DNA from: Lytechinus pictus
Taxonomy: Eukaryota
Direction of reading: 5' to 3'
Assembly: GCF_037042905.1 (NCBI RefSeq)
Contig: NC_087245.1
Location: 24,492,001 to 24,556,000, forward strand
DNA: 64,000 nucleotides
Made by a program: the position numbers and the translations under genes. Shown one piece after another: positions 1 to 64,000 of the stretch (positions are counted from its first letter, which is position 1; every line of letters starts with the position of its first letter). The notes under the pieces are model-generated. The model worked only from the letters and a program-made list of their open reading frames with translations, was not told the DNA's origin and ran no database searches.

Positions 1-104
1 GCAAGATCAGCATGTTTAGTGTCAAATGTAAATGTAAAGCTTAAATCTCTTTTCAAATGTGAAATGTAAAATTGCTTTTGTTTCGTTTTTATCAAAATTA
101 CATA

Positions 105-327
105 CGGTGGTGCTCAAAAGTTAGTGAACCTCATCAGAAAATGAACATATTTAAAATGTTCACGTTCTGTCATGTTTTAGCTATTTAATTGTTAAGTCAG
201 GTGATAAAACATCACAAGCTTTGTTTCTCTGGGCTCGCCGAACATAGAAGTGTTGTTGTCTACATTCAACACTCGGTACGAAGGAGTGCATTTTGTGGTG
301 GGGTTCACTAACTTTTAAGCACAATTG
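105..327. mobile_element. Tc1/mariner-type MITE
   Basis: Terminal inverted repeats (TIRs) cggtggtgctcaaaagttagtgaacc / ggttcactaacttttaagcacaattg, with TA on both flanks. Confidence 0.75.
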
Positions 328-599
328 TAAATTAATCACACGATGAAGTTCACTTGTAAAATTCGAACACAAATGATAAAAAACACTGCAAAACATCGAT
401 TAATAATATACAGTAATTTATTAATTGTTCCGAGCTCTTTTTATTTGTCTTTGCATTAAAAGGGATATTTTATTGTTGACCAAAATATCAAAGAAAATTC
501 TCAATTGTCATCTTTTTTTTTTTACAGTAGGCACTCTTATATCATTATAACGTAACAGCCTCCATCTATTCAATTTGCTTCTATCACGCAAAAAAATGC

Positions 600-1874
600 T
601 TTATTTGTTTTGATAATGAAATGAAAGTACTGACATATAATAACGTTCGGCGTATCGGCCTATCACAATGCTTATAAATGTTCACAGAGTATGAAAAATA
701 AAACCATGTGTAACATTTGTCAATTTAATCGGTTAACTTAAGGATCTTTCTGTAAGTTGCATTATTTTATACTTCATGTTTGATATAACACTGCTATTGA
801 TCAAACATCAATTTTATGTGAAAGGAAACAAGCAGCGTGGAGTTCTTCATAAAATTTGGTTTTGGTGTATTTATCTTTATATTATTGTCATTTTCAAACA
901 TAGAGCATGAAATTAAAACCGGTGAGGATAACTTAAAATAGCAATATATTCTATCATCATAGCACATCTGTGTTTTAAATGGGACCATACCTCTAGCAAG
1001 TTTTATTAGATTTATATACCAAATTTGTCAGACTAATTACACTTTTTAAACTTCATGTTATATTCACAAATAGCAATCTTTCATATACAGCTTATTTGCA
1101 TTTGAATATATACATACCATCTAGTACTTATTCATTAATATAAACATTCGGGGTGCCTGCCTCTAGAATAATTATGTATTTGTGTGAATTCAATATGGTT
1201 GTCTAAAATGTCTATAAAAGTAACACGTTTATCCGAACGGAGCAAACATACCCTAATCTTTCATTAATCTATCCCAGGACGGTATATCTCTGATAAATAT
1301 CATTACAATCAGAGTAAGCCAACAGAGATGATGCAGCTTTTATTTAAAAAAAAACACCTAGATTACAAATATTCTACTTTCTAGTATTCAGTTATTTTGT
1401 TTCATTTCATACAATGAAGGAAAGGGACAAAAAAGTATCAAAACTGCAGCTAAATTGTACACTTAGACTCCTATCAAGTGAAACCGTTTAATATTCAAAA
1501 ATTCTTCTATGAAAACTAGAAAAGTATACTTCTACATTATTTTGAGAAATTCAAACATGCCTTTATATCGTGTTATGCTGGAATAATGTATTCAGTCGTA
1601 GGCGTTAGCTGCTCACTGTAAGTCATTAGTATGAACATCATCTCTTCCTTATATCCGGATGATTTTTCCACCGTGGATCATTAAATATAATGGATAATGG
1701 AATTGGGAGGGAAGAGGAATAATTTCGAAGCCAGTGATCTAATGAAATATGGCAGACGGATCGAACGAAAAGGTCAGGAATGTGTTTAGTCTTTGTTGTA
1801 AAAAGGTGTCGATGGTGTAGCGATCTGCAAGTAATAATGACAAGAAAAGAAAGAAAGAGAATGACGAAATACAT
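600..1874 (-). other. Putative terminal 3'UTR exon of the neuropeptide gene (3' end uncertain)
   Basis: Strong acceptor cctctctttccttttaattttttCAG (1877-1875) pairs with the donor at 2720 (846-nt intron). Minus-strand AATAAA candidates at 1339-1344, 1002-1007 and 600-605. Confidence 0.6.
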
Positions 1875-2269
1875 CTGAAAAAATTAAAAGGAAAGAGAGG
1901 TAAAATTTACAGGCAAAAAGTAAAAAAAAATAGTAATCAAGTAAATAAATTTTCAAAAGACACATTTCTCGTCAGATTTCTTAGGCATGTTAGGAAATGA
2001 TTATATTTTGCTGATCCCTAAGTTGTTAAAAGAAATGACAGTCAATGCATCAGTGGAGCCAGCGAATAAAGGACAAGTCTTCAGCCTGGGGTCCTTTCGG
2101 TCATTGACAGTTTTGTTTTAGTGGGACGGGCGCGGATCCAGGGAGGGGGATGATGGGAAAAATGGCGAGAATTTTATTTTTGAAAGGCTCTCATAGTACA
2201 CTTTCATCAATTTGAAACACTTTAAAAGCTTGTGTAAGAATCAGAAAAGATAGTAGACAATTTTTCACT

Positions 2270-2464
2270 GCTGACAGAACACTGCTCTCACAGCGGGCCA
2301 TGCATAACCTAATGCTATATTACTCTTCTCCATTCTAAAACGTCAAGCGCCTGACAATACTTCAGAAGATCAAAATTTAAGTATGTGGTATGACTCGGCC
2401 GAGGATCGCACTTACGACCTCATGTTCATGAGGCGGGCGCTATACCACCGAGCAACCATGTCCG
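2270..2464 (-). mobile_element. Decayed tRNA-derived SINE (MetaSINE-like) in the 3'UTR intron
   Basis: Reverse complement shows a tRNA-like head (ggttgctcggtggtatagcgcccgcctc...) followed by ggccgagtcatacca; related copy at 52398-52620. Confidence 0.6.
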
Positions 2465-2728
2465 ATAGAAATCGGTGGTAAAATAATTTAAATCAAATTA
2501 TTGACACGACATACTTTTCTCAAAGCATTATCTCAGTTAATGTTAATGGCATGGAAACCAATTAGCAGATTTCAAAATACCCCCCTCTCTCTCTAGCAGT
2601 GTCCTTGTAATTCTTGATAAGCACTTGTTCAATTGTTCAATGCAGAGACGGTAAAGGGAATGGACAGTGAAGGACGCCCTCTCGGCCATCTTTGATTGGA
2701 TCAATCTTCAAATCACTCACCTGCTTTA

Positions 2729-2862
2729 TTAGGACTCCATCTGCTGGTCTGATCGCTTGCCACTGTTCAGGAGATTCCTCAGCCTGTTCACATTCTTCAT
2801 CATTCTCCAGTTGTCAACATTAGCAAGGCCAAGATGTTTTACTGATCCTCTTTTCGACATAG
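2729..2862 (-). CDS. Neuropeptide precursor, coding exon B (mature amidated peptide + C-terminal extension)
   Basis: Acceptor tttcatttgtctacAG (CAG at 2865-2863). Phase matches exon A (G+CT = Ala), reading (A)MSKRGSVKHLGLANVDNWRMMKNVNRLRNLLNSGKRSDQQMES-stop (TAA 2731-2729). KR and G-KR processing sites flank the peptide; donor CAG|GTGAGT follows after 2721. Total CDS 303 nt = 100 aa + stop. Confidence 0.92.
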
Positions 2863-4339
2863 CTGTAGACAAATGAAATAAACGTGTTCATTTTTAGACA
2901 TAGTATACTTTTAAGTTCCCAGCTGGTTTAAAAAAATCTAAGCTCATAGCTAGTTCTGGAATAATTATAAGGCAATTTAAAGAAATTAAAAAAAATATAT
3001 ATCCAGTTCAAATAAATTCATAAAACTAAACTAGAAAAGTAGAAGGTACATATTCATGAAAAAAATACGAAATGGTGATGGCACCCTCTTGAAATATACA
3101 CTTCTGATCCTTTGGGGGATCAATTCGATTTGTCATCGGTGAAATATTTTAGCACATTGTAAGTAATACCTCATCTTATAAGAACCTGAAAGAAAAGTCA
3201 TTATTTCATACTCCTTTTTCTGTGAATGTCGTCGAAATGGCCAAAAGTGTTTATCCATTCGGTCAACTTTAGTAGTGACAAAGACATGTACATTTTATTT
3301 TGCCAGGAGTGTTTATCCATGGTTTTGGTTTATCGAAGTTGTGGTTTGTTATTCGTCCTTTGGTAGCATCTTTGGACGTTTCTGGAAATGATTTCTGACA
3401 CATTTGAAGTTATTAAATGTGCATCAATGTGAACCACCCCAGCCTGTCAAATACACATTAATGGCCCTTTAATCTCTCGCAATTCTAACGGTGTTACGTT
3501 AATAATTTGCGTCATCGAAAAATACACAACATGAAGTTCTTCCAAGATTCAGGGTGTTTTTTGGTCTGGGAGGGGGGGTTCAGACTTACGAGTTTATTCA
3601 ACGGCTCTTTCTTGGCAACGTAAAGAAAAAAATACGATTTTAAGAATACTGGTCTTTTTCTATTTTCTATCTGAGTTCCCTATCGTAAAGCTTCCCCAAT
3701 GATCTTAGGGCTGTTTTTGTTTATTTTGCTTTTACGATTGATTCCACGTGGTTATTATTTACAAACAATCGTACAAATCACTGAATTTGCTATCAATGGC
3801 ACGTTAAAACCTTCTGTTGTAACATTCTAAACCATCATAATGTGATTGGCCGAGGGGTATATGTCCTAGAACTAGACACGGAGTAGCACCGACTAAAGAT
3901 CAAAAACATGATTTTCATGACTGATTGCAGATTTTGATCTTTATTTTGATCACTTTGGGAAACAAACATAATTATGTTCCTTACGATAGCTGTTACACAA
4001 TGGATGATTATCATATATTTATGAATCTATGTGACTTGTGAATAACACTTCCTTTTTTTCATTTTTTTTAAAAGTTTTTTCCAAGATTAAACGAGCCTCT
4101 CTTCAAGCAGTACTTAAATTTGTTCAAACAGCTTCGTTTTTCCTATAACCTTGGAGTTAAATACGACAGAATATATCCATTATGTGCCTCATGGTTGGGA
4201 ATCATTATGCATAATGAGGCATTGTGTTCAAGATTATTCATCGTATTGTATTGTAATATAGATTATGATAAAGGAATAGGATTATAATGCGTCGAATCGA
4301 CCATGCTGATTGATCAAGTCAGGTCAGGTTTTCCTGCTA

Positions 4340-5955
4340 CTGGTAACCATGTAACCCAGTACTACCTGTTTCATGGCCGGGTGGTCCTAAACCTAATATC
4401 TGGTGAGTAGGTGAACACCTAAAACAGGATTTGGGACTTACATTTATACCTGTCAAACTGTGGATGAGTAGCTGGTCAGCCAATGGCTACCCAAGGCAGA
4501 TAAAAACTGAAAATCGTACTGCTTTATTCAAAACGAATTTGATAAAAATTTGTACAGACAGATTTCAGAATTCGATAAACAGTACTATGAAAAACACTAG
4601 AGCGCGGACATGAAGAACAGATAGAGTCAGCAAGGCAGTGGCCTATATATGTTGGGCCAGTTGTAATGCTACAAACGTAGTATTTCATCGGAATCCCCAC
4701 TTTCATGCTGTGAATGTCAAGAAACACACTGAATACGGAACAATAGGACCATGAACATGACTGGAAGCTGGAGAATCGATGAAGACGGATTGGACGGTAC
4801 AATAATGGAAAACATCGAAATTTTAAAAACCAACAGGCTTGGGATGGGAGAGATCACCGAACATACCACTTTGAATACCTTCGAAATTATTTTCAGAATA
4901 AAGCAGAAAGGGGCAGTATTCGTCCTTTCAGGAATGCACACGCAGTAAATGTTGCGACTTATAGCATTTCTGACAGATTGATCGTGATGAACCTAAATGC
5001 CTAATCAACAAGAGATACTCTTCCAACCAGCCAATGTCAAAAAAGAAGAACACGGAATTCTCTTATACTCGAAGGACATTTTGGGAAACAGAATACATAT
5101 GACCACCTCATCATTTTGAGAGATTCCAAAGTGTGAGGAAAAAAAGTCAAGATGAAAAACAGATCTCCAAAATATTGCCAGCCAATAAATTGACGGCAAA
5201 TCTGCAAACAGATTGACAGATTTGTCAAAGATTCAATCAGATTGGAGAACAAAAGTATTACTTTAATTCTAAAATATACATGGCAAAGATGCAAAAGCAG
5301 ATAATGCAAATAGAATAATGGAGCGATGGCATATCAGCATGAGACGAGCTCACCTTGAAATTCCAGCTATGAACTTTGTGAGGACAATAAGTATAGAAAG
5401 AAATCAAGATTAGATGCCTAACCAACAGTATTTCTAAAGAACTTAAAAGGGGAAGTGTAAACCTATTGGTGAGATTATGTGTAAATTTGGATTTACGAAC
5501 TGATGTAAATGCTCACATTACCAAGGAAAATGATGAAACAAACATGACCAAATACTCTTCTAAACTTTAGGGAGGATTTGCCATACAAATTTTAGGTGTC
5601 ATAAAGATGGAGAAAACTTAAAGTTTACTAGGGTCTGATTAATTTGGATTTGAAGCTAGACCTCTATAGGCCAAGGCCGCAGAGTATAGATGTGAAAGCG
5701 TTTGAACGAGTGAACTCTGTCAAACTATTTGGGGATGTTTAAATATCTTGGAGTAAGTTGGAAGAATCAATGCCCCCGGAATCTGGAGAGGTGGGGACAG
5801 TGAATATAACACCAAACCTGTAAAAAAGAAAGGAGTTAGTTAAGGATGTCTACTTCCTCCTATCCTCTTCACTGTGTATGCAGATACCATTATACTGGGA
5901 ACGCTTGGTCACTGCCTCACTGGGCGGAATCGTCATCGGGAGCAGAATCGGTTCT
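4340..5955 (+). mobile_element. Degraded RTE-like LINE (endonuclease and reverse transcriptase remnants)
   Basis: Endonuclease-like remnant (IEILKTNRLGMGEI) near 4.8 kb. RT motif KGVS*GCLLPPILFTVYADTII at ~5829-5895 followed by GGIVIGSRI. Multiple stops and frameshifts. Confidence 0.7.
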
Positions 5956-6884
5956 TAGTTTACAAGTCTAATGTTAATGACAACAAATAAATGCCACTGT
6001 GGCTGAGATGATGCATTCACTCCTTGCAATGTGGAAAGAACTTCGTAATGAGTTGTGGCTGTGGAGAAGAATGGAATGGAATGAAGAAAGAGAAGTATCC
6101 TAACGAACGTTGCGGGAGCGGAAAATGGCCCGCTCCTCACCGCTCGCAATATTTTGTGCAGCTCAAAACTCTCGGAGCGGTAGAAGGGACCATCAGCGGT
6201 GGCCGAGCGAATACGGCGTTGCCCTAACGGTGGCCAAGTTTTGTTAAACGGTGGTGAACGGTAACGAGTGGTGATGATTTTTTTTTACCGCTCCAGCAAA
6301 GTTCTGGCGGTGTGACCACTACTTTAACTCGAGTTAAGAGTCTGAATATGCCGCCTACTCACGCCTTGTGTACTGAATTGAAACAACAAGTTTTGTATGT
6401 GCTAGTCTTTGCGTGCAGTCACACTTGTTGATCAAAATTTCAATCAGGGTCTGTGCCTGCAGACTAAGTTATGGCTGTTTAAGACTATTGCTCCTCAAAA
6501 TCGTATATAAAAATTACAACCTCATTTCAAGATTGTTTATGATACCTTCCGGACAATGGAAAGTGAATGAAAGATTCATAAAACTGTCAGTCTGTGATAA
6601 CGCCACCCAGTCCAAGGTTAGGGGGGAGAGAGAGAGTATAATGGAATGCTCCTTCGGTCAGAATTCCAGGGCTAAGCACAGCCTATAGAACGCCCCTGTT
6701 CTTTGCTTCGACTGAAAAGACTAATATAAACAGCCACTTGAATGAGAGGGTGCCTTCAGGTCACATGACTTCTGACGTGTTGATATTGGCGCCACGAATA
6801 CATTTCCTAGCCCATGGCCGTGCCAACTGTATCTTTTTATCAAGTGTTTCGTAATTAAGAACCAGTGCCGTTATCATATTTCAC

Positions 6885-7450
6885 GTCCATTCAATTGAAG
6901 GAAATTGACAAACGTTTCCTTCAAAAAAAAAATTGATTACCATGTTCGTCAGAAGAAACCATGGTGCTGTATAGATCACTTTTTCTTGAAAGTACATAAA
7001 ACATGAAATCCGGTCGAAGTTACATAACAGATTAACGTTGACCTCGGGAAAACATTGATAAGACAAACGGATATGCCATGTTTTCCTATTATAAAAATGG
7101 ATTAAAGGTGATCTTGTTGGACACATGGATATGCATGTGTCCAATGGGATAACAGTCATTGTCAGGAAGCCATGTTTCCCGTTAATAGTTCTTATGTATT
7201 TAAAAAAAGTGATCTGCACTGCACCCTTGTTTCAACATTTGTCCGAAAGAGTAGGTGTATACGTTGAACTGTAAAGGGAAATGAAGTGAGTCAAAAAATT
7301 CCAATTCCGTAGAAACGTCATTGGAAAAGTGGGAAAAGAATGAGAAACAAACGGCAAGAAAGAAAATCATCGGATCTTCTGAGATGCTAAGAATTGTAAA
7401 CAGCATTGAAAATGGATTTATGGATAAGATTAGGAGAGACACAAAATATT
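6885..7450 (+). pseudogene. Possible highly decayed MULE/SWIM-type transposase fragment
   Basis: Broken reading frame gives LLDTWICMCPMG followed after a frameshift by KPC, resembling a SWIM CxCx(n)CxH finger. Confidence 0.25.
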
Positions 7451-9333
7451 GATGTTTGTTGGTAAGATCACACAGGCAGGGAGCAGACAGGTATCGTATT
7501 TTCGAAAGTTGATGACGCATGACAGTTCACATGATTGGCCAGGGCTCCCCGGGAGACTGGAACTGGTTACCAGCTTTTCCTCACTGTGACGCAGTCTAAA
7601 CAATCACAAATCTATTTTCCAAATCATTGTATATTGCATACTACACACAAATCTAAACTTCGAAAGTTGCAGTAAATTACATGGTCTTATTTTTGCCTTG
7701 ATCTGAAAAGATTTATCAAGGCTAGCTTCAGTCCTTTGCTTTATTGGGGGGGGGGGGGTGTGATGTCAAACCGCTTCCTGGTCATTCCCCTTTTCGTCTT
7801 AAAAAAAGAAGATTCAACGAAGTTTTCGATGTACTTCATTTTCAACAATAATGTCCTGATAGAAAGAATGACTGTTTAACCATTTTCATATCATATGAAA
7901 AAAATGAAACAAAATAAAAGAATGTAGGCAAACGGTTTCAATATATATTGATAGATACAATGATTCTTAGCATATGTAACTCGTAAATCATCATGAATGT
8001 GCCTACTTCATCTGAAATTTTGAAAAATTATAATCTCTTTATCATCGTTGAGATTGGTTATACAAATGACAATATTAACATATCATGTTTTAAAGATATA
8101 ATTTGGTGATAAAATGGATATTTAATTACTATCTGTACACACTATGCAGCTGCACAAGTGTCACAAACGAGTATATGGGACCTCATGAAAACATGACATT
8201 AAACACAAGAAAGCAAAACTAACATTATTTTGCTGTTTTATCACTATCATATTCATTCAAAATCGCCTGTGTTTCCAGTTCAAGATATTTGTAGTTTTGC
8301 TGAATGTAACATTCATCGGTAAAGCATTTTGGCAGTCATTTATTTTTATATTTCATTGTCATCATCTTCACCCGTCAAAATTCAAAGTCATAACCATGGT
8401 TGATTGCTTCCCCTTCCAGACGCCAATGTTGGATTGTGATCTACCCTTCCCAACAGATCCCCAGGGGGTTTGTCTTTTGTATTAATCTAAACACAAGATC
8501 ATGCATCAATCTTCTACAATACTCCTGGTATTTATTTTCGCTTAATACTACATCTCCTCTCTCTTCTCTCTCTCTCTCTTTATTCGATTGCTACGACTAT
8601 ATGGAAAACTCGAACGGACTTCGCCCAGAGCGTCCAAAGGAAATTCCAAGTTTTTCCTGTATTCACCTGCGAAAAACTGTTTCCTTTTTCCCGTTCCTTT
8701 TGAATTTGCATCACCTGGTCTCACAGGAGGCCGATGGATTAAGGTGAAGTCGAGGGTAGTTAGGCTAAACGTCAGAAGTTCAAATATTTGTTTTTTCTAT
8801 ATCAAACTTTCCTCATCCATTTTGGATGCCTCGAACGTTTCCACGGGTTGTATCTGTGTTCTCTGCATGCTTATCAATCATTGTCGCACCATAATTCTCA
8901 GGTCTCTTTTCTTTGGTTTCATTTCCCATTTTTATCAATTTTATTTCTCTCTCTCTCTCTCTTTCTCCCTCTCCCCCCCCCCCCCTCTCTTTCGCCTATT
9001 TCATGTCGATCGATATTTTGTATTTCCTACCCAACATCTGTTCTTGAAGCTAATTCACTTACACGAAGTTCTTTTCTCGAATCTTGTGAATCAACGAATG
9101 TGGTAAACACGCATTCTTCATTCATATAATGGTTGAAAGATGTCTAACACTGGGCAGTTAGTCCCCCCCCCCCCTCCCCACCACCCAGACACCTTGGGAC
9201 GATTTTCGAAGAGGAGGTACTGGTTTCGAGAAACAAAAAAAAAAGGGTTTTTGGTCCAAAATGAAGGTTCTTTCGTTTCAAATTTCATACATTTTATCAT
9301 ACCAACCTAGTTTCAAGATTTTGCTGCCTATGG

Positions 9334-11145
9334 TCATAGGAGGATCCAGGGTTGGCGGAGCCAAAAAAGGGGGAAAGAAAGAAAGAAAAAGAAGATAAAA
9401 TAGAGGAGAAAATGAGGGGAAACATATGAGAAGGAAGACGAGTGAAATAAGATGAGGGGAAGACTTGGAAAATAATTTGTAAAAATCTGTAATGTCACTA
9501 TAAAAGTTTCGCTCGCGCTTCGCGCTCGCATTGCCTTTTAGGTGATTTACATATCTTGCTCAATATGGAGCCTTAGATATCAAATTTGAAAGTCAATACA
9601 CAAAACACATTTCAGCTCGCAAATCGAACTTTCATGATTTTGTGTGATTTACAAATTAATTTTTAAAAAAGTGGTCTGTTTTATGGTCTGAATACTAACA
9701 TTTTCTGCTCGTGCTGCGCGCTCACAAAATTTGATTTGTCGGGTACCTATTATTTTCCTGTGTTCCATAAAGTTATCAAAATATCCCTATTCATGTCAGA
9801 TTGTCAAAACGTATCAGCTAGCGCTGTTCCCTCACATTTTGATTGGTGCCTTATGTATATTTCAATATTATTTCTACAAGAAACTACTTAAAATCCCCAT
9901 TTTATGACAGTTTATAAAAAAATTCGGCTCACGATTTGCGCTCGCATTGATTGTTGAAAATATATTAACTCATGCATCTTGTTCATAATTACAAAAGTGT
10001 TTTAAATATCAAGTTTTCAGGCCATAATAATAGCAGATTTTGCGCTCTCGTTAGGCTTATTAGATTGATAAATAAATTTAGTAATCAAAATGTACCTTTT
10101 TCAGAATGGAATATCGACAATTTTCATCTCGCGCTTAATAAGAGAAATAAGAAGATTTTCATATGATGACATATCAATGTTCTTAGAATGTCCCGGTCCT
10201 ATGTCAAAACTCAAAGTAATAATGAAACATATCAGCTCTTTTTAACTGTGATCCATATCCACCTCACAATTTTCCTACAAAGTGCTTGAAATACAGAGCT
10301 TAAATTGACCTTTTTGGGGATCGGAATATCAAATCTTTTAAGCTCGCGCTTCGCGCTCGCTTTATTGATTTTCATGTTAAAAAAAGGTATTCTAGGTCGA
10401 AATCTGAAACACGCGCACGCATTTTTATTTAGATACGCGGCTTGTTCTCTCTTTGATTTATTATCCAGTTTCATATCACAATATCAAACATTTTCTGCTC
10501 GCACTTTGCGCTCGCATTATTAATGTAGGAAGATTTTCAATTACTCATCCTTTTCATGATTTACAAAACATGAATAGAGTGTCCCATTTTTAGATGTAAA
10601 TCTCGATTTTTTCCGCTCGCGCTTCGCGCTCGCATTAATTGTTTTATTGTTATATACTTATCTTTTTCACGATTACAAAAAGTGCCTAGAATTTCCATTC
10701 TTCAGGTAAAAATATTAACATTTTCAGTTCGCGCTCGCATTATATTATTATTGAAATATGTAACATCTTCATGGCTAACTGCAAGCAGCCCGTTAACAGA
10801 TCCTTTTTTTATCAGATCAAAACGTATATTAAACATTTCTGTTAGCGCTTTGCGCTCGCAGTAATTATTAAGCTGGATACACATTTTGCTTAGGATCACA
10901 AACATTGCCCAGAATGTTTGAATTTTAGGACAAAATACATGAAATTAAAAAAAACTCGCGCTTCGCGCTCGCACTATTTAAGTAATGATTACGAGATCAC
11001 TATATATTTCTGTTGATTTATAAGAATAAAGCTTAGAAGTTACTATTAGGACTACCCCTTGAAACAAACAAAAATCTAAGTCGAGCGGCCGATCGGGGAA
11101 AATGTGGCTGAAAAAAATCCGCCCCCCCCCCCTTTGGCGAACATA
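9334..11145. mobile_element. Non-autonomous hAT-like element with internal degenerate tandem array
   Basis: Begins cataggaggatccaggg and ends near ccgccccccccccctttggcgaa. About 12 copies of GCTCGCGCTTCGCGCTCGCA, mostly ~100-120 bp apart. Confidence 0.6.
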
Positions 11146-11759
11146 CGAAGCACCCACATAAAAATCTTGGGGTGCTTTAGATCAGATCCCGCTTCCCAAG
11201 TCCATGTCTCCATCCCTCACCTAAAAAGATGGAAATAAGAGTATAAAATTTGCATGGACTGACACAATATTGTATGACGTAAACAAACATCTATAATTTA
11301 TGATATTGTGGGCACGATTTGTCAAAGTTTTGATATATTTTATTTTGTCAATTTTTTGTTGTTCGTCCATGGTTAGAATGTCGTGCGCTGACTATGTAGT
11401 AATAAATCTGCACTCCAATTGGGGGATCTTACGCATGAAAATTACCAGAGGTAGACATAAAACAACACAACTTTCTTAATGAAATCGGACATTGGAGTAC
11501 AAAATAATGTTTGAATGATGGAATGTTAAGAAGAATTTGTCGAAATCTTTACCATTTATTTGTTACGAAGATTAACATTTTGTTTAGTAATCCATAAAAC
11601 ATAAAGCATCGGAAGTTTCTAAGCGGGGAGGTTTGGAATCATGCATTCCGTTTTGTTAATTTAGTGTATTCCGCGATCATTTTTCCCCAGCTTTAGAATA
11701 TTATTTTTTGTTATTTTAGTGTATTCCATGATTATTCCAAGGTTTCAAATTTGAAATTA

Positions 11760-12100
11760 TGATGAGGGATTGATGGACGGTGAACAAGAGAATGCCCAAG
11801 GGCGAAATATGTTGCAATCAGCAAAGTTTTGGTTTCTAACAAGATATCCATGTGGATGTATTCCGTTCATCCTGGCTGGGAGCATGATGAGAGCCAATTC
11901 CAGCTCCTCATATTTCCAGACGATTTCCATTTTGTTTGTGGTTTATATATTTCGACTTTCTTTGGAATTCAAAAGAATATCCAGAAATTAGCATCGAATA
12001 CAAATCATTTATGGACATTGCAGTGTTCGTGCAGATGTGAGGTAATCAGGGGACGCTAGAGATTGGTTTTGCAACCGTTGAACATGTGGTCATTGACATG
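11760..12100 (-). mobile_element. Decayed L1/Tx1-like ORF2 C-terminal remnant
   Basis: Minus-strand IHPHGYLVRNQNFADCNIFRPWAFSC resembles the zf-RVT region (LHGxLxTNxxL...C). Confidence 0.35.
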
Positions 12101-12918
12101 GGTCTTCTTGCTATTTCTCCTTCCCACCCCCACTTTCAACATCTCTCTCTCTCTCTCCTCTATCTTCCTCTTTATCTCCTTATCTCTCTCTCTCTTACTC
12201 CGTTTCCTTCCTTCTCTACCTTCCCTACCTCTCAGCCACTTTTCTTTAATTATCTCTTCATTTCACTACAATCTACCACTACTGATACGACGGTGACTAA
12301 TCGTTGATCAAGAGGAATTCTTTGCATCGATATTTTGGGGTGTTGTGACTTGTTTTAAAATTCTGTGTATAAAGTAAAACATCTCCGTATCCCCGTTAAT
12401 TGAATGGTGATAAACTAAAGGGCTATCCCCCATAATATCACCAATTTTTGTCTAGTTAGGCTTTACGGATTGGAAATCAGCATCTTCTTCTGACATGTCC
12501 TGTACATGTAGGTTTACATTCATATCCCAATTACTCCACTTTGAGATGAAGTAAAATCTAATGGCAAGGTTGCAAAATGTCTTCCTTGTGGCCTCATGGA
12601 CTGTCTTTATATTACAGGAGGTATACAGAAGGTCTTTGATGCTTTAAAGTGCCCTCTGTACGGTAACCGTGAAGCTTGCCCATACTCCTTCAGATAAGTT
12701 TTCTAATTTTGAGAGTGTTCTTGTCCCTGTCTGTTAAAGACGCTTTTGGGGTCAGCCTAGAATAATCATAAATGCACACCAAAGAATAATTTTCGACATT
12801 CGTTTCTCGGGATTTGTCATCCTTGATAAATTATCCTTTCCTCGAGGGGGCTTTCCCCTGAGGTGCCTACATTTCCTCTTCATCGATGAATACCTTTCCT
12901 ACATTAATTTTGTATCAG

Positions 12919-13064
12919 GGGAGCGTTTCATAAAAAGACTTTATCCGACGAGTCCCATTTTATCCGACAGTCACCATAGTAACTGTGCTTCTCAGCCAAT
13001 CAAAATCCAGGAAAGATGTCAGATCTGACAACTTGTCGGACAATAATGTTGATGAAACGCTCCC
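12919..13064. mobile_element. PIF/Harbinger-type MITE (family B)
   Basis: TIR GGGAGCGTTTCAT / ATGAAACGCTCCC with 3-bp TSD CAG; second copy at 58402-58558. Confidence 0.8.
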
Positions 13065-13069
13065 CAGAT

Positions 13070-13750
13070 CATCTTGGAATCTTCGTACGTGTCACATCTG
13101 GCAAATACTTAAAAATTCAAATAGCTTAAATGGGAAGATTCCCTTATATGATAAATAACAATGGTCCGAGTACATCCCCTTGTGGAACTAAAGTTAATAG
13201 TGAAGACTTTACGACTGTTTCATTAAAGTTAGTACTGTGTATTGTCCCTTTCCCACTTAGCAGTGTCTGGCCATGGATCTACCATTGGGGTAAAAAAATG
13301 TTTTGGCTGTCTGCAGTAGACCAACAATTTCTAGTGAGATATACCGAATATTTTTTTATGATCAATGGCATCCGATAAGATTGCTTCAATACATAACTTG
13401 GGGATGCATGCATATGAAACATACAATAACATTTCACTTTCGGAAAGGAAAGTTAATTCCATATTATTAACTCGAAATAATTAAATTCACAGGCATGTAG
13501 CTGTAATCACTTTGTATCCTAATAGACATCTGAAACTAAGGCAACAATTTTAAACAGTTTGTGGGACTTGAACTAAAATTTTGTTAGAAACGAAACATTA
13601 TATGCACTGAATGGTTTTTATTCCGCACACAGGTAATGCTTTAGTGAGAAAACTTGTCAATGCCTACTAAAACATTTTAAAAAAGTAGATTTATGACTTC
13701 AATAAAAACCTAATTTCTTCCCAATATGACTCTTAAGTTGAATAAGGTTT
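13070..13750 (-). mobile_element. Degraded CR1/L2-type LINE RT fragment
   Basis: Minus-strand [18 protein letters not shown] (~13130-13190), matching the RT motif [28 protein letters not shown] near 13360-13380. Confidence 0.65.
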
Positions 13751-14213
13751 TAAGTTTGGTGAAGGATTCAACAGAGAGCTAATAAAGGCATGAAACGTAC
13801 ATTTTGAGAAAACATAATTAAGACATACGTCCCTTTGGGGATATGTCGGAATTACCGAATTCCGTTAGATTTGGAATTCTCCCCTCAGGTAATAAATACT
13901 AAGACGTGATTTTTTTTGTAATACTCAATGGAATACTGTCTAAGGGATACAAGAACATTTAAAAATGCAATATAGATTGAGTCTATATCTCTATTGTTTC
14001 TGTTTCTTTATGGCAAATCCAGAAATTGTGAAGATCGTGACAAAACCAAATAAACCACGATTTATTTACATTCAAACCATAATATATCATATTCAAATTA
14101 AAAATGAAGTATGAAGAAGTTACACAGATCTTTACAATGGACAGGAATATGGAAAGCAAATAATATCAAAATACGATTCTCAATTAATTTCAATTTCATT
14201 AGCTACAATAGCT

Positions 14214-14411
14214 CACACTCCTAAAATGTTGGGCAGCATACTGTCCACACAACAGTTGGTTAAAAATTCATCCAACTCTGGGTAGCTTTCAACCAATATG
14301 TAGTTTTCACCCAAAGCACACATTATTGGTTTAAAACTACCTAGAATTTGATAAAGTTTTGATTAATTGTTGTGTGGGCGGTATGTTGCCCAACATTTTT
14401 TTAAATGTGTA
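14214..14411. mobile_element. CACTA/EnSpm-like MITE
   Basis: Inverted ends cacactcctaaaatgttgggcagcatac / gtatgttgcccaacatttttttaaatgtg; related copy at ~26000-26237. Confidence 0.6.
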
Positions 14412-15793
14412 ATGCCTGCATTAAACATTGATAGTTTGATATCTAAAAAATATATAGCAATTTTGATGCATGTTCTTTTATAAATCATCCTTATCCCCAA
14501 ACCATGACCGGTTATATTTACTTATGACCGCTCAGCACCGGTCAGAAACAGTTTTACTACAACTTCGTTTCGCACATGATATCCCAGTCTATCGTAAGTC
14601 ATGCGCAGCCTTACCAACACCATTCTTAATGAGTACCTTGCCAAATAGTTCTTACGTTTATGGGTACAAAGTACAAGCATAATATTATTCAGTATTATGG
14701 AACTTTCGAATTTTCATAATTTCCTTTGCAAAAATAACATTACAACCGAAATGCTAAATATATCCTTCAAGATTTTTTTTCTCAAATATATACTTTCAAT
14801 TTACACTGTTCATGATATTAGAGATTATCTTTTTTTTATTTCTAGTTAATTATTTTTACATAACTACAGTTGTTTTTATTTCATTTAATTGTTTAGATCA
14901 CATTTTCTTAATTTTTACTATGGCGATAACAGCAATCGAGGTTTGAAGTTTCCTAAATCATGCAAATCATGACATGAATTTCCCATTAGATAAATTCCTT
15001 ATGTCTATGTATGATGAATCGCTGATTAAAAAGGAAAAAAAGGATTTGTTTTTAAGTCTTGATTGATGACTGGAAAGCATTTTCCATGTTTTCCCCTCGG
15101 CTGATCAAAAGAAAAGGCAAACGCAAACAATTTTCGTATAATGCGAGTTAAAAGAAAACGAATCCTTCAGTTCGTGAACAATAATCGTGCATTTTAAAAG
15201 ATTAGCTATACTATAGCTTCAGATTCACTGAATATTTTAAGAGTGTAATTCGAACTGAAGTTTTTGGGATGTAACGATGAGAAGATGGATGGATTGAAAT
15301 ATCAAATTTTGAAATGATGCAACTGGAAATATAACAAGAAAGGCATGCAGAGGGAGATGTTTATGAGAAGAAAGATCAGTAGAAAAACTAAAATGTATAA
15401 GTCGAGTTCTAAAAGAGATGTTAACCAGGTGAAAGTGAATAGAATGCACAAGATTTGTTCCGATCCCCTAATCAGAAAGTATTATCGTGTACGAATTTTG
15501 TTGGATAATGAAAATTGAATTCGGTGAGAAATACAGATAATTAGACTATTTCAAATTACAATTTCCTCTGTAAAGATTTGTAGGCTTATCTTTTATTTCT
15601 GGCAATATTTCTGTTTTATAATGGCATTATTCGTACATACATGTAAGTTATGGGATTATGTTTAGACGTTTCATGCATATAAATTTGATTGTATGATTGA
15701 ATCAGGGGGACTATATCATTTGAGATTTGTGAAAGAAGTGATGGTTTAGGAAATAGGGGAACGCAATATACAGGGGTGATATATGGCGGATGC

Positions 15794-15952
15794 ACTGGCG
15801 GATCCAGGGGGAGGGCACAGCCGGCCCGTGCCCCCCCCCCCCTCCCATATGAGAAGCAAAATTAAAATTTGTAATGTAAAAATGCCATTAAAACAGAGGT
15901 GTGCCCCTTTTTTTGAAAGTGAAGACCTTTGGAAAATCCTGGATCCGACCCT
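15794..15952. mobile_element. hAT-type MITE (GGCGGATCCAGG family)
   Basis: Ends cactggcggatccagg / cctggatccgacc; homologous to 40085-40294. Confidence 0.7.
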
Positions 15953-16099
15953 CGGCGGAGGAGTAACGGATATTGGTTGAGTAGCGCTGTCGTATTCTGT
16001 TTTTTCTTTGGAAATTCTCCGATATGTATCTTGTTCATTTTCTGTTTCCTTGAAATAATTTTGAACCATGGAAGAATGCCATCATCAAGGGATAATGTA

Positions 16100-16575
16100 A
16101 ACTTGTAGAAAGTATGTTCACTATCTTTTTAATTTCTTCTGATGAAATGCCCGGCAATCCACATCCTTTCCAGTGTACATTCAACCATGAATGAACAATG
16201 TCCCCTTCAACTACCCTGCCTAAGGACGGATTATAAAATTTTTTTTTTTCAATATGTTGCTGCCGTCTTATTTAATTCGCTCCCTTGTGATATAGAAAAA
16301 TGCACATCCCTCCATGCATTCAAAAACACTGTAAATCATTAAATTCTGACTGTCATACATGTTATTACACTTAATGATTCCATGATACTTGTTGATTCAC
16401 TCTATATGTATAATGTATTCTGTTTTACTTAATTATAATTTATGTTACATACATTGAATTGCTATGATGTTGAGTTATTTGTTAAACTGCAGGGCGCCAT
16501 TGGAAAGCAGTTTTGCATAACTGAACACCGTGCAGTATAAAATGAAGTAAATAAAGAAATAATAAATAAATAAAT
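16100..16575 (+). mobile_element. 3' end of a CR1/L2 LINE
   Basis: ORF 16142-16342 LQLPCLRTDYKIFFFQYVAAVLFNSLPCDIEKCTSLHAFK matches the CR1/L2 ORF2 C-terminus pattern, followed by a cagggcgccattggaaagcag tail and (AAAT)n. Confidence 0.75.
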
Positions 16576-18390
16576 GATCGAGAGTTTTAGACCAAATGGA
16601 AGTAATTAACAACCTAAAAAGCGATAAAATGCTTGGGGTTCGACGTATATGTGATAGGGGTGCCAATTGGGCATGCGTTTGATGGTCAAAGTAGTAGCGT
16701 CAGACACACGAAGAACTGCACCTTCCAGAAAACCTATAATTGGCACGGTGGTATGAGATATGAATTTCGTATCTTGATATGTTAATCTCATGAAATATCA
16801 TTCGGCCTAAACCTGAATCCTAACAAAATTTATGTTCTTTTCCTATTAGTAATTACAGTCGAGTACTCCGTGCTCCATATCTCATTATTTCTGGGATCAG
16901 TGTGTGATTTCATTCCTTTGTATTCAGTGAATTATCCTGTTTTCGGATTATTAATACTAAACATAATAATAATAATAATAATTTTATCAGAAAATATTCA
17001 ACACGGTATATTATTTCTAATTCAGTATTAAAACACCGTTGATTGTTAATAAGAAAAGTATCGCCTGCTTGTAAGCGCAGGCAAAACTGTACACAATTTA
17101 TTTACTTAATATTGAGTATAAAAATATAATTCGTAACATGGCTTATATAGAGATCTTGTATAGGGAAAACGCCATACCAAGGTTTGGAAAACTTTCAATC
17201 AATTCCAAACTGATTGTGCTCCTTTAATTCATGCATCCGGAAAATCGGAAACATAAACCTTTACCAGGCTTGAGCCCCGTAATTCGGAGAGTAATTTTGT
17301 TCTCGCATTCAATTTTCTACTGGATCTATTTTCAGTACGCTATGATAGGCATTGTTACTCATGGGGAATCAAACGTATCGCATGGTATACGCATAGCAAA
17401 TTATTATACAGAGAAGAATATAGCAATATCATGATTAGAAAAATGAGAATAATGGGCGGAAATTAGAGGCGTTCAAAAGCGATTTTAATAACTGCCGCAG
17501 CATCACCTATTCACGATTAAATGTTAACACATAATCTTGTTGATTATGAACTATACATGCACTGCCTTGCTCCCTCGAATGTGCTAATTCATCCGATGGC
17601 ACACCACACATGATGAAAGAGGGAAAGAGGATACGAAAAGTGCAATCGTTAATGTTGACTTAATTTGGAAAATAATGTTTAACATTTATGTAAATATTAC
17701 AGCCCCCCTATCAATGCTTTTCAATGGAATTCATTTTTTACAATACAAACTGATTTAGGTCTACATCCTGTTACAATGATGATTAATTATCAATTAACAA
17801 CTGTAAAGGCCACCACACACGAAGGTTAACTTTGTTCAATTTTCGATGTTACAATAATGGCCCAATATAATAAATATCATTGAATCTTTACCAAAACTAT
17901 ACAGAAGAATCAAAAAGTCAATATGATGTTAATTTATAGATAAAATTCGTTTGAAAGATGTGCAGTGCAAACAGTTTTCGTGACAAAAAGTTTAGACAGT
18001 GCAGCGTGCCTCCTATGACCATAGGAATTGACATGCTGTATTCCACCTGACTTAAGCTAACTTTGTCTCGAAAAGTAATTCATAATTAGTCATTCCATGT
18101 ACTTCAGAGGATTTTTTAACGTAAAATATGGTACCAGTAAAGCTGAAGGTATTCTGATTTTTTATTATGGTAAAAGTTTGTATTATATATACAGGTTTGT
18201 TGTAAGTGACATCGTTATTTATCTTGTAGCTTCTACGCCAGTAAGATTTTATCAGATGCTTCTGTGAGGTTTCCAAAATGCAATTGGCTTTCATTAGCTC
18301 ATATACTCAGGTACATCATCAAAATTAAAACTTAGCCAACCTAGTAGTGAAACATTTATTTAATAGTTATCTAAAATAAGCCGTCACACC

Positions 18391-18565
18391 TAGTAGATGA
18401 TTCATAAAGTTGTTCGTAAGATACCAATACACTTATGCACGACAGGTGATCCTTTCTTGTGCTGAATGATATAGTAGTAGTTGACTTAATAGAATCTAAG
18501 AACAGGTTCCAGTTGTGCATGAAGTCATGCGTAACTTTACGAACAGCTTTATACGACACTCACCT
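18391..18565. mobile_element. Harbinger-type MITE family A, decayed copy
   Basis: Inverted ends ttcataaagttgttcgtaag / ttacgaacagctttat, shared with copies at 41.3, 44.7, 50.3 and 58.2 kb. Confidence 0.65.
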
Positions 18566-19042
18566 GAACGTTTTAGCCAGCGCATGCTGATGATTGTGGC
18601 AAGTCGTTTTCTAATTTAATCCTATTTTTTCATATCAAGAACTGCCTTTTGCTCAACAAAATTAATTGATTTAGAAAATGATTCCTAGATGTCTTGTATA
18701 TAAAAAAGAAATCCTCGACAAAGAATATAAAGAAAATCCTATAAAGAAATCGGATTAAACATGTTAAATGAGAAAGGCTTGCTTTGCTATACGCTCGTCG
18801 GAATACGCTTGCTGAAACCATGGGTGTATAAGAGACATCCTTGTTTGAGAGCCTCTTTACTTAATGGCCCCATGTTGAAAGAAGGGGAGGGGGAGGGATG
18901 TTGCATGTGTTTGAGTGGTCCGTCTGCACAGTTTTCATCTCTTATGTGTTGCTAAACTGATCCAGACATGTTTTTTTTTACGACAAACAGTAAAGGCGTT
19001 ACACCTCTACGAGTTATTGCCATGAAAATATCACTTGGCATT

Positions 19043-19401
19043 ACGGTGGCGTAACAAACGGGGTGCAGGGGTCGGGAACGTTTTATTTCGAAGAAATGTA
19101 TTGGAATGTAACCGAAAAATGATATTCTTATAAATGGTATTGTAATTTGATTAATCATGTCTCGTATTTAAATGTACAGGCTAGCGCTGGCTGGGTTTGG
19201 AGACTTTGAGGGGAATGGGTAATATTAATAAAGAAACAAAAGATTTGAAAAGTAAATTTAGAAATATCCATCATGAATTATTTAATAATTATGAAATAAT
19301 GTTATTGAGAGTAAGTTCCAACATTCTTTAATACTTTGACGAAGTTACATGAATTTTGTTACCCCCTCTCACCAGAAATACAGGTACTTGTTACGCCCCT
19401 G
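19043..19401. mobile_element. hAT-like MITE (GGCGTAAC termini)
   Basis: Ends ggtggcgtaacaa / ttgttacgcccctg. Confidence 0.5.
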
Positions 19402-20842
19402 CTTGGTAATTTACTATGTCTATCATGTCTATTGCATGACTAAGCTACCAATAAGCGAAGAAAGATGAAGGGAGATGAACCGTTTCTTCCCACGCTACTG
19501 TAAAGAATAATTTAATGCCAAGAAAATATCACTCTAGTCGTAAAATACCATTCTAGTCATAAAATCACATCCTACCACGCCTGGGATGAGTTTAGTTGAC
19601 GATCCGCTCAAACACTCGCCACAATTCATATCATATTTGTTATAACAATCTTTAATCATTTTGCTATCATTGAATATATCTTCTGTCGAACAGATGTTTA
19701 CATTGAAGACGGCATGGGGCTGGAATGTTGTAAATATTACATCTTTGGGCATCTCATAGGTTTCATGGTAGTTGTTTTACCCAATTAAGAATGAATGTTT
19801 TAACAAGATTTAGTAATAGCAAGCAACCATATCATCGATGGCTATAGATCCTCTCTGAGGGACGAGAGAATAGAAATTTAAGCCCACCTGAAGAGTTTTG
19901 GCGCATAGCTGGATTCAAACCCTAATTTGACTCTGTTTAGTCCATAATGCCAACTGAAATTCGTTCATCCAGAATAATTTGTAGTTTTCAAATTTGCAAG
20001 TTTTAGGACTGTACTTCACATGATAGTTACAATCGTGTGCACTACCAAGTGTAACGTAACACCCCCACACACACACAGACACACCCACACGCGCGCGCGC
20101 ACACGAATGGTTTACCGACATGAAATACGAGGATAAAATCTTAAAAAGTATTTTCATATCTAATGAAGATAGCATCCATGCTTACTCCCTACAGGAGGTA
20201 ACATTATGTCATACAGTGTGTTCACATAGCGGACTATATATAGATGTGATTAACACTGATAAATGTTCGAATCTAACAGTGTGAAGATAATTCCACACTG
20301 TGAACATACTGTGGAATGACGTGTTCATTCTAGCAGGGTTTCTTTTACGAGCGTTCTCTCTTTTCAATGGCCATCAGGTTTAGGCAATATAACTTTCATG
20401 CGTAAGTGAATTAAGAATTGAGTCAGTTCTAGAAGCGTTAGATGCCAAGAAAGTCATTTGGGAGTGAATCCTTGGTGGAAATAGTTAAATTGTACGAAAG
20501 GGTACAATTTAACACATGTGCACCTGCGGCATTTTCTCCGGTCTTAACTTTTCAGAGGGCATAGGGTTAGACTTAGGATTGTAATAAAGTTTTTGGTTCA
20601 GAATAATTTAAAGATTGTGAATAGGGTTTATTTAGTTTTATGTTTTGCTTAACGTGCGGATTTTCCATCCGGTCACCTGAGCAATTGTCATGGAACCGTT
20701 TTAAAGTTTATCATCGTTCCATCGAACAAGTTTGAAAGTAAATGTTAAGTGGATCGGAATTTATAATGGACTGCTGATTCTGCTGTAAGGGCAAGATAAG
20801 TTAATAGAAAAGGGGTGAAGGACATTGGGTATGCGGACTCAC

Positions 20843-21011
20843 CATGTTCTAGGCTTTCAATGATTTCGTATATCTCCTGTTCATCGAGTGCATTCTGTGC
20901 CGCCACGCCTCTCCTGTACTCGTCCTGGTCGAGTCCGTAGGCTTGACACGTCCACGCCACGCACACGAGGACGGCCAGGAAAGCTAACACAGCCTGGTAG
21001 ATACACTTCAT
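20843..21011 (-). CDS. Neuropeptide precursor, coding exon A (signal peptide + acidic pro-region, residues 1-56 plus 1 nt)
   Basis: ATG at 21011 in context GAAGAAG-ATG. Translates MKCIYQAVLAFLAVLVCVAWTCQA (hydrophobic signal, likely cleaved after CQA) then YGLDQDEYRRGVAAQNALDEQEIYEIIESLEH. Ends at donor CATG|GTGAGT (GT at 20842-20841), phase 1. Confidence 0.92.
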
Positions 21012-21205
21012 CTTCTTCGATACGTGTTAATCACTGCGATGACGCTGGCGATGCGAGTGTGAGGGATTGGGGAACTTGCGGCGGAGCTTGTGGCAATTGG
21101 ACCTGACGTTGGGGGTCAAATGAACTTCGACGTCTGCGGGTGAAAGACTTCAGATGTAGCTAGTGAGCGCAGGTATAAATGACAGCCTCTCGTGATCTTA
21201 ACCTT
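21012..21205 (-). other. 5'UTR part of exon A
   Basis: Long pyrimidine tract + acceptor (ctctctctctttttctcgtcaacaCAG, CAG at 21208-21206). No ATG between it and the start codon. A weaker alternative acceptor lies at 21136-21134. Confidence 0.6.
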
Positions 21206-21794
21206 CTGTGTTGACGAGAAAAAGAGAGAGAGGGAGATTTTTTTTACTAAAGTAGCAAAGACATTCACAATGTATTTTATATATAAATTACGATGTAGGA
21301 AGCAAATTATCAGTTTACTTCACCCTGGTATCCTATCACACCTTGAAATAACACACCCTCACATTTAATTACACCGCACACATACGCACAAACTCACAAC
21401 AATTCAAACTATACCATGAGTTCTCTTTCCCTTTCGATCTATCTTTATCACCCTCTTTCTCTCTCCATCTTTCTTTTCCCTTAAACACTGAATATTTCTC
21501 ACTGGCGCATATCTCAAACCTACACTTTTTCGCTATCCAAAGGGCTGTTGAAAACTCAAGAACGAAATCACCCGGGTATAATGGTATACAACACACGAAC
21601 TTCGGAAGGTGGTTTGTCCAAAATCCCATTCGCGAGGAAGAAAATCCTTTAGATTATCCCAGCTCTTTCTCCGATTTCCTCGACAAGTGGCAGCGAGAAT
21701 CTAAGACATGTGTAAGCCCTCAACGATGCTGTGAAAAATAATGCCACCATCACCACCTCCTCTGTTACTCTTAAACAATGAATTTTGGATGCCA

Positions 21795-21870
21795 TGGGTA
21801 TTTGTAAAAGGAGGGGGAGGGGTATGGTTGAGTTAATGACGTGGGCTTGAAGCTAGCTGCTGATTGGTGA
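21795..21870 (-). promoter_or_regulatory. Candidate core promoter of the neuropeptide gene
   Basis: In gene direction: CCAAT (21867-21863), CRE-like TGACGT (21837-21842), CCCCTCCCCC Sp/KLF-like box (~21812-21822) and TATA-like TACAAATA (21806-21799), in plausible order and spacing. Confidence 0.4.
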
Positions 21871-22778
21871 TAGGATGAATGGCGGTGGCTAATGGACCTC
21901 GACAGGTTCTGATCAGTCAGATGAACCGTTTTTCGTGTAGGAGCGTTGTTAAATAAGTGTTCTTTAAGGGTGTAGAAATGGGATTGAGGTAAAGGGCTAA
22001 GAGATGGGGGTTACGTTGAAAACCTTCATTCAAAGAAACTTTCACTTCCGTAAAAAAAAAGGTCGTCCGTTTTTAGCGTTATTTATAACACTTAACAATT
22101 GCATTTTTCAGTATTGATATTAAATACTGGAAAAGCGGCCTTTTTAAAGTAAAAATTTTACGGAAACGGGTTTTTTTTTTTACAATTGCTGTAATTTGGA
22201 TTATCATATCCCTATTTGGTCACATGCGGCTATAAAACGCATAAAGTGGTTTAGACACACAGTACAGAGCATGAGTTTATACATTTATCCCCGGATATGG
22301 CGAAAAAAAATCTTTTACGCTCACCGATTCTCAGGACGTCATCAGAATAGCATGTAAAATATGACTCATTCCTCGTCAATATGACCATAACATTAATCAG
22401 TTTATTACACGACCTCTGTAAAGAAAAGGGCCATATCTTTTTTTATAGTAAATTACCAGATTCTTATTCTTGCTTGATTTTCTTTAAACAAATGATAATT
22501 GGATTTTATCAAAATCAGGAATGTGAAAGAACAAAAATGGGTCGAAACATTCTCATTTTCACTGAAATCTAATTAATTTGTCTTTGCCGCGTGCCTCTGG
22601 GAATAAATAATTAAGTCATAATTATTGTTCCAGCCATCTCCGTCAATTACACTAATTTGACTTCAAAAACAAGATAAGGGAATAGTTTGTATCATAAAAC
22701 TGTTTTATCGTGAAATATTAGGGGGGCTGAGAAGATTGGATGTCAAATTGACAAGCTGAACATTTAAACAAAACAAAG

Positions 22779-22975
22779 GAGGCGCGATAGCTCAGTCGGA
22801 AGAGCGGGGGTCTCTGATTTCGGTGGCCCGGTTTCGATTCCCACTTGGTGCGCTCGTGCCCTTTGGTAAGGCATTAATCCTCATTACCAGTTCCCTCGGA
22901 GAGGACCTTAAGCCGTCGGTCCTGTGGTTGCTTGCTTACAAGCATTCATGCTTTCTTAGCAATGAGGTAAAAAGA
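22779..22975 (+). mobile_element. tRNA-derived SINE
   Basis: A-box tagctcagtcgg, degenerate B-box gtttcgattcc, central gtgccctttggtaaggcattaatcc, then cggagaggaccttaagccgtcggtcc. Confidence 0.8.
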
Positions 22976-23711
22976 AATCACCAACATAGAAACATCTCCA
23001 TGGGACGTGGAAAAAACGATTTTAATATTTCTCATTCATCTTCAAAACCATTACACAATTCCTTAAAATAATCTATACGAGTATGAATACCTCTAGGCAA
23101 GATTGCAACATTATCTTTTACCGTAAACTAAACGTTACTGAACGGGGGAGATTATTCTTTAAATAGAAGAATGAGTGCGCTGTATTCTGAGTCTATATTT
23201 AGCGCAGTACTGTTAAAGATTCATGAAAAGAATATAATCGGTGAAAATTATTCCAGAAATTAATGCAATATACTTTCCCAGGGAATATAATGGAAGTAAT
23301 CTATAGAAAATCCTTGAACGATACAATAACAGGCGTTAAATATGCATATAACATATCAAGCAAATGAATACAATAATTTACCCATTGGCCTAATCCCAAA
23401 TGCTCTGGTTTTACTTCAACTCGGCGACCATGAATCTGGATTATGCTACAAAAGATTCATGTACGAATTATCGTGCCTAGGAATCGGTGCAGCAAGCTCT
23501 TTTAGAAATCATTGGGGGAAAATAGTTCGATATATCGTCTTCGTGAGGAAAGTCTACCCATGACGCATGAAGTAACTCGTTTCACAAACCACCAAGCAAA
23601 CAGATCTAGGACCTACTGCATAGTATTATTATTATGATAATGATAGAGACAATTTATATGGTATTCTGCGTCTTTAACATGTTTAAGAAATGGTTACTGT
23701 TATCTTTAGTA

Positions 23712-23757
23712 ATAGATAATAACGATGATGATGATACTAATACCATTACTACTAATG

Positions 23758-23796
<39 letters not shown>

Positions 23797-24012
23797 CAAA
23801 TACTACTACTTCTACTTCTTCTTCTACTGCTGTTGCTTCTGATACTAATGATGCTGCTGCTGATGATGATAATCACAATAATAATGATAATGATAATAAT
23901 AATAATATTAAAAATAATAATGATAAGATTATGATAGTAATGATAACAATAATAATAATGATAATAATGATAATAATAGAATAATAATAATAATAATAAT
24001 AATAGCAATAAT
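23712..24012. repeat. Compound trinucleotide microsatellite (ACT/GAT/AAT)n
   Basis: Direct reading of the triplet runs. Confidence 0.95.
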
Positions 24013-25999
24013 AAATATATGACCTACATGTATAAAGTGCAAAATTCACTATGTAGAGTAGTATTCAAGATGCAATGAAATAAAAAAGGGGAAAGTTTAA
24101 TACACAACAATGAATAAAAGACAAGACTTGAGGACAATTAAGACAATTAGAAATAAGAGGCATGAAAAGTGTCGAATTTAAATTTGTCGACTGAATTGCA
24201 GTGTCGTATACCTAAAGGGAGTTCATTCCATTCGAAATGGGTAATCTTCTGTAATTTGATTACTTTTCATTGGATTACTTGAATCTAGTAATTTGTTTAT
24301 TCTATAGATCAGAAAGTGACATGTGACTCCACATGGTATACCGTGAAACCTACTCCACTATTCTTCTTCGCCATGGAAACCTTCAGAAGTTACATCATGT
24401 GACTCCAATTGTAAGTGTGCAAATGACTGTTGTAGAACTTTATGCTTATTTGCACACACCCACGTGTATGTGTGTGACGCACAGGTTAATTTGTGAAATT
24501 CCATCCTGCTTTTAAGGAGCTATCTGCGATAACGCTGTTGTTTGTTTCACACCTACCGAAATCCCTGATGATTAATGAGAACTTACTCAGCTATTGCCAT
24601 TTCTAATCTAGTAAGATTTTGTTTTTATGTTAGCATTGGATCAATAATGACATTACTTTAGCCTGACTGGGATTACAAGAATGATAAATTGTGAAAACGA
24701 AGATTCCCAATATTATGCGCATTATGCTCCGATGTTTAACCACATCTTTGATATTCAACAACGTAATTTCAAACGTAAAAAAAAAGAATATGTATGACGA
24801 CTCTAGGACATCGATTGGGAATATTTCGAGGAAAAACGGATGAAATTATTTCCTATTTGAAAGGAGGTCTGCATGACAAGTTCATGTAATACAGTATTAA
24901 CTGTGGGATTCAACTAGTACACGGTTTCCAGGAAAAATAGAAAGCAAATGTATTAGCATACATGAATATCATTTTAAATGTAAAGGCCTGTTTTTTCTTT
25001 CCTTCCATAAAACAGAAGGGAGAAAATTTATAAGGTATAAGAAGAACCTAACAACTTTTTTCCACAAGAAAAAAATGTTCTATTGCATTTATTTTCCATA
25101 AATCTATTGAGCATTTTTCCAAGCCGTTTTTTAGTCCACCTCTCCACCCACATATTTGTCCACAAGATTCGGTCCACAAAAGTCACAACAAACATGACAA
25201 ACCCAGATAAATATACAATTGCATCTTTTACATGAGCTGATACAGGAAGTAATAAGTTTAACCTTTTGTCGGCCTGGTGGATATCGTTCTACTGTGCATG
25301 GATTGACTTTGAAAAGAAATAAAGGTAAAGAAGGGCACGTGTGAAAGTCAAATATTAAGGAAAACAGTCCACGAGATTTACAACTAATTAAAACAAACCT
25401 AGAGGAGATCCCGAAAATTAGATAAATAGGCGTACGTGTGCGTGGGGACGAACCGCATCACTATAAGCAAAGGGGAATAGATATATACCAAATTGCAAAC
25501 GTTTTGGAAATGTGGTTGCATTATACGAAAAACCGACTAAATGCCTCTCTCTAATAATAATAGAAAAATAGATAAATACATGTATAAAAATGATATATAA
25601 AATGTCTATAAATTGATTTATTACTGAACAAATGAATATATAAACAAACAGAGGAAAAACTGTTTTAAAAATGAAAAAATACAAGAAAATTAGATGATAG
25701 GAATTACATAAAATGTGATATGGATAAATACAAACATTAACAAAATAAGAATAACACGAATGAGTTGGTGAGTTCACACAACAGTAAATAAGAAAACAAA
25801 TTTACGTGATTGATTATTGAGTACATAAGTTGATTTAAGGAATAGATAAACAATTGCAAGGAGTGTGGGAATTATATTCTTACTTTTGATGATTAGATGT
25901 TATATTTTTTAAACAATATTATTACCTGTCAATGCTTTATCAAAGCTATTATCAAAATTATAATCTCCAGCGCTCAAAGTCACGCTTTATCATTAGAAT

Positions 26000-26237
26000 A
26001 CATTCTTAAAAGCGTTGGGCAAAAAAAAGCAAAATTCTTAACCTTTTACTGGGCAACATACTGTCCACACTACTATTGGTTAAAATCTGTCCAAATCGGG
26101 TAATAAAAACCAATAATTGGGTAATGAATTTGCTCAATTGGATAATAATCGCCCAGAATATGTATATATATATTTTTTTACCAAAATGCATTGCCCAACG
26201 CAATGGACAGTATGTTTTCCAACATTTCAAGTGTGTA
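26000..26237. mobile_element. CACTA/EnSpm-like MITE, second copy
   Basis: Contains gggcaacatactgtccacac and ggacagtatgttttccaacatttcaagtgtgta, as at 14.2 kb. Confidence 0.55.
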
Positions 26238-26655
26238 TGATAACGTGGGTGCATAATTAAAAGAAATAGAACACAGATTTTAAACTCATCACCATCCGAA
26301 GTTAAACATATTACTTTAATATCGTACATGGATGATTTTTCACAATCCCCGTTTATTAATGATTGGAAATTCCGCCCCCTCCAAAAGATTAAGAACTGCA
26401 AATACCAATGCAACCGATTTCTTCAAGGCATATATCTTTTGTGGTTTCATTCATAATTGCATTTTTTATTTCCCATTCATGAGATTAGTATTATATGCCC
26501 TGCGGCCCGAACACGCGAGATGCCATTTTGCAAAGTTATATTTTGACGTTGTAATGAGTAATGAGAGTCGATGAGAAGTCAAGTGGCCAGTATAATATCA
26601 TCGTTGAATACGTTTATTTTCTCATTTTAATCCTTTACCTACTATACCTACTGTA

Positions 26656-26658
<3 letters not shown>

Positions 26659-26709
<51 letters not shown>

Positions 26710-26717
26710 TATATATA
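26659..26717. repeat. (AT)n microsatellite
   Basis: Direct reading. Confidence 0.97.
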
Positions 26718-27217
26718 TGATATTAGTGGTAGCAGTGAGTGTGGTTGGTGGGGTAGTATTGCGAACGGGACAGAAAGAGAAAGTGAGTAGCACAGCCACA
26801 CACTATTCTTTGCTTTGACTGCTCAAAAAATCCCCATGAATTTAAGAAAATAGATAAGGATAAATTAGATTTTGTGATTAATTTATAATGTCTGATGCCA
26901 CCTGATGATAACAGATACTCTTGATACTGATAATTAAAATGACAATTTGTTGGGTTTTTGGAATAGTCAATTTATAATTTAAAATGAATATTTTGCAATT
27001 ACTAAATTGACGAAAACAACCAATTGACCATGAATAAAATGCTGAGATCAATTAATTTATTGATCAATCATAGAATTCAACGGGATAATTTTTTTTTTCG
27101 ATGTCTTTGTGAATTATACCGGATACATAGTATATGCAATAAAAGAGAAGTAGTAGCCGGAGCAGCATAAATTGAAGTAGTAACATAAGTAGTAAAGGCC
27201 TATACTATTATTTTAAG

Positions 27218-27372
<155 letters not shown>

Positions 27373-27639
27373 TAGCTGAGTTTTTTGCATACACAAGGTA
27401 TTTTTCATTATGTTTCTTATTTTTACGTAAGCATAGTGACCAATATGTTGCCTCTTGACGCACACAAATAAATCACATTCATCAATTTTATTTGCTATAG
27501 TTTGATCAATTTTTGAAGCAACCCTAAATCATAAATTCATAAATGATCTCAGATTGCACGTGGTCAAACCATTACAAATAATTGCATCATTATAAAATCA
27601 TTGGCTGAAAAGGGCGCGCTCCTGATCTTCAGAAGCCAA

Positions 27640-28010
27640 CTCTCATTACGGGTTCCGAAGTCCGGTTCTCTCTTTCCCTTCATCCTACTATTGGCAAATC
27701 AAGCAGACTCTTTCCTTCAAAATGGATGCACGCGCCTTCTAAATAGGTCAAGTGTAAAAGCTTCCACAATGATCCGTGTTGGAGTAAGGTTTAAAAAGCT
27801 TCATAATGCATCGGTGAATATTATTGTTGAATTAAATCTTAAGATAAGCATTTAATCATCTAGACTAAAGATTATTACAATATGCACTAATATATACTGC
27901 GGACGTAAAGTCAATAACGGAATCAACTTTCGTTATTTCTATATCTTTTTTTCCAACTTTCTGGATAGCCGTCAGGATCTAAGGGTCAAGTCAATATTGG
28001 AGGCAATGCA
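27640..28010 (-). mobile_element. Decayed LINE RT fragment
   Basis: Minus-strand GYPESWKK followed by faint RP and NTDH remnants resembling the N-terminal RT region. Confidence 0.35.
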
Positions 28011-31000
28011 TGTAGCAAGAAATTAGTACTTAGAGTGTGACCTCATTCATTTATTACTTTTCAACTTGAGATCCCTATGTCGTGTCGGTAATGTTATTGG
28101 TCATGTAATTCCTTATTTGTATTTAATCTATTCTTTGTGACCTACATGTGACATCAGATGACGAGACTGCATATTTGGACCAGATAAGTGTCGAGATGTA
28201 ATTGTACTCTTTAAGCCTGAAATGACGTGTACCTCTTCAAAAGGAAACACGCTCATAGTTTCCAACTCAAAAAGTCTAATGGGGTGTTGCAAGAAAGAAG
28301 TTGGTTCGAGTCATTACTCATGAGCGGCAGAAACAATGTTAACGTACAACTACTTGTTTCAACTGTAGGTGATATGATTAAAGTGATCCTTGTTAACCAC
28401 ATTAAAGTGCTGGAAGCACTGTCCATGTTACATGTTACATGTAAGGGAAGCCGTATTTAACTATTTAGGGTTGTTTTTGTTAGAGGTATTGGGATGCGAA
28501 AAACATCCTATTTAATCTCGTAAATTGTGAATGCCTTAACTTCTGCTACTTAAATAGTAATTCAGCATTTTTCACGCCTTTGCACCGGATTTTCCCCTGG
28601 CAATTATTGTCGATTTATAAGGCCCGTCATATTTCACTTGATTTGATCGAAATAAGCATGGGTTATTTGGAGGGAGCCCAGAAAACAAGAGAAAGTGTCT
28701 AAAATGCTTCGATTGTGCTATTATGCTTTCATCCAGTCACGGAAATTAAATAACAAAGGGCGCAAAAGAAAAAAATATTAGCGCACACACGAGCACCGTT
28801 TTTTCCTCTTTCCCTTTTAAACACTGCAGGATAAAGAATAAAGACAGACATATACAGTTACATAATCAAGTGCTTCTAAACTAGAAGGATAGATAGAAAG
28901 ATTTTTTTTCTTTCGAAATCGTCAGATTATAAGAAATGTTATCAAAAAATGATGAAGAAAGTTTTTTCCAACAGAAGGGAAAAATTGATAAGAGGTTATG
29001 TTTCGTTGAATGTTTTTTTTTTTCTTTAACCGACTTTCCGTCAGGACTTGTTTTTAGAATTTGACCGTTTATGTCTTTCTCGCAGTGTGTGCATGTAAAT
29101 ATAAAACGAGGCAATGAAAATTTACCAAAGGACGAGTTCCTACGAGAAAATTTACTTGTCATCTCCCTAGCCGTGACGTATTATGCGGCGATAAATCACA
29201 TCTATTGCTAGTAGCATTTAATAGACCCTAAGCCCCTCATGAAGCCTGCGATTAACACACGACAAGTGTGTCGAAATGGTACAGCCTAAGTGCAACCCTT
29301 GGAGTACGCCCTTCAAACTATCCATCTGGCTCTTAACGCATCCAACCGGGTTAAACATTAGCCATTCTCATCATTGATTGGACGTAATGATTGATCACGT
29401 GGTTTAAGAAGACCGCAGTACGCCCATTTTGTAAGTTGGTATATGGGGGTAAACGAATGTGGACATCTTGTGAAGTATAGCAAATACTTACTAAAGGATG
29501 AGGCAAGAGAAACGGCAATGAAAGTTTACAATTCATATAGAAGAAAGCAGACACTCTAGGAGATTAAAGTATGATTTAAGTAATATAGGACATTAAAAAA
29601 TGGGGCAATTAATCTTGTGAAAACGATAAAACAAATGGACGGTTTATAGTAGATATTATGCATAATTCATTTAGGTTCGACCTTCTTCCACCAAAATGAG
29701 GGAAATGAGGGGTTTGAAAAATCAGAAAAGAGGTTGAGAGTATCTGTCAGGATCATTGATTAATAATTGTTTTTTTCGCATTACTGATAATTGTGCTAGT
29801 TTTATATTTTAGGAAAATATACCTTCCACGTGTACTAATAGGAACGACCATTGAAGGAATCAGAGGGTGGAAATGTTCGAGTGCTATATCATAACAATAT
29901 GCCAATGAATGCAAAATGACGAGCTAATGGCCTCTCGATTATTACTTTAGAAGTTAAGAATATTGAACCTGCCATGAAATCCCCAGCAGAAATAGGTCTC
30001 ATACCTTATTACTGTTATGATACTGAGTCCAATAACACTCGGGGGAATAGACACGAAGTGTATTCAGCGATAGATTTTAAACATCATGAGTTAATTGGAT
30101 GCATCAAGGTACACAAGGGAACTTACCTGAGTGGCATTTATTCAAAGGTTTCAACTTGCCTTAGTGTCTACAGTCGTGTTAAAGGTTATTTGAGTTTATA
30201 TGAAGAAGGGAAGCTATTAAAGCTTTATACTGTGCAACATATATTGCTTACCGTGTTAACTATCGTTAGCCCTGTATTGACGGTCATGATGCCTGCATGA
30301 TATCATAATTAATAAGTCAAGTGTCATCATCATCGTCGTCATTATCATCATCATGCAGATATATATCATCACGATGACGACCGGGATAGCGTGATGTTGA
30401 AAATGTAAATAACAGATTGGTTTTGAAGGAAATGTCGTTGTTTCATCATGATTTCATGATGACGATGATAATGATGGTGACGACGACGACGACGACGATG
30501 ATGATGATGATAGCTTTACTTGAATAGCACTTATTTGCCAGAGGATACAAAGTGTAACTTTTATTACCCGGAAAGTGTAACTCGATTTGTCGCATTGCCG
30601 AATTTATGTTACAAAACAACACTATGCGTACTGAAGGATAAACTCAAATGAAAGACATGGAACAACATAAATAAATATTCCCACAAAATAATGACACATG
30701 GGATATATGGGTTTTCGCCACAATGTAAACATAAACGTCGAACATTTATTAGAAAATAATCAGAGCTTTTCAACAGAGAATTAATTAAAACCAGAATGGC
30801 GCTATAAAGAGCTGGCGAAAAACGGGGCTGGACACGGCGGTTTGTTTTCGCGCGCGTAGAGAAAGAGACAGGGGAACTACTAGTATTTGATGATCGTGCC
30901 ACAAAATGCATAATGGCCTTTCTCTTTACGAGATAAAAGAAGAAATCGGGAGATGGAACCAAGAAAAGACAGGTGGGACAGCAAAAATGCGACATTTTGG

Positions 31001-31569
31001 TCGAACATTAAACAATTTTAACATTCCGCCGCTGCCGCTTCCGTGTAAGAGGATTGCAATTCGGGAGAGATGGGATTAGGATGGGATCGTTCTTTGATAT
31101 CGATGTCTGACTTGCGATCGTCTGCGGACCCGTGCGCATTTAGCGGTTCCCTCGTCAACTGTCGAAATGTCTTTTAACTAGACAAAGTAGAGCATGAGCG
31201 AATATCTTCTTACCAAGAGCGGTGAGGGGCGATGGGAAGTGAATTTTTAACGAGAAGTTCGGAACAGGTGTGATATCGAGCAATATTTTCCTCCCTCACC
31301 TCGCCTTCAACATTATCTCGCTTGATAGTATCATTACCATTCAAGTCACGCGGGCGCGATACACGCCAGATGTTGTGCCCCTATTCCATACATTATACCA
31401 CCCTACATGTTGATTCAGGCATTAGTCGAACGGTAAAATATACTTCAGTGACAACCATCTGAAATTTCCGTTTTGACAAATCGAAATCCCTCGTCATTCC
31501 ATATCTTTTTAAGTTCTCTGTTGGAAACATAACGAAATGAGGCAAAATGTGTTGCTTAATAAAATACAT

Positions 31570-32660
31570 TTTCACATGTACCACTGAAGTAAGTGACGAA
31601 TAGTTTGTTCACATTTACCACTGAAAGTAAAAGGTGATGAATTGCATGGTCACAACCACCACTAAACGTAGGCCCAACGATTAAAGAATGACATGTTCAC
31701 ATCTACCACTGAAAGTAAGTGAGGAATGGCATGTTCATATCTACCACTGAAATTAAGCAATCAATGGCATGTCCACATCTACCACTGAAATTAATTAATC
31801 AATGGCATGTTCACATCTACCACTGAAATTATGTAATCAAGGGCATGTTCACATCTACCACTGAAAGTAAGGAATGGCATGTTCACATCTACCTCTGAAA
31901 GTATATCAGTAAGAAATGGCATGTTTCCATCTACCACGAAAAGAAAGCAAGTAATAGCATGTTTACAACCCACTGAAAGTAAGTCCTGGATGGTGTGTGC
32001 ATATCTGACGCTGAAAATACGAAATTAATGGCATGCTCACCTATGCAACAGAAAGTAGGTAAGCGGTGACATTATCACATCTACCGCAGAAAGTAAGTAA
32101 GGAAAGGCATGTTCAGATCTACCAATGAGGGTAAGTAAGAAACGGCATGTTTACATCTACCTTTGAAAGTAAGGAACGAATGGCATGTTCATATCTACCA
32201 CTGAAAGTAAGTACTTGATGGCAAGTTCAAATCTGCCGCTTAAAGTAAAGAGTGTCGTGTGCACATCTGACGCTGAAAATACAAAATTAAAGGCTTGTTC
32301 ACCCAGACAACAGAAAGAAGGTAAGGAATGGCATGTTCACATCTACCGCAGAAAGTAAGTAAGAAAAGGCATGTCCAGATCTACCAATGAAAGTAAGGAA
32401 CGAATGGCATGTTTACATCTCCCTCTGAAAGTAAGGAATGACAAGATCATACTTATCTACCACTGAAAATAAGTAATGGATGGCATGTCCACATCTGAAA
32501 GTATATAACAAATGGCATGTTCACATCTATAAGCAAATAATAATGGCATGTCCACGTTTAATACTGATAATATAATTAATTGATAACATGTTCACATATA
32601 CCACTGAAAGTATGTAAATGACACACTTACTTCCAACACTGGAAGTAAACGTGCAAATTC
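31570..32660. repeat. ~40-bp minisatellite (consensus ~ATGGCATGTTCACATCTACCACTGAAAGTAAGTAAGGA)
   Basis: More than 25 diverged tandem units, with a higher-order duplication (~31995 vs ~32258). Confidence 0.92.
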
Positions 32661-33166
32661 CAAGTTTTTATCTATTAATGACCATAATATTATGAATAGA
32701 TATTCACGTTTATGTTTTCCTCAAGAATGGCACATAATTTCTCTATCAGCGATAGAAAGTATGGAATCGACAAATTTCCCTCTACCTCTGAAAGTAAAAA
32801 ATGATTTGAAAATGTACTATCGAGTGTGAAAAAATGGCAATGATATGTTCATATCTAACTCAAGGACAATTCTCTCTATCTTTCTTAGGAAGTGATTACT
32901 GGAATAATGTACCATTAGCCATCAAACTAAAAGTATCCAGAAACGATTTCAGGAATTCATTACAAAATCATTTATTAAATCAATAACTTATCATATTGCT
33001 CTGTATATAACATAAAATGTTACACTCATAATTTTATTTTGTTTTTTTGTAGTTGTTGTGTTTTAAAAAAAAACATACTTTAAAGTTCAATATTCGCCTA
33101 TATTACTAATATGTGTAGGGGCCAGGCTCGACTAGCACTTGTGCTATTTTCTGGTCCCTTTTATCA

Positions 33167-36100
33167 TAGTCCAGTAGATATGTGAAAAAGATGCTCGAAT
33201 CTGGCAGAAAGTGTGAAATTTGGCATACAGGGGTATTTTTGGGCGCTGATTTCAAAAATTGCCGGCCCCAAGCGTTTTGACCATCGGATCGGCCGCCATT
33301 TTGAAATCCAAGATGGCCGCCATGAAAAATCATTAAATGTCATTTTCTTGAGTTTTTCATGTCATGTGACACTGAAATTTTGCATAAAGGGGTATTTTGA
33401 GGCACTGATTTCAAATATTGCTGGCCCCCAGCAATTTGACAATTTGGCCAGCGGCAAAATGGCCGCCATCTTGAAATCCAAGATGGCCGCCATGATATAA
33501 TATAGCAATCATTTTCTCGAGTTTTATATGAACTGCTGTATTGAAATTTGGCATATAGGCTTAATTTGGGGTGCTGATTTCAAAAATTGCCGGCCCCAAG
33601 CGATTTAACCATGGGGTCGGCCGCCATTTTGAAATCCAAGATGGCCGCCATGAAAAATCATTAAATGTCATTTTCTTGAATTTTTTATGTCATGTGACAC
33701 TGAAATTTGGCATATAGGGGTATTTTGAGGCACTGATTTCAAATATTGCCGGCCCCCAGCAATTTGACCATTTGGCCGGCGGCAAAATGGCCGCCATCTT
33801 GAAATCCAAGATGGCCGCCATGATATATTATTGCAATCATTTTCTCGAGTTTTATATGAACTGCGGTATTGAAATTTGGCATATAGGCTTAATTTGGGGT
33901 GCTGATTTCAAATATTGCTGGCCCCAAGTGATTTGACCATCGCTTCGGCCGCCATTTTGAAATCCAAGATGGCCGCCATGAGAAATCATTAATGTCATTT
34001 TCTTGAGTTTTACATGACGTGTGACACTGCAATTTGGCATATAGGGGTATTTTTAGGCACTGATTTCGAATATTGCCGGCCCCCAGCAATTTGACAATTT
34101 GGTCGGCGGCAAAATATCCGCCATTTTGAAATCCAAGATGGCCGCCATGAAAAATCATGAAATGTCATTTTCTTGAGTTTTACATGATATGTGACACTGA
34201 AATTTGGTATATAGGGGTATTTTGAGGCACTGATGTCAAATATTGCCGGCCCCCAGCAACTTGACCTCCAGGTCAGCGGCAAACCGGCCGCCATCTTAAA
34301 ATCCAAGATGGCCGCCATGAAAGATAATTTTCTCAAGTCTTACAAATGGCCTGTAACACTTTAAATTTGGAGAAAAACTTGATCTTTGCATCCTTGATCA
34401 ATGAAAAGAACCTACTAAATAGATGCTATTTTGAATTTCAATATGGTTACCAAGTTTGAATGATGTACAACATTATAATGGTGAGTAAAACCCATTGTAT
34501 AGGCACTGAAAACAAATCCAACACAACCACATATTTGTCCATTGCAAGGATTACAATACTTTGGCACCTTTAATTGCTGATATAGATGTTACGTAAGTAT
34601 GAAGTACCATACATACACAAACCAGCTAGCTTCTTCTGCAGTTACACATTTGAAGTGGCTTTGGTTGAATAATAACCATCCGGAACAATCACTTTCTGTT
34701 GAGAGGCTGTAAATTATTTCTTCATATGATCTGCAGTATTGCACTTTGACATATCGACGGAGTGTGGGGTGCTTATTTCAAATATTGCTGGCCCTCATTG
34801 ATCTGATCCCGAGTCAGAAGCAAAATGTCAGCCATCTTGAAATCCAAGATGGCTGCCATGAAAAAAGATCATTGAAAAAAAATCACTTTATCTAATATCA
34901 CGTAACATACTATTTTAAAGTTTGGCATCTAGGGAAATTGAAAATGCCCCCAGTAATCTGTCCAATAGATATGCTGCAAAATGGCCACCATCTTGAAATC
35001 TAGAGAGAATCGACTGTCATGAAAATTAATAAAAATAATTTTCTTGGTTTTAAATAATTTGAGGCACTGCATTTTAGACATACAGGCAGGTTTTTGGCCT
35101 GCTGGTTTTAGAATATTGCTCCAATAATTGCAATATCTTATTACAAATCAACATGAAGAAAACTGCTCCAGACTTGAAGTACTGATGGTAATAGTGGTAT
35201 GAGGATGATGATGATGATGATGATGATGAAATTAATATTAATGATGGATGATAATAATACACATTTTATTGTTCAAAATAGAATTCAGTAACAGAAATGC
35301 TCCAAAAATTTATTTTGCCCATACCCTGTAGATCGTGAGACCGGCAGCAACTTAGCAGCGCCACATCGGACTTTGCTCTATCCCTTAAAAAGGGGAGTTC
35401 ACCCCGGAGAAAAGTTTGTTGTGAAAACAAAAGAAAATATGATATAAAAAAGATATTGGTGGATCCATCAAAGATATTATAATTTTTAGTTTTTTTATTT
35501 GTGACGTCATATAGACTACTGTACGAGCAGCTGCCCCATTATGTTGTGTGATATAAAATGCATAAATGGTTCATCATGGGTATTTTTTTCTTTCTGGAGC
35601 GGGTGTGAAATAATTTGTTTGTTGATATACTAAGGCTTCAATAAAAAACATTTTCATTTTTTTTTAGGAGGCTACATTTTATTGATTTTTTACTATAAGA
35701 AACATGGGGGAACTGCTTGCATCTGACGTCACAAATACACCAAATGAAATTCCAATAGTTTTTTAAATATTGGATGGAATTTCCTCAAACCTTCAATATT
35801 TTTTCATTATTTATTATGTTATTGTTTCAATAAACCTCTTGTCAGGTTGAACTTCCCTTTAATTCGTTGACCGCCAAAAAGGTTAGAAGCAACTCCCCTC
35901 TTTTAACATCTTTTGGTCTGATGCTGTCAGATCTTGAACTCCCGATCTCCCGACTGAGAGGCGAACATGCTCCCATTGTCAGATTGTCGAACACACGATG
36001 GTTATCCAAAAATGCCAAATTTCAAAATAATAACTACGTTATAATTATGATACTTATTTTTTTAATGATTTTTTTTAATGGCAGCCATCTTGGATTTCAA

Positions 36101-37878
36101 GATGGCTGCCATAAATTAGATGAACATTACTGAATTCGAGAGAAGTCTATGGAGATCACAGGGAAATCCCAGTTGTGTGCGATGCCGTCAACACACGTGT
36201 AGAAAGCAACTCAGACGCCAAAATAAAGCTTATTTTCTTCTCTTTCGACTGATGATACATATATTTTGATTGCTTGAAAACACTTGGTTATTTACCATCT
36301 AATCAAAAGACATATAACATAATTTCACCCAAGACCACAATAATATATGCACGTGCGTAAGCCCGTTTTTATACAGTATTCAATGGGGCTTCCGCAATGG
36401 GGCTTCCGCAATGTGCCCGTACCGCACGTTCCAGGCACGAATTTTGTGTTTCATTTTTAGCCATCGAACCCATGACTATATACATTATTTAGCTCAAAAT
36501 TTTACATTTTCTTGTCAAAAAATTATGAATTCCACGATATATAATTTGCAAGAGAAGTTCAGTTGTTGAAATATCATATCATATGCGATTTTGCCTGTAA
36601 AACGGGAAATCTACACAGTTTCAGACTCGTAGCAAGAAGGGTTGGCGATAGTACCATGACAAATCTGTGTGGTGGAATAGTGTATTTCATGGTGGGTAAA
36701 ATCAAGCTCATACAACAATGGTCACCCTTCGCACCCATTGTTCACCCAACATGTATATCTACCGACATGTATATCAACCAAGCCTATCGACGTGTCTTTA
36801 TGTATTGGTGATACGCTTAAGTGCACCCGAATGTTTGCAGTGAAAGGGAGAAGAAATTTGGGGTCTTATTTTTCGATATGCATGGCGGCCATCTTGGATT
36901 TAAAAATAGCGGCCGACCCGATGGTCAAATCACTTGGGGCCAGCAATATTTGAAATCAGCACCCCAAATTAAGCCTATATGCCAAATTTCAGTGTCACAT
37001 GACATGGAAAACTCAAGAAAATTACATTTAATGATTTTTCATGGCGGCCATCTTGGATTTCAAAATGGCGGCCGACGCGATGTTCAAATCACTTGGGGTC
37101 AGCAATATTTGAAATCAGCACCCCAAATTAAGCCTATATGCCAAATTTCAATACCGCAGTTCATATAAAACTCGAGAAAATGATTGCAATAATATATCAT
37201 GGCGGCCATCTTGGATTTCAAGATGGCGGCCATTTTGCCGGCGGCCATTTTGCCGCCGGCCAAATGGTCAAATTGCTGGGGGCCGGCAATATTTGAAATC
37301 AGTGCCTCAAAATACCCCTATATGCCAAATTTCAGTGTCACATGACATGAAAAACTCAAGAAAATGACATTTAATGATTTTTCATGGCGGCCATCTTGGA
37401 TTTCAAAATGGCGGCCGACCCGATGGTTGAATCGCTTGGGGCCGGCAATTTTTTAAATCAGCACCCCAAATTAAGCCTATATGCCGAATTTCAATACCAC
37501 AGTTCATATAAAACTCGAGAAAATGATTGCAATAATATATCATGGCGGCCATCTTGGATTTCAAGATGGCGGCCATTTTGCCGCCGGCCAAATTGTCAAA
37601 TTGCTCGGGGCCGGCAATATTTGAAATCAGTGCCTCAAAATACCACTTTATGCCAAATTTCAGTGTCACATGCTATGTAAAACTCAAGAAAATGACATTT
37701 AATGATTTTTCATGGCGGCCATCTTGGATTTCAAAATGGCGGCCGACCCGATGGTCAAATCGCTTGGGGCCGGCAATTTTTGAAATCAGCGCCCAAAAAT
37801 ACCCCTGTATACCAAATTTCACACTTTCTGCCAGATCCGAGCATCTTGGCCATTTTTTGTCACATAACCGCTCCACTA
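33167..37878. mobile_element. Non-autonomous Academ-like DNA transposon with ~1-kb inverted subterminal tandem arrays
   Basis: Termini TAGT...ACTA; 3-bp TSD TCA (33164-66 and 37879-81). Left array (33190-34320) is the reverse complement of the right array (36880-37850), with units of ~158/170 bp. No transposase ORF. Confidence 0.8.
35389..35858. mobile_element. Kolobok-like non-autonomous element nested in the Academ-like element
   Basis: Ends aaggggagttcaccccgga / tcaggttgaacttccct, flanked by TTAA (35385-88 and 35859-62). Confidence 0.65.
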
Positions 37879-40084
37879 TCAGCTCTTAACATATACATGT
37901 ATGTTTCATTTCTGTAATATTTATATGCATGACATAATAATGTAATATGTAAACATCTGTAAATATGTTGTTATCGTTGGTGAATAAAAATCAAATCAAA
38001 TCAAATCAAATCAAAACTTGCACCAATAATAGGAACTCGTGTTCATATTGACCGCTAAAGTAATATATCCGATTGCCATGTTCGCATATCTTCCACTGAT
38101 TTAATATAAATCTACAAAACTTAAAGAAGATTAATTTTGATAGGTTCTTGGAAAGGTTTCTGTTCTGTCTGACTCGTAATAATCCAACAGTGAGCAGATA
38201 AATTTACCAAGTGAATCTACAGTATAAGAACAAAAGTCATGATGGGACATAGATCATCCAAATTTTTGAGACCTTTACCATTTGTTTTCTGTATGGTTGG
38301 CAAGTGGCATAATGAGCCACAATTTTGTGGGAGCTAGATATGGCGAATCGCGTAAAATTTATAAAAAGTAAAAATTTCGATATTTTTTTTCTCAAGAAAT
38401 AAAATGTGATAAATTTTTACATGGCATTCAAAAAAAATAATTTCATACTTCAACCTTCTCCCTTTCCTTTTCTCTTTTTTTTCTTGGTCGTGATTTTTTT
38501 TGGAGGGGGGGGGGACAAAAGCCCCCAACCGCCCCTCCCCATCCGTACGGAGGAGACCTGCGCGTTATCTTATCATGATTATATTATCGGAAATTTAGTT
38601 CCCTACCATGATTACAAGTTTACATCTTTCTTAAATAATAATGAAGGAATAAACGAAATGTATCTGAAATCGTATGAGGCGATGAAAATACACTGACATG
38701 CTTTGATATACTATGCGTGCCACGTAATGATTACAAATGTGTCTTCCGGTAGACGTTGAAAGTGGTAAAATCTTCAGATTATATTCACTGACAGCTTATT
38801 TTGTAGTTACTATAAATGCCTTTTACCAGGCTAATATTGAAATATGTTGTAACCAGTTGGACGTGTTTAGAATAAGGTCAGTGGTATTCTGAAGGTACAT
38901 GTATTCTCTGGGGGATTCATCCCATTACTATTGTATAGCTCTTAATTCTGTTTACTCACTCTCGTTTATATGGACTGTCACTAACAATGAAATTTCCCAC
39001 GGCATTGCACATTACTCGGAAAATCATCTTTTCTCGTATTATCATCAGGCATTGGAGTTAAGAGTGTGACATGCTCGAATTACCAGAAAATAATTTTTAA
39101 AAAGTATAGGGCTATTCAAGTCGACGCCACTGCAGGGACCTTGCAGCGCCGTGCCAAAGCCGTTAGGGACTCTCGCCTTTAGCTGGCAAATCCGCAGTTT
39201 GTATTAGTTCTCCGATTCATCAGTAAGGGTAGTCTACCTTGCATCTCATTTCAACCAAGAAGATTGTTTTTATAGCCGCGCAACTTTATAATCAGTTCAA
39301 TTTCTCGGATTCATTTATGCCTGCCTGACTGTCAATAGCCGCACCAAGGTCGTCAATTATTCAGTGGTAACCATCGACCGATCACGGTCAAGAAAATGGC
39401 TTAACCTTAAATGCCATGGATACTTTCATCCATCTATATAAAAAAACATGCTCTTTGAATATTCACAAGTTGAATTTGATTTTGATTGCATTGGCTTATC
39501 ACACTTAATGATGCCAATAAATCATCTAATGGTCACAATAATTACAATATTACAGTCTTTCGGTATCTTGTGCTTTCTCATCATGAGCGTTGCAACGACA
39601 AGGTTTCTTTGGGGGCGAAAGACTATTCATTTATTCTGAAGTAATTTCTGCATACCTTAAAAAAAACACGTGGGGTTTTATTATTTGACATAGTCAAAAA
39701 CATTGCTTTAAACAAATATATACTAACCATTCCTATATAGATTTTTTTTCGAAATGGGCGAAACGAGTGAGTAAATATAATTATTTTGTTTTGTCAAAAT
39801 AATAGAATGACATTTTTAGCTTTTTGAGGGAGGGGACTCAGGAGTTATGTTATCAAACACTTTTTATTCATTAAATGTGATCAATTCAAAAATGTTACCT
39901 TCCCTCTCAAAATCGAATGTTAAATTCATATGGAAAGTTCGAAGTCGTAGATGTATCGATATAATGATATTGCAGTTGATTATGTTATTCTAAAAATGTA
40001 GAAAATGGCCTGGCCTTTTATATGCACTTTATGCTCTTGAATTCTTTGAGTTAACCACACTTCACACTTTTCCTTCTACCCACT

Positions 40085-40294
40085 CACTGGCGGATCCAGG
40101 AAAGGGGGCACATCTCACCCGTGCTCCCCTCCCCTTCGAGAGGCATAATCAAAATGTAAATTTTAAATTTGCCGATCTATAACACAATTGCACCCCTTCC
40201 CTTTTTTTAAGCGAGGACTTTTTTTTTCTTGTTTGTCAAATTTTCCTCAGGAAAATGTGCCCCCTCCCTTTGGAAAGACCTGAAGCCGCCCCTG
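40085..40294. mobile_element. hAT-type MITE with perfect 8-bp TSD
   Basis: Ends CACTGGCGGATCCAGG / CCTGAAGCCGCCCCTG; TSD tacccact at 40077-84 and 40295-302. Confidence 0.85.
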
Positions 40295-41290
40295 TACCCA
40301 CTTAAAGAAACCACTTTCTAGTTCGTCATTATTAAATGGAAACATTTTCCCAAGGTCGATACATACTGTGATTTATTACCCACCTCGGGGGTTGACAAAA
40401 ATACGCACAGAAAAAAGACTATGACACGATTATATCAACGATGAATCAGGTTAATTAAATGTATACTGATGGAGATATACCCTAGGGCTATTGAGTAGCA
40501 AACTGTACTAGATATTAAAGGAATCCCTCCACTCCCCTCATAAATCTGATTTTTTTTACATGTTCTGAGTAATGTTTGAGTTTATACAAGTTAACTTCTG
40601 AAGGTACAAATGGGGAAGAAGAAGGGTCTAGTGGTTTAATGGTACATCATTGGTGGGCATATATTGGTCCTGAAAACCAACATATGCCCGCGAAAAAATA
40701 TATGGTGTACCTTGAAACCACTACACTCAATTTATACAACGTTTTGGACCAACCGTTTGATCCAACATGTTACACAATATCATTTGATGAGCGAAACTTG
40801 AACATAATTCATTTCCATATTTTTTGTTGAATTTATAAGAATTTATCAGTATTTATAGTATAGGCCTTCTCATTTTTTTTTTGAGCGCAAGGGTGGACAT
40901 GGGTAAGGATCCGATGACTGGGATAATAATAGTAGCAATGCAAAGCGCTGAGTACCATAATCCATCATTAATGTAAACGATGATGATGTATTAACCCTTG
41001 GAGGGTATCACATTTCGTCAAACAACGTAAACAGGAAAAGAAGCAAAGTAAATACCCCATATCCGTGACCAAAAAAAAAAAAGATTTACAAAAGCATTCC
41101 ACGTTATACAATTTTACATTAATGTGTTGATTGAAAGTAGTTAGTTTCCGCCACCAGCTGGGTCGTTATGTTTTTTTTTCAGTCTAAAAATGGTGTGGGC
41201 GTGTAGACCAGCTCGTGACGTCACTGTTCCCCTGGCTTTCATTTTGTTTGTTTTAAGAACAAGATTTAATGGAAATGGATCAGGAGCATG

Positions 41291-41462
41291 TAGGAGTTTC
41301 ATGAAACTGTTCGAGTTACGAGTGACTTTAAGAACGACTGGTGATCCTTTCTTTGGCGCTTAATCACCGCCATGAAAATTTGATGTACAGTATATCATTT
41401 ACGACAAGAAATGGTCACCATTCATTCGTAACTTAACCAGAGCAGCTTTATGAAACGACCAC
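41291..41462. mobile_element. Harbinger-type MITE family A
   Basis: tttcatgaaactgttcg...gactttaagaacgactggtgatcc...cagctttatgaaacg. Confidence 0.7.
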
Positions 41463-42743
41463 TACATAGGACTGAAAAACCCGGCATGGACACTTATTTT
41501 AATAAACGAGCTATTTATATCCATGTCAAAGTGTGACCTGGATAAAAACCGCAATGTTTGATTGCATTAAGCTTCCCTCTTAACCAATATCCTTGTACTT
41601 CTTTCGTTTACTTCATGATAAATATATGTTATAAATTTCGGACATGTCTAGCAGTATTACAGACATTCATTAATACAGAGCAGAGGAAGAGGAATGATCA
41701 ATACCTACTAACATTTTGGATACGTCTGTCGGCATCTCTGAGAGTATAGCGGTATACATGAAAATGTATCGGTACATGCACACATTTTCACGCTTTCTAC
41801 GATCACTTCGTATTTTTAAAAATAGTAACCAACTTTCCCCATCTATGATTCATGAGGGGAAAAACATGTTTTTGACACTGAACCATTGAAGGATGTGCCC
41901 TTTGAATTGATTTGGTATGATATGACTAAAATTGAAGAAATTTACGCTGATACATATATAGCTCAACATTATTTTCATACTTAGGCTAAAATTGAAAAGG
42001 TGGGATGCAAAAGCCGGGGTAGAGAGGGGGGATGAGAAGTAAAACGTCAAAATAAAGGATCGTAGACATGCTATGAGACTTGTAAACGGGGCGGCGGCGG
42101 GGGAGGGAGGGACTGGTGTGGGGAGAAGAAAGGGAAAAGGAAAATAATATAGGTCTATATGAATATTATTTTAAAAAACAGAAGGCAGTGATAAGACAGG
42201 ATAGGGAGTAGTGAGAAAAAGTATGAGACAGAGTTGAGGAAAGAGTAAGAGGAGATCATAAGGAATGAATGTGGAAAGGTTAAATGAGAAGGATCCACAA
42301 AATAAAAATAGCACCATGCGAGCCTAGTGATATCTCTATTCCCAATTGATATACGCTCCACCTACATTTTTATTCATGGTGCCAAGGAGAGATTTAGGAC
42401 GATAAATAATGGGACTAGGCCTCGAAGGAGGGACGCATGCTAAAGATGTATGTGGATAGAATGGAGGGGATATTGGGAAAATAGAGACATTGAGAGACCT
42501 ATACACGTGAGGGTTTTGTATTATAATAATCAGGGGGTTTTAAAAGGGGAGTAATGATAAACCAAATGCGGATTAGTAAATAGCTGAGAGAGGGGGAGAG
42601 ATAAATGGAGGGTAAAAAAGGGAGCCAGAGAGATAGGGTGAGAATAAAAGGGTGGGGGAGATATGTTATTTAGTATAATAATAGGATGGAGCGAGTTGCT
42701 TATGTTAGTTGTACAGACTGTTGCACCCGATGGTTCATAAGCA

Positions 42744-42745
<2 letters not shown>

Positions 42746-42782
<37 letters not shown>

Positions 42783-42988
42783 CAAAATACAAGGTGAATA
42801 AAACAACCGTAGAGAGAAAAGTTAGATCAAATTTTCGCCCATAGGGCTTTATCATCATCATCATCCTGATGAAGCCCTATGGGCGAAAATCTGATCTAAC
42901 TTTTCTCTCTACGGTTGTTTTATTCACCTTGTATTTTGCTTTATACTACCACAACCGACACAGGACCTTCATTTTTATATATATATAA
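42746..42988 (+). mobile_element. Penelope-like 3' remnant with inverted duplication, inserted in (TA)n
   Basis: 69-bp near-perfect inverted arms (42781-42849 / 42872-42940), an (ATC)n spacer, a hammerhead-like core CTGATGA-AGCCCTATGGGC-GAAA, and (TA)n on both sides. Confidence 0.65.
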
Positions 42989-43923
42989 AGTGATAACTTA
43001 GCAGTTAGCAGATTTGCCGAAGACATACATGCATATCAACATGATCAAATTGAGAACAGTAATGAAGGAAGAAAGAGAGTGACGCAGAGAGGCATTATAA
43101 TCGGGATGATAAATTGGAAAACTATAACCTTGTATATACGACAGCCCATACTAATGCAAGACAAGAAAAATAAGTTTGATAATAATTTCCAAAATTCAAA
43201 CCAACTCATTAGACGGGATCAGACATGAATACAATTTGCAGTAATGTGGGACTCACCCATCTCCCCATTTGCTAAAGAAATCTCCTATGTTATCATTTTA
43301 AGATTCGTACTATTTAAAGTAAGATTTGGTTTTTGTATGAAATCAATTGGTTCCGTTCAACCGTTAAAGAGACAAATTTTCATGAAACCAACTGTAGACA
43401 AATTTGGACGACTGTCACAGAACACTTGCAAAGTTATTAAAGTCTCACAAAATCATTTCAATCTTTTTACAGAATCTTTCCTTATCTTTTATGATTTTTT
43501 TCATAAATTATTTAATTTAACACCCCTCCCACGCACACGCTTTCAATATACAAAAAAAAACTAATGACAGGGCGTGAATTCACTTTTCACAACGTCATTG
43601 GCTAAGTTGCGAGTATCAACATTGCAAAGTTAATTTGATAACAACTGGGACTTGACGATGTAATTGGAACGAAACTAAGTACAGCCATAATTTTCATCGG
43701 TACCTCGTGAAAAATAAATAAGTCGTCATTCAAGTCATTGCATCCTTAAAAGTTTTTCTTATTGAAAAAAGATAGGCAATAAATTTGATGAAGCGCGGGA
43801 GTCATGTAGCCTAAATGATAATTGGAGCATTTTTAATAAAAACAAGTTACGAGGAAACTGCGTGTTTGGAAAGATTCATCATGTATTAACCGTGGATATG
43901 AATAAATAATATTCTTAATGACT

Positions 43924-44076
43924 GGAAGCGATATCTTTGCTAACATCATCGACTTGCTATTCATTTTCTGAACCAGAAGTAGTAATTAATTATATTCCTA
44001 TTATGACAGGAAGCGATACATTTGCTATAACATCTTCGTTTTTTGCTATTCATTTTCTGAACCAGAAGTAGTAATT
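43924..44076. repeat. Local tandem duplication (~85-bp period)
   Basis: ggaagcgata...ttgctattcattttctgaaccagaagtagtaatt occurs twice. Confidence 0.85.
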
Positions 44077-44653
44077 TGTATTTATTTTATCAGATTATGG
44101 CTCCCTGTTAAAGACACATACATTGTAACTTCATCTTGCTGTTGAATCACCCTCTTTTTTAAATTAAATATCGCAGGTTATAGGTATCATACATGGGGTA
44201 CGGAACGGTTTTGAAAGTGGGGGGGGGGGGGCTGGTCAGGCCCAAAAAAGTCATGTGGTAATTTTATGTTTTTAAACGTTTGTAGTCAAAAATAGTCGCT
44301 GAAACACCCACCCCTCCGAATCCCCTTGCCCCTTTCATTAACTAAGAAGTGTGAGAAAGATAAGGCAAATTTCTTTGCCCTCAACACGATCAATAAAACA
44401 ATTTTGATAAAACGCTGGATAGCCATTAACTCAATGTTCAATCACTCTATTAAATGAAAAACCTGCTCATATTTGATTTAATGCAAGTAAATATTCCAAC
44501 CTACCTATAGGACCGATGGATTCCTTTGAAATGTTACGAGTAACAACATTGGTTGTAAATTAATCAGATACAAACATTTCAGTAGCATATAACAACTTGA
44601 ATGAGCGAGAAATCGGTTCACGAAAAGGCCCTGATGACGAGGTATAAGGCCCT

Positions 44654-44833
44654 GCGGACCGTTTCATGAACCTATTCATATCTTAAGAGCGACTTTAAGA
44701 ACGACTGGTGAGCCTTTCTTGTGGTAAATGGTATACACTAAAATGTTCATTGGCAAAAGTTTAGCGCGTAAGAAAATTCATCAGTCGTTCTTAAAGTTGC
44801 TCTTAACTTACGAACAGCTTTACGAAACACCCG
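44654..44833. mobile_element. Harbinger-type MITE family A
   Basis: Internal inverted repeats ttaagagcgactttaagaacgactg / cagtcgttcttaaagttgctcttaa. Confidence 0.8.
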
Positions 44834-47493
44834 ACAGAGATGAATGTCCTGACGAACGGCACAAGTACATTGATTTGGTTTCGTACCGAAGTAATTGGAT
44901 TACAAAATCATTGCTCTTTGAATTGACCTTAAGTAGGGGCATATGAGAAGAAGCTTATTCTTGGCCATAGCAAAATCGAACCGAAACTTCGACAGCCAAG
45001 AAAGTTTGCTTGATTCGACCTGTAAAAAAAGGATGCCCGTCATTATGGTTATATGGCTGGGGTATCATTTTACAACAATCTAGACACATCGACCTATCAC
45101 GTCTCTCCCTTAGGTGGAATCACTTTCCACTTTGTCAATCAAACAACATTTAAATGCCAATACCAAGTTATAAAAGTGGTTTGTTTTTAATCTTTCAAAG
45201 ATACATAATATCATAATGCAAAACATACTTTCAGTTATGCTGGTAACGACTATAAAATACATTCGTACACAATCATAGAAAATGACCAACCAAATGTTTG
45301 AACGGATGAATAAAACACAAATTTACGGAATGATGCTTAGAATATGAGAAATCCTCCAGTTATTATCAGAATAAGAGTGACATCCCGATTTCTTAAAAAG
45401 TCTTTGCCAAAGCAATTATCAATACATGTGATCACGTGTGCTTATCTGTTTTGCGATTTTCAGAAGTCTAGCCTTTCGGCTATAGGGTTGCATTAACAAT
45501 GCATGGCTTATAACGATGTGGATTGAGAACGAAACCACTAACTTAAGAATTCGCGACCTCTGGACTCCCTCGATTAAAAATAATTTTCCTTTAAAGAGTA
45601 CCTTTTTTTTATAATGTGCATTTCAAAGAATTCTTTAATATGTTTTATCAACTAAATCTAGATTAAATTAGTCTGTAGCAGACGCTTTCTACTTAAAACA
45701 CCATAAAATTAAAGTACAGGTCAAATCTAATGGGAGAAATTAAGCTCCTGTCAAATAGAATGAAAGTGCAATGTACATCTTCCATTCAAACACAAACCAA
45801 TGCAGAACAGAGAGGAAAAGGTTCAAGATAAGGTTAAGTCTTTAAGAAAAATAAGCATAACAACAAAGGTGTAAAACAAAATGATCAACATTAATACAAA
45901 TTGAATGAAGAGTATGATGTGACTGTGTGAGTATATAAGAGAGAGAGAGATTGCGTGTGTGTGTGTGGGGGGTGTTTTTGAGCTTGAGAGAGGGGATGAA
46001 TTGGGAGATGGTACAATTGTTGTAGAACTTGTAGACAAGATACAGGGAAACTGAACAAAAATAGAGCGATAAATGTTAAGTAAGTATAAATGAAAGAGAG
46101 CGGAAGAAGAACTCGAGAAAGAAAGAAACGCAAAGACAAAGTCTAGTAAGACAGTGGCTGTCAGATGCAGAGAGGATGGGCATGGAAGGAAAGATATCAT
46201 GATAAAGTTGGAGAAAGAGAAGGTGAAAGCAAGGGGTGTATCCTAAAGGTAATCGAAGTCGCACCTACTAGGTGGAGACTAGGAGAAGGTCAAGCCTACT
46301 CCAGGACACATCGCCATGGGTGTGATGAATAAAAGAAGATTTCATCCTCGGGGTTAAATGATCACCATGGAAACATCCTCCCCTTTCCTCTCTCAAGATC
46401 CACTCAAAAACTAACAAGAACCATATTGATTCTATGTCTTTCTTGCAAAGGAATGTAAAATAAATCTTCCCTATCTATGGTCTATGGATATAGATTCCCA
46501 CGCATTCATCTTACACCACTTTCTTTCTCGTAGCTATTTCTTTTTTATTTACCAAAGTAAAAAACATGTTTAAATCATATAGAAATGACAGTCTGTGAAC
46601 ATTATTATGATGAGATTTTTACCCTCTTTTCTCACTTCCTGTATTTTATTTCTTTATACAATTCTTTAGTTTGTAAATTATTGATATCATGAATACTATA
46701 CCTATAATACTGATTATACAATATTTGTGTTCTTGCAAAGAAGTAAAGTAAATGGCTCTTTCGATTTGACAGTCCGTCGATATATTAAGATAATATTATT
46801 CCATTACTTTCACATCCTTATGTTTTCTTTTATTTTAAAACTCTTGAGTCATAATTGACTCATTGATTAGATTATTATTCTTCCATATCCATAAGACCAA
46901 TAATGCTCTTAACATACATGTAATATTGACTTCCGAAACATGTACTTTGTTATGAATTTAAGAAGAAGAATCAATTTATTTTTTACATTTCATACTTATT
47001 CATACACACATTCAAATGATAATACTTAAATCATTTGATCAAGTAATTCGTGGAAATAAGTCTTATTCTTCTTGAAATGGACATGGTTTTAGCGGTGTTT
47101 GACAATACGGATAGTACTTTGGGGGAAGCATTTCCACCCCGCCCCTCAACTGCTCTTTATTTCCGGCGTCTTGCTCGAGACGATGACGAAAATAATCAAT
47201 GACATAATTAATGTATCATTTTCACACATCAGCAGAGGAAAGCAGAGAGGCAAAATAATTACCAAAGGTTAAGACAACAATCTCCTTGCGATTGTTGTTC
47301 TTTGGCACCCCTGGCTTGAAAACGATCGAGGGGAAACGTCTGTGAATTATTTTTTCATGGTCTATAAAATAACCGTTCCGCCTGAGATGCGATCACCGCT
47401 GCTATGCTATGAAAACGGAATAAAGAAAACCAGCGTTCATTTTGCTTCATGGTGCAATCGATATTATTTTCATTTTATGCTATACATGTATTG

Positions 47494-47770
47494 TGGAGCG
47501 TCGTGGCCCAGTTGATTACTCTCCATACTTTGAAACAGAGGGTCTTGGGTTCAAATCCCAGCCATGGCGTAATTTCCATCAGCAAGGAATTTATCCACAG
47601 TGTGCTGCACTCGACCCAGGTGAGGTAAATGGGTACCGGCAGGAAGTAGTTCCTCAAAAAGCTGTGTGCACCTGAATAAGTAGCCTAGCTAAGCCGGGTA
47701 ATAATAATAGCAGGGCCCGCTGGGAGAACAGTTTTCGGAACTGAAGTGGCTACCTTGGGTAAATATACCG

Positions 47771-47800
<30 letters not shown>
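47494..47800 (+). mobile_element. Full-length tRNA-derived SINE (SURF1-like) with CR1/L2-type tail
   Basis: A-box tggcccagttg, B-box ggttcaaatcc, core cactcgacccaggtgaggtaaatgggtacc, tail cagggcccgctgggagaacag...ctaccttgggtaaata, then (ATT)n. Confidence 0.85.
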
Positions 47801-47801
<1 letters not shown>

Positions 47802-48349
47802 AGATATTAATCAGAATATAGCGAGATACGAATATATAATTCACTTGATAGATGACAGTTCACATAACTGTATTCCTTATACATATGATTTTTCTTTTAT
47901 CAAAAGTTAAGAAGTGATTAAAACCATTAAGTGGATGAATCACAAATTTCAATGTTGTTCAACAATCAATGATTCCTATTGTTCAAATTGTATACAGGAT
48001 TAATCATAAAAGAATGTTTATTAGGGTAATCAAAGGTTTTATCCCAGGTGCCTAGCTATAATTTTTAGTCCCCGAATCGGCATGAAATGAATGCTTCAAA
48101 GCACCATTTTTACGGTTCAAACGAGTTATCGAAGCCGTCTGAGATAACATTGCGACGACGAGTCAATTTCCTTATGCATTAGAAACAATGTGATGAATGC
48201 GCGTTAACATAACGTCTCTCACGAAAAGAATCATTAACTCCACTTCAATTGATTGGTGAAAATATTTCTTTAGGATATAAGCATTCGAGTAGCATTACTC
48301 ATGCAAATAGGGATAAGGAAAACACGAGGTGAGTAGATTGATATGGGAT

Positions 48350-48800
48350 GATCAAGGGTATTTATGGGCACTTAATAGTCTCCATGTGATAGCAGTAAGT
48401 TTCAAGTCATGACTGAACATCTAAATTAAAGGATAACCTGTCAGATCAATTCCGTTTCACATGTTGACGTGTCTCTAATGGGAACTATTCTTTCAAAGAA
48501 ATACTGATCCTCATTCATCATTCTACATCAACCCCGATTACTTAGTATGAAGACCACTTACTTGGAATGGACAAAAAAACGATGCAGAGAGTCTACTTGA
48601 AGAAGAACGGAGAAAAAGAACGGACAGTGGGTGAAACTTTCCATTTTGTAATGTTAACAGAACTTTTAATATGTTTAGGAATTTAAGCTCAACAGTAGAC
48701 AAAACGATACTTTAGTTCTAGATATGAGTTGCATCAAATTGCACCGTCTCCATTCTTTAACAGGGAACTCTCCATGTGAACAGAAATTGACATTATAGTA
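48350..48800 (+). mobile_element. Highly decayed L2/CR1 RT fragment
   Basis: Faint frameshifted remnants LSDQF, GTILS, YINP and LNxxKT-like. Confidence 0.3.
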
Positions 48801-48941
48801 CACGACCGTGCAGCTTAACAAAGAGAAAGGCGGGTCATATGACGCCAATTAATACATTTACCTACTCTAAAAAATCCAGAAATGTATTGAATGAAAAAAA
48901 AGTTGAACTCTAGTGACAAAGTTAGACCAATCACGTTGCTA

Positions 48942-49283
48942 ATGCTAGGACTCCACTGGGTCGACACCAGTTCACGCCAATGCGAATCGGCTGTGGCGCC
49001 TAGTGTCGTCAATAGGGTGCCTAGTGGCGTGCAGTGGCTCAAAAAGCCTCCCAACTAACACGAGGTGGTACCTAACGGCGCCAAAAATTGACTTTGGTGT
49101 GACGAAAATTAAAAAATGTTTGAAAATGTAAAAATGTTTGATATTTTGGCCGCGCTAAATTCAATTGGGAGGCAGTTTGATTCATTGCTCGCCACTGGGC
49201 ACCTTATTGCCTTTGGTTACACTAGGCGCCACAGCCGCTTTGCATTGGCGCGACCTGGCGCCAACCCAGTGGACTCCTAGCAT
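48942..49283. mobile_element. Old foldback MITE with ~115-bp diverged inverted arms
   Basis: atgctaggactccactggg...ctgtggcgcctagtgt...cctcccaa is mirrored by ttgggagg...acactaggcgccacag...cccagtggactcctagcat. Confidence 0.75.
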
Positions 49284-50283
49284 GTTATGCATGTTTTCTT
49301 TATTATCTCTTTTATTATGTACCAAAAATGATGACGAATTTCCTGTGCAGTAAAAAATAGGGCCTACCGGACAACCTGTCGGTTACACGAGAGTAGAATA
49401 GTATTGCCTATTAACTCGTTTTGAGGGTAATATTCGGCTCTCTCTGCTAGAAAGTGGAAATGCTTATATATCACGGGTTAATTAACATTACAAATCAGTC
49501 GTACGAGCACAGGAAATGACAAGTCATTTACCATTGCATTACATTATCAACATAATGATAGGCTTGCCTTGGATTTTATCGAGCAACACAATGAAAACTA
49601 CACAACTTTATATAAAATGAAGAAGAAATAAGTACCAAATGAGTTTAGTTGAATTTGGATCAACAAAGGGTTATAAGATGCAAATTGTTTTCTTCTTAAA
49701 GTATGCGCACGTGTATGTATGGCGCAACTCGTTTTGACGCTTCAACTCCGTCCGTTATCCTGACTGTGAAATATATTCGTCTGTGTAATAAATAATTTAG
49801 ACGAATTGTGCTATACATTTAACATTGAAAGGATCAACGTTTAGGATCCAGTGCGATGTAGTTGATATTCCGCAATTATTTAGTGGAGTGATCATCCGCT
49901 CCGCTCTACGATCACGGCATGACTTATTCAACGCAAACATACGCACCGAGTCGTCTTGATGAAAAACTTTATGAACATTAGTAGAAGCATTGCTCACTTT
50001 GGCGTTAGCTCGAATCCTTGAGACAAGCGAATGAGGCAATGACGACCGGTGATAATCAATCAGGAAATAAGGAATTAAGTTGAAGTCTTTTCATTCGTTT
50101 ATATCGGGTTTTATTTTGGTTGATTTGGTTCCTTATCATTATTGCATATCGTCGTGGCGCGGTAGAATAATTCTCTGCACGCAAAGAAAGGCGTCAAAAG
50201 AGAGGTGTTGCGGCATTGAGTTCGCAGAAAGATGAACCCGCATTAGCATCCGAAGACAAGATGACTCCCTGCAACTCTTCCTG

Positions 50284-50455
50284 GTGGGTGTTTCATAATG
50301 CTGTTCGTAAGTTAAGAACGACTTTAAAAACGACTGGTGATCCTTTCTTTTGGTAAATGGTATATTCATTAGCGATGGTTAAGCGCATAAGAATGGCTCA
50401 CCAGTCGTTCTGATAGTCGCTCTTAACTTACGAACGGCTTTATGAAACGGCCCCC
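50284..50455. mobile_element. Harbinger-type MITE family A
   Basis: Ends gggtgtttcataatgctgttcgtaagttaag / cttaacttacgaacggctttatgaaacggccc. Confidence 0.8.
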
Positions 50456-52397
50456 GATACAGACTAAATATACTGTGAGAAAAAAGAGAAACGGAAGGAA
50501 TTACATATGACGGAAGAAAAAGGAAAATCGAAAGAGATGCATTTGTAGAAGGGTGGGGGAGAGAGAAGGGATGCCAATAAAAGTGCAGTATCGACATGCC
50601 TCGGACGCAAAAAGAATTCATTTACGCAAAAGTACCTCTGACAAAATATGGCAAGGATGGTTCAGAGTAGGTAAAACGAGTATGACGGACAGGAAAGAAA
50701 TGCATTCATGCTAAAGAAAATGGAAATTTTACAATAAATAATTTAGAGGAAAATAAATGATGAAGTATGTAGCATAAATGTGAACTGTGGGCGACACGGG
50801 CTGTATAGGAGACAGATAAAGCGGGGGAGAGGGTACGTGGCTTATAGAAAGAAGGGGTAAATGGACTAAAAGTGCAGAGAAATTATACACAATTTCGTCA
50901 GTGTTCTTGTTTTGGTCGTGATGGGACGTGACTTAGACAGTCGTTTCAGCAGTAGACAATAATGACAGAGTTCTGACGTATCAAAGTTGCAAGGAGTGTA
51001 AGGGAAGATCAGCTATAGCCGGAAGAAACATTGTGAGGTATAAATATGATCCGATGTGGTTGATGCTGAATATCTTCCCCTAGGATTCCTACATATCGGT
51101 GGATACAAGTCATTGTTATAAGATTCCTGGGAAGAAAAACAGAGTCATGTTGGTTCAGAATAATGTTTTCTTTAGATTGATTCTGGGAATATTATAAAGC
51201 TGAATTTTAGGGATACATTTCTTTTGCGGATACATGTAGGTCGTTGACCCAAGCAAGCCGTGTACAATAAGACGCGTATTCTGATATTCAGTTCAGCTTA
51301 AACAAATAACTCTGCGGTCTAAATCAAATTTAATATACTGCAGAAAAGCAGATTTGACAACTAAAGAGTTTTTTTTCTCAAAACGTATTTTTTTAAGGAA
51401 ACAAACTCAATCTAGTTAATTATTTTAACACCCTGTTTTCAGGATGTTAGTGAGTGAATACCGCTGTTAGGACTATTTTTTTTAATATTGATCGTTTTCT
51501 TTTCGATGTATTATAGGGAATTACCTATTTCATGCATTCCCGAATGCTCAAGAGCAAGATGAATAATCACTTCTTAATTAACCATGATTACATTAAAATG
51601 TTTCCTTACTGCAAGCTCTCGGGGTTACCTTTAATACCAACAGTATCATCACGTCTCCATCAGCGGACAAAATGCAAATTAATTTGAAATTGAAACTGGT
51701 TTACCTGCGTGAAATTATGTACGGCGAAATAAAGACAAAAATATAAGGTTGTTATTTTCACACTCTCTGTATGAAATAGAAGGAACGTTTCTTTCTAAAA
51801 ATGGCTGGGATGAAATACCCGTCTGCGAAAGAGAACTGATGAAAAATATGTAATATGAGAAGGAATGGAGAGATTGAAACGCGTGTGAGTTTCGCCTGGC
51901 AATATGAAATTATTGTCTGCAATACTGCTTTGTAAAATGTTTTGCTGACATTAATAGGCAACAAGGACAACGTAATTGAAATTAATATATATGAAAAAAC
52001 ATCAAACTTTCTTAGTTTGTTTGAATAACGAAATAAAAATGAATGTCAAAGGCTATGATAGAAAAGTAGGGAAGACAAGTTTAAGGAACTAAGCGTGAAA
52101 ATGATACCAAATTAGTGTTTATACCTAATTGATGTAATTTCATGTGATTTCGAGTGGCGTCAAATATCATTTGAAAACAAACTGGCACCGAACATGTGCG
52201 TTGTTTATCCTTGCATTGTGTTTTTTACATCACGATTTCCATCCAGTCTCCTTTAATATATTGTCAAACATGTCAACTATGGGGCTCATTTTATTTTGTT
52301 GATTTATTTTTTACTGTTCTGTGTATTTCAGAATAGATCATATATTATTGAAAAAAATGAAGTGAAGATGTGTTTCTCGCTCAGTTTACCCAACTAA

Positions 52398-52620
52398 GCG
52401 TGTTGGCTCAGTGATGGAGCGCCCGCCCCTTGAACTGCAGGCCATGGGTTCGATCCCTGGCCAAGTCACACAAAATCAAATACTCTAAAAATTGAACTTT
52501 CTGCAATTTAGCAGTGGGTTCAGCATATAGATTGAACAAAAATATAATAATGTCAAGATAATGGGGTGCGCTGGTATAGCAATTTTGTAACTAAAGTGGC
52601 AACCCTGGATGAATAAAACT
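52398..52620 (+). mobile_element. Decayed tRNA-derived SINE (MetaSINE-like)
   Basis: A-box tggctcagtgatgg, B-box ggttcgatccc, then ggccaagtcacac and tail aagtggcaaccctggatgaataaa. Confidence 0.7.
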
Positions 52621-53269
52621 TTATCCTCACTGCACATACAAAAACAAATTCAGACGATGCATGCCTAAAGGCATATTCCAAAGAATCAGAAGGAGACTAG
52701 ATAAAATAGGAATGGATTGCAATGTTGTTTTTATGTGGAAACGTGCTTTGCAGTAACGACCAATAATTATTACTTTTTAGTACAAAATTAACCAATTAAT
52801 GCAACATTAAACATCCACAGGAAGCCGGGAAGCAGACACGTTTAAAGAACATGACTTGTTATTGCCAGATTCAAATAAACAATCTATTCCCAACGGATAC
52901 AAAATCACCTTTTGTGAAAACTATGTCTCTGATAATATTACATGTCTTTAAAAGAATTTGAATAAATAACCTATATTTTTAGAACAATTATGAAAACAAA
53001 ACGCACTTTAATACCACTTTTCCCTAGCGCTATTACAACATTTGGTAAACAAAATGTTGTAGCGTTTGGGTGAGTATCCTTAATAACTAGCCTAATTCTT
53101 GTGGATTTATGTTCCCATTATTATATTCACAGTATCCTCTTTTTTTTTTTTTAGAGAGAGGTGAAATAAATGAATTTGAAATTGAATGAGGACAAATAGT
53201 AGCTTTAATATTTCACATAGTTCATGACTTTCATGTCTCTAAATGCAAGGCCCTTTGAGGACATACATA

Positions 53270-53640
53270 CATCACTAATCTGATGTAGGCCACTAATTCT
53301 CAAGTATACCACATCTGGATGGGTAGTGGGAAATCTGTTACTAGTGGCTGAGAAAGTGCTGCAGCAGCGGTAAACATTTGCAACGTTCTTTACTTACATG
53401 TAATTCGATTTAGTAAAGCAACGATATTTTACACGCACCAATACTTTTATGTTTCCAAACAGACATCAATACCTGGAATGATACTTTATTTCTGACAGAT
53501 TATTCTTTAAGATTGGATTTGGACTGGGGATATTCACCAATAATTTGATAAATCTGGTGATAAACTATACTTCCGTTATCAATGAATACAGTCACTCTGA
53601 AGACATGACAGATAAAGTAAGTCATTGTAAAAGGATATGT
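53270..53640 (+). pseudogene. Possible decayed hAT (ZBED-like) transposase fragment
   Basis: Broken frames give RKCCSSGKHLQRS and QTDINTWNDTLFL, resembling the hAT motifs KCRxxVxHFxxS and DVxTRWNST. Confidence 0.3.
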
Positions 53641-54135
53641 AATCGATCGTCTCCACAAGTGTGATTTACTTGCTTATTGCTTCTTCAAAGCGCCCGTCAC
53701 ACTAAACGAACAAAAATCGAACCCTACCGATTAGTCATTCCACATAGCATAATAAACTTGTTCGATTTAGATTGCCTGAACTCTGGAGTGTCTGCTTATG
53801 TATATTCGGGCAAATGGGTATCCGGACAAATTGTTCAGCAATTATTTCAATCCGGTCAGGTAGTTCAGATCGTCAAACCTGCCTCTGCTAAGGTAAGTAA
53901 TCAGGTATCCACTTCAATCTGATATAAATGAATTCAATTATGATGCATTCAATATTATTGTTTGTTTTTCTTTTTAGTTATTCGAGAATTTCACTGCCCC
54001 TGTACCGAGTTCCGCAAACTTTGTTCACTGAAGAAATTTCAATTGTAATGATATTCGCTTTCGTTTCTGAATTACTACCTTTTCCTTCGGCGATTAGAAA
54101 ATACTATTCCCTAATACGGTACCATTGGTTCATAG

Positions 54136-54714
54136 GGCTTATTATAATCACTCGGGTCGCGTTCGCGTTCGAAATCACTCGGGTCGCGTTCGTAATCACT
54201 CGGGTTTTGGATTTTTTGCGATTTTTTTTATTTCGATGCGATTTGATGTCTTCAATGGGACAAACACGCTGGGAAAATGAAATGAAATTGAAATTCTAGT
54301 TTCGTGTTAAGCCGGCAAGTGCCTTAAATAAAATGCACTCGCCTACTGCTTAACATAACAAACAAGCAAATCAGCCATGTGGCTCAACTATCCTAGAATA
54401 CATCCAGACTTCTACTGTTTTTATACGAGGACTCCGAGTCGGAACTTGCCATATCTGCCACATCGATATGACATCGCAGGGGCCGCGGAACGGTTTTCAA
54501 AGTGGGGGGGCTGAGCCAAAAGTGGGGGGGGGGGCTGACCATGCAAAAAATCACAATCATATGGTAATTTTTACGTTTTTGTACACGGTTTTGGAAAAAA
54601 GTGGGGGGCTGAAATAAAAAAAAAAAAATCGCCAAAAATCCCAAACCCGAGTGATTTCGAACGCGACCCGAGTGATTTCGAACGCGAACGCGACCCGAGT
54701 GATTATAATAAGCC
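54136..54714. mobile_element. Merlin/Mutator-like non-autonomous element with repeat-containing TIRs
   Basis: ~90-bp TIRs starting GGCTTATTATAATCACTCGGGTCGCGTTCG, with three AATCACTCGGG units per arm; perfect 8-bp TSD GTTCATAG (54128-35 and 54715-22). Confidence 0.85.
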
Positions 54715-55831
54715 GTTCATAGATATGTTTGCCGGCAGATACAGATGAAATCCAATGTTCCAGTAAAAGTGATATTAATTCACAAAGTTTTCGAAACCAA
54801 AAAATACTTTTTTGAAATTCAGTTCGTGCCAAAAGGTTATGATTTGCGAGATTTGCCTTTTAACCCAACACGTGATCTTTTATAATCATTTATATTTTTT
54901 TCCAACAGGGGTAAATAACAAAAATAATGTTTCTCTTAATTCATTCGCCAAAAGGAATTCACGAGGTAAAATTGCTTGACAGATTACACTTTGAATAGGT
55001 ACTCCATTTTAAGAACATGTATTCGATGAAATTCTTCCATCTCTGTGGATTTTTAAGTGAATTTCTTATCCCGAGGGTGTGAATATCTTTGAATACATTT
55101 GCGTATGGGATGGCTCTATCGTTGTTCTGGTTTCGATGTCGAATGCATCACTGGGAGTTTTCATATCTCAATCGGAGATGTATTTGCCCGAGTCCTTTTT
55201 TCATTGTTGATTGAGTACACCCGCGACACGGGAGCAATGAGCCTTGGTTCAGTATACCATTGACCTGTCTTCAATCCATCGTTTGGTCAGTAATCCGTCA
55301 ATGTCAGCAAGAGCCAAGAGTCTTCATAGACCACCATCCAACCTATATCCTCCAGGTGTAGAGACTAAATGAACGATCACTCTTTAAGCCTTCAGTGAAA
55401 ATTAGGCATCTTTTCCATCGACTCAGTTCACGGGTTCCCGACGGTCATATTTGCTCAGACGTATGTTTCTTTCTTTTTACTTTTTTTTAGAGACTTGAGG
55501 TTCGTGGCACCAATAACTGATGACTTTGAAGCCGTGAAGTACAATGAAAAAAGGACGCCTCAACTAAAAATTGTTTGATGTTAAATCAACTCGGCTTATG
55601 GGGTCTTTGGGAATTAAACGTGTAAACCTTGGGTAACTTGTAACGTTTTGTTACATGCTGCAAGCAGTAAGCGTCTTAAAGACCTCATTAATAGTACCTG
55701 AAATTTTCCCGGGAGATAAATTAATTCATCATGTTTTTGTGAAGCCCTATCGATGATGAAATATATGTGAAATATTTTAATAACATACAATTGGTTTTCA
55801 TGCATTTATGTTCCTTTCGTACAGCCATTCA

Positions 55832-56234
55832 GTGTAAATTGCCAATGCGACTGCTGCCAAGTCGTCCACTCACCACATGGTCTACTTTTATTTAGTCTAA
55901 TGCGATTCCGTCCATCAACATTTCGTCTAACAACCATTTGGTCCAATCATCACTTCGTCTAATCACCATTTCGTCTATGACCATTTCGTCTCATAACCAG
56001 TTGGTCTAATATCCATTTCATTTTCATTCATTTTACATAATTAACACTAAGTCCAATTATACCAAATGGTGTATGGACTAAATGGCTGTTGGACCAACTG
56101 GTTATTAGACGAAATGGTGAGTGTACGAAATGGCAATTAGACCATGTGGATAGTGGACGAACTGATGGTAGACCAAATGATAGTAGACGAGTTGGCAATT
56201 GGACGAATTGGCTTGGACGAATTGGAAATAAACC
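55832..56234. mobile_element. Foldback element with ~16-bp tandem repeats in inverted arms
   Basis: Left arm repeats ccatttcgtcta and right arm repeats tagacgaaatgg; 8-bp TSD gccattca / gcccttca (one mismatch). Confidence 0.75.
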
Positions 56235-58212
56235 GCCCTTCAGTACCACCCCAATGAATCAAAATCAACCCCTCTACCTTTGTAAGTTAATATGGCTGGT
56301 GAAAATTGGGTCTTGCCTGTCAGAGAAAGCCACCCCCCCCCCCCCCAAAAAAAAAAAAAGTAATGCGATTAACTTTTCTAACCAAAGCACTAAACACAGT
56401 CGCACTTTTAGCATGTTGGGATTGATGTGCACTTCCTGTTTTTCTTGTCGAGTTTGACAAGGCACCTCACATATCGACAGTGCATAATTATGCGGGTAGA
56501 ACATGTTCATATCTTACTTGGATTTCTGAATAGCTCGAATTAACAATCAATAGGACTGTAAGCATGGTAAGTCGATTTACATCAGTAATTTTCCTGTATT
56601 TCCATGCCGACGTCAACAATACCATTATTAGTGTCTTATTGTGCCGTATCCTAGCGATCAACATCATACAGTCTACGATTGATTAGTCGAAGTTAAAGGA
56701 GTTCATTTTAAACTTTCATCTGTATAGCCTTTTGCCATTTTTATTGACTGTCGCTTGATTTGATTGATGATCCTCTTCGTCGATTATATTGTCAATTTGA
56801 GAGGCATTGAAATAAAGGACGATGTAGTACAAAAGATAAAATGTAATAGCGATAAACAACAACAACAGAGTAAAAACTGTAGAATCACGTCATCACCTCA
56901 AATGAAACGAAAGGGATGGGAGGAGAAGCAGGCATGATTGTGATGGGCACGCGTTCGTGATACATGTAGGCGAGGTTTGGTGGGGCAATACCTCACTGTC
57001 AAACCCTGTTGAAATTGAGATGGCAAGGATGAGGAGTCTATGTGGTTTTGTTTACTCATTTCATATGTGAGATATTGGTTATAGACTGCAAGATGATAGT
57101 TTCCATGGGGTCAACAACCGTTTCGTGTATGAGTCGGGTTGGGGCAAGGATGGCGACGGGCGACCAGTGCTAGAACCACAGAACCACTTTATACAAAGTG
57201 GTCAGATATCGTCCACCAGTTGCTCTCGTTTTCATTGCCTGGTTTATCAATTCTAGTTCAGATCCTTAATATTTAGTCTTAAAAAGAATAATAATAAAAA
57301 CATTACCGCATTTTGCATACATGTATCTCGATGGAAAAAATGGTGTGTTTTTTTTTTTTATCTACGAGCATACTTTTGCAACAAGCGTAAGCAATTAGGA
57401 TGGGGAAAAAGTCTTATTCATCTTTTAATATGTCTCTCTTTATATTGGTTAAGAAATGATTTCGAAACCTTGAGGTTACGATAGAAGGCTGAAAATGCAA
57501 GACCTTTGAACACATCTCAAACCCTTAGAAGAACCATGAACATGACGAACAGTCATCTATGCAAATGATATTTGGTTAAAAAAAACAGAGATCAATCTAT
57601 ACACATCGTTAAAAAATGGAGGGAATGGAGAAAAGAGGTCGAACATGTCAAAGGCTCTCATTGGATGTTATTACCATCTGCCCTCAAACATGCACTAACT
57701 CTGATTGAATGGTTCTAAGATCCTGACAACTTCAGATAAGGTTCCGAGAGATTCTCACTCGTATCCCACTTTTGTACTTCTTACGTTTCACATCATATAA
57801 AATTCGCCAATCTGTTGGCGCTCGAATTTCTCGGGAGTGGAAATCCTCCATTATAATCACCACTAATTAGTATTGTTGGAATCCGTGCTCCGACTTAAAC
57901 AGACAAAACCACGGTTTGGCATCTCCTTCAAGATCATAATGAGGACTGAGTCCCTCAGGTGTGTCGGGTTTCATTTGTTGATCCCCGCAAGGCAAGGGAC
58001 TAGCAGGAAAACATGTGCTACTTTAAGTCAGTCTCAGTATCCGCTCACAATCAGTGCTAAACTCTGATCGTAGGTTCATGCAAGATACGTGAAGAGCACC
58101 CTTTTTCTCGTGTCCTCATTTTTCTTCACCGCCATATTCTTCTCTGCGCTGCACTTCGGTTTTCCTTGAGACAACAAGGATCAGCACCGGTTATTACGTT
58201 CAAGCAGACCAG

Positions 58213-58398
58213 GGGGGCGGTTCACAAAGCTGTTCGTAAGTTAAGAGTGACTTTAAGAACGACTGTTGATTTTTTTCTTGTGTTAAATGATATTCACCAT
58301 TAAATGATCATTGGTGATTATATAGCGCGTAAGAAAGTTTCACCAGTCGTTCTTAAAGTCGCTCTTGAAACTTACGAACAACTTTATGACACACCCAC
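58213..58398. mobile_element. Harbinger-type MITE family A
   Basis: Ends gggcggttcacaaagctgttcgtaag / cttacgaacaactttatgacacaccc, flanked by CAG and CTG. Confidence 0.8.
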
Positions 58399-58401
58399 CT
58401 G

Positions 58402-58558
58402 GGGAGTGTTTCATCAACATTTTCATCCGACAAGTTGTCTGATCTGACATCTTTCTCTGATGTTGATTGGCTGAGAGGTACTGTTACTATGGTAACTGTC
58501 GGATAAAATGGGACTTGTCGGATAAAACGTCCGACAAGTCCTTTCATGAAACGCTCCC
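58402..58558. mobile_element. Harbinger-type MITE family B (inverted copy of 12919-13064)
   Basis: TIR GGGAGTGTTTCAT / ATGAAACGCTCCC; TSD CTG at 58399-401 and 58559-61. Confidence 0.85.
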
Positions 58559-61500
58559 CTGAAGAAAGTGCCTGACTTCTGTTGTTTACTTCGTTCATTG
58601 TTCTTTGTATTGGAAATGTTTTAGACATGAGTGATGAAAGGGGTAGGTATTACACAAATAGATGATATATCTTTTGAATAACTTAAATAAGACATAATGT
58701 TGTAAGACACATATAGAAAAAACAGGCGTTTGGGTACATGAAAAAGCTAGACATTGGGAAAGAGAGGGAGATGAAGCATGAAACGTTCGGAGACGTTTAA
58801 TGGGTCAATTGGTCACGGATAGCTGTTTTAAGCTACTAAAATCTCTTCACCTGATTGGCGGAAATATTTTCTTCTGCAAAAAACACTGACAGGCAGTTTC
58901 ATGAAATGCTACCTTAACTTGTTCTTTTGCTGCATCAACCTTTATGATGAGAAGAGGAAAGTGGTGAATATCAAATCTCTCTCCCATTAAAATGTTAATC
59001 AGTAAGAATTGTTGTTGTTTTGAAATTGCATTGAATGTTAATGAGCCAGAATATTGGGAACAACACAAATAAAACATTAATAAGAAGTGCCCGCCAATTC
59101 GCCAAATAACCTCTAGCTATACGAAGATAACAAGTAGAAAAAATAGTATTGACGTTAGAAAAAAAGAGACATTAAACATGAATGGCAAATACATGTATAT
59201 GGATTTGGTAAGGAAATGTGTCTTGCTTAGAACAATGTTGACAAGTCAAGAAGTGGATTTACAAGATGGTATTTATGATACAGTTATCAAGTTCTATCAA
59301 AATCATAGTATCGATGAAAGGGAGGAGAGAATGTGATTAAGACAGAATTCAGTGGTGAAAGAAGTGATGATAAAGGATTGCATGAAAAGTAGGATATGAT
59401 TATTTGCGTTGTTTTTCCCCCAGTTCGAATACAGGGGATGGACGTACTCTCTCGTGACAGTATGTTTTGACCATGTTATCCGTTCAAAATTCTATGTCAA
59501 AATCTAGTCTTCTGTTATTCAAAATATTATGGGAATTTCCTTTCGATTCATTCTCTTTGATACTTACCCTTGAAAATAATTTTATCTTGGTTTTATACTC
59601 ATCACATTGCGTGCAAGGAATAAAAGTTAATCTGGTTTTAACGTAGTGTATCGTTTAAAATCACAAATAAACAGTACGAGTGTATGCCTATTGACAATGA
59701 TGTCCAGGATTTAAAGAAATGTTTAATGATCCTTCTTAGCGGAAAGTGAAAAGTTGATACGATCGTGGTCGTATACGTAACAAATTGTTTTCTGACATTC
59801 AAAATAAAAGAAAGTACACACGACTTTTTCACAAAAACATTCTGTTTAATATGTATGACTCTATGATCTATGAAACAGCTCGATAAACTTTGATGTTGTT
59901 GGATCCAATATTATACCTTCAATATTCTTTAAAACATATATGAACTTTTGAAGACCTTTTAAATAAATACATTAGTCTTAATCATCCTGATCATATCATG
60001 TCAATCCATTATGATTTTACTGGAATATCATTTTTAAAAATGCTTCATTGATTAGAATGTGTCAATCAAGCTACAAATAAAAATATAGATTAGCAATCTC
60101 TGCGATCCAATTAATAGCATTTCATTTGTTGAAAAATTAATTGTAATGCAACCTCAAAACCTTAATCCGATCTAAGAGCGGGCAGGTTCGTGATTGTTTG
60201 TTTTTGTTTCTTTTTTTTGTTTGTTTGTGTGTGTTTTTGTTTTGTTTTGGGGGGCTCCTTTATCTACGACATTATACTTTGTATATTTGGATTCCTATAA
60301 TAACTTGAGATAACTGTGAACGACAGGCAGAGAGCTTTCAGTGATCTATAATACTTTCCTGCTTATAGGTGTAGCGCATAGCATTCCAAATCGATGTAAT
60401 TTAGCCAGTGTGTGACATTAAAAGAGAGTGGTCAGGGGAAGCTCGTTGGTAATACCAGCCTGAACTAGATGGTCATAGCGGTGTGGGTGAACTAAAGAGG
60501 GCTCGTATTAAGGGAAGGTGAGAAGCATGGAAAGTGAATGTATGGAAGAGGAGAACACTAAGCAGACCCAATGGGGAGGTAGAGGCAGACCCCCCCCCCC
60601 CCACCTTTATGTGAAAACAGACCCAAAAAGAGAAGGAGTGATAAAGGATACAATTAACCACACCCCTCAAAATATAGAAAATGTGTAAGAAAATGAATAA
60701 ATCATTACTCCGTCTGCAATAACGATCTCTGAAACTGCACTGTCTTAACGATGTAAATGGGGGGAGTTCCCGGGGCCTATTCCCCTACGAAAAGTTGACG
60801 GTCTTGCCCTTTATTTTCACTTACGCACACCCCCTTTTCGAGGACCTCTTTCCCTTGCCTTCACGTTGAGATATTTCGTTGCCCTCGAACACTTTCATAT
60901 GCGAGAGGAACGGCTAAAGTTAAATACGCCTAATTCAATGAATTTGTCCCCCAATTCAAGGCGATAAGCTAGAGGGTATTAAGTTAATCCTCATGAAGGG
61001 AACATTGGGTCTCTCACAATTAATTGGGGACATCGCATTATCTTAAAGTATCTAAATAGATCTCGCAGACAAGGTGCTTCCCTGAGAGACTGGGCATCCA
61101 ATTTCTTAATTGTTCACTCGATATTTAGGTAGATTAAATTCATATGCAGTGAACTCATGAGTGCGTTGTTACAGTTTGAACGTACTAGCAGGTTTGAATT
61201 CAAGTTTTAGTTAACTGACTCGAGCATGATACTTGTCTATGATCGAGATGAGTCTGTAGCAATATGGTATCAATCGGTAATCGTGACCAACACATGACTA
61301 TTAAACTTTCAATATCACATTAGGCTAAAACATATCTTTATATCACTGGGATTTGCGATCAATCTTCCGCAGGAAAATGCAAACTATCAATAGTACAACT
61401 TTCGCATACGTCATGTACTTATACGGATATGTCGTATAGAATGGTAACTGTATTCCATTTCAAACAGGGAGTTTGAGGAATTTACTGGAATGGGGACAAA

Positions 61501-64000
61501 AACACTAGAGTCTTAGAAGACCTAATTCATATAACTTTGAGGGGTGGAATCTTGCAAAATGGGAGAGATGAAACCGTTTATTTCGTTTTGAGAAATTTGC
61601 CATATGTCATTTTCGAAAACATCGGTATATTTTTAATTATCACGTATTGGATGATGGCACATTATACTGATCGTCAAGCTATGCCTGACTTTAAGAATGA
61701 CTTGAATAGAAGATACCAAAAATCGTGTATCAACGGTTTTCCCAGGCTTTTCGACAGAACGTGACTGAATTTCCAATTTGTTTGTCCTGAAGTGTAGCAT
61801 AAAATATATAATTTGCATGGTTTAATAATTGTTAACCTGTTGCCTACTGGAACCAGTAGGCCCGTGATCAAAGTCCAAGGAACATACACACTTCTTGTCT
61901 CTCTAGCAAAACCCATCTCTTTGAGAAATCCATTTGCCTATTTCAGTCGTTCGTGATGTCATGCATTGCTTTACAAACAGCTCTATGAAACATGATTCTG
62001 CGTTTCTATGGGACAATTATGAGTACGTCAACACGTCAATGTCAAAGTGTAATATTTCCATTGATCTTTCTATTCCAATGCAGAGGGCATTGTTTCCCTT
62101 CTATTCCGCGCCGTCCGTGATCGCTCGTCCCAAATCAAAGAGATGCGACATCGACGATTAGCGCCAAAGCTTTGATGGGTGCTCCGATGACAGTATCGTT
62201 GTCCTGATCCATACACTTCCAGGAAGATTAATATCTCTGTATTAAGAGTTCCCTGAAATGCATCCTTTCTGGATGGACGTGTATATTCCGCGCTAGTGAG
62301 GTTGATTCTCTAATTGCAGTGTTTGATGATGCCAAAGGCTAGGCATGCTCTATGATCTTGTGTCAATCACTGAAGTTACGTCAGAGATGATGAATTATAA
62401 ATAAGGATAGACTGGTAAGCTCTAAGGTCGTATGGCAAAACTTCCTTACGATCATACATCCTTGATGACAAATATAAGAACATATCCTCAACCTTCATAC
62501 AATTGATTTAGTGCATATTTCTCAGGGTAGTTTAGAACAGGCATTGCTACCACAAAGATTACTCTTTGACTGTAGAGCAATCAAGTCAGGAATACACATT
62601 GGGATATTTTTCTTTGATTCACACCTTTTACCATGTTTACAGAAATTCATCGTCATTAACTTTGGGAATCATATATCGTTGGTTTTTATTGATAAAAATA
62701 CAATAACCTAATAATTTATAAAAGGCTAAAATAAAAGCTAAGTTTTTAAACATCCGTGCATCCTTTACATTGACCGATGTGAAAACTTTCTTCGAAAAGG
62801 TCGTAAGATTTTAAGAAATAGTAGTAGTGATGTCAATTCATACAAAGTATCCTCCATTTATTTCCTAGTTGACAACTCAGTGTACGAACATCGCCTTAAA
62901 TGCCCATGACATTTACACTAATTGAGGGTAATGACTGTTTGATAGGAAATGTAGTTAAAGAGATCATCCTTAATGTGGACAATAATTACACTGATACCAT
63001 GGCAACGATGACTGTTTTTATCTATATATAAAAAGACACAATTATAACATCTTTATTAAGAGCGAGGACTGAACCTCGGTCTATACATTTTGGTCAATTA
63101 AATAGGTTGTTTATCTACACATATGGCAACTGTAAGCAGGGCAAGGGTCTCTGTTGTAAGTGTATGTTGTCTTGATAGAATTAAATTAAGAAATAGAAGT
63201 TAGAGAGCTGGTCGAAGGAAGAAAGACAAAGGAACGACTGTCTGCTCTTTGGCAGAAAGAATTTATCTGACAGGCCTGGTTGTACATATAGGCCTACCTA
63301 CATTCATTTTGGTCAGAAATAGTAGGTGTCCGCCTAACGTTCAGTCCATATCGCGTGTCTGAGGTCACGTCGAGCAAATGATAAGGTTAACCAAATATCT
63401 TCTCTTTGTTTCATTCAAAGCACCGATCTCGTAATTAACCTTTTTTTATCTGCGAGGTTCGTGATTACCATTAACCCACTTTTTTCATCAATATAAAGAG
63501 ATGATGAATTTACTTTGTGGTGTATTTATTATCAACTTTTTGTTGGAGGCAGAATATAAACGTTTTCAAACGTCATTGAGGAGTCTTTCAATCTGTATCG
63601 CAGATCATATTCAACGAAAGTCGCATTTCAGATCGAAGTTTGCTGTATCTTCTGTGCTTCCAAATGAGTTTATGTCGTCGTTTTCTTGACTTGACATTAT
63701 TGTCCTATTTATTAAGTAAATATGAATGTCCTGACTTCTGTTTGAGGTTATGGCATTTTGCAAGGTGTTGATGATGACGATGATGATGATGATGTTGAGT
63801 TATTATGCCTTTTCTAATTTTTCGTCTAGCTTCACGTCACGAGTTGTGTCTGAGATCATGAGATTTGACAAAGCTAATAAAAACCTTTCAAATAAGGATC
63901 ATGGGATAAAAATCAACACACACATATTCCCTGCAAGCAACATACTCCTGGGTTGGATCACGGAGCCCTGTTCATAGGACCATGAACCTGAATTGCTGCG

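What the first reader, a model, noticed from the sequence alone, without database searches (positions are those of the whole stretch)
2721..21205. Hidden orphan neuropeptide gene: 100-aa precursor split by an 18-kb intron, yielding a 29-aa amidated peptide
Seen: exon A (signal peptide + acidic spacer) and exon B join in phase through canonical GT/AG sites to give ...SLEHAMS-KR-GSVKHLGLANVDNWRMMKNVNRLRNLLNS-G-KR-SDQQMES. Exon B is absent from the ORF track. Established: KR...G-KR is the prohormone convertase plus PAM amidation signature. Inference: the product is GSVKHLGLANVDNWRMMKNVNRLRNLLNS-NH2. From memory it resembles S. purpuratus Spnp10, for which I know no receptor or function, so this is an uncharacterised signalling system.
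Basis: partly seen in the sequence, partly recalled or inferred. Interest (0 to 1): 0.85.

Follow-up and report, generated by a model that had tools for sequence, protein, structure and literature searches.

The report
Sea urchin orphan neuropeptide gene Np10
This is a real, spliced sea-urchin gene for an ordinary neuropeptide precursor, very probably the already catalogued Np10, whose conserved 29-residue amidated peptide still has no known family, receptor or function.

Summary
Confirmed. Exon A (CDS 21011-20843) and exon B (2862-2721) join across a 17,980-nt GT..AG phase-1 intron into a 100-aa precursor. A 104-aa Diadema orthologue keeps 25 of 29 peptide residues but 15 of 35 spacer residues. 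The gene is single-copy. It is a textbook prepro-neuropeptide. Identity with S. purpuratus Spnp10 (2012) is recalled, not tested: that paper was not held. No family could be assigned. The defining features of calcitonin/DH31, CRH, PDF and insect PTH are not met. The DH31 look-alike score falls from 0.94 for the precursor to 0.80 for the peptide. My best guess for the receptor is a secretin-class GPCR (about 45%). The genome holds two PTH-receptor-like exons, and no echinoderm ligand for that receptor type was reported in 2017. Verdict: real, probably known, still orphan; modest interest.

The parts
20843..21205 (-). Exon A: 5' UTR, signal peptide and acidic spacer. The 5' boundary is uncertain (acceptor-like AG at 21207-21206, or a start site near 21248)
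   Evidence: the X15 contig covers 21186-20843
20940..21011 (-). Predicted 24-aa signal peptide (Lys2, hydrophobic core, Cys22-x-Ala24 cleavage)
   Evidence: 11-residue hydropathy peaks at 3.37; 19 of 24 identical in Diadema; SignalP not available
20910..20915 (-). Arg-Arg at residues 33-34, a second possible convertase site in the spacer
   Evidence: present in the window, P0003 and P0004
2863..20842 (-). Intron 1, 17,980 nt, phase 1, GT..AG, containing several high-copy repeat fragments
   Evidence: (joint 2862/20843)
2721..2862 (-). Exon B, 142 nt: end of spacer, KR, peptide, G-KR, 7-aa tail, stop, 8 nt of 3' UTR
2849..2854 (-). Lys-Arg cleavage site, residues 60-61
   Evidence: identical in Diadema
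2762..2848 (-). Predicted mature 29-residue peptide, Ser-amide, no Cys, net charge +4, monoisotopic 3347.79 Da if amidated
   Evidence: 25 of 29 identical in Diadema
2753..2761 (-). Gly-Lys-Arg amidation and cleavage signal, residues 91-93
   Evidence: 3 of 3 identical in Diadema
1825..2720 (-).
   Evidence: (joint 1824/2721)
403..1824 (-). Exon C, non-coding 3' UTR. 1824-1400 is covered by the contig; the end at 403 is extrapolated from the contig's length
417..422 (-). AATAAA just upstream of the extrapolated 3' end; likely poly(A) signal
21275..21281 (-). TATA-box-like hexamer about 33 nt before an initiator-like A at about 21248; candidate promoter
   Evidence: read by eye; untested

Best explanation
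A single-copy, three-exon gene for a sea-urchin prepro-neuropeptide, very probably the orthologue of S. purpuratus Spnp10/Np10. SHOWN: exon structure, splicing in one contig, the reading frame, and conservation concentrated on the peptide and its flanking sites. FROM ESTABLISHED KNOWLEDGE of prohormone processing: the signal peptide is removed after Ala24; PC1/3- or PC2-type convertases cut after KR 60-61 and KR 92-93 (possibly also RR 33-34); carboxypeptidase E trims the basic residues; PAM converts Gly91 to an amide. The product is GSVKHLGLANVDNWRMMKNVNRLRNLLNS-amide, released from dense-core vesicles. INFERRED: it is made in neurons and signals through a GPCR (about 0.8). The likeliest receptor is a secretin-class (B1) GPCR (about 0.45 absolute): the helical C-terminal two thirds would dock on the receptor's extracellular domain and the flexible, highly conserved N-terminal residues would enter the transmembrane core and raise cAMP. 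Among B1 receptors the unpaired PTH/glucagon/PACAP-clade ones are the first to test.
For: Splice joints at the exact predicted bases, with near-zero depth in unique intron bins. Orthologue at E 4e-15 over exon B; peptide 25/29 against spacer 15/35 identical, Fisher p = 0.0006; KR, G-KR and RR all conserved. A third species' exon-A read-through ends in the same donor context (inferred from the translation). One match in the 812-Mb genome. Language-model neighbours of the whole Diadema precursor are mostly peptide-hormone precursors, best DH31 0.94 and PDF 0.92; both act on class B1 receptors. The AlphaFold model has coil at 61-71 and helix at 72-98 of P0003, i.e. a flexible peptide N-terminus followed by a helix. 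The genome has 9 HRM-domain exon matches; of 5 compared with the PDB, one is nearest calcitonin receptors, two nearest PTH receptors, one weakly GLP/VIP/GHRH receptors and one had no hit. A gene named Np10 marks neural cluster C19 in Heliocidaris crassispina (PMC11817407, passage).
Against: No call showed that this sequence is Spnp10, so the neural-expression evidence is indirect. No peptide detection, expression site or receptor was tested. Raw RNA reads in 2 of 2 such runs did not cover the exons, and X1 lists no joint. The fold is low confidence (mean pLDDT 59.6, pTM 0.24, 4 sequences). The peptide is no more amphipathic than its shuffles (2352 of 5000 as high). The mature region alone has no Atlas neighbour at 0.9 or more; the best hormone clusters are NPY/PP-type 0.85 (class A ligands) and glucagon/VIP-type 0.83. 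No Pfam or PDB hormone hit, and the Hormone_2 and CRF profiles do not match exon B in the genome. The receptor assignments rest on single 31-41-aa exons.
Confidence: 0.8

Rival explanations
1. Same precursor and peptide, but the receptor is a rhodopsin-class (A) GPCR, as for other long amidated peptides (NPY/PrRP, galanin, orexin, QRFP types). This rivals the receptor step only.
For: The best hormone neighbour of the mature region is the NPY/PP cluster at 0.85; galanin, NPFF and gastrin/CCK precursors score 0.89-0.90 for the whole protein. Galanin/allatostatin-A, QRFP and neuromedin-U receptors were reported in ambulacrarians without ligands (PMC5627052, passage). No excess amphipathicity.
Against: All these scores are at or below the tool's lead level. 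There is no C-terminal RF/RY-amide or similar short motif, and the last two residues differ between the orthologues, whereas class A ligands usually conserve the amidated end (own knowledge).
Confidence: 0.3
2. The bioactive product is not the 29-mer: it is trimmed at single Arg/Lys residues, or a second peptide is released from the spacer by the conserved RR at 33-34.
For: RR 33-34 is kept in 3 of 3 sequences; the peptide holds several single basic residues.
Against: The spacer is only 15/35 identical with indels while the whole 29-mer is 25/29; there is no dibasic pair inside the peptide.
Confidence: 0.12
3. A cationic defence peptide (antimicrobial or secreted venom-like) made from a prepro-protein with an acidic pro-piece, not a neuropeptide.
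For: Net charge +4, amidation and an acidic spacer (9 of 35 residues D/E) fit this layout too (own knowledge).
Against: Single copy, strong conservation of the peptide, no excess amphipathicity, hormone precursors as nearest neighbours, and Np10 reported in a neural cluster if the name applies.
Confidence: 0.06
4. A chance join or a dead gene, with the joined contig coming from a processed retrocopy in a DNA run.
For: X15's library type is not on record; raw RNA reads did not show the joint.
Against: Only one exon-B match in the assembly; the intact orthologue is annotated in two Diadema species; unique intron bins have near-zero depth in X15.
Confidence: 0.02

Closest known systems
Strongylocentrotus purpuratus Spnp10 / Np10 (Rowe and Elphick 2012, PMID 23026496; paper not held, recalled)
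   Same: By recall, a precursor of about 100 aa with one C-terminally amidated peptide and no known relatives. The Spnp numbering and the 13 unassigned precursors are confirmed by passages, and the name Np10 is in use.
   Different: The sequences could not be compared here. If orthologous, this is only another species' copy; the exon map and 3'-UTR intron may be new details.
Diadema setosum / D. antillarum 'uncharacterized protein' (XP_071482444.1, XP_071497039.1, XP_072175897.1; P0003)
   Same: Same layout; 67 of 100 residues identical, 25 of 29 in the peptide.
   Different: 104 aa; the peptide would end in Gly-amide rather than Ser-amide.
Calcitonin / DH31 precursors
   Same: Signal peptide, acidic helical spacer and one amidated peptide of about 30 aa near the C-terminus; top Atlas neighbour of the whole precursor (0.94, 172 of 256 features).
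   Different: No N-terminal cysteine pair and no C-terminal Pro-amide, the features named in PMC12638048. DH31 is described as protostome-specific. The score drops to 0.80 for the peptide region.
Echinoderm PDF-type precursors
   Same: Cysteine-free amidated peptides of 29-35 aa; by eye, five consecutive residues near the end of the Diadema peptide recur in Ophionotus PDF1.
   Different: Echinoderm PDF precursors carry two peptides and S. purpuratus already has a PDF precursor; the rest of the peptide does not align by eye.
PTH / insect PTH (PXXXamide) / glucagon-PACAP ligands of 'cluster B' receptors
   Same: iPTH has the layout signal-KR-peptide-G-dibasic-tail; PTH-receptor-like exons are in this genome.
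   Different: Lacks the iPTH Ser-Asp pair and Pro at -4; no Hormone_2 match. iPTH is itself under 12% identical to PTH, so dissimilarity does not exclude the role.

Membership tests
Prepro-neuropeptide (convertase/PAM-processed precursor) | N-terminal signal peptide | tested here: met
   Hydropathy and the -3/-1 rule by hand, conserved in Diadema; SignalP not available
Prepro-neuropeptide (convertase/PAM-processed precursor) | Peptide flanked by a dibasic site and Gly-dibasic | tested here: met
Prepro-neuropeptide (convertase/PAM-processed precursor) | Conservation concentrated on the mature peptide | tested here: met
   25/29 against 15/35, p = 0.0006; one pair of species only
Prepro-neuropeptide (convertase/PAM-processed precursor) | Spliced transcript | tested here: met
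   Contig in 1 of 4 runs laid; library type not on record; no raw junction reads
Prepro-neuropeptide (convertase/PAM-processed precursor) | Neuronal expression and detection of the processed peptide | not testable with these tools
   Indirect only; the two sea-urchin peptidomics papers were not held
Spnp10 / Np10 orthogroup | Sequence orthology to the S. purpuratus precursor | not testable with these tools
   Paper not held; no S. purpuratus hit in protein searches; peptide motifs absent from the texts and supplements searched. Identity is recalled.
Calcitonin / DH31 | N-terminal cysteine pair (calcitonin type) | tested here: not met
   No Cys in the peptide; feature
Calcitonin / DH31 | C-terminal Pro-amide | tested here: not met
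   Ends in Ser (window) or Gly (Diadema); feature
Calcitonin / DH31 | Match to the DH31 profile (PF27927) | not testable with these tools
   The family is not in the local Pfam copy; Atlas 0.94 whole, 0.80 peptide region
CRH / DH44 / ELH | Mature peptide of about 41 residues | tested here: not met
   29 residues against 41 for starfish CRH
CRH / DH44 / ELH | Match to PF00473 | tested here: not met
   the profile found no over-cut-off match anywhere in this genome, so its sensitivity here is low
PDF | Two PDF peptides per echinoderm precursor | tested here: not met
   One peptide; feature
PDF | Sequence likeness to PDF peptides | tested here: inconclusive
   No Pfam hit; Atlas 0.92 whole, 0.81 peptide; five shared residues by eye
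PTH / iPTH / glucagon-PACAP clade | iPTH Ser-Asp pair and Pro at -4; Hormone_2 profile | tested here: not met
PTH / iPTH / glucagon-PACAP clade | Activation of a cluster-B receptor | not testable with these tools
   Candidate receptor exons exist; no full-length receptor was obtained
Galanin / allatostatin-A | Family sequence motif | tested here: inconclusive
   No Pfam hit (I did not check that the galanin model is in this copy); Atlas 0.89, rank 25 of 30
Cationic amphipathic antimicrobial peptides | Strong amphipathic helix; multicopy, fast-evolving genes | tested here: not met

The most novel reading that the evidence does not exclude
This peptide is the missing echinoderm ligand of the PTH/glucagon/PACAP-clade ('cluster B') secretin-type receptors, diverged beyond sequence recognition as insect PTH is. 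It would be the first such ligand in a non-chordate deuterostome and would link insect PTH signalling with vertebrate PTH, glucagon and PACAP in an animal with a mineralised skeleton.
Probability: 0.15. Interest if true: 0.75.

Novelty: new member of a known kind. Interest (0 to 1): 0.3.

Why it matters
As a gene model it is ordinary: a standard neuropeptide precursor with a long intron, probably published for another sea urchin in 2012. Its value is as an orphan ligand. Several numbered sea-urchin precursors were later recognised as members of bilaterian families (Spnp11/15 eclosion hormone, Spnp12 GnRH-type, Spnp14 MCH, Spnp16/19 somatostatin), but I found no such reassignment for Np10 in the ten literature searches run (subscription journals are largely missing). 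Several echinoderm peptide receptors lacked ligands in 2017. A 29-mer is cheap to synthesise, and the candidate receptor loci are located here, so pairing them is a direct experiment.

Tried and rejected
Pfam: 0 families for either exon's translation; two unrelated sub-threshold hits for P0003. PDB sequence searches gave only an aldo-keto reductase at E 0.73 and 1.6, which is chance. Foldseek on the low-confidence model: no match at E 0.001 or better. Three searches for orthologues gave only P0003 and the 58-aa fragment P0004. No starfish, sea cucumber or hemichordate relative appeared, but neither did S. purpuratus, so the blank does not show that the gene is urchin-specific. Crinoid PCNP9-11 and the Ophionotus precursor list were compared by eye: no orthologue. 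Starfish Arnp21-25 were seen only as descriptions: none has this layout. No duplicate peptide exon was found in the intron or window, so there is no sign of calcitonin-style cassette exons. The 88-aa read-through ORF of exon A is rejected as the product: its intronic tail is not kept in P0004. No listed holder was on record as RNA, and raw-read runs X19 and X20 did not cover the exons: no information on expression. No neighbouring gene for synteny: 0 of 116 ORFs of 75 aa or more passed a Pfam cut-off, and Rfam gave 0 matches. A peptide-receptor complex was not predicted because no full-length urchin receptor was obtained. Papers not held: Rowe and Elphick 2012, Monroe 2018, Menschaert 2010 and one further PMC id. 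Supplements unreadable for PMC6209648 and PMC11817407; these probably list Np10 and bear directly on the naming. File 13 of PMC11521371 was not searched. A resemblance to part of galanin came from memory only and was not tested. Three of four look-ups of earlier scan findings were empty; the fourth gave unrelated genes.


Full report
1. Observation. The minus strand carries an ATG at 21011 and 169 coding bases to a GTGAGT donor after 20843. 17,980 nt further on, a pyrimidine tract and CAG end at 2863. The intron is phase 1. The joined frame is 303 nt: 100 residues and a stop at 2731-2729. KR lies at 60-61, a 29-residue cysteine-free peptide at 62-90 and G-KR at 91-93. Of 6 similar motifs in the window's six frames only this one has a phase-1 acceptor, and 2 of 30 shuffled windows gave any such hit.

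2. Transcript. I laid 4 of the 21 runs listed on 1400-21399. Run X15 holds a 1,908-nt contig of depth 46.6 in three pieces: 21186-20843, 2862-2721, and 1824 to the edge of the stretch. Both joints fall on GT..AG ends, so there is a second intron of 896 nt 8 nt after the stop codon and a third, non-coding exon. If the contig stays colinear it ends at 403, just after an AATAAA at 422-417 (extrapolated). Against over-reading: X15's library type is not on record, X1 lists no such joint (68 weaker joints were not shown), and the two raw-read RNA runs (about 6% of each read) had almost no depth on the exons. A retrocopy is unlikely because exon B has one match in the genome and unique intron bins are nearly empty in X15. 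The 5' end is open. The contig starts at 21186; the AG at 21207-21206 looks like an acceptor, but a TATA-like hexamer at 21281-21275 with an initiator-like A near 21248 would make exon A the first exon (by eye).

3. Conservation. Exon B finds one protein among 5 candidates: a 104-aa 'uncharacterized protein' of Diadema setosum and D. antillarum, E 4e-15. Identity by region is signal 19/24, spacer 15/35, KR 2/2, peptide 25/29, G-KR 3/3, tail 3/7; peptide against spacer p = 0.0006. A 58-aa unnamed fragment is exon A of a third form read into the intron, ending in the same donor context. An RR at 33-34 is kept in all three. No other relatives were found, but S. purpuratus did not appear either, so the range is not defined.

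4. Surroundings. None of 116 ORFs of 75 aa or more passes a Pfam cut-off and Rfam finds nothing. The intron holds ordinary high-copy repeat fragments and no duplicate peptide exon.

5. How it probably works. Signal removal, convertase cleavage, carboxypeptidase trimming and PAM amidation follow from established prohormone biochemistry and give a 29-residue Ser-amide of 3347.79 Da. Neuronal release and GPCR signalling are inferred (about 0.8). For the receptor class, these points favour class B1: the length, the lack of cysteines, conservation along the whole peptide with a variable amidated end, a model with a flexible N-terminus and a helix (low confidence), and DH31 and PDF precursors as nearest look-alikes. 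I put it at about 0.45. Against it: the peptide region alone has no neighbour at 0.9, its best hormone cluster is NPY/PP-type at 0.85, and it is no more amphipathic than shuffles (2352 of 5000). The genome has 9 HRM-domain exon matches, 8 on contig C13. I compared 5 of them with the PDB: one calcitonin-receptor-like, two PTH-receptor-like, one weakly GLP/VIP/GHRH-like, one without a hit. These are single short exons and only leads.

6. Known relatives. That paper was not held, the term Spnp10 returned 2 irrelevant papers, and peptide motifs were absent from the library and from the supplements searched. The identity is therefore recalled, not tested. The calls do show that 20 precursors were described, 13 without known relatives, that several were later reassigned, and that Np10 marks a neural cluster in H. 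crassispina. Family tests: calcitonin/DH31 cysteines and Pro-amide not met; CRH length not met; the two-peptide PDF layout not met; iPTH motifs not met; the Hormone_2 and CRF profiles do not hit exon B; the DH31 profile was unavailable. It works like a single-copy amidated hormone precursor but cannot be filed in any of these families. Receptors for PTH, galanin/allatostatin-A and others were reported in ambulacrarians without ligands in 2017, and no PACAP gene was found in echinoderm genomes in 2020; later work may have changed this.

7. What I saw of each paper. PMC6209648: abstract, introduction, one results section and passages; supplement unreadable. PMC5627052: passages, a supplement search and one whole supplement file. 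PMC4772807: passages and section 17. PMC9793003: passages and supplement passages. PMC11817407: passages; supplement unreadable. PMC12638048, PMC7224569, PMC7251081: passages. PMC8557429: passages and a supplement search. PMC8683087, PMC6586643, PMC11868395: term searches with 0 occurrences of np10. PMC6188537, PMC11521371: supplement searches only. Rowe and Elphick 2012: nothing, recalled.

8. Verdict. The gene is a conventional neuropeptide precursor, very probably already catalogued, with an unknown receptor. Interest 0.3. The boldest reading not excluded, that it is the missing ligand of echinoderm PTH/glucagon/PACAP-clade receptors, gets probability 0.15 and interest 0.75.

Noticed in passing
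window 20743-21399 against 1400-2066, run X1: Run X1 has depth 56.9 in the exon-A bin but 0 in the exon-C bin and lists no splice joint, and X1-X4 hold all sampled words of exon A. It may be a promoter-enriched DNA library or an exon-A-only transcript; unexplained.
   Followed up: no
window 9494-10991: A cluster of at least 8 copies of a roughly 20-nt GC-rich motif inside intron 1, in a region of high read depth, so a high-copy genomic repeat.
   Followed up: partly
window 14223-14399: Inverted repeat with 76-nt arms, 82% complementary, 25 nt apart, in a high-depth bin; MITE-like.
   Followed up: no
window 33214-34329 and 36881-37821: Two arrays of a related unit of about 160-170 nt in opposite orientation, upstream of the gene; possibly the long terminal repeats of one foldback-type element.
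   Followed up: no
window 31682-32617: Minisatellite with a 38-nt period, about 22 copies.
   Followed up: no
window 21800-21900: CCAAT-box-like and CRE-half-site-like motifs on the minus strand about 650 nt upstream of exon A, read by eye; could be the promoter of an upstream non-coding exon.
   Followed up: no
G000:C13:9.9-26.1 Mb (L002, L004-L010): Eight of nine HRM-domain exon matches lie on one contig, including near-tandem pairs at 16.1/16.3, 18.71/18.76 and 25.83/25.86 Mb: a linked set of secretin-class receptor genes.
   Followed up: partly
L014 (G000:C12:13763984-13764031): Weak match (E 4.76) to positions 2-17 of the CRF profile; the frame shows no preceding KR or closing Gly-dibasic site, so probably chance.
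   Followed up: partly
window 2725-2730: An AATAAA hexamer overlaps the stop codon of exon B just before the intron-2 donor; not used in the X15 contig.
   Followed up: no

What the first reader, a model, noticed from the sequence alone, without database searches (positions are those of the whole stretch)
2762..2848. Mature peptide looks like a class B (secretin-family) GPCR ligand
Seen: a 29-residue, cysteine-free, amidated peptide whose C-terminal half has hydrophobic residues at helical spacing (MM-KN-V-NR-L-RN-LL). Established: class B GPCR ligands (PTH, VIP/PACAP, CRH/DH44/ELH, PDF) are helical peptides of similar size. By eye, SV....L...VNRLRNLL echoes PTH (SV....L...VEWLRKKL), and the NxxRxLxx-amide end echoes CRH/DH44. 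Inference only: this could be an unassigned echinoderm member of the PTH/glucagon-like or CRH-like systems.
Basis: inference. Interest (0 to 1): 0.7.

Follow-up and report, generated by a model that had tools for sequence, protein, structure and literature searches.

The report
Sea urchin orphan helical neuropeptide
This real, spliced sea urchin gene encodes a precursor predicted to release a strongly conserved 29-residue helical neuropeptide that may act on a secretin-type hormone receptor, but its resemblance to parathyroid hormone is no better than chance and its receptor is untested.

Summary
The peptide is real. It lies on the minus strand (2848..2762) between KR and G-KR in a spliced three-exon gene for a 100-aa precursor. 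It is 25/29 identical to a Diadema orthologue, against 14/32 in the spacer. From recall, it is probably the catalogued orphan Np10/Spnp10; I could not verify that. AlphaFold2 predicts one helix, and residues 16-29 are modestly amphipathic.

The family claims do not hold up. The 7-identity PTH echo arises in 7-16% of random 34-mers. Echinoderm CRH and PDF motifs are not met. Pfam, PDB and Foldseek find no peptide-hormone family.

A secretin-type receptor remains my best guess (about 0.4), on size, helicity and variable C-terminal residues. Class A is close behind (about 0.33). Sea urchins have a PTH/glucagon/PACAP-type receptor with no ligand found in what I read, and insect PTH is under 12% identical to PTH. 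So this is a cheap candidate to assay (about 13%). The scan had not noted it on other DNA.

The parts
20843..21206 (-). Exon 1: 5' UTR (reaches at least 21206) and codons 1-56 plus one base; ATG at 21011
   Evidence: Contigs X1 (20843-21022), X15 (20843-21186) and X5 (20843-21206); tblastn of P0002; translation
20940..21011 (-). Predicted signal peptide, about residues 1-24 (cleavage site judged by eye; no SignalP run)
   Evidence: Kyte-Doolittle peak 3.2 for 11-residue windows starting at residues 7 and 9; 19/24 identical to Diadema
20843..20939 (-). Acidic spacer (9 acidic, 2 basic of 32 residues); contains an RR pair conserved in 3 of 3 sequences
   Evidence: 14/32 identical to Diadema
2863..20842 (-). 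Intron 1, 17,980 nt, GT..AG, phase 1, inside Ala57 just before the M-S-K-R that precedes the peptide
   Evidence: Contigs X1 and X15 run from 2863 directly into 20843 (record coordinates); X5 loose end matched exactly; splice sites
2721..2862 (-). Exon 2: end of spacer, KR, mature peptide, G-KR, 7-residue tail, stop (2731-2729)
2849..2854 (-). KR, predicted prohormone-convertase site
   Evidence: conserved in Diadema
2762..2848 (-). Predicted mature 29-aa amidated peptide (P0001), net side-chain charge +4, predicted helix
   Evidence: 25/29 identical to Diadema, core V3-L27 24/25
2753..2761 (-). G-KR, predicted amidation and cleavage signal
   Evidence: conserved in Diadema
1825..2720 (-). Intron 2, 896 nt, GT..AG, in the 3' UTR 8 nt after the stop codon
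   Evidence: Joint 1824/2721 in 6 raw reads (3 start places) and in contigs of X1, X5 and X15; splice sites
401..1824 (-). Exon 3, 3' UTR of about 1.4 kb; AATAAA at 445 and 422, just upstream of the X15 contig end at 401

Best explanation
This spliced sea urchin gene encodes a 100-residue precursor that is predicted to be secreted and cut at KR and G-KR into one amidated 29-residue neuropeptide, which likely folds as a helix and most likely acts on a secretin-type (class B) receptor of a family that sequence cannot assign. Shown: gene structure, transcription, and selective conservation of the peptide. Inferred: entry into the secretory pathway, convertase cleavage, carboxypeptidase trimming and amidation (standard prohormone logic). 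Also inferred, by analogy with class B ligands: two-site binding, in which the amphipathic C-terminal helix (M16, V20, L23, L27 face) docks on the receptor's extracellular domain, the N-terminal residues engage the seven-helix core, and cAMP rises. The gene is probably the orphan catalogued as Np10/Spnp10 in S. purpuratus (recalled, not verified).
For: Splicing and expression. Selection on the peptide: 25/29 versus 14/32 in the spacer, Fisher p 0.001. Organism B's exon 2 differs at one site, a synonymous third position of V20 (2789), while its 3' UTR contig carries 28 differences and 8 gaps. Helix H4-35 or H4-34 of the 44-mer, pLDDT 84-93 over residues 11-30. Amphipathy sits in the C-terminal half (p 0.017-0.03 for 16-29; none for 1-15). 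The last two residues differ between the two species while V3-L27 is 24/25 invariant, unlike class A ligands with an invariant C-terminal message (established knowledge; only two sequences). The ESM Atlas ranks DH31 (0.94) and PDH (0.92) precursors first for the whole precursor. Echinoderm class B receptors take more than one ligand family: CT-type peptides activate AjCTR, AjPDFR1 and AjPDFR2 (PMC12638048 passages).
Against: No class B family hit in Pfam, PDB sequence search at E up to 10 or Foldseek. The ESM hits are mixed: Frey 0.91 and gastrin 0.90 follow, and only 3 of the ten best share a family, which the tool reads as 'probably wrong'. For the peptide part the first hormone family is the class A NPY/PP family (0.85), ahead of glucagon/VIP (0.82), all below 0.9. 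CRH and PDF motifs are not met. AlphaFold2 readily draws helices for short single sequences. Amphipathy is not significant for windows 14-29 or 1-29. Helical 25-36-aa amidated ligands also exist for class A receptors (NPY, galanin, orexin B, QRFP; recalled).
Confidence: 0.42

Rival explanations
1. It is the same processed neuropeptide, but its receptor is a rhodopsin-type (class A) GPCR, for example one of the ambulacrarian receptors without a known ligand (galanin/allatostatin-A, QRFP, neuromedin-U types).
For: These receptors are stated to be present in ambulacrarians, with no precursor found in brittle stars (PMC5627052 section 2.6). The peptide-part ESM search ranks NPY/PP above class B families and also lists neuromedin-U. 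The length matches galanin, and the middle of the peptide resembles galanin by eye (recalled, untested).
Against: No RFamide/RYamide-like C-terminus, and the last two residues vary between species. No Pfam or PDB hit to any class A ligand. It lacks galanin's N-terminal Trp motif (recalled).
Confidence: 0.33
2. Sub-case of the best explanation: it is a shortened CRH/DH44/ELH-type paralogue acting on a CRH-type receptor.
For: Amidated, helical, with N and L-L near the C-terminus. CRH-type genes have multiplied in ophiuroids. By-eye likeness to short insect diuretic hormones (recalled).
Against: 8 of 8 complete brittle-star CRH-type peptides are 40-45 aa, have Asn at -8 and end the precursor directly after G-KR/G-RR; 7 of 8 have Leu at -5 (counted by eye). 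This peptide is 29 aa, has Arg at -8 and Asn at -5, and carries a 7-residue tail; only the hydrophobic -4 position agrees. An unchecked scan note reports a separate CRH-type precursor in the same genome (e1-9937113).
Confidence: 0.08
3. Sub-case of the best explanation: it is a divergent PDF/DH31-like ligand or a cross-ligand of PDF- or calcitonin-type receptors.
For: DH31 and PDH precursors are the top ESM hits. L8-A9, D12 and M16 loosely register with the start of ophiuroid PDF peptides (by eye). Echinoderm PDF receptors accept CT-type peptides.
Against: 6 of 6 ophiuroid PDF peptides begin with an N-D-F ... R-S motif right after KR, in two-peptide precursors; neither feature is present here. 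It has no Cys pair and no C-terminal Pro as in CT-type peptides (features). The ESM scores probably reflect generic precursor layout.
Confidence: 0.12
4. It is a cationic amphipathic host-defence or membrane-active peptide rather than a receptor ligand.
For: Signal peptide, acidic spacer, KR and an amidated +4 helix is also the layout of many antimicrobial peptides (established knowledge).
Against: 24/25 core identity to the Diadema orthologue is unusual for antimicrobial peptides. Amphipathy is weak and partial. If the recalled Np10 identity is right, Np10 marks a neural cell cluster (PMC11817407 passage).
Confidence: 0.06

Closest known systems
S. purpuratus Spnp10 / Np10 (Rowe and Elphick 2012, doi 10.1016/j.ygcen.2012.09.009; paper not held; identity recalled)
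   Same: From recall: the same precursor layout and nearly the same peptide, listed as an orphan from a radial-nerve cDNA library. 'Np10' is named as a neuropeptide gene in a neural cluster of Heliocidaris crassispina (PMC11817407 passage).
   Different: No call showed the Spnp10 sequence, so the identity and the number are unverified. No receptor or family assignment was found in the papers searched.
Diadema uncharacterized protein XP_071482444.1 / XP_071497039.1 / XP_072175897.1 (P0002)
   Same: Orthologue: 104 aa, same layout, peptide 25/29 identical, KR and G-KR conserved.
   Different: Unnamed in the record; the spacer and tail diverge.
PTH-type ligands (vertebrate PTH/PTHrP/TIP39; insect iPTH, PMC7224569)
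   Same: Size class and predicted helix. The iPTH precursor also runs signal, KR, amidated peptide, G-basic-basic, C-terminal extension, but that layout is generic.
   Different: The identity pattern to PTH is at chance level. iPTH's conserved N-terminal Ser-Asp and Pro at -4 are absent. Intron 1 is phase 1; I recall phase 2 at the comparable place in vertebrate PTH/PTHLH (unverified).
Echinoderm CRH-type peptides (ArCRH, 41 aa, PMC4772807; ophiuroid CRH1-4, PMC5627052)
   Same: Single Cys-free amidated peptide near the precursor's C-terminus; hydrophobic residue at -4.
   Different: 29 versus 40-45 aa; no Asn at -8 or Leu at -5; a tail follows G-KR.
Echinoderm PDF-type peptides (PMC5627052 supplements)
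   Same: About 30 aa, amidated, Cys-free.
   Different: No N-D-F...R-S start motif; one peptide rather than two per precursor.

Membership tests
Neuropeptide precursor (general) | Expressed, spliced gene with an N-terminal hydrophobic signal | tested here: met
   (hydropathy only; no SignalP)
Neuropeptide precursor (general) | Conserved peptide between dibasic sites with an amidation Gly; conservation above the spacer | tested here: met
   (25/29 versus 14/32, p 0.001)
Neuropeptide precursor (general) | Mature amidated peptide detected in neurons | not testable with these tools
   Needs mass spectrometry and in situ hybridisation
Class B (secretin-type) GPCR ligand | About 27-45 aa, helical, amphipathic C-terminal half | tested here: inconclusive
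   Length met; helix predicted; amphipathy significant only in the chosen window 16-29
Class B (secretin-type) GPCR ligand | Detectable similarity to a class B ligand family profile or structure | tested here: not met
   Pfam 0 hormone families; PDB phmmer/hmmsearch only aldo-keto reductase and PIH1 noise; Foldseek 0 matches. Short peptides have low power in these searches.
Class B (secretin-type) GPCR ligand | Activates a secretin-type receptor (cAMP) | not testable with these tools
PTH/glucagon/PACAP-type | Sequence pattern shared with PTH beyond chance | tested here: not met
   7 or more identities with one gap occur in 6.9% and 16% of 3000 random 34-mers (two compositions), 51-99% over 10-30 ligands. 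Not decisive: iPTH is under 12% identical to PTH.
PTH/glucagon/PACAP-type | A cognate receptor exists in sea urchins | tested here: met
PTH/glucagon/PACAP-type | Ligand occurs wherever the receptor does (starfish, hemichordates) | tested here: inconclusive
   Relatives found only in Diadema and one Logan fragment. The core motif is absent from the supplements searched for starfish, brittle star, sea cucumber and crinoid. Exact-word searches miss divergent orthologues.
PTH/glucagon/PACAP-type | Shared intron phase and synteny | not testable with these tools
   Intron 1 is phase 1; the PTH gene's phase is only recalled. No other convincing gene in the window; no genome held.
CRH/DH44/ELH-type | 40-45 aa mature peptide | tested here: not met
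   29 aa versus 40-45 in 8 of 8
CRH/DH44/ELH-type | Asn at -8, Leu at -5, hydrophobic at -4 before the amide | tested here: not met
   Arg at -8, Asn at -5, Leu at -4 (compared by eye)
PDF-type (echinoderm) | N-D-F...R-S start motif; two peptides per precursor | tested here: not met
   6 of 6 ophiuroid peptides have it; absent here
Calcitonin/DH31-type | N-terminal Cys pair (CT) and C-terminal Pro-amide | tested here: not met
   Features from PMC12638048 passage; the peptide has no Cys and no Pro
Galanin/allatostatin-A-type (class A) | Family motif and receptor activation | not tested
   By-eye likeness recalled only; Pfam gave no hit

The most novel reading that the evidence does not exclude
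This orphan peptide is the missing echinoderm ligand of the PTH/glucagon/PACAP-type receptor, diverged beyond sequence recognition as insect iPTH is. It would give the parathyroid-hormone-like system its first ligand in a calcite-skeleton-building deuterostome.
Probability: 0.13. Interest if true: 0.75.

Novelty: already known. Interest (0 to 1): 0.35.

Why it matters
As it stands this is an orthologue of a probably catalogued sea urchin orphan neuropeptide, so the gene itself is ordinary. Its value is as a test candidate. Ambulacrarians have a PTH/glucagon/PACAP-type receptor, and a survey of brittle stars found no precursor for it. The insect ligand of the same receptor group was found by deorphanisation, not by sequence. 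One synthetic 29-mer on a handful of receptors would settle the question. A hit on the PTH-type receptor would fill a gap between insect iPTH and chordate PTH/glucagon/PACAP and allow a test of a role in skeleton formation.

Tried and rejected
Searches without a family. Pfam on 5 sequences: no hormone family, only HEAT_PBS and HMMR_C below cut-off. PDB phmmer and 2-sequence profile: noise only. Foldseek of the helix model: 0 matches. ESM Atlas: mixed leads; structure hits are generic bacterial helices.

Orthologue hunts. Three protein searches and one whole-library phmmer gave only P0002 and the exon-1 fragment P0004, so the profile has two peptides only. The metagenome scan gave L001, a chance match on the strand opposite a bacterial membrane-protein ORF; rejected.

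No run was on record as an RNA holder; expression rests on the lays, where X24 is recorded as RNA-Seq and X1, X5 and X15 are spliced contigs of guessed or unknown type.

No genome is held. An ORF list, a crude exon scan and Rfam found no neighbouring gene, so synteny was not tested.

Co-folding with a receptor was not run: no class B receptor sequence was available. Alignment to real PTH, CRH or PDF sequences was not computed; published echinoderm sequences were compared by eye, and the PTH pattern was tested against random sequences.

Literature. Ten full-text searches found no paper holding the peptide's 13-residue core and none assigning this peptide to a family. Supplement searches for its core were empty in five papers (one file of PMC11521371 was not searched). 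The supplements of PMC6209648 and PMC11817407, which may list Np10, were too large to read, and Rowe and Elphick 2012 is not held.

The idea that this is the sea urchin's missing CRH was dropped.

Full report
Observation. The finding is on the minus strand. Translation of 2762-2848 (-) gives GSVKHLGLANVDNWRMMKNVNRLRNLLNS, 29 residues without Cys. It is flanked by KR upstream and by G-KR, a 7-residue tail and a stop downstream.

Gene. I laid four runs on window 1-20000 and 19500-39000. Exon 2 (2862-2721) is joined across an 896-nt GT..AG intron to a 3' UTR exon (1824 to about 401) in 6 raw RNA reads of X24 (3 start places) and in contigs of X1, X5 and X15. The same contigs continue from 2863 into 20843. 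The X5 loose end matches the window once, exactly, at 20844-20873 (0 of 100 shuffles). Intron 1 is 17,980 nt, GT..AG, phase 1. The spliced frame gives a 100-aa precursor: a hydrophobic signal of about 24 residues, an acidic spacer (9 acidic of 32), KR, the peptide, G-KR and a short tail. AATAAA at 422 lies just before the X15 contig end. The stop is 8 nt from the last junction, so nonsense-mediated decay is not expected (established knowledge).

Conservation. One full-length relative was found: P0002, an uncharacterized 104-aa Diadema protein (E 2.8e-15). One unnamed exon-1 fragment, P0004, also turned up. Identity to Diadema is 19/24 in the signal, 14/32 in the spacer, 25/29 in the peptide (24/25 for V3-L27) and 3/7 in the tail; peptide versus spacer, Fisher p 0.001. 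In organism B the one change in exon 2 is synonymous. The peptide is therefore the selected product. Two further protein searches added nothing, and the single metagenome hit was an antisense chance match.

Is it known? From recall this is the orphan Spnp10 of Rowe and Elphick 2012. That paper is not held (I saw only its reference line). PMC11817407 names Np10 as a neuropeptide gene in a neural cluster (passage) but shows no sequence. PMC6209648 says 14 of the S. purpuratus neuropeptides lacked similarity to known ones (passage). The supplements of both were too large to read. A full-text search for the 13-residue core found 0 papers. So 'already catalogued' is probable (about 0.75) but unverified.

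Shape. AlphaFold2 gives one helix over nearly the whole peptide, from the single sequence (H4-35 of the 44-mer, mean pLDDT 75.6) and from the two-row alignment (H4-34, 73.1). That is weak evidence for so short a chain. M16, V20, L23 and L27 fall on one face. Against 20,000 shuffles the moment is significant for residues 16-29 (p 0.017-0.03, two scales, both species), borderline or not significant for 14-29 (0.05-0.17), and absent for 1-15 and 1-29. On the Eisenberg scale it is not significant (0.16-0.21). Window 16-29 was chosen after looking, so this is modest support.

The PTH echo. Allowing offsets and one gap of up to 3, the peptide reaches 7 or more identities with 6.9% of 3000 random 34-mers of average composition and 16% of 3000 Cys-free helix-rich ones. 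That is 51-99% once 10-30 ligands are tried. I could see equally good by-eye matches to DH31, short insect diuretic hormones and galanin (recalled) and to ophiuroid PDF, which shows how cheap they are. This removes the evidence but does not refute the idea. Insect iPTH activates PTH-type receptors with under 12% identity to PTH, PTHrP or TIP39 (PMC7224569 passages). A receptor labelled PTH_GCG_PACAP is listed for S. purpuratus, a starfish and an acorn worm (PMC11521371 supplementary file 10, part 2 of 3). A brittle-star survey found no precursor for PTH-, galanin-, QRFP- or NMU-type receptors (PMC5627052 section 2.6). PMC7251081 found no PACAP homologue in 40 echinoderm transcriptomes (passages). 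Against the idea: I found relatives only in sea urchins, and the core motif is absent from supplements for starfish, brittle stars, sea cucumber and crinoids, though these were exact-word searches.

The CRH echo. Nine ophiuroid CRH-type precursors were visible; one is truncated and was left out. In the other 8, the mature peptides are 40-45 aa, all have Asn at -8 and a hydrophobic residue at -4, 7 have Leu at -5, and all end the precursor (counted by eye). ArCRH is 41 aa (section read). This peptide meets only the -4 position. An unchecked scan note reports a separate CRH-type gene in the same genome, which removes the 'missing CRH' argument if correct. PDF: 6 of 6 ophiuroid peptides start with an N-D-F...R-S motif in two-peptide precursors; not met. 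Calcitonin/DH31: no Cys pair and no terminal Pro; not met.

Libraries. Pfam gave no hormone family. PDB sequence searches at E up to 10 gave only unrelated proteins, and Foldseek gave nothing. The ESM Atlas put DH31 (0.94) and PDH (0.92) first for the whole precursor, then Frey and gastrin, with only 3 of ten best hits sharing a family. For the peptide part the first hormone family was NPY/PP (0.85), then glucagon/VIP (0.82). These are leads at best and do not separate class A from class B.

Mechanism. Shown: gene, splicing, expression and selective conservation. Inferred with high confidence (about 0.9): secretion, cleavage and amidation to a 29-mer acting as a signalling peptide. Inferred with low confidence: the receptor class. 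I commit to a secretin-type receptor with two-site helix binding and cAMP output (0.42). The reasons are the size, the amphipathic C-terminal half, the invariant core with variable last two residues, and the tolerance of echinoderm class B receptors for more than one ligand family. Within that figure, PTH/GCG/PACAP-type is about 0.13, PDF/CT-type cross-ligand about 0.12 and CRH-type about 0.08. Class A is 0.33, an antimicrobial role about 0.06, and the rest is other receptor types. It may work like a class B ligand, but I do not file it in any class B family.

Papers seen as passages only and not decisive: PMC10508912, PMC5860471, PMC5818035, PMC9793003, PMC6586643, bioRxiv 10.1101/129783, PMC11521371 main text, PMC4772807.

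Verdict. A real, conserved, probably already catalogued orphan neuropeptide. The class B idea is plausible and cheap to test but has no sequence support beyond shape and size. Interest 0.35; 0.75 if it proves to be the ligand of the echinoderm PTH-type receptor (probability about 0.13).

Noticed in passing
window 33188-37847: Foldback-like element: long inverted arms (608 nt, 96% complementary, 3444 nt apart) built from 160-330-nt tandem subrepeats; many contigs of runs X1 and X15 lie on it, so it is repeated elsewhere.
   Followed up: partly
window 31682-32617: Minisatellite of about 38-nt period, 21.6 copies, degenerate.
   Followed up: no
window 32858-33025: The last 168 nt of a 3258-nt contig of run X15 match here with no differences; the rest of the contig was not listed on 19500-39000. 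Possibly the end of a neighbouring transcript or a repeat.
   Followed up: no
window 20910-20915 (- strand), precursor residues 33-34: An RR pair in the spacer is conserved in 3 of 3 sequences; it could be a second cleavage site releasing short acidic fragments.
   Followed up: no
window 20940-21011 (- strand): The signal peptide is unusually conserved (19/24 to Diadema, including a C-x-x-W-T-C-Q-A end), more than the spacer.
   Followed up: no
window 1-64000: No other convincing protein-coding exon or Rfam family was found in the window; the scan was crude and short exons could be missed.
   Followed up: partly
L001 1-1674 (-) and 2770-4533 (+): Unrelated bacterial contig: a 558-aa membrane-protein-like ORF and a secreted repeat protein; its match to the peptide was an antisense coincidence.
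   Followed up: partly
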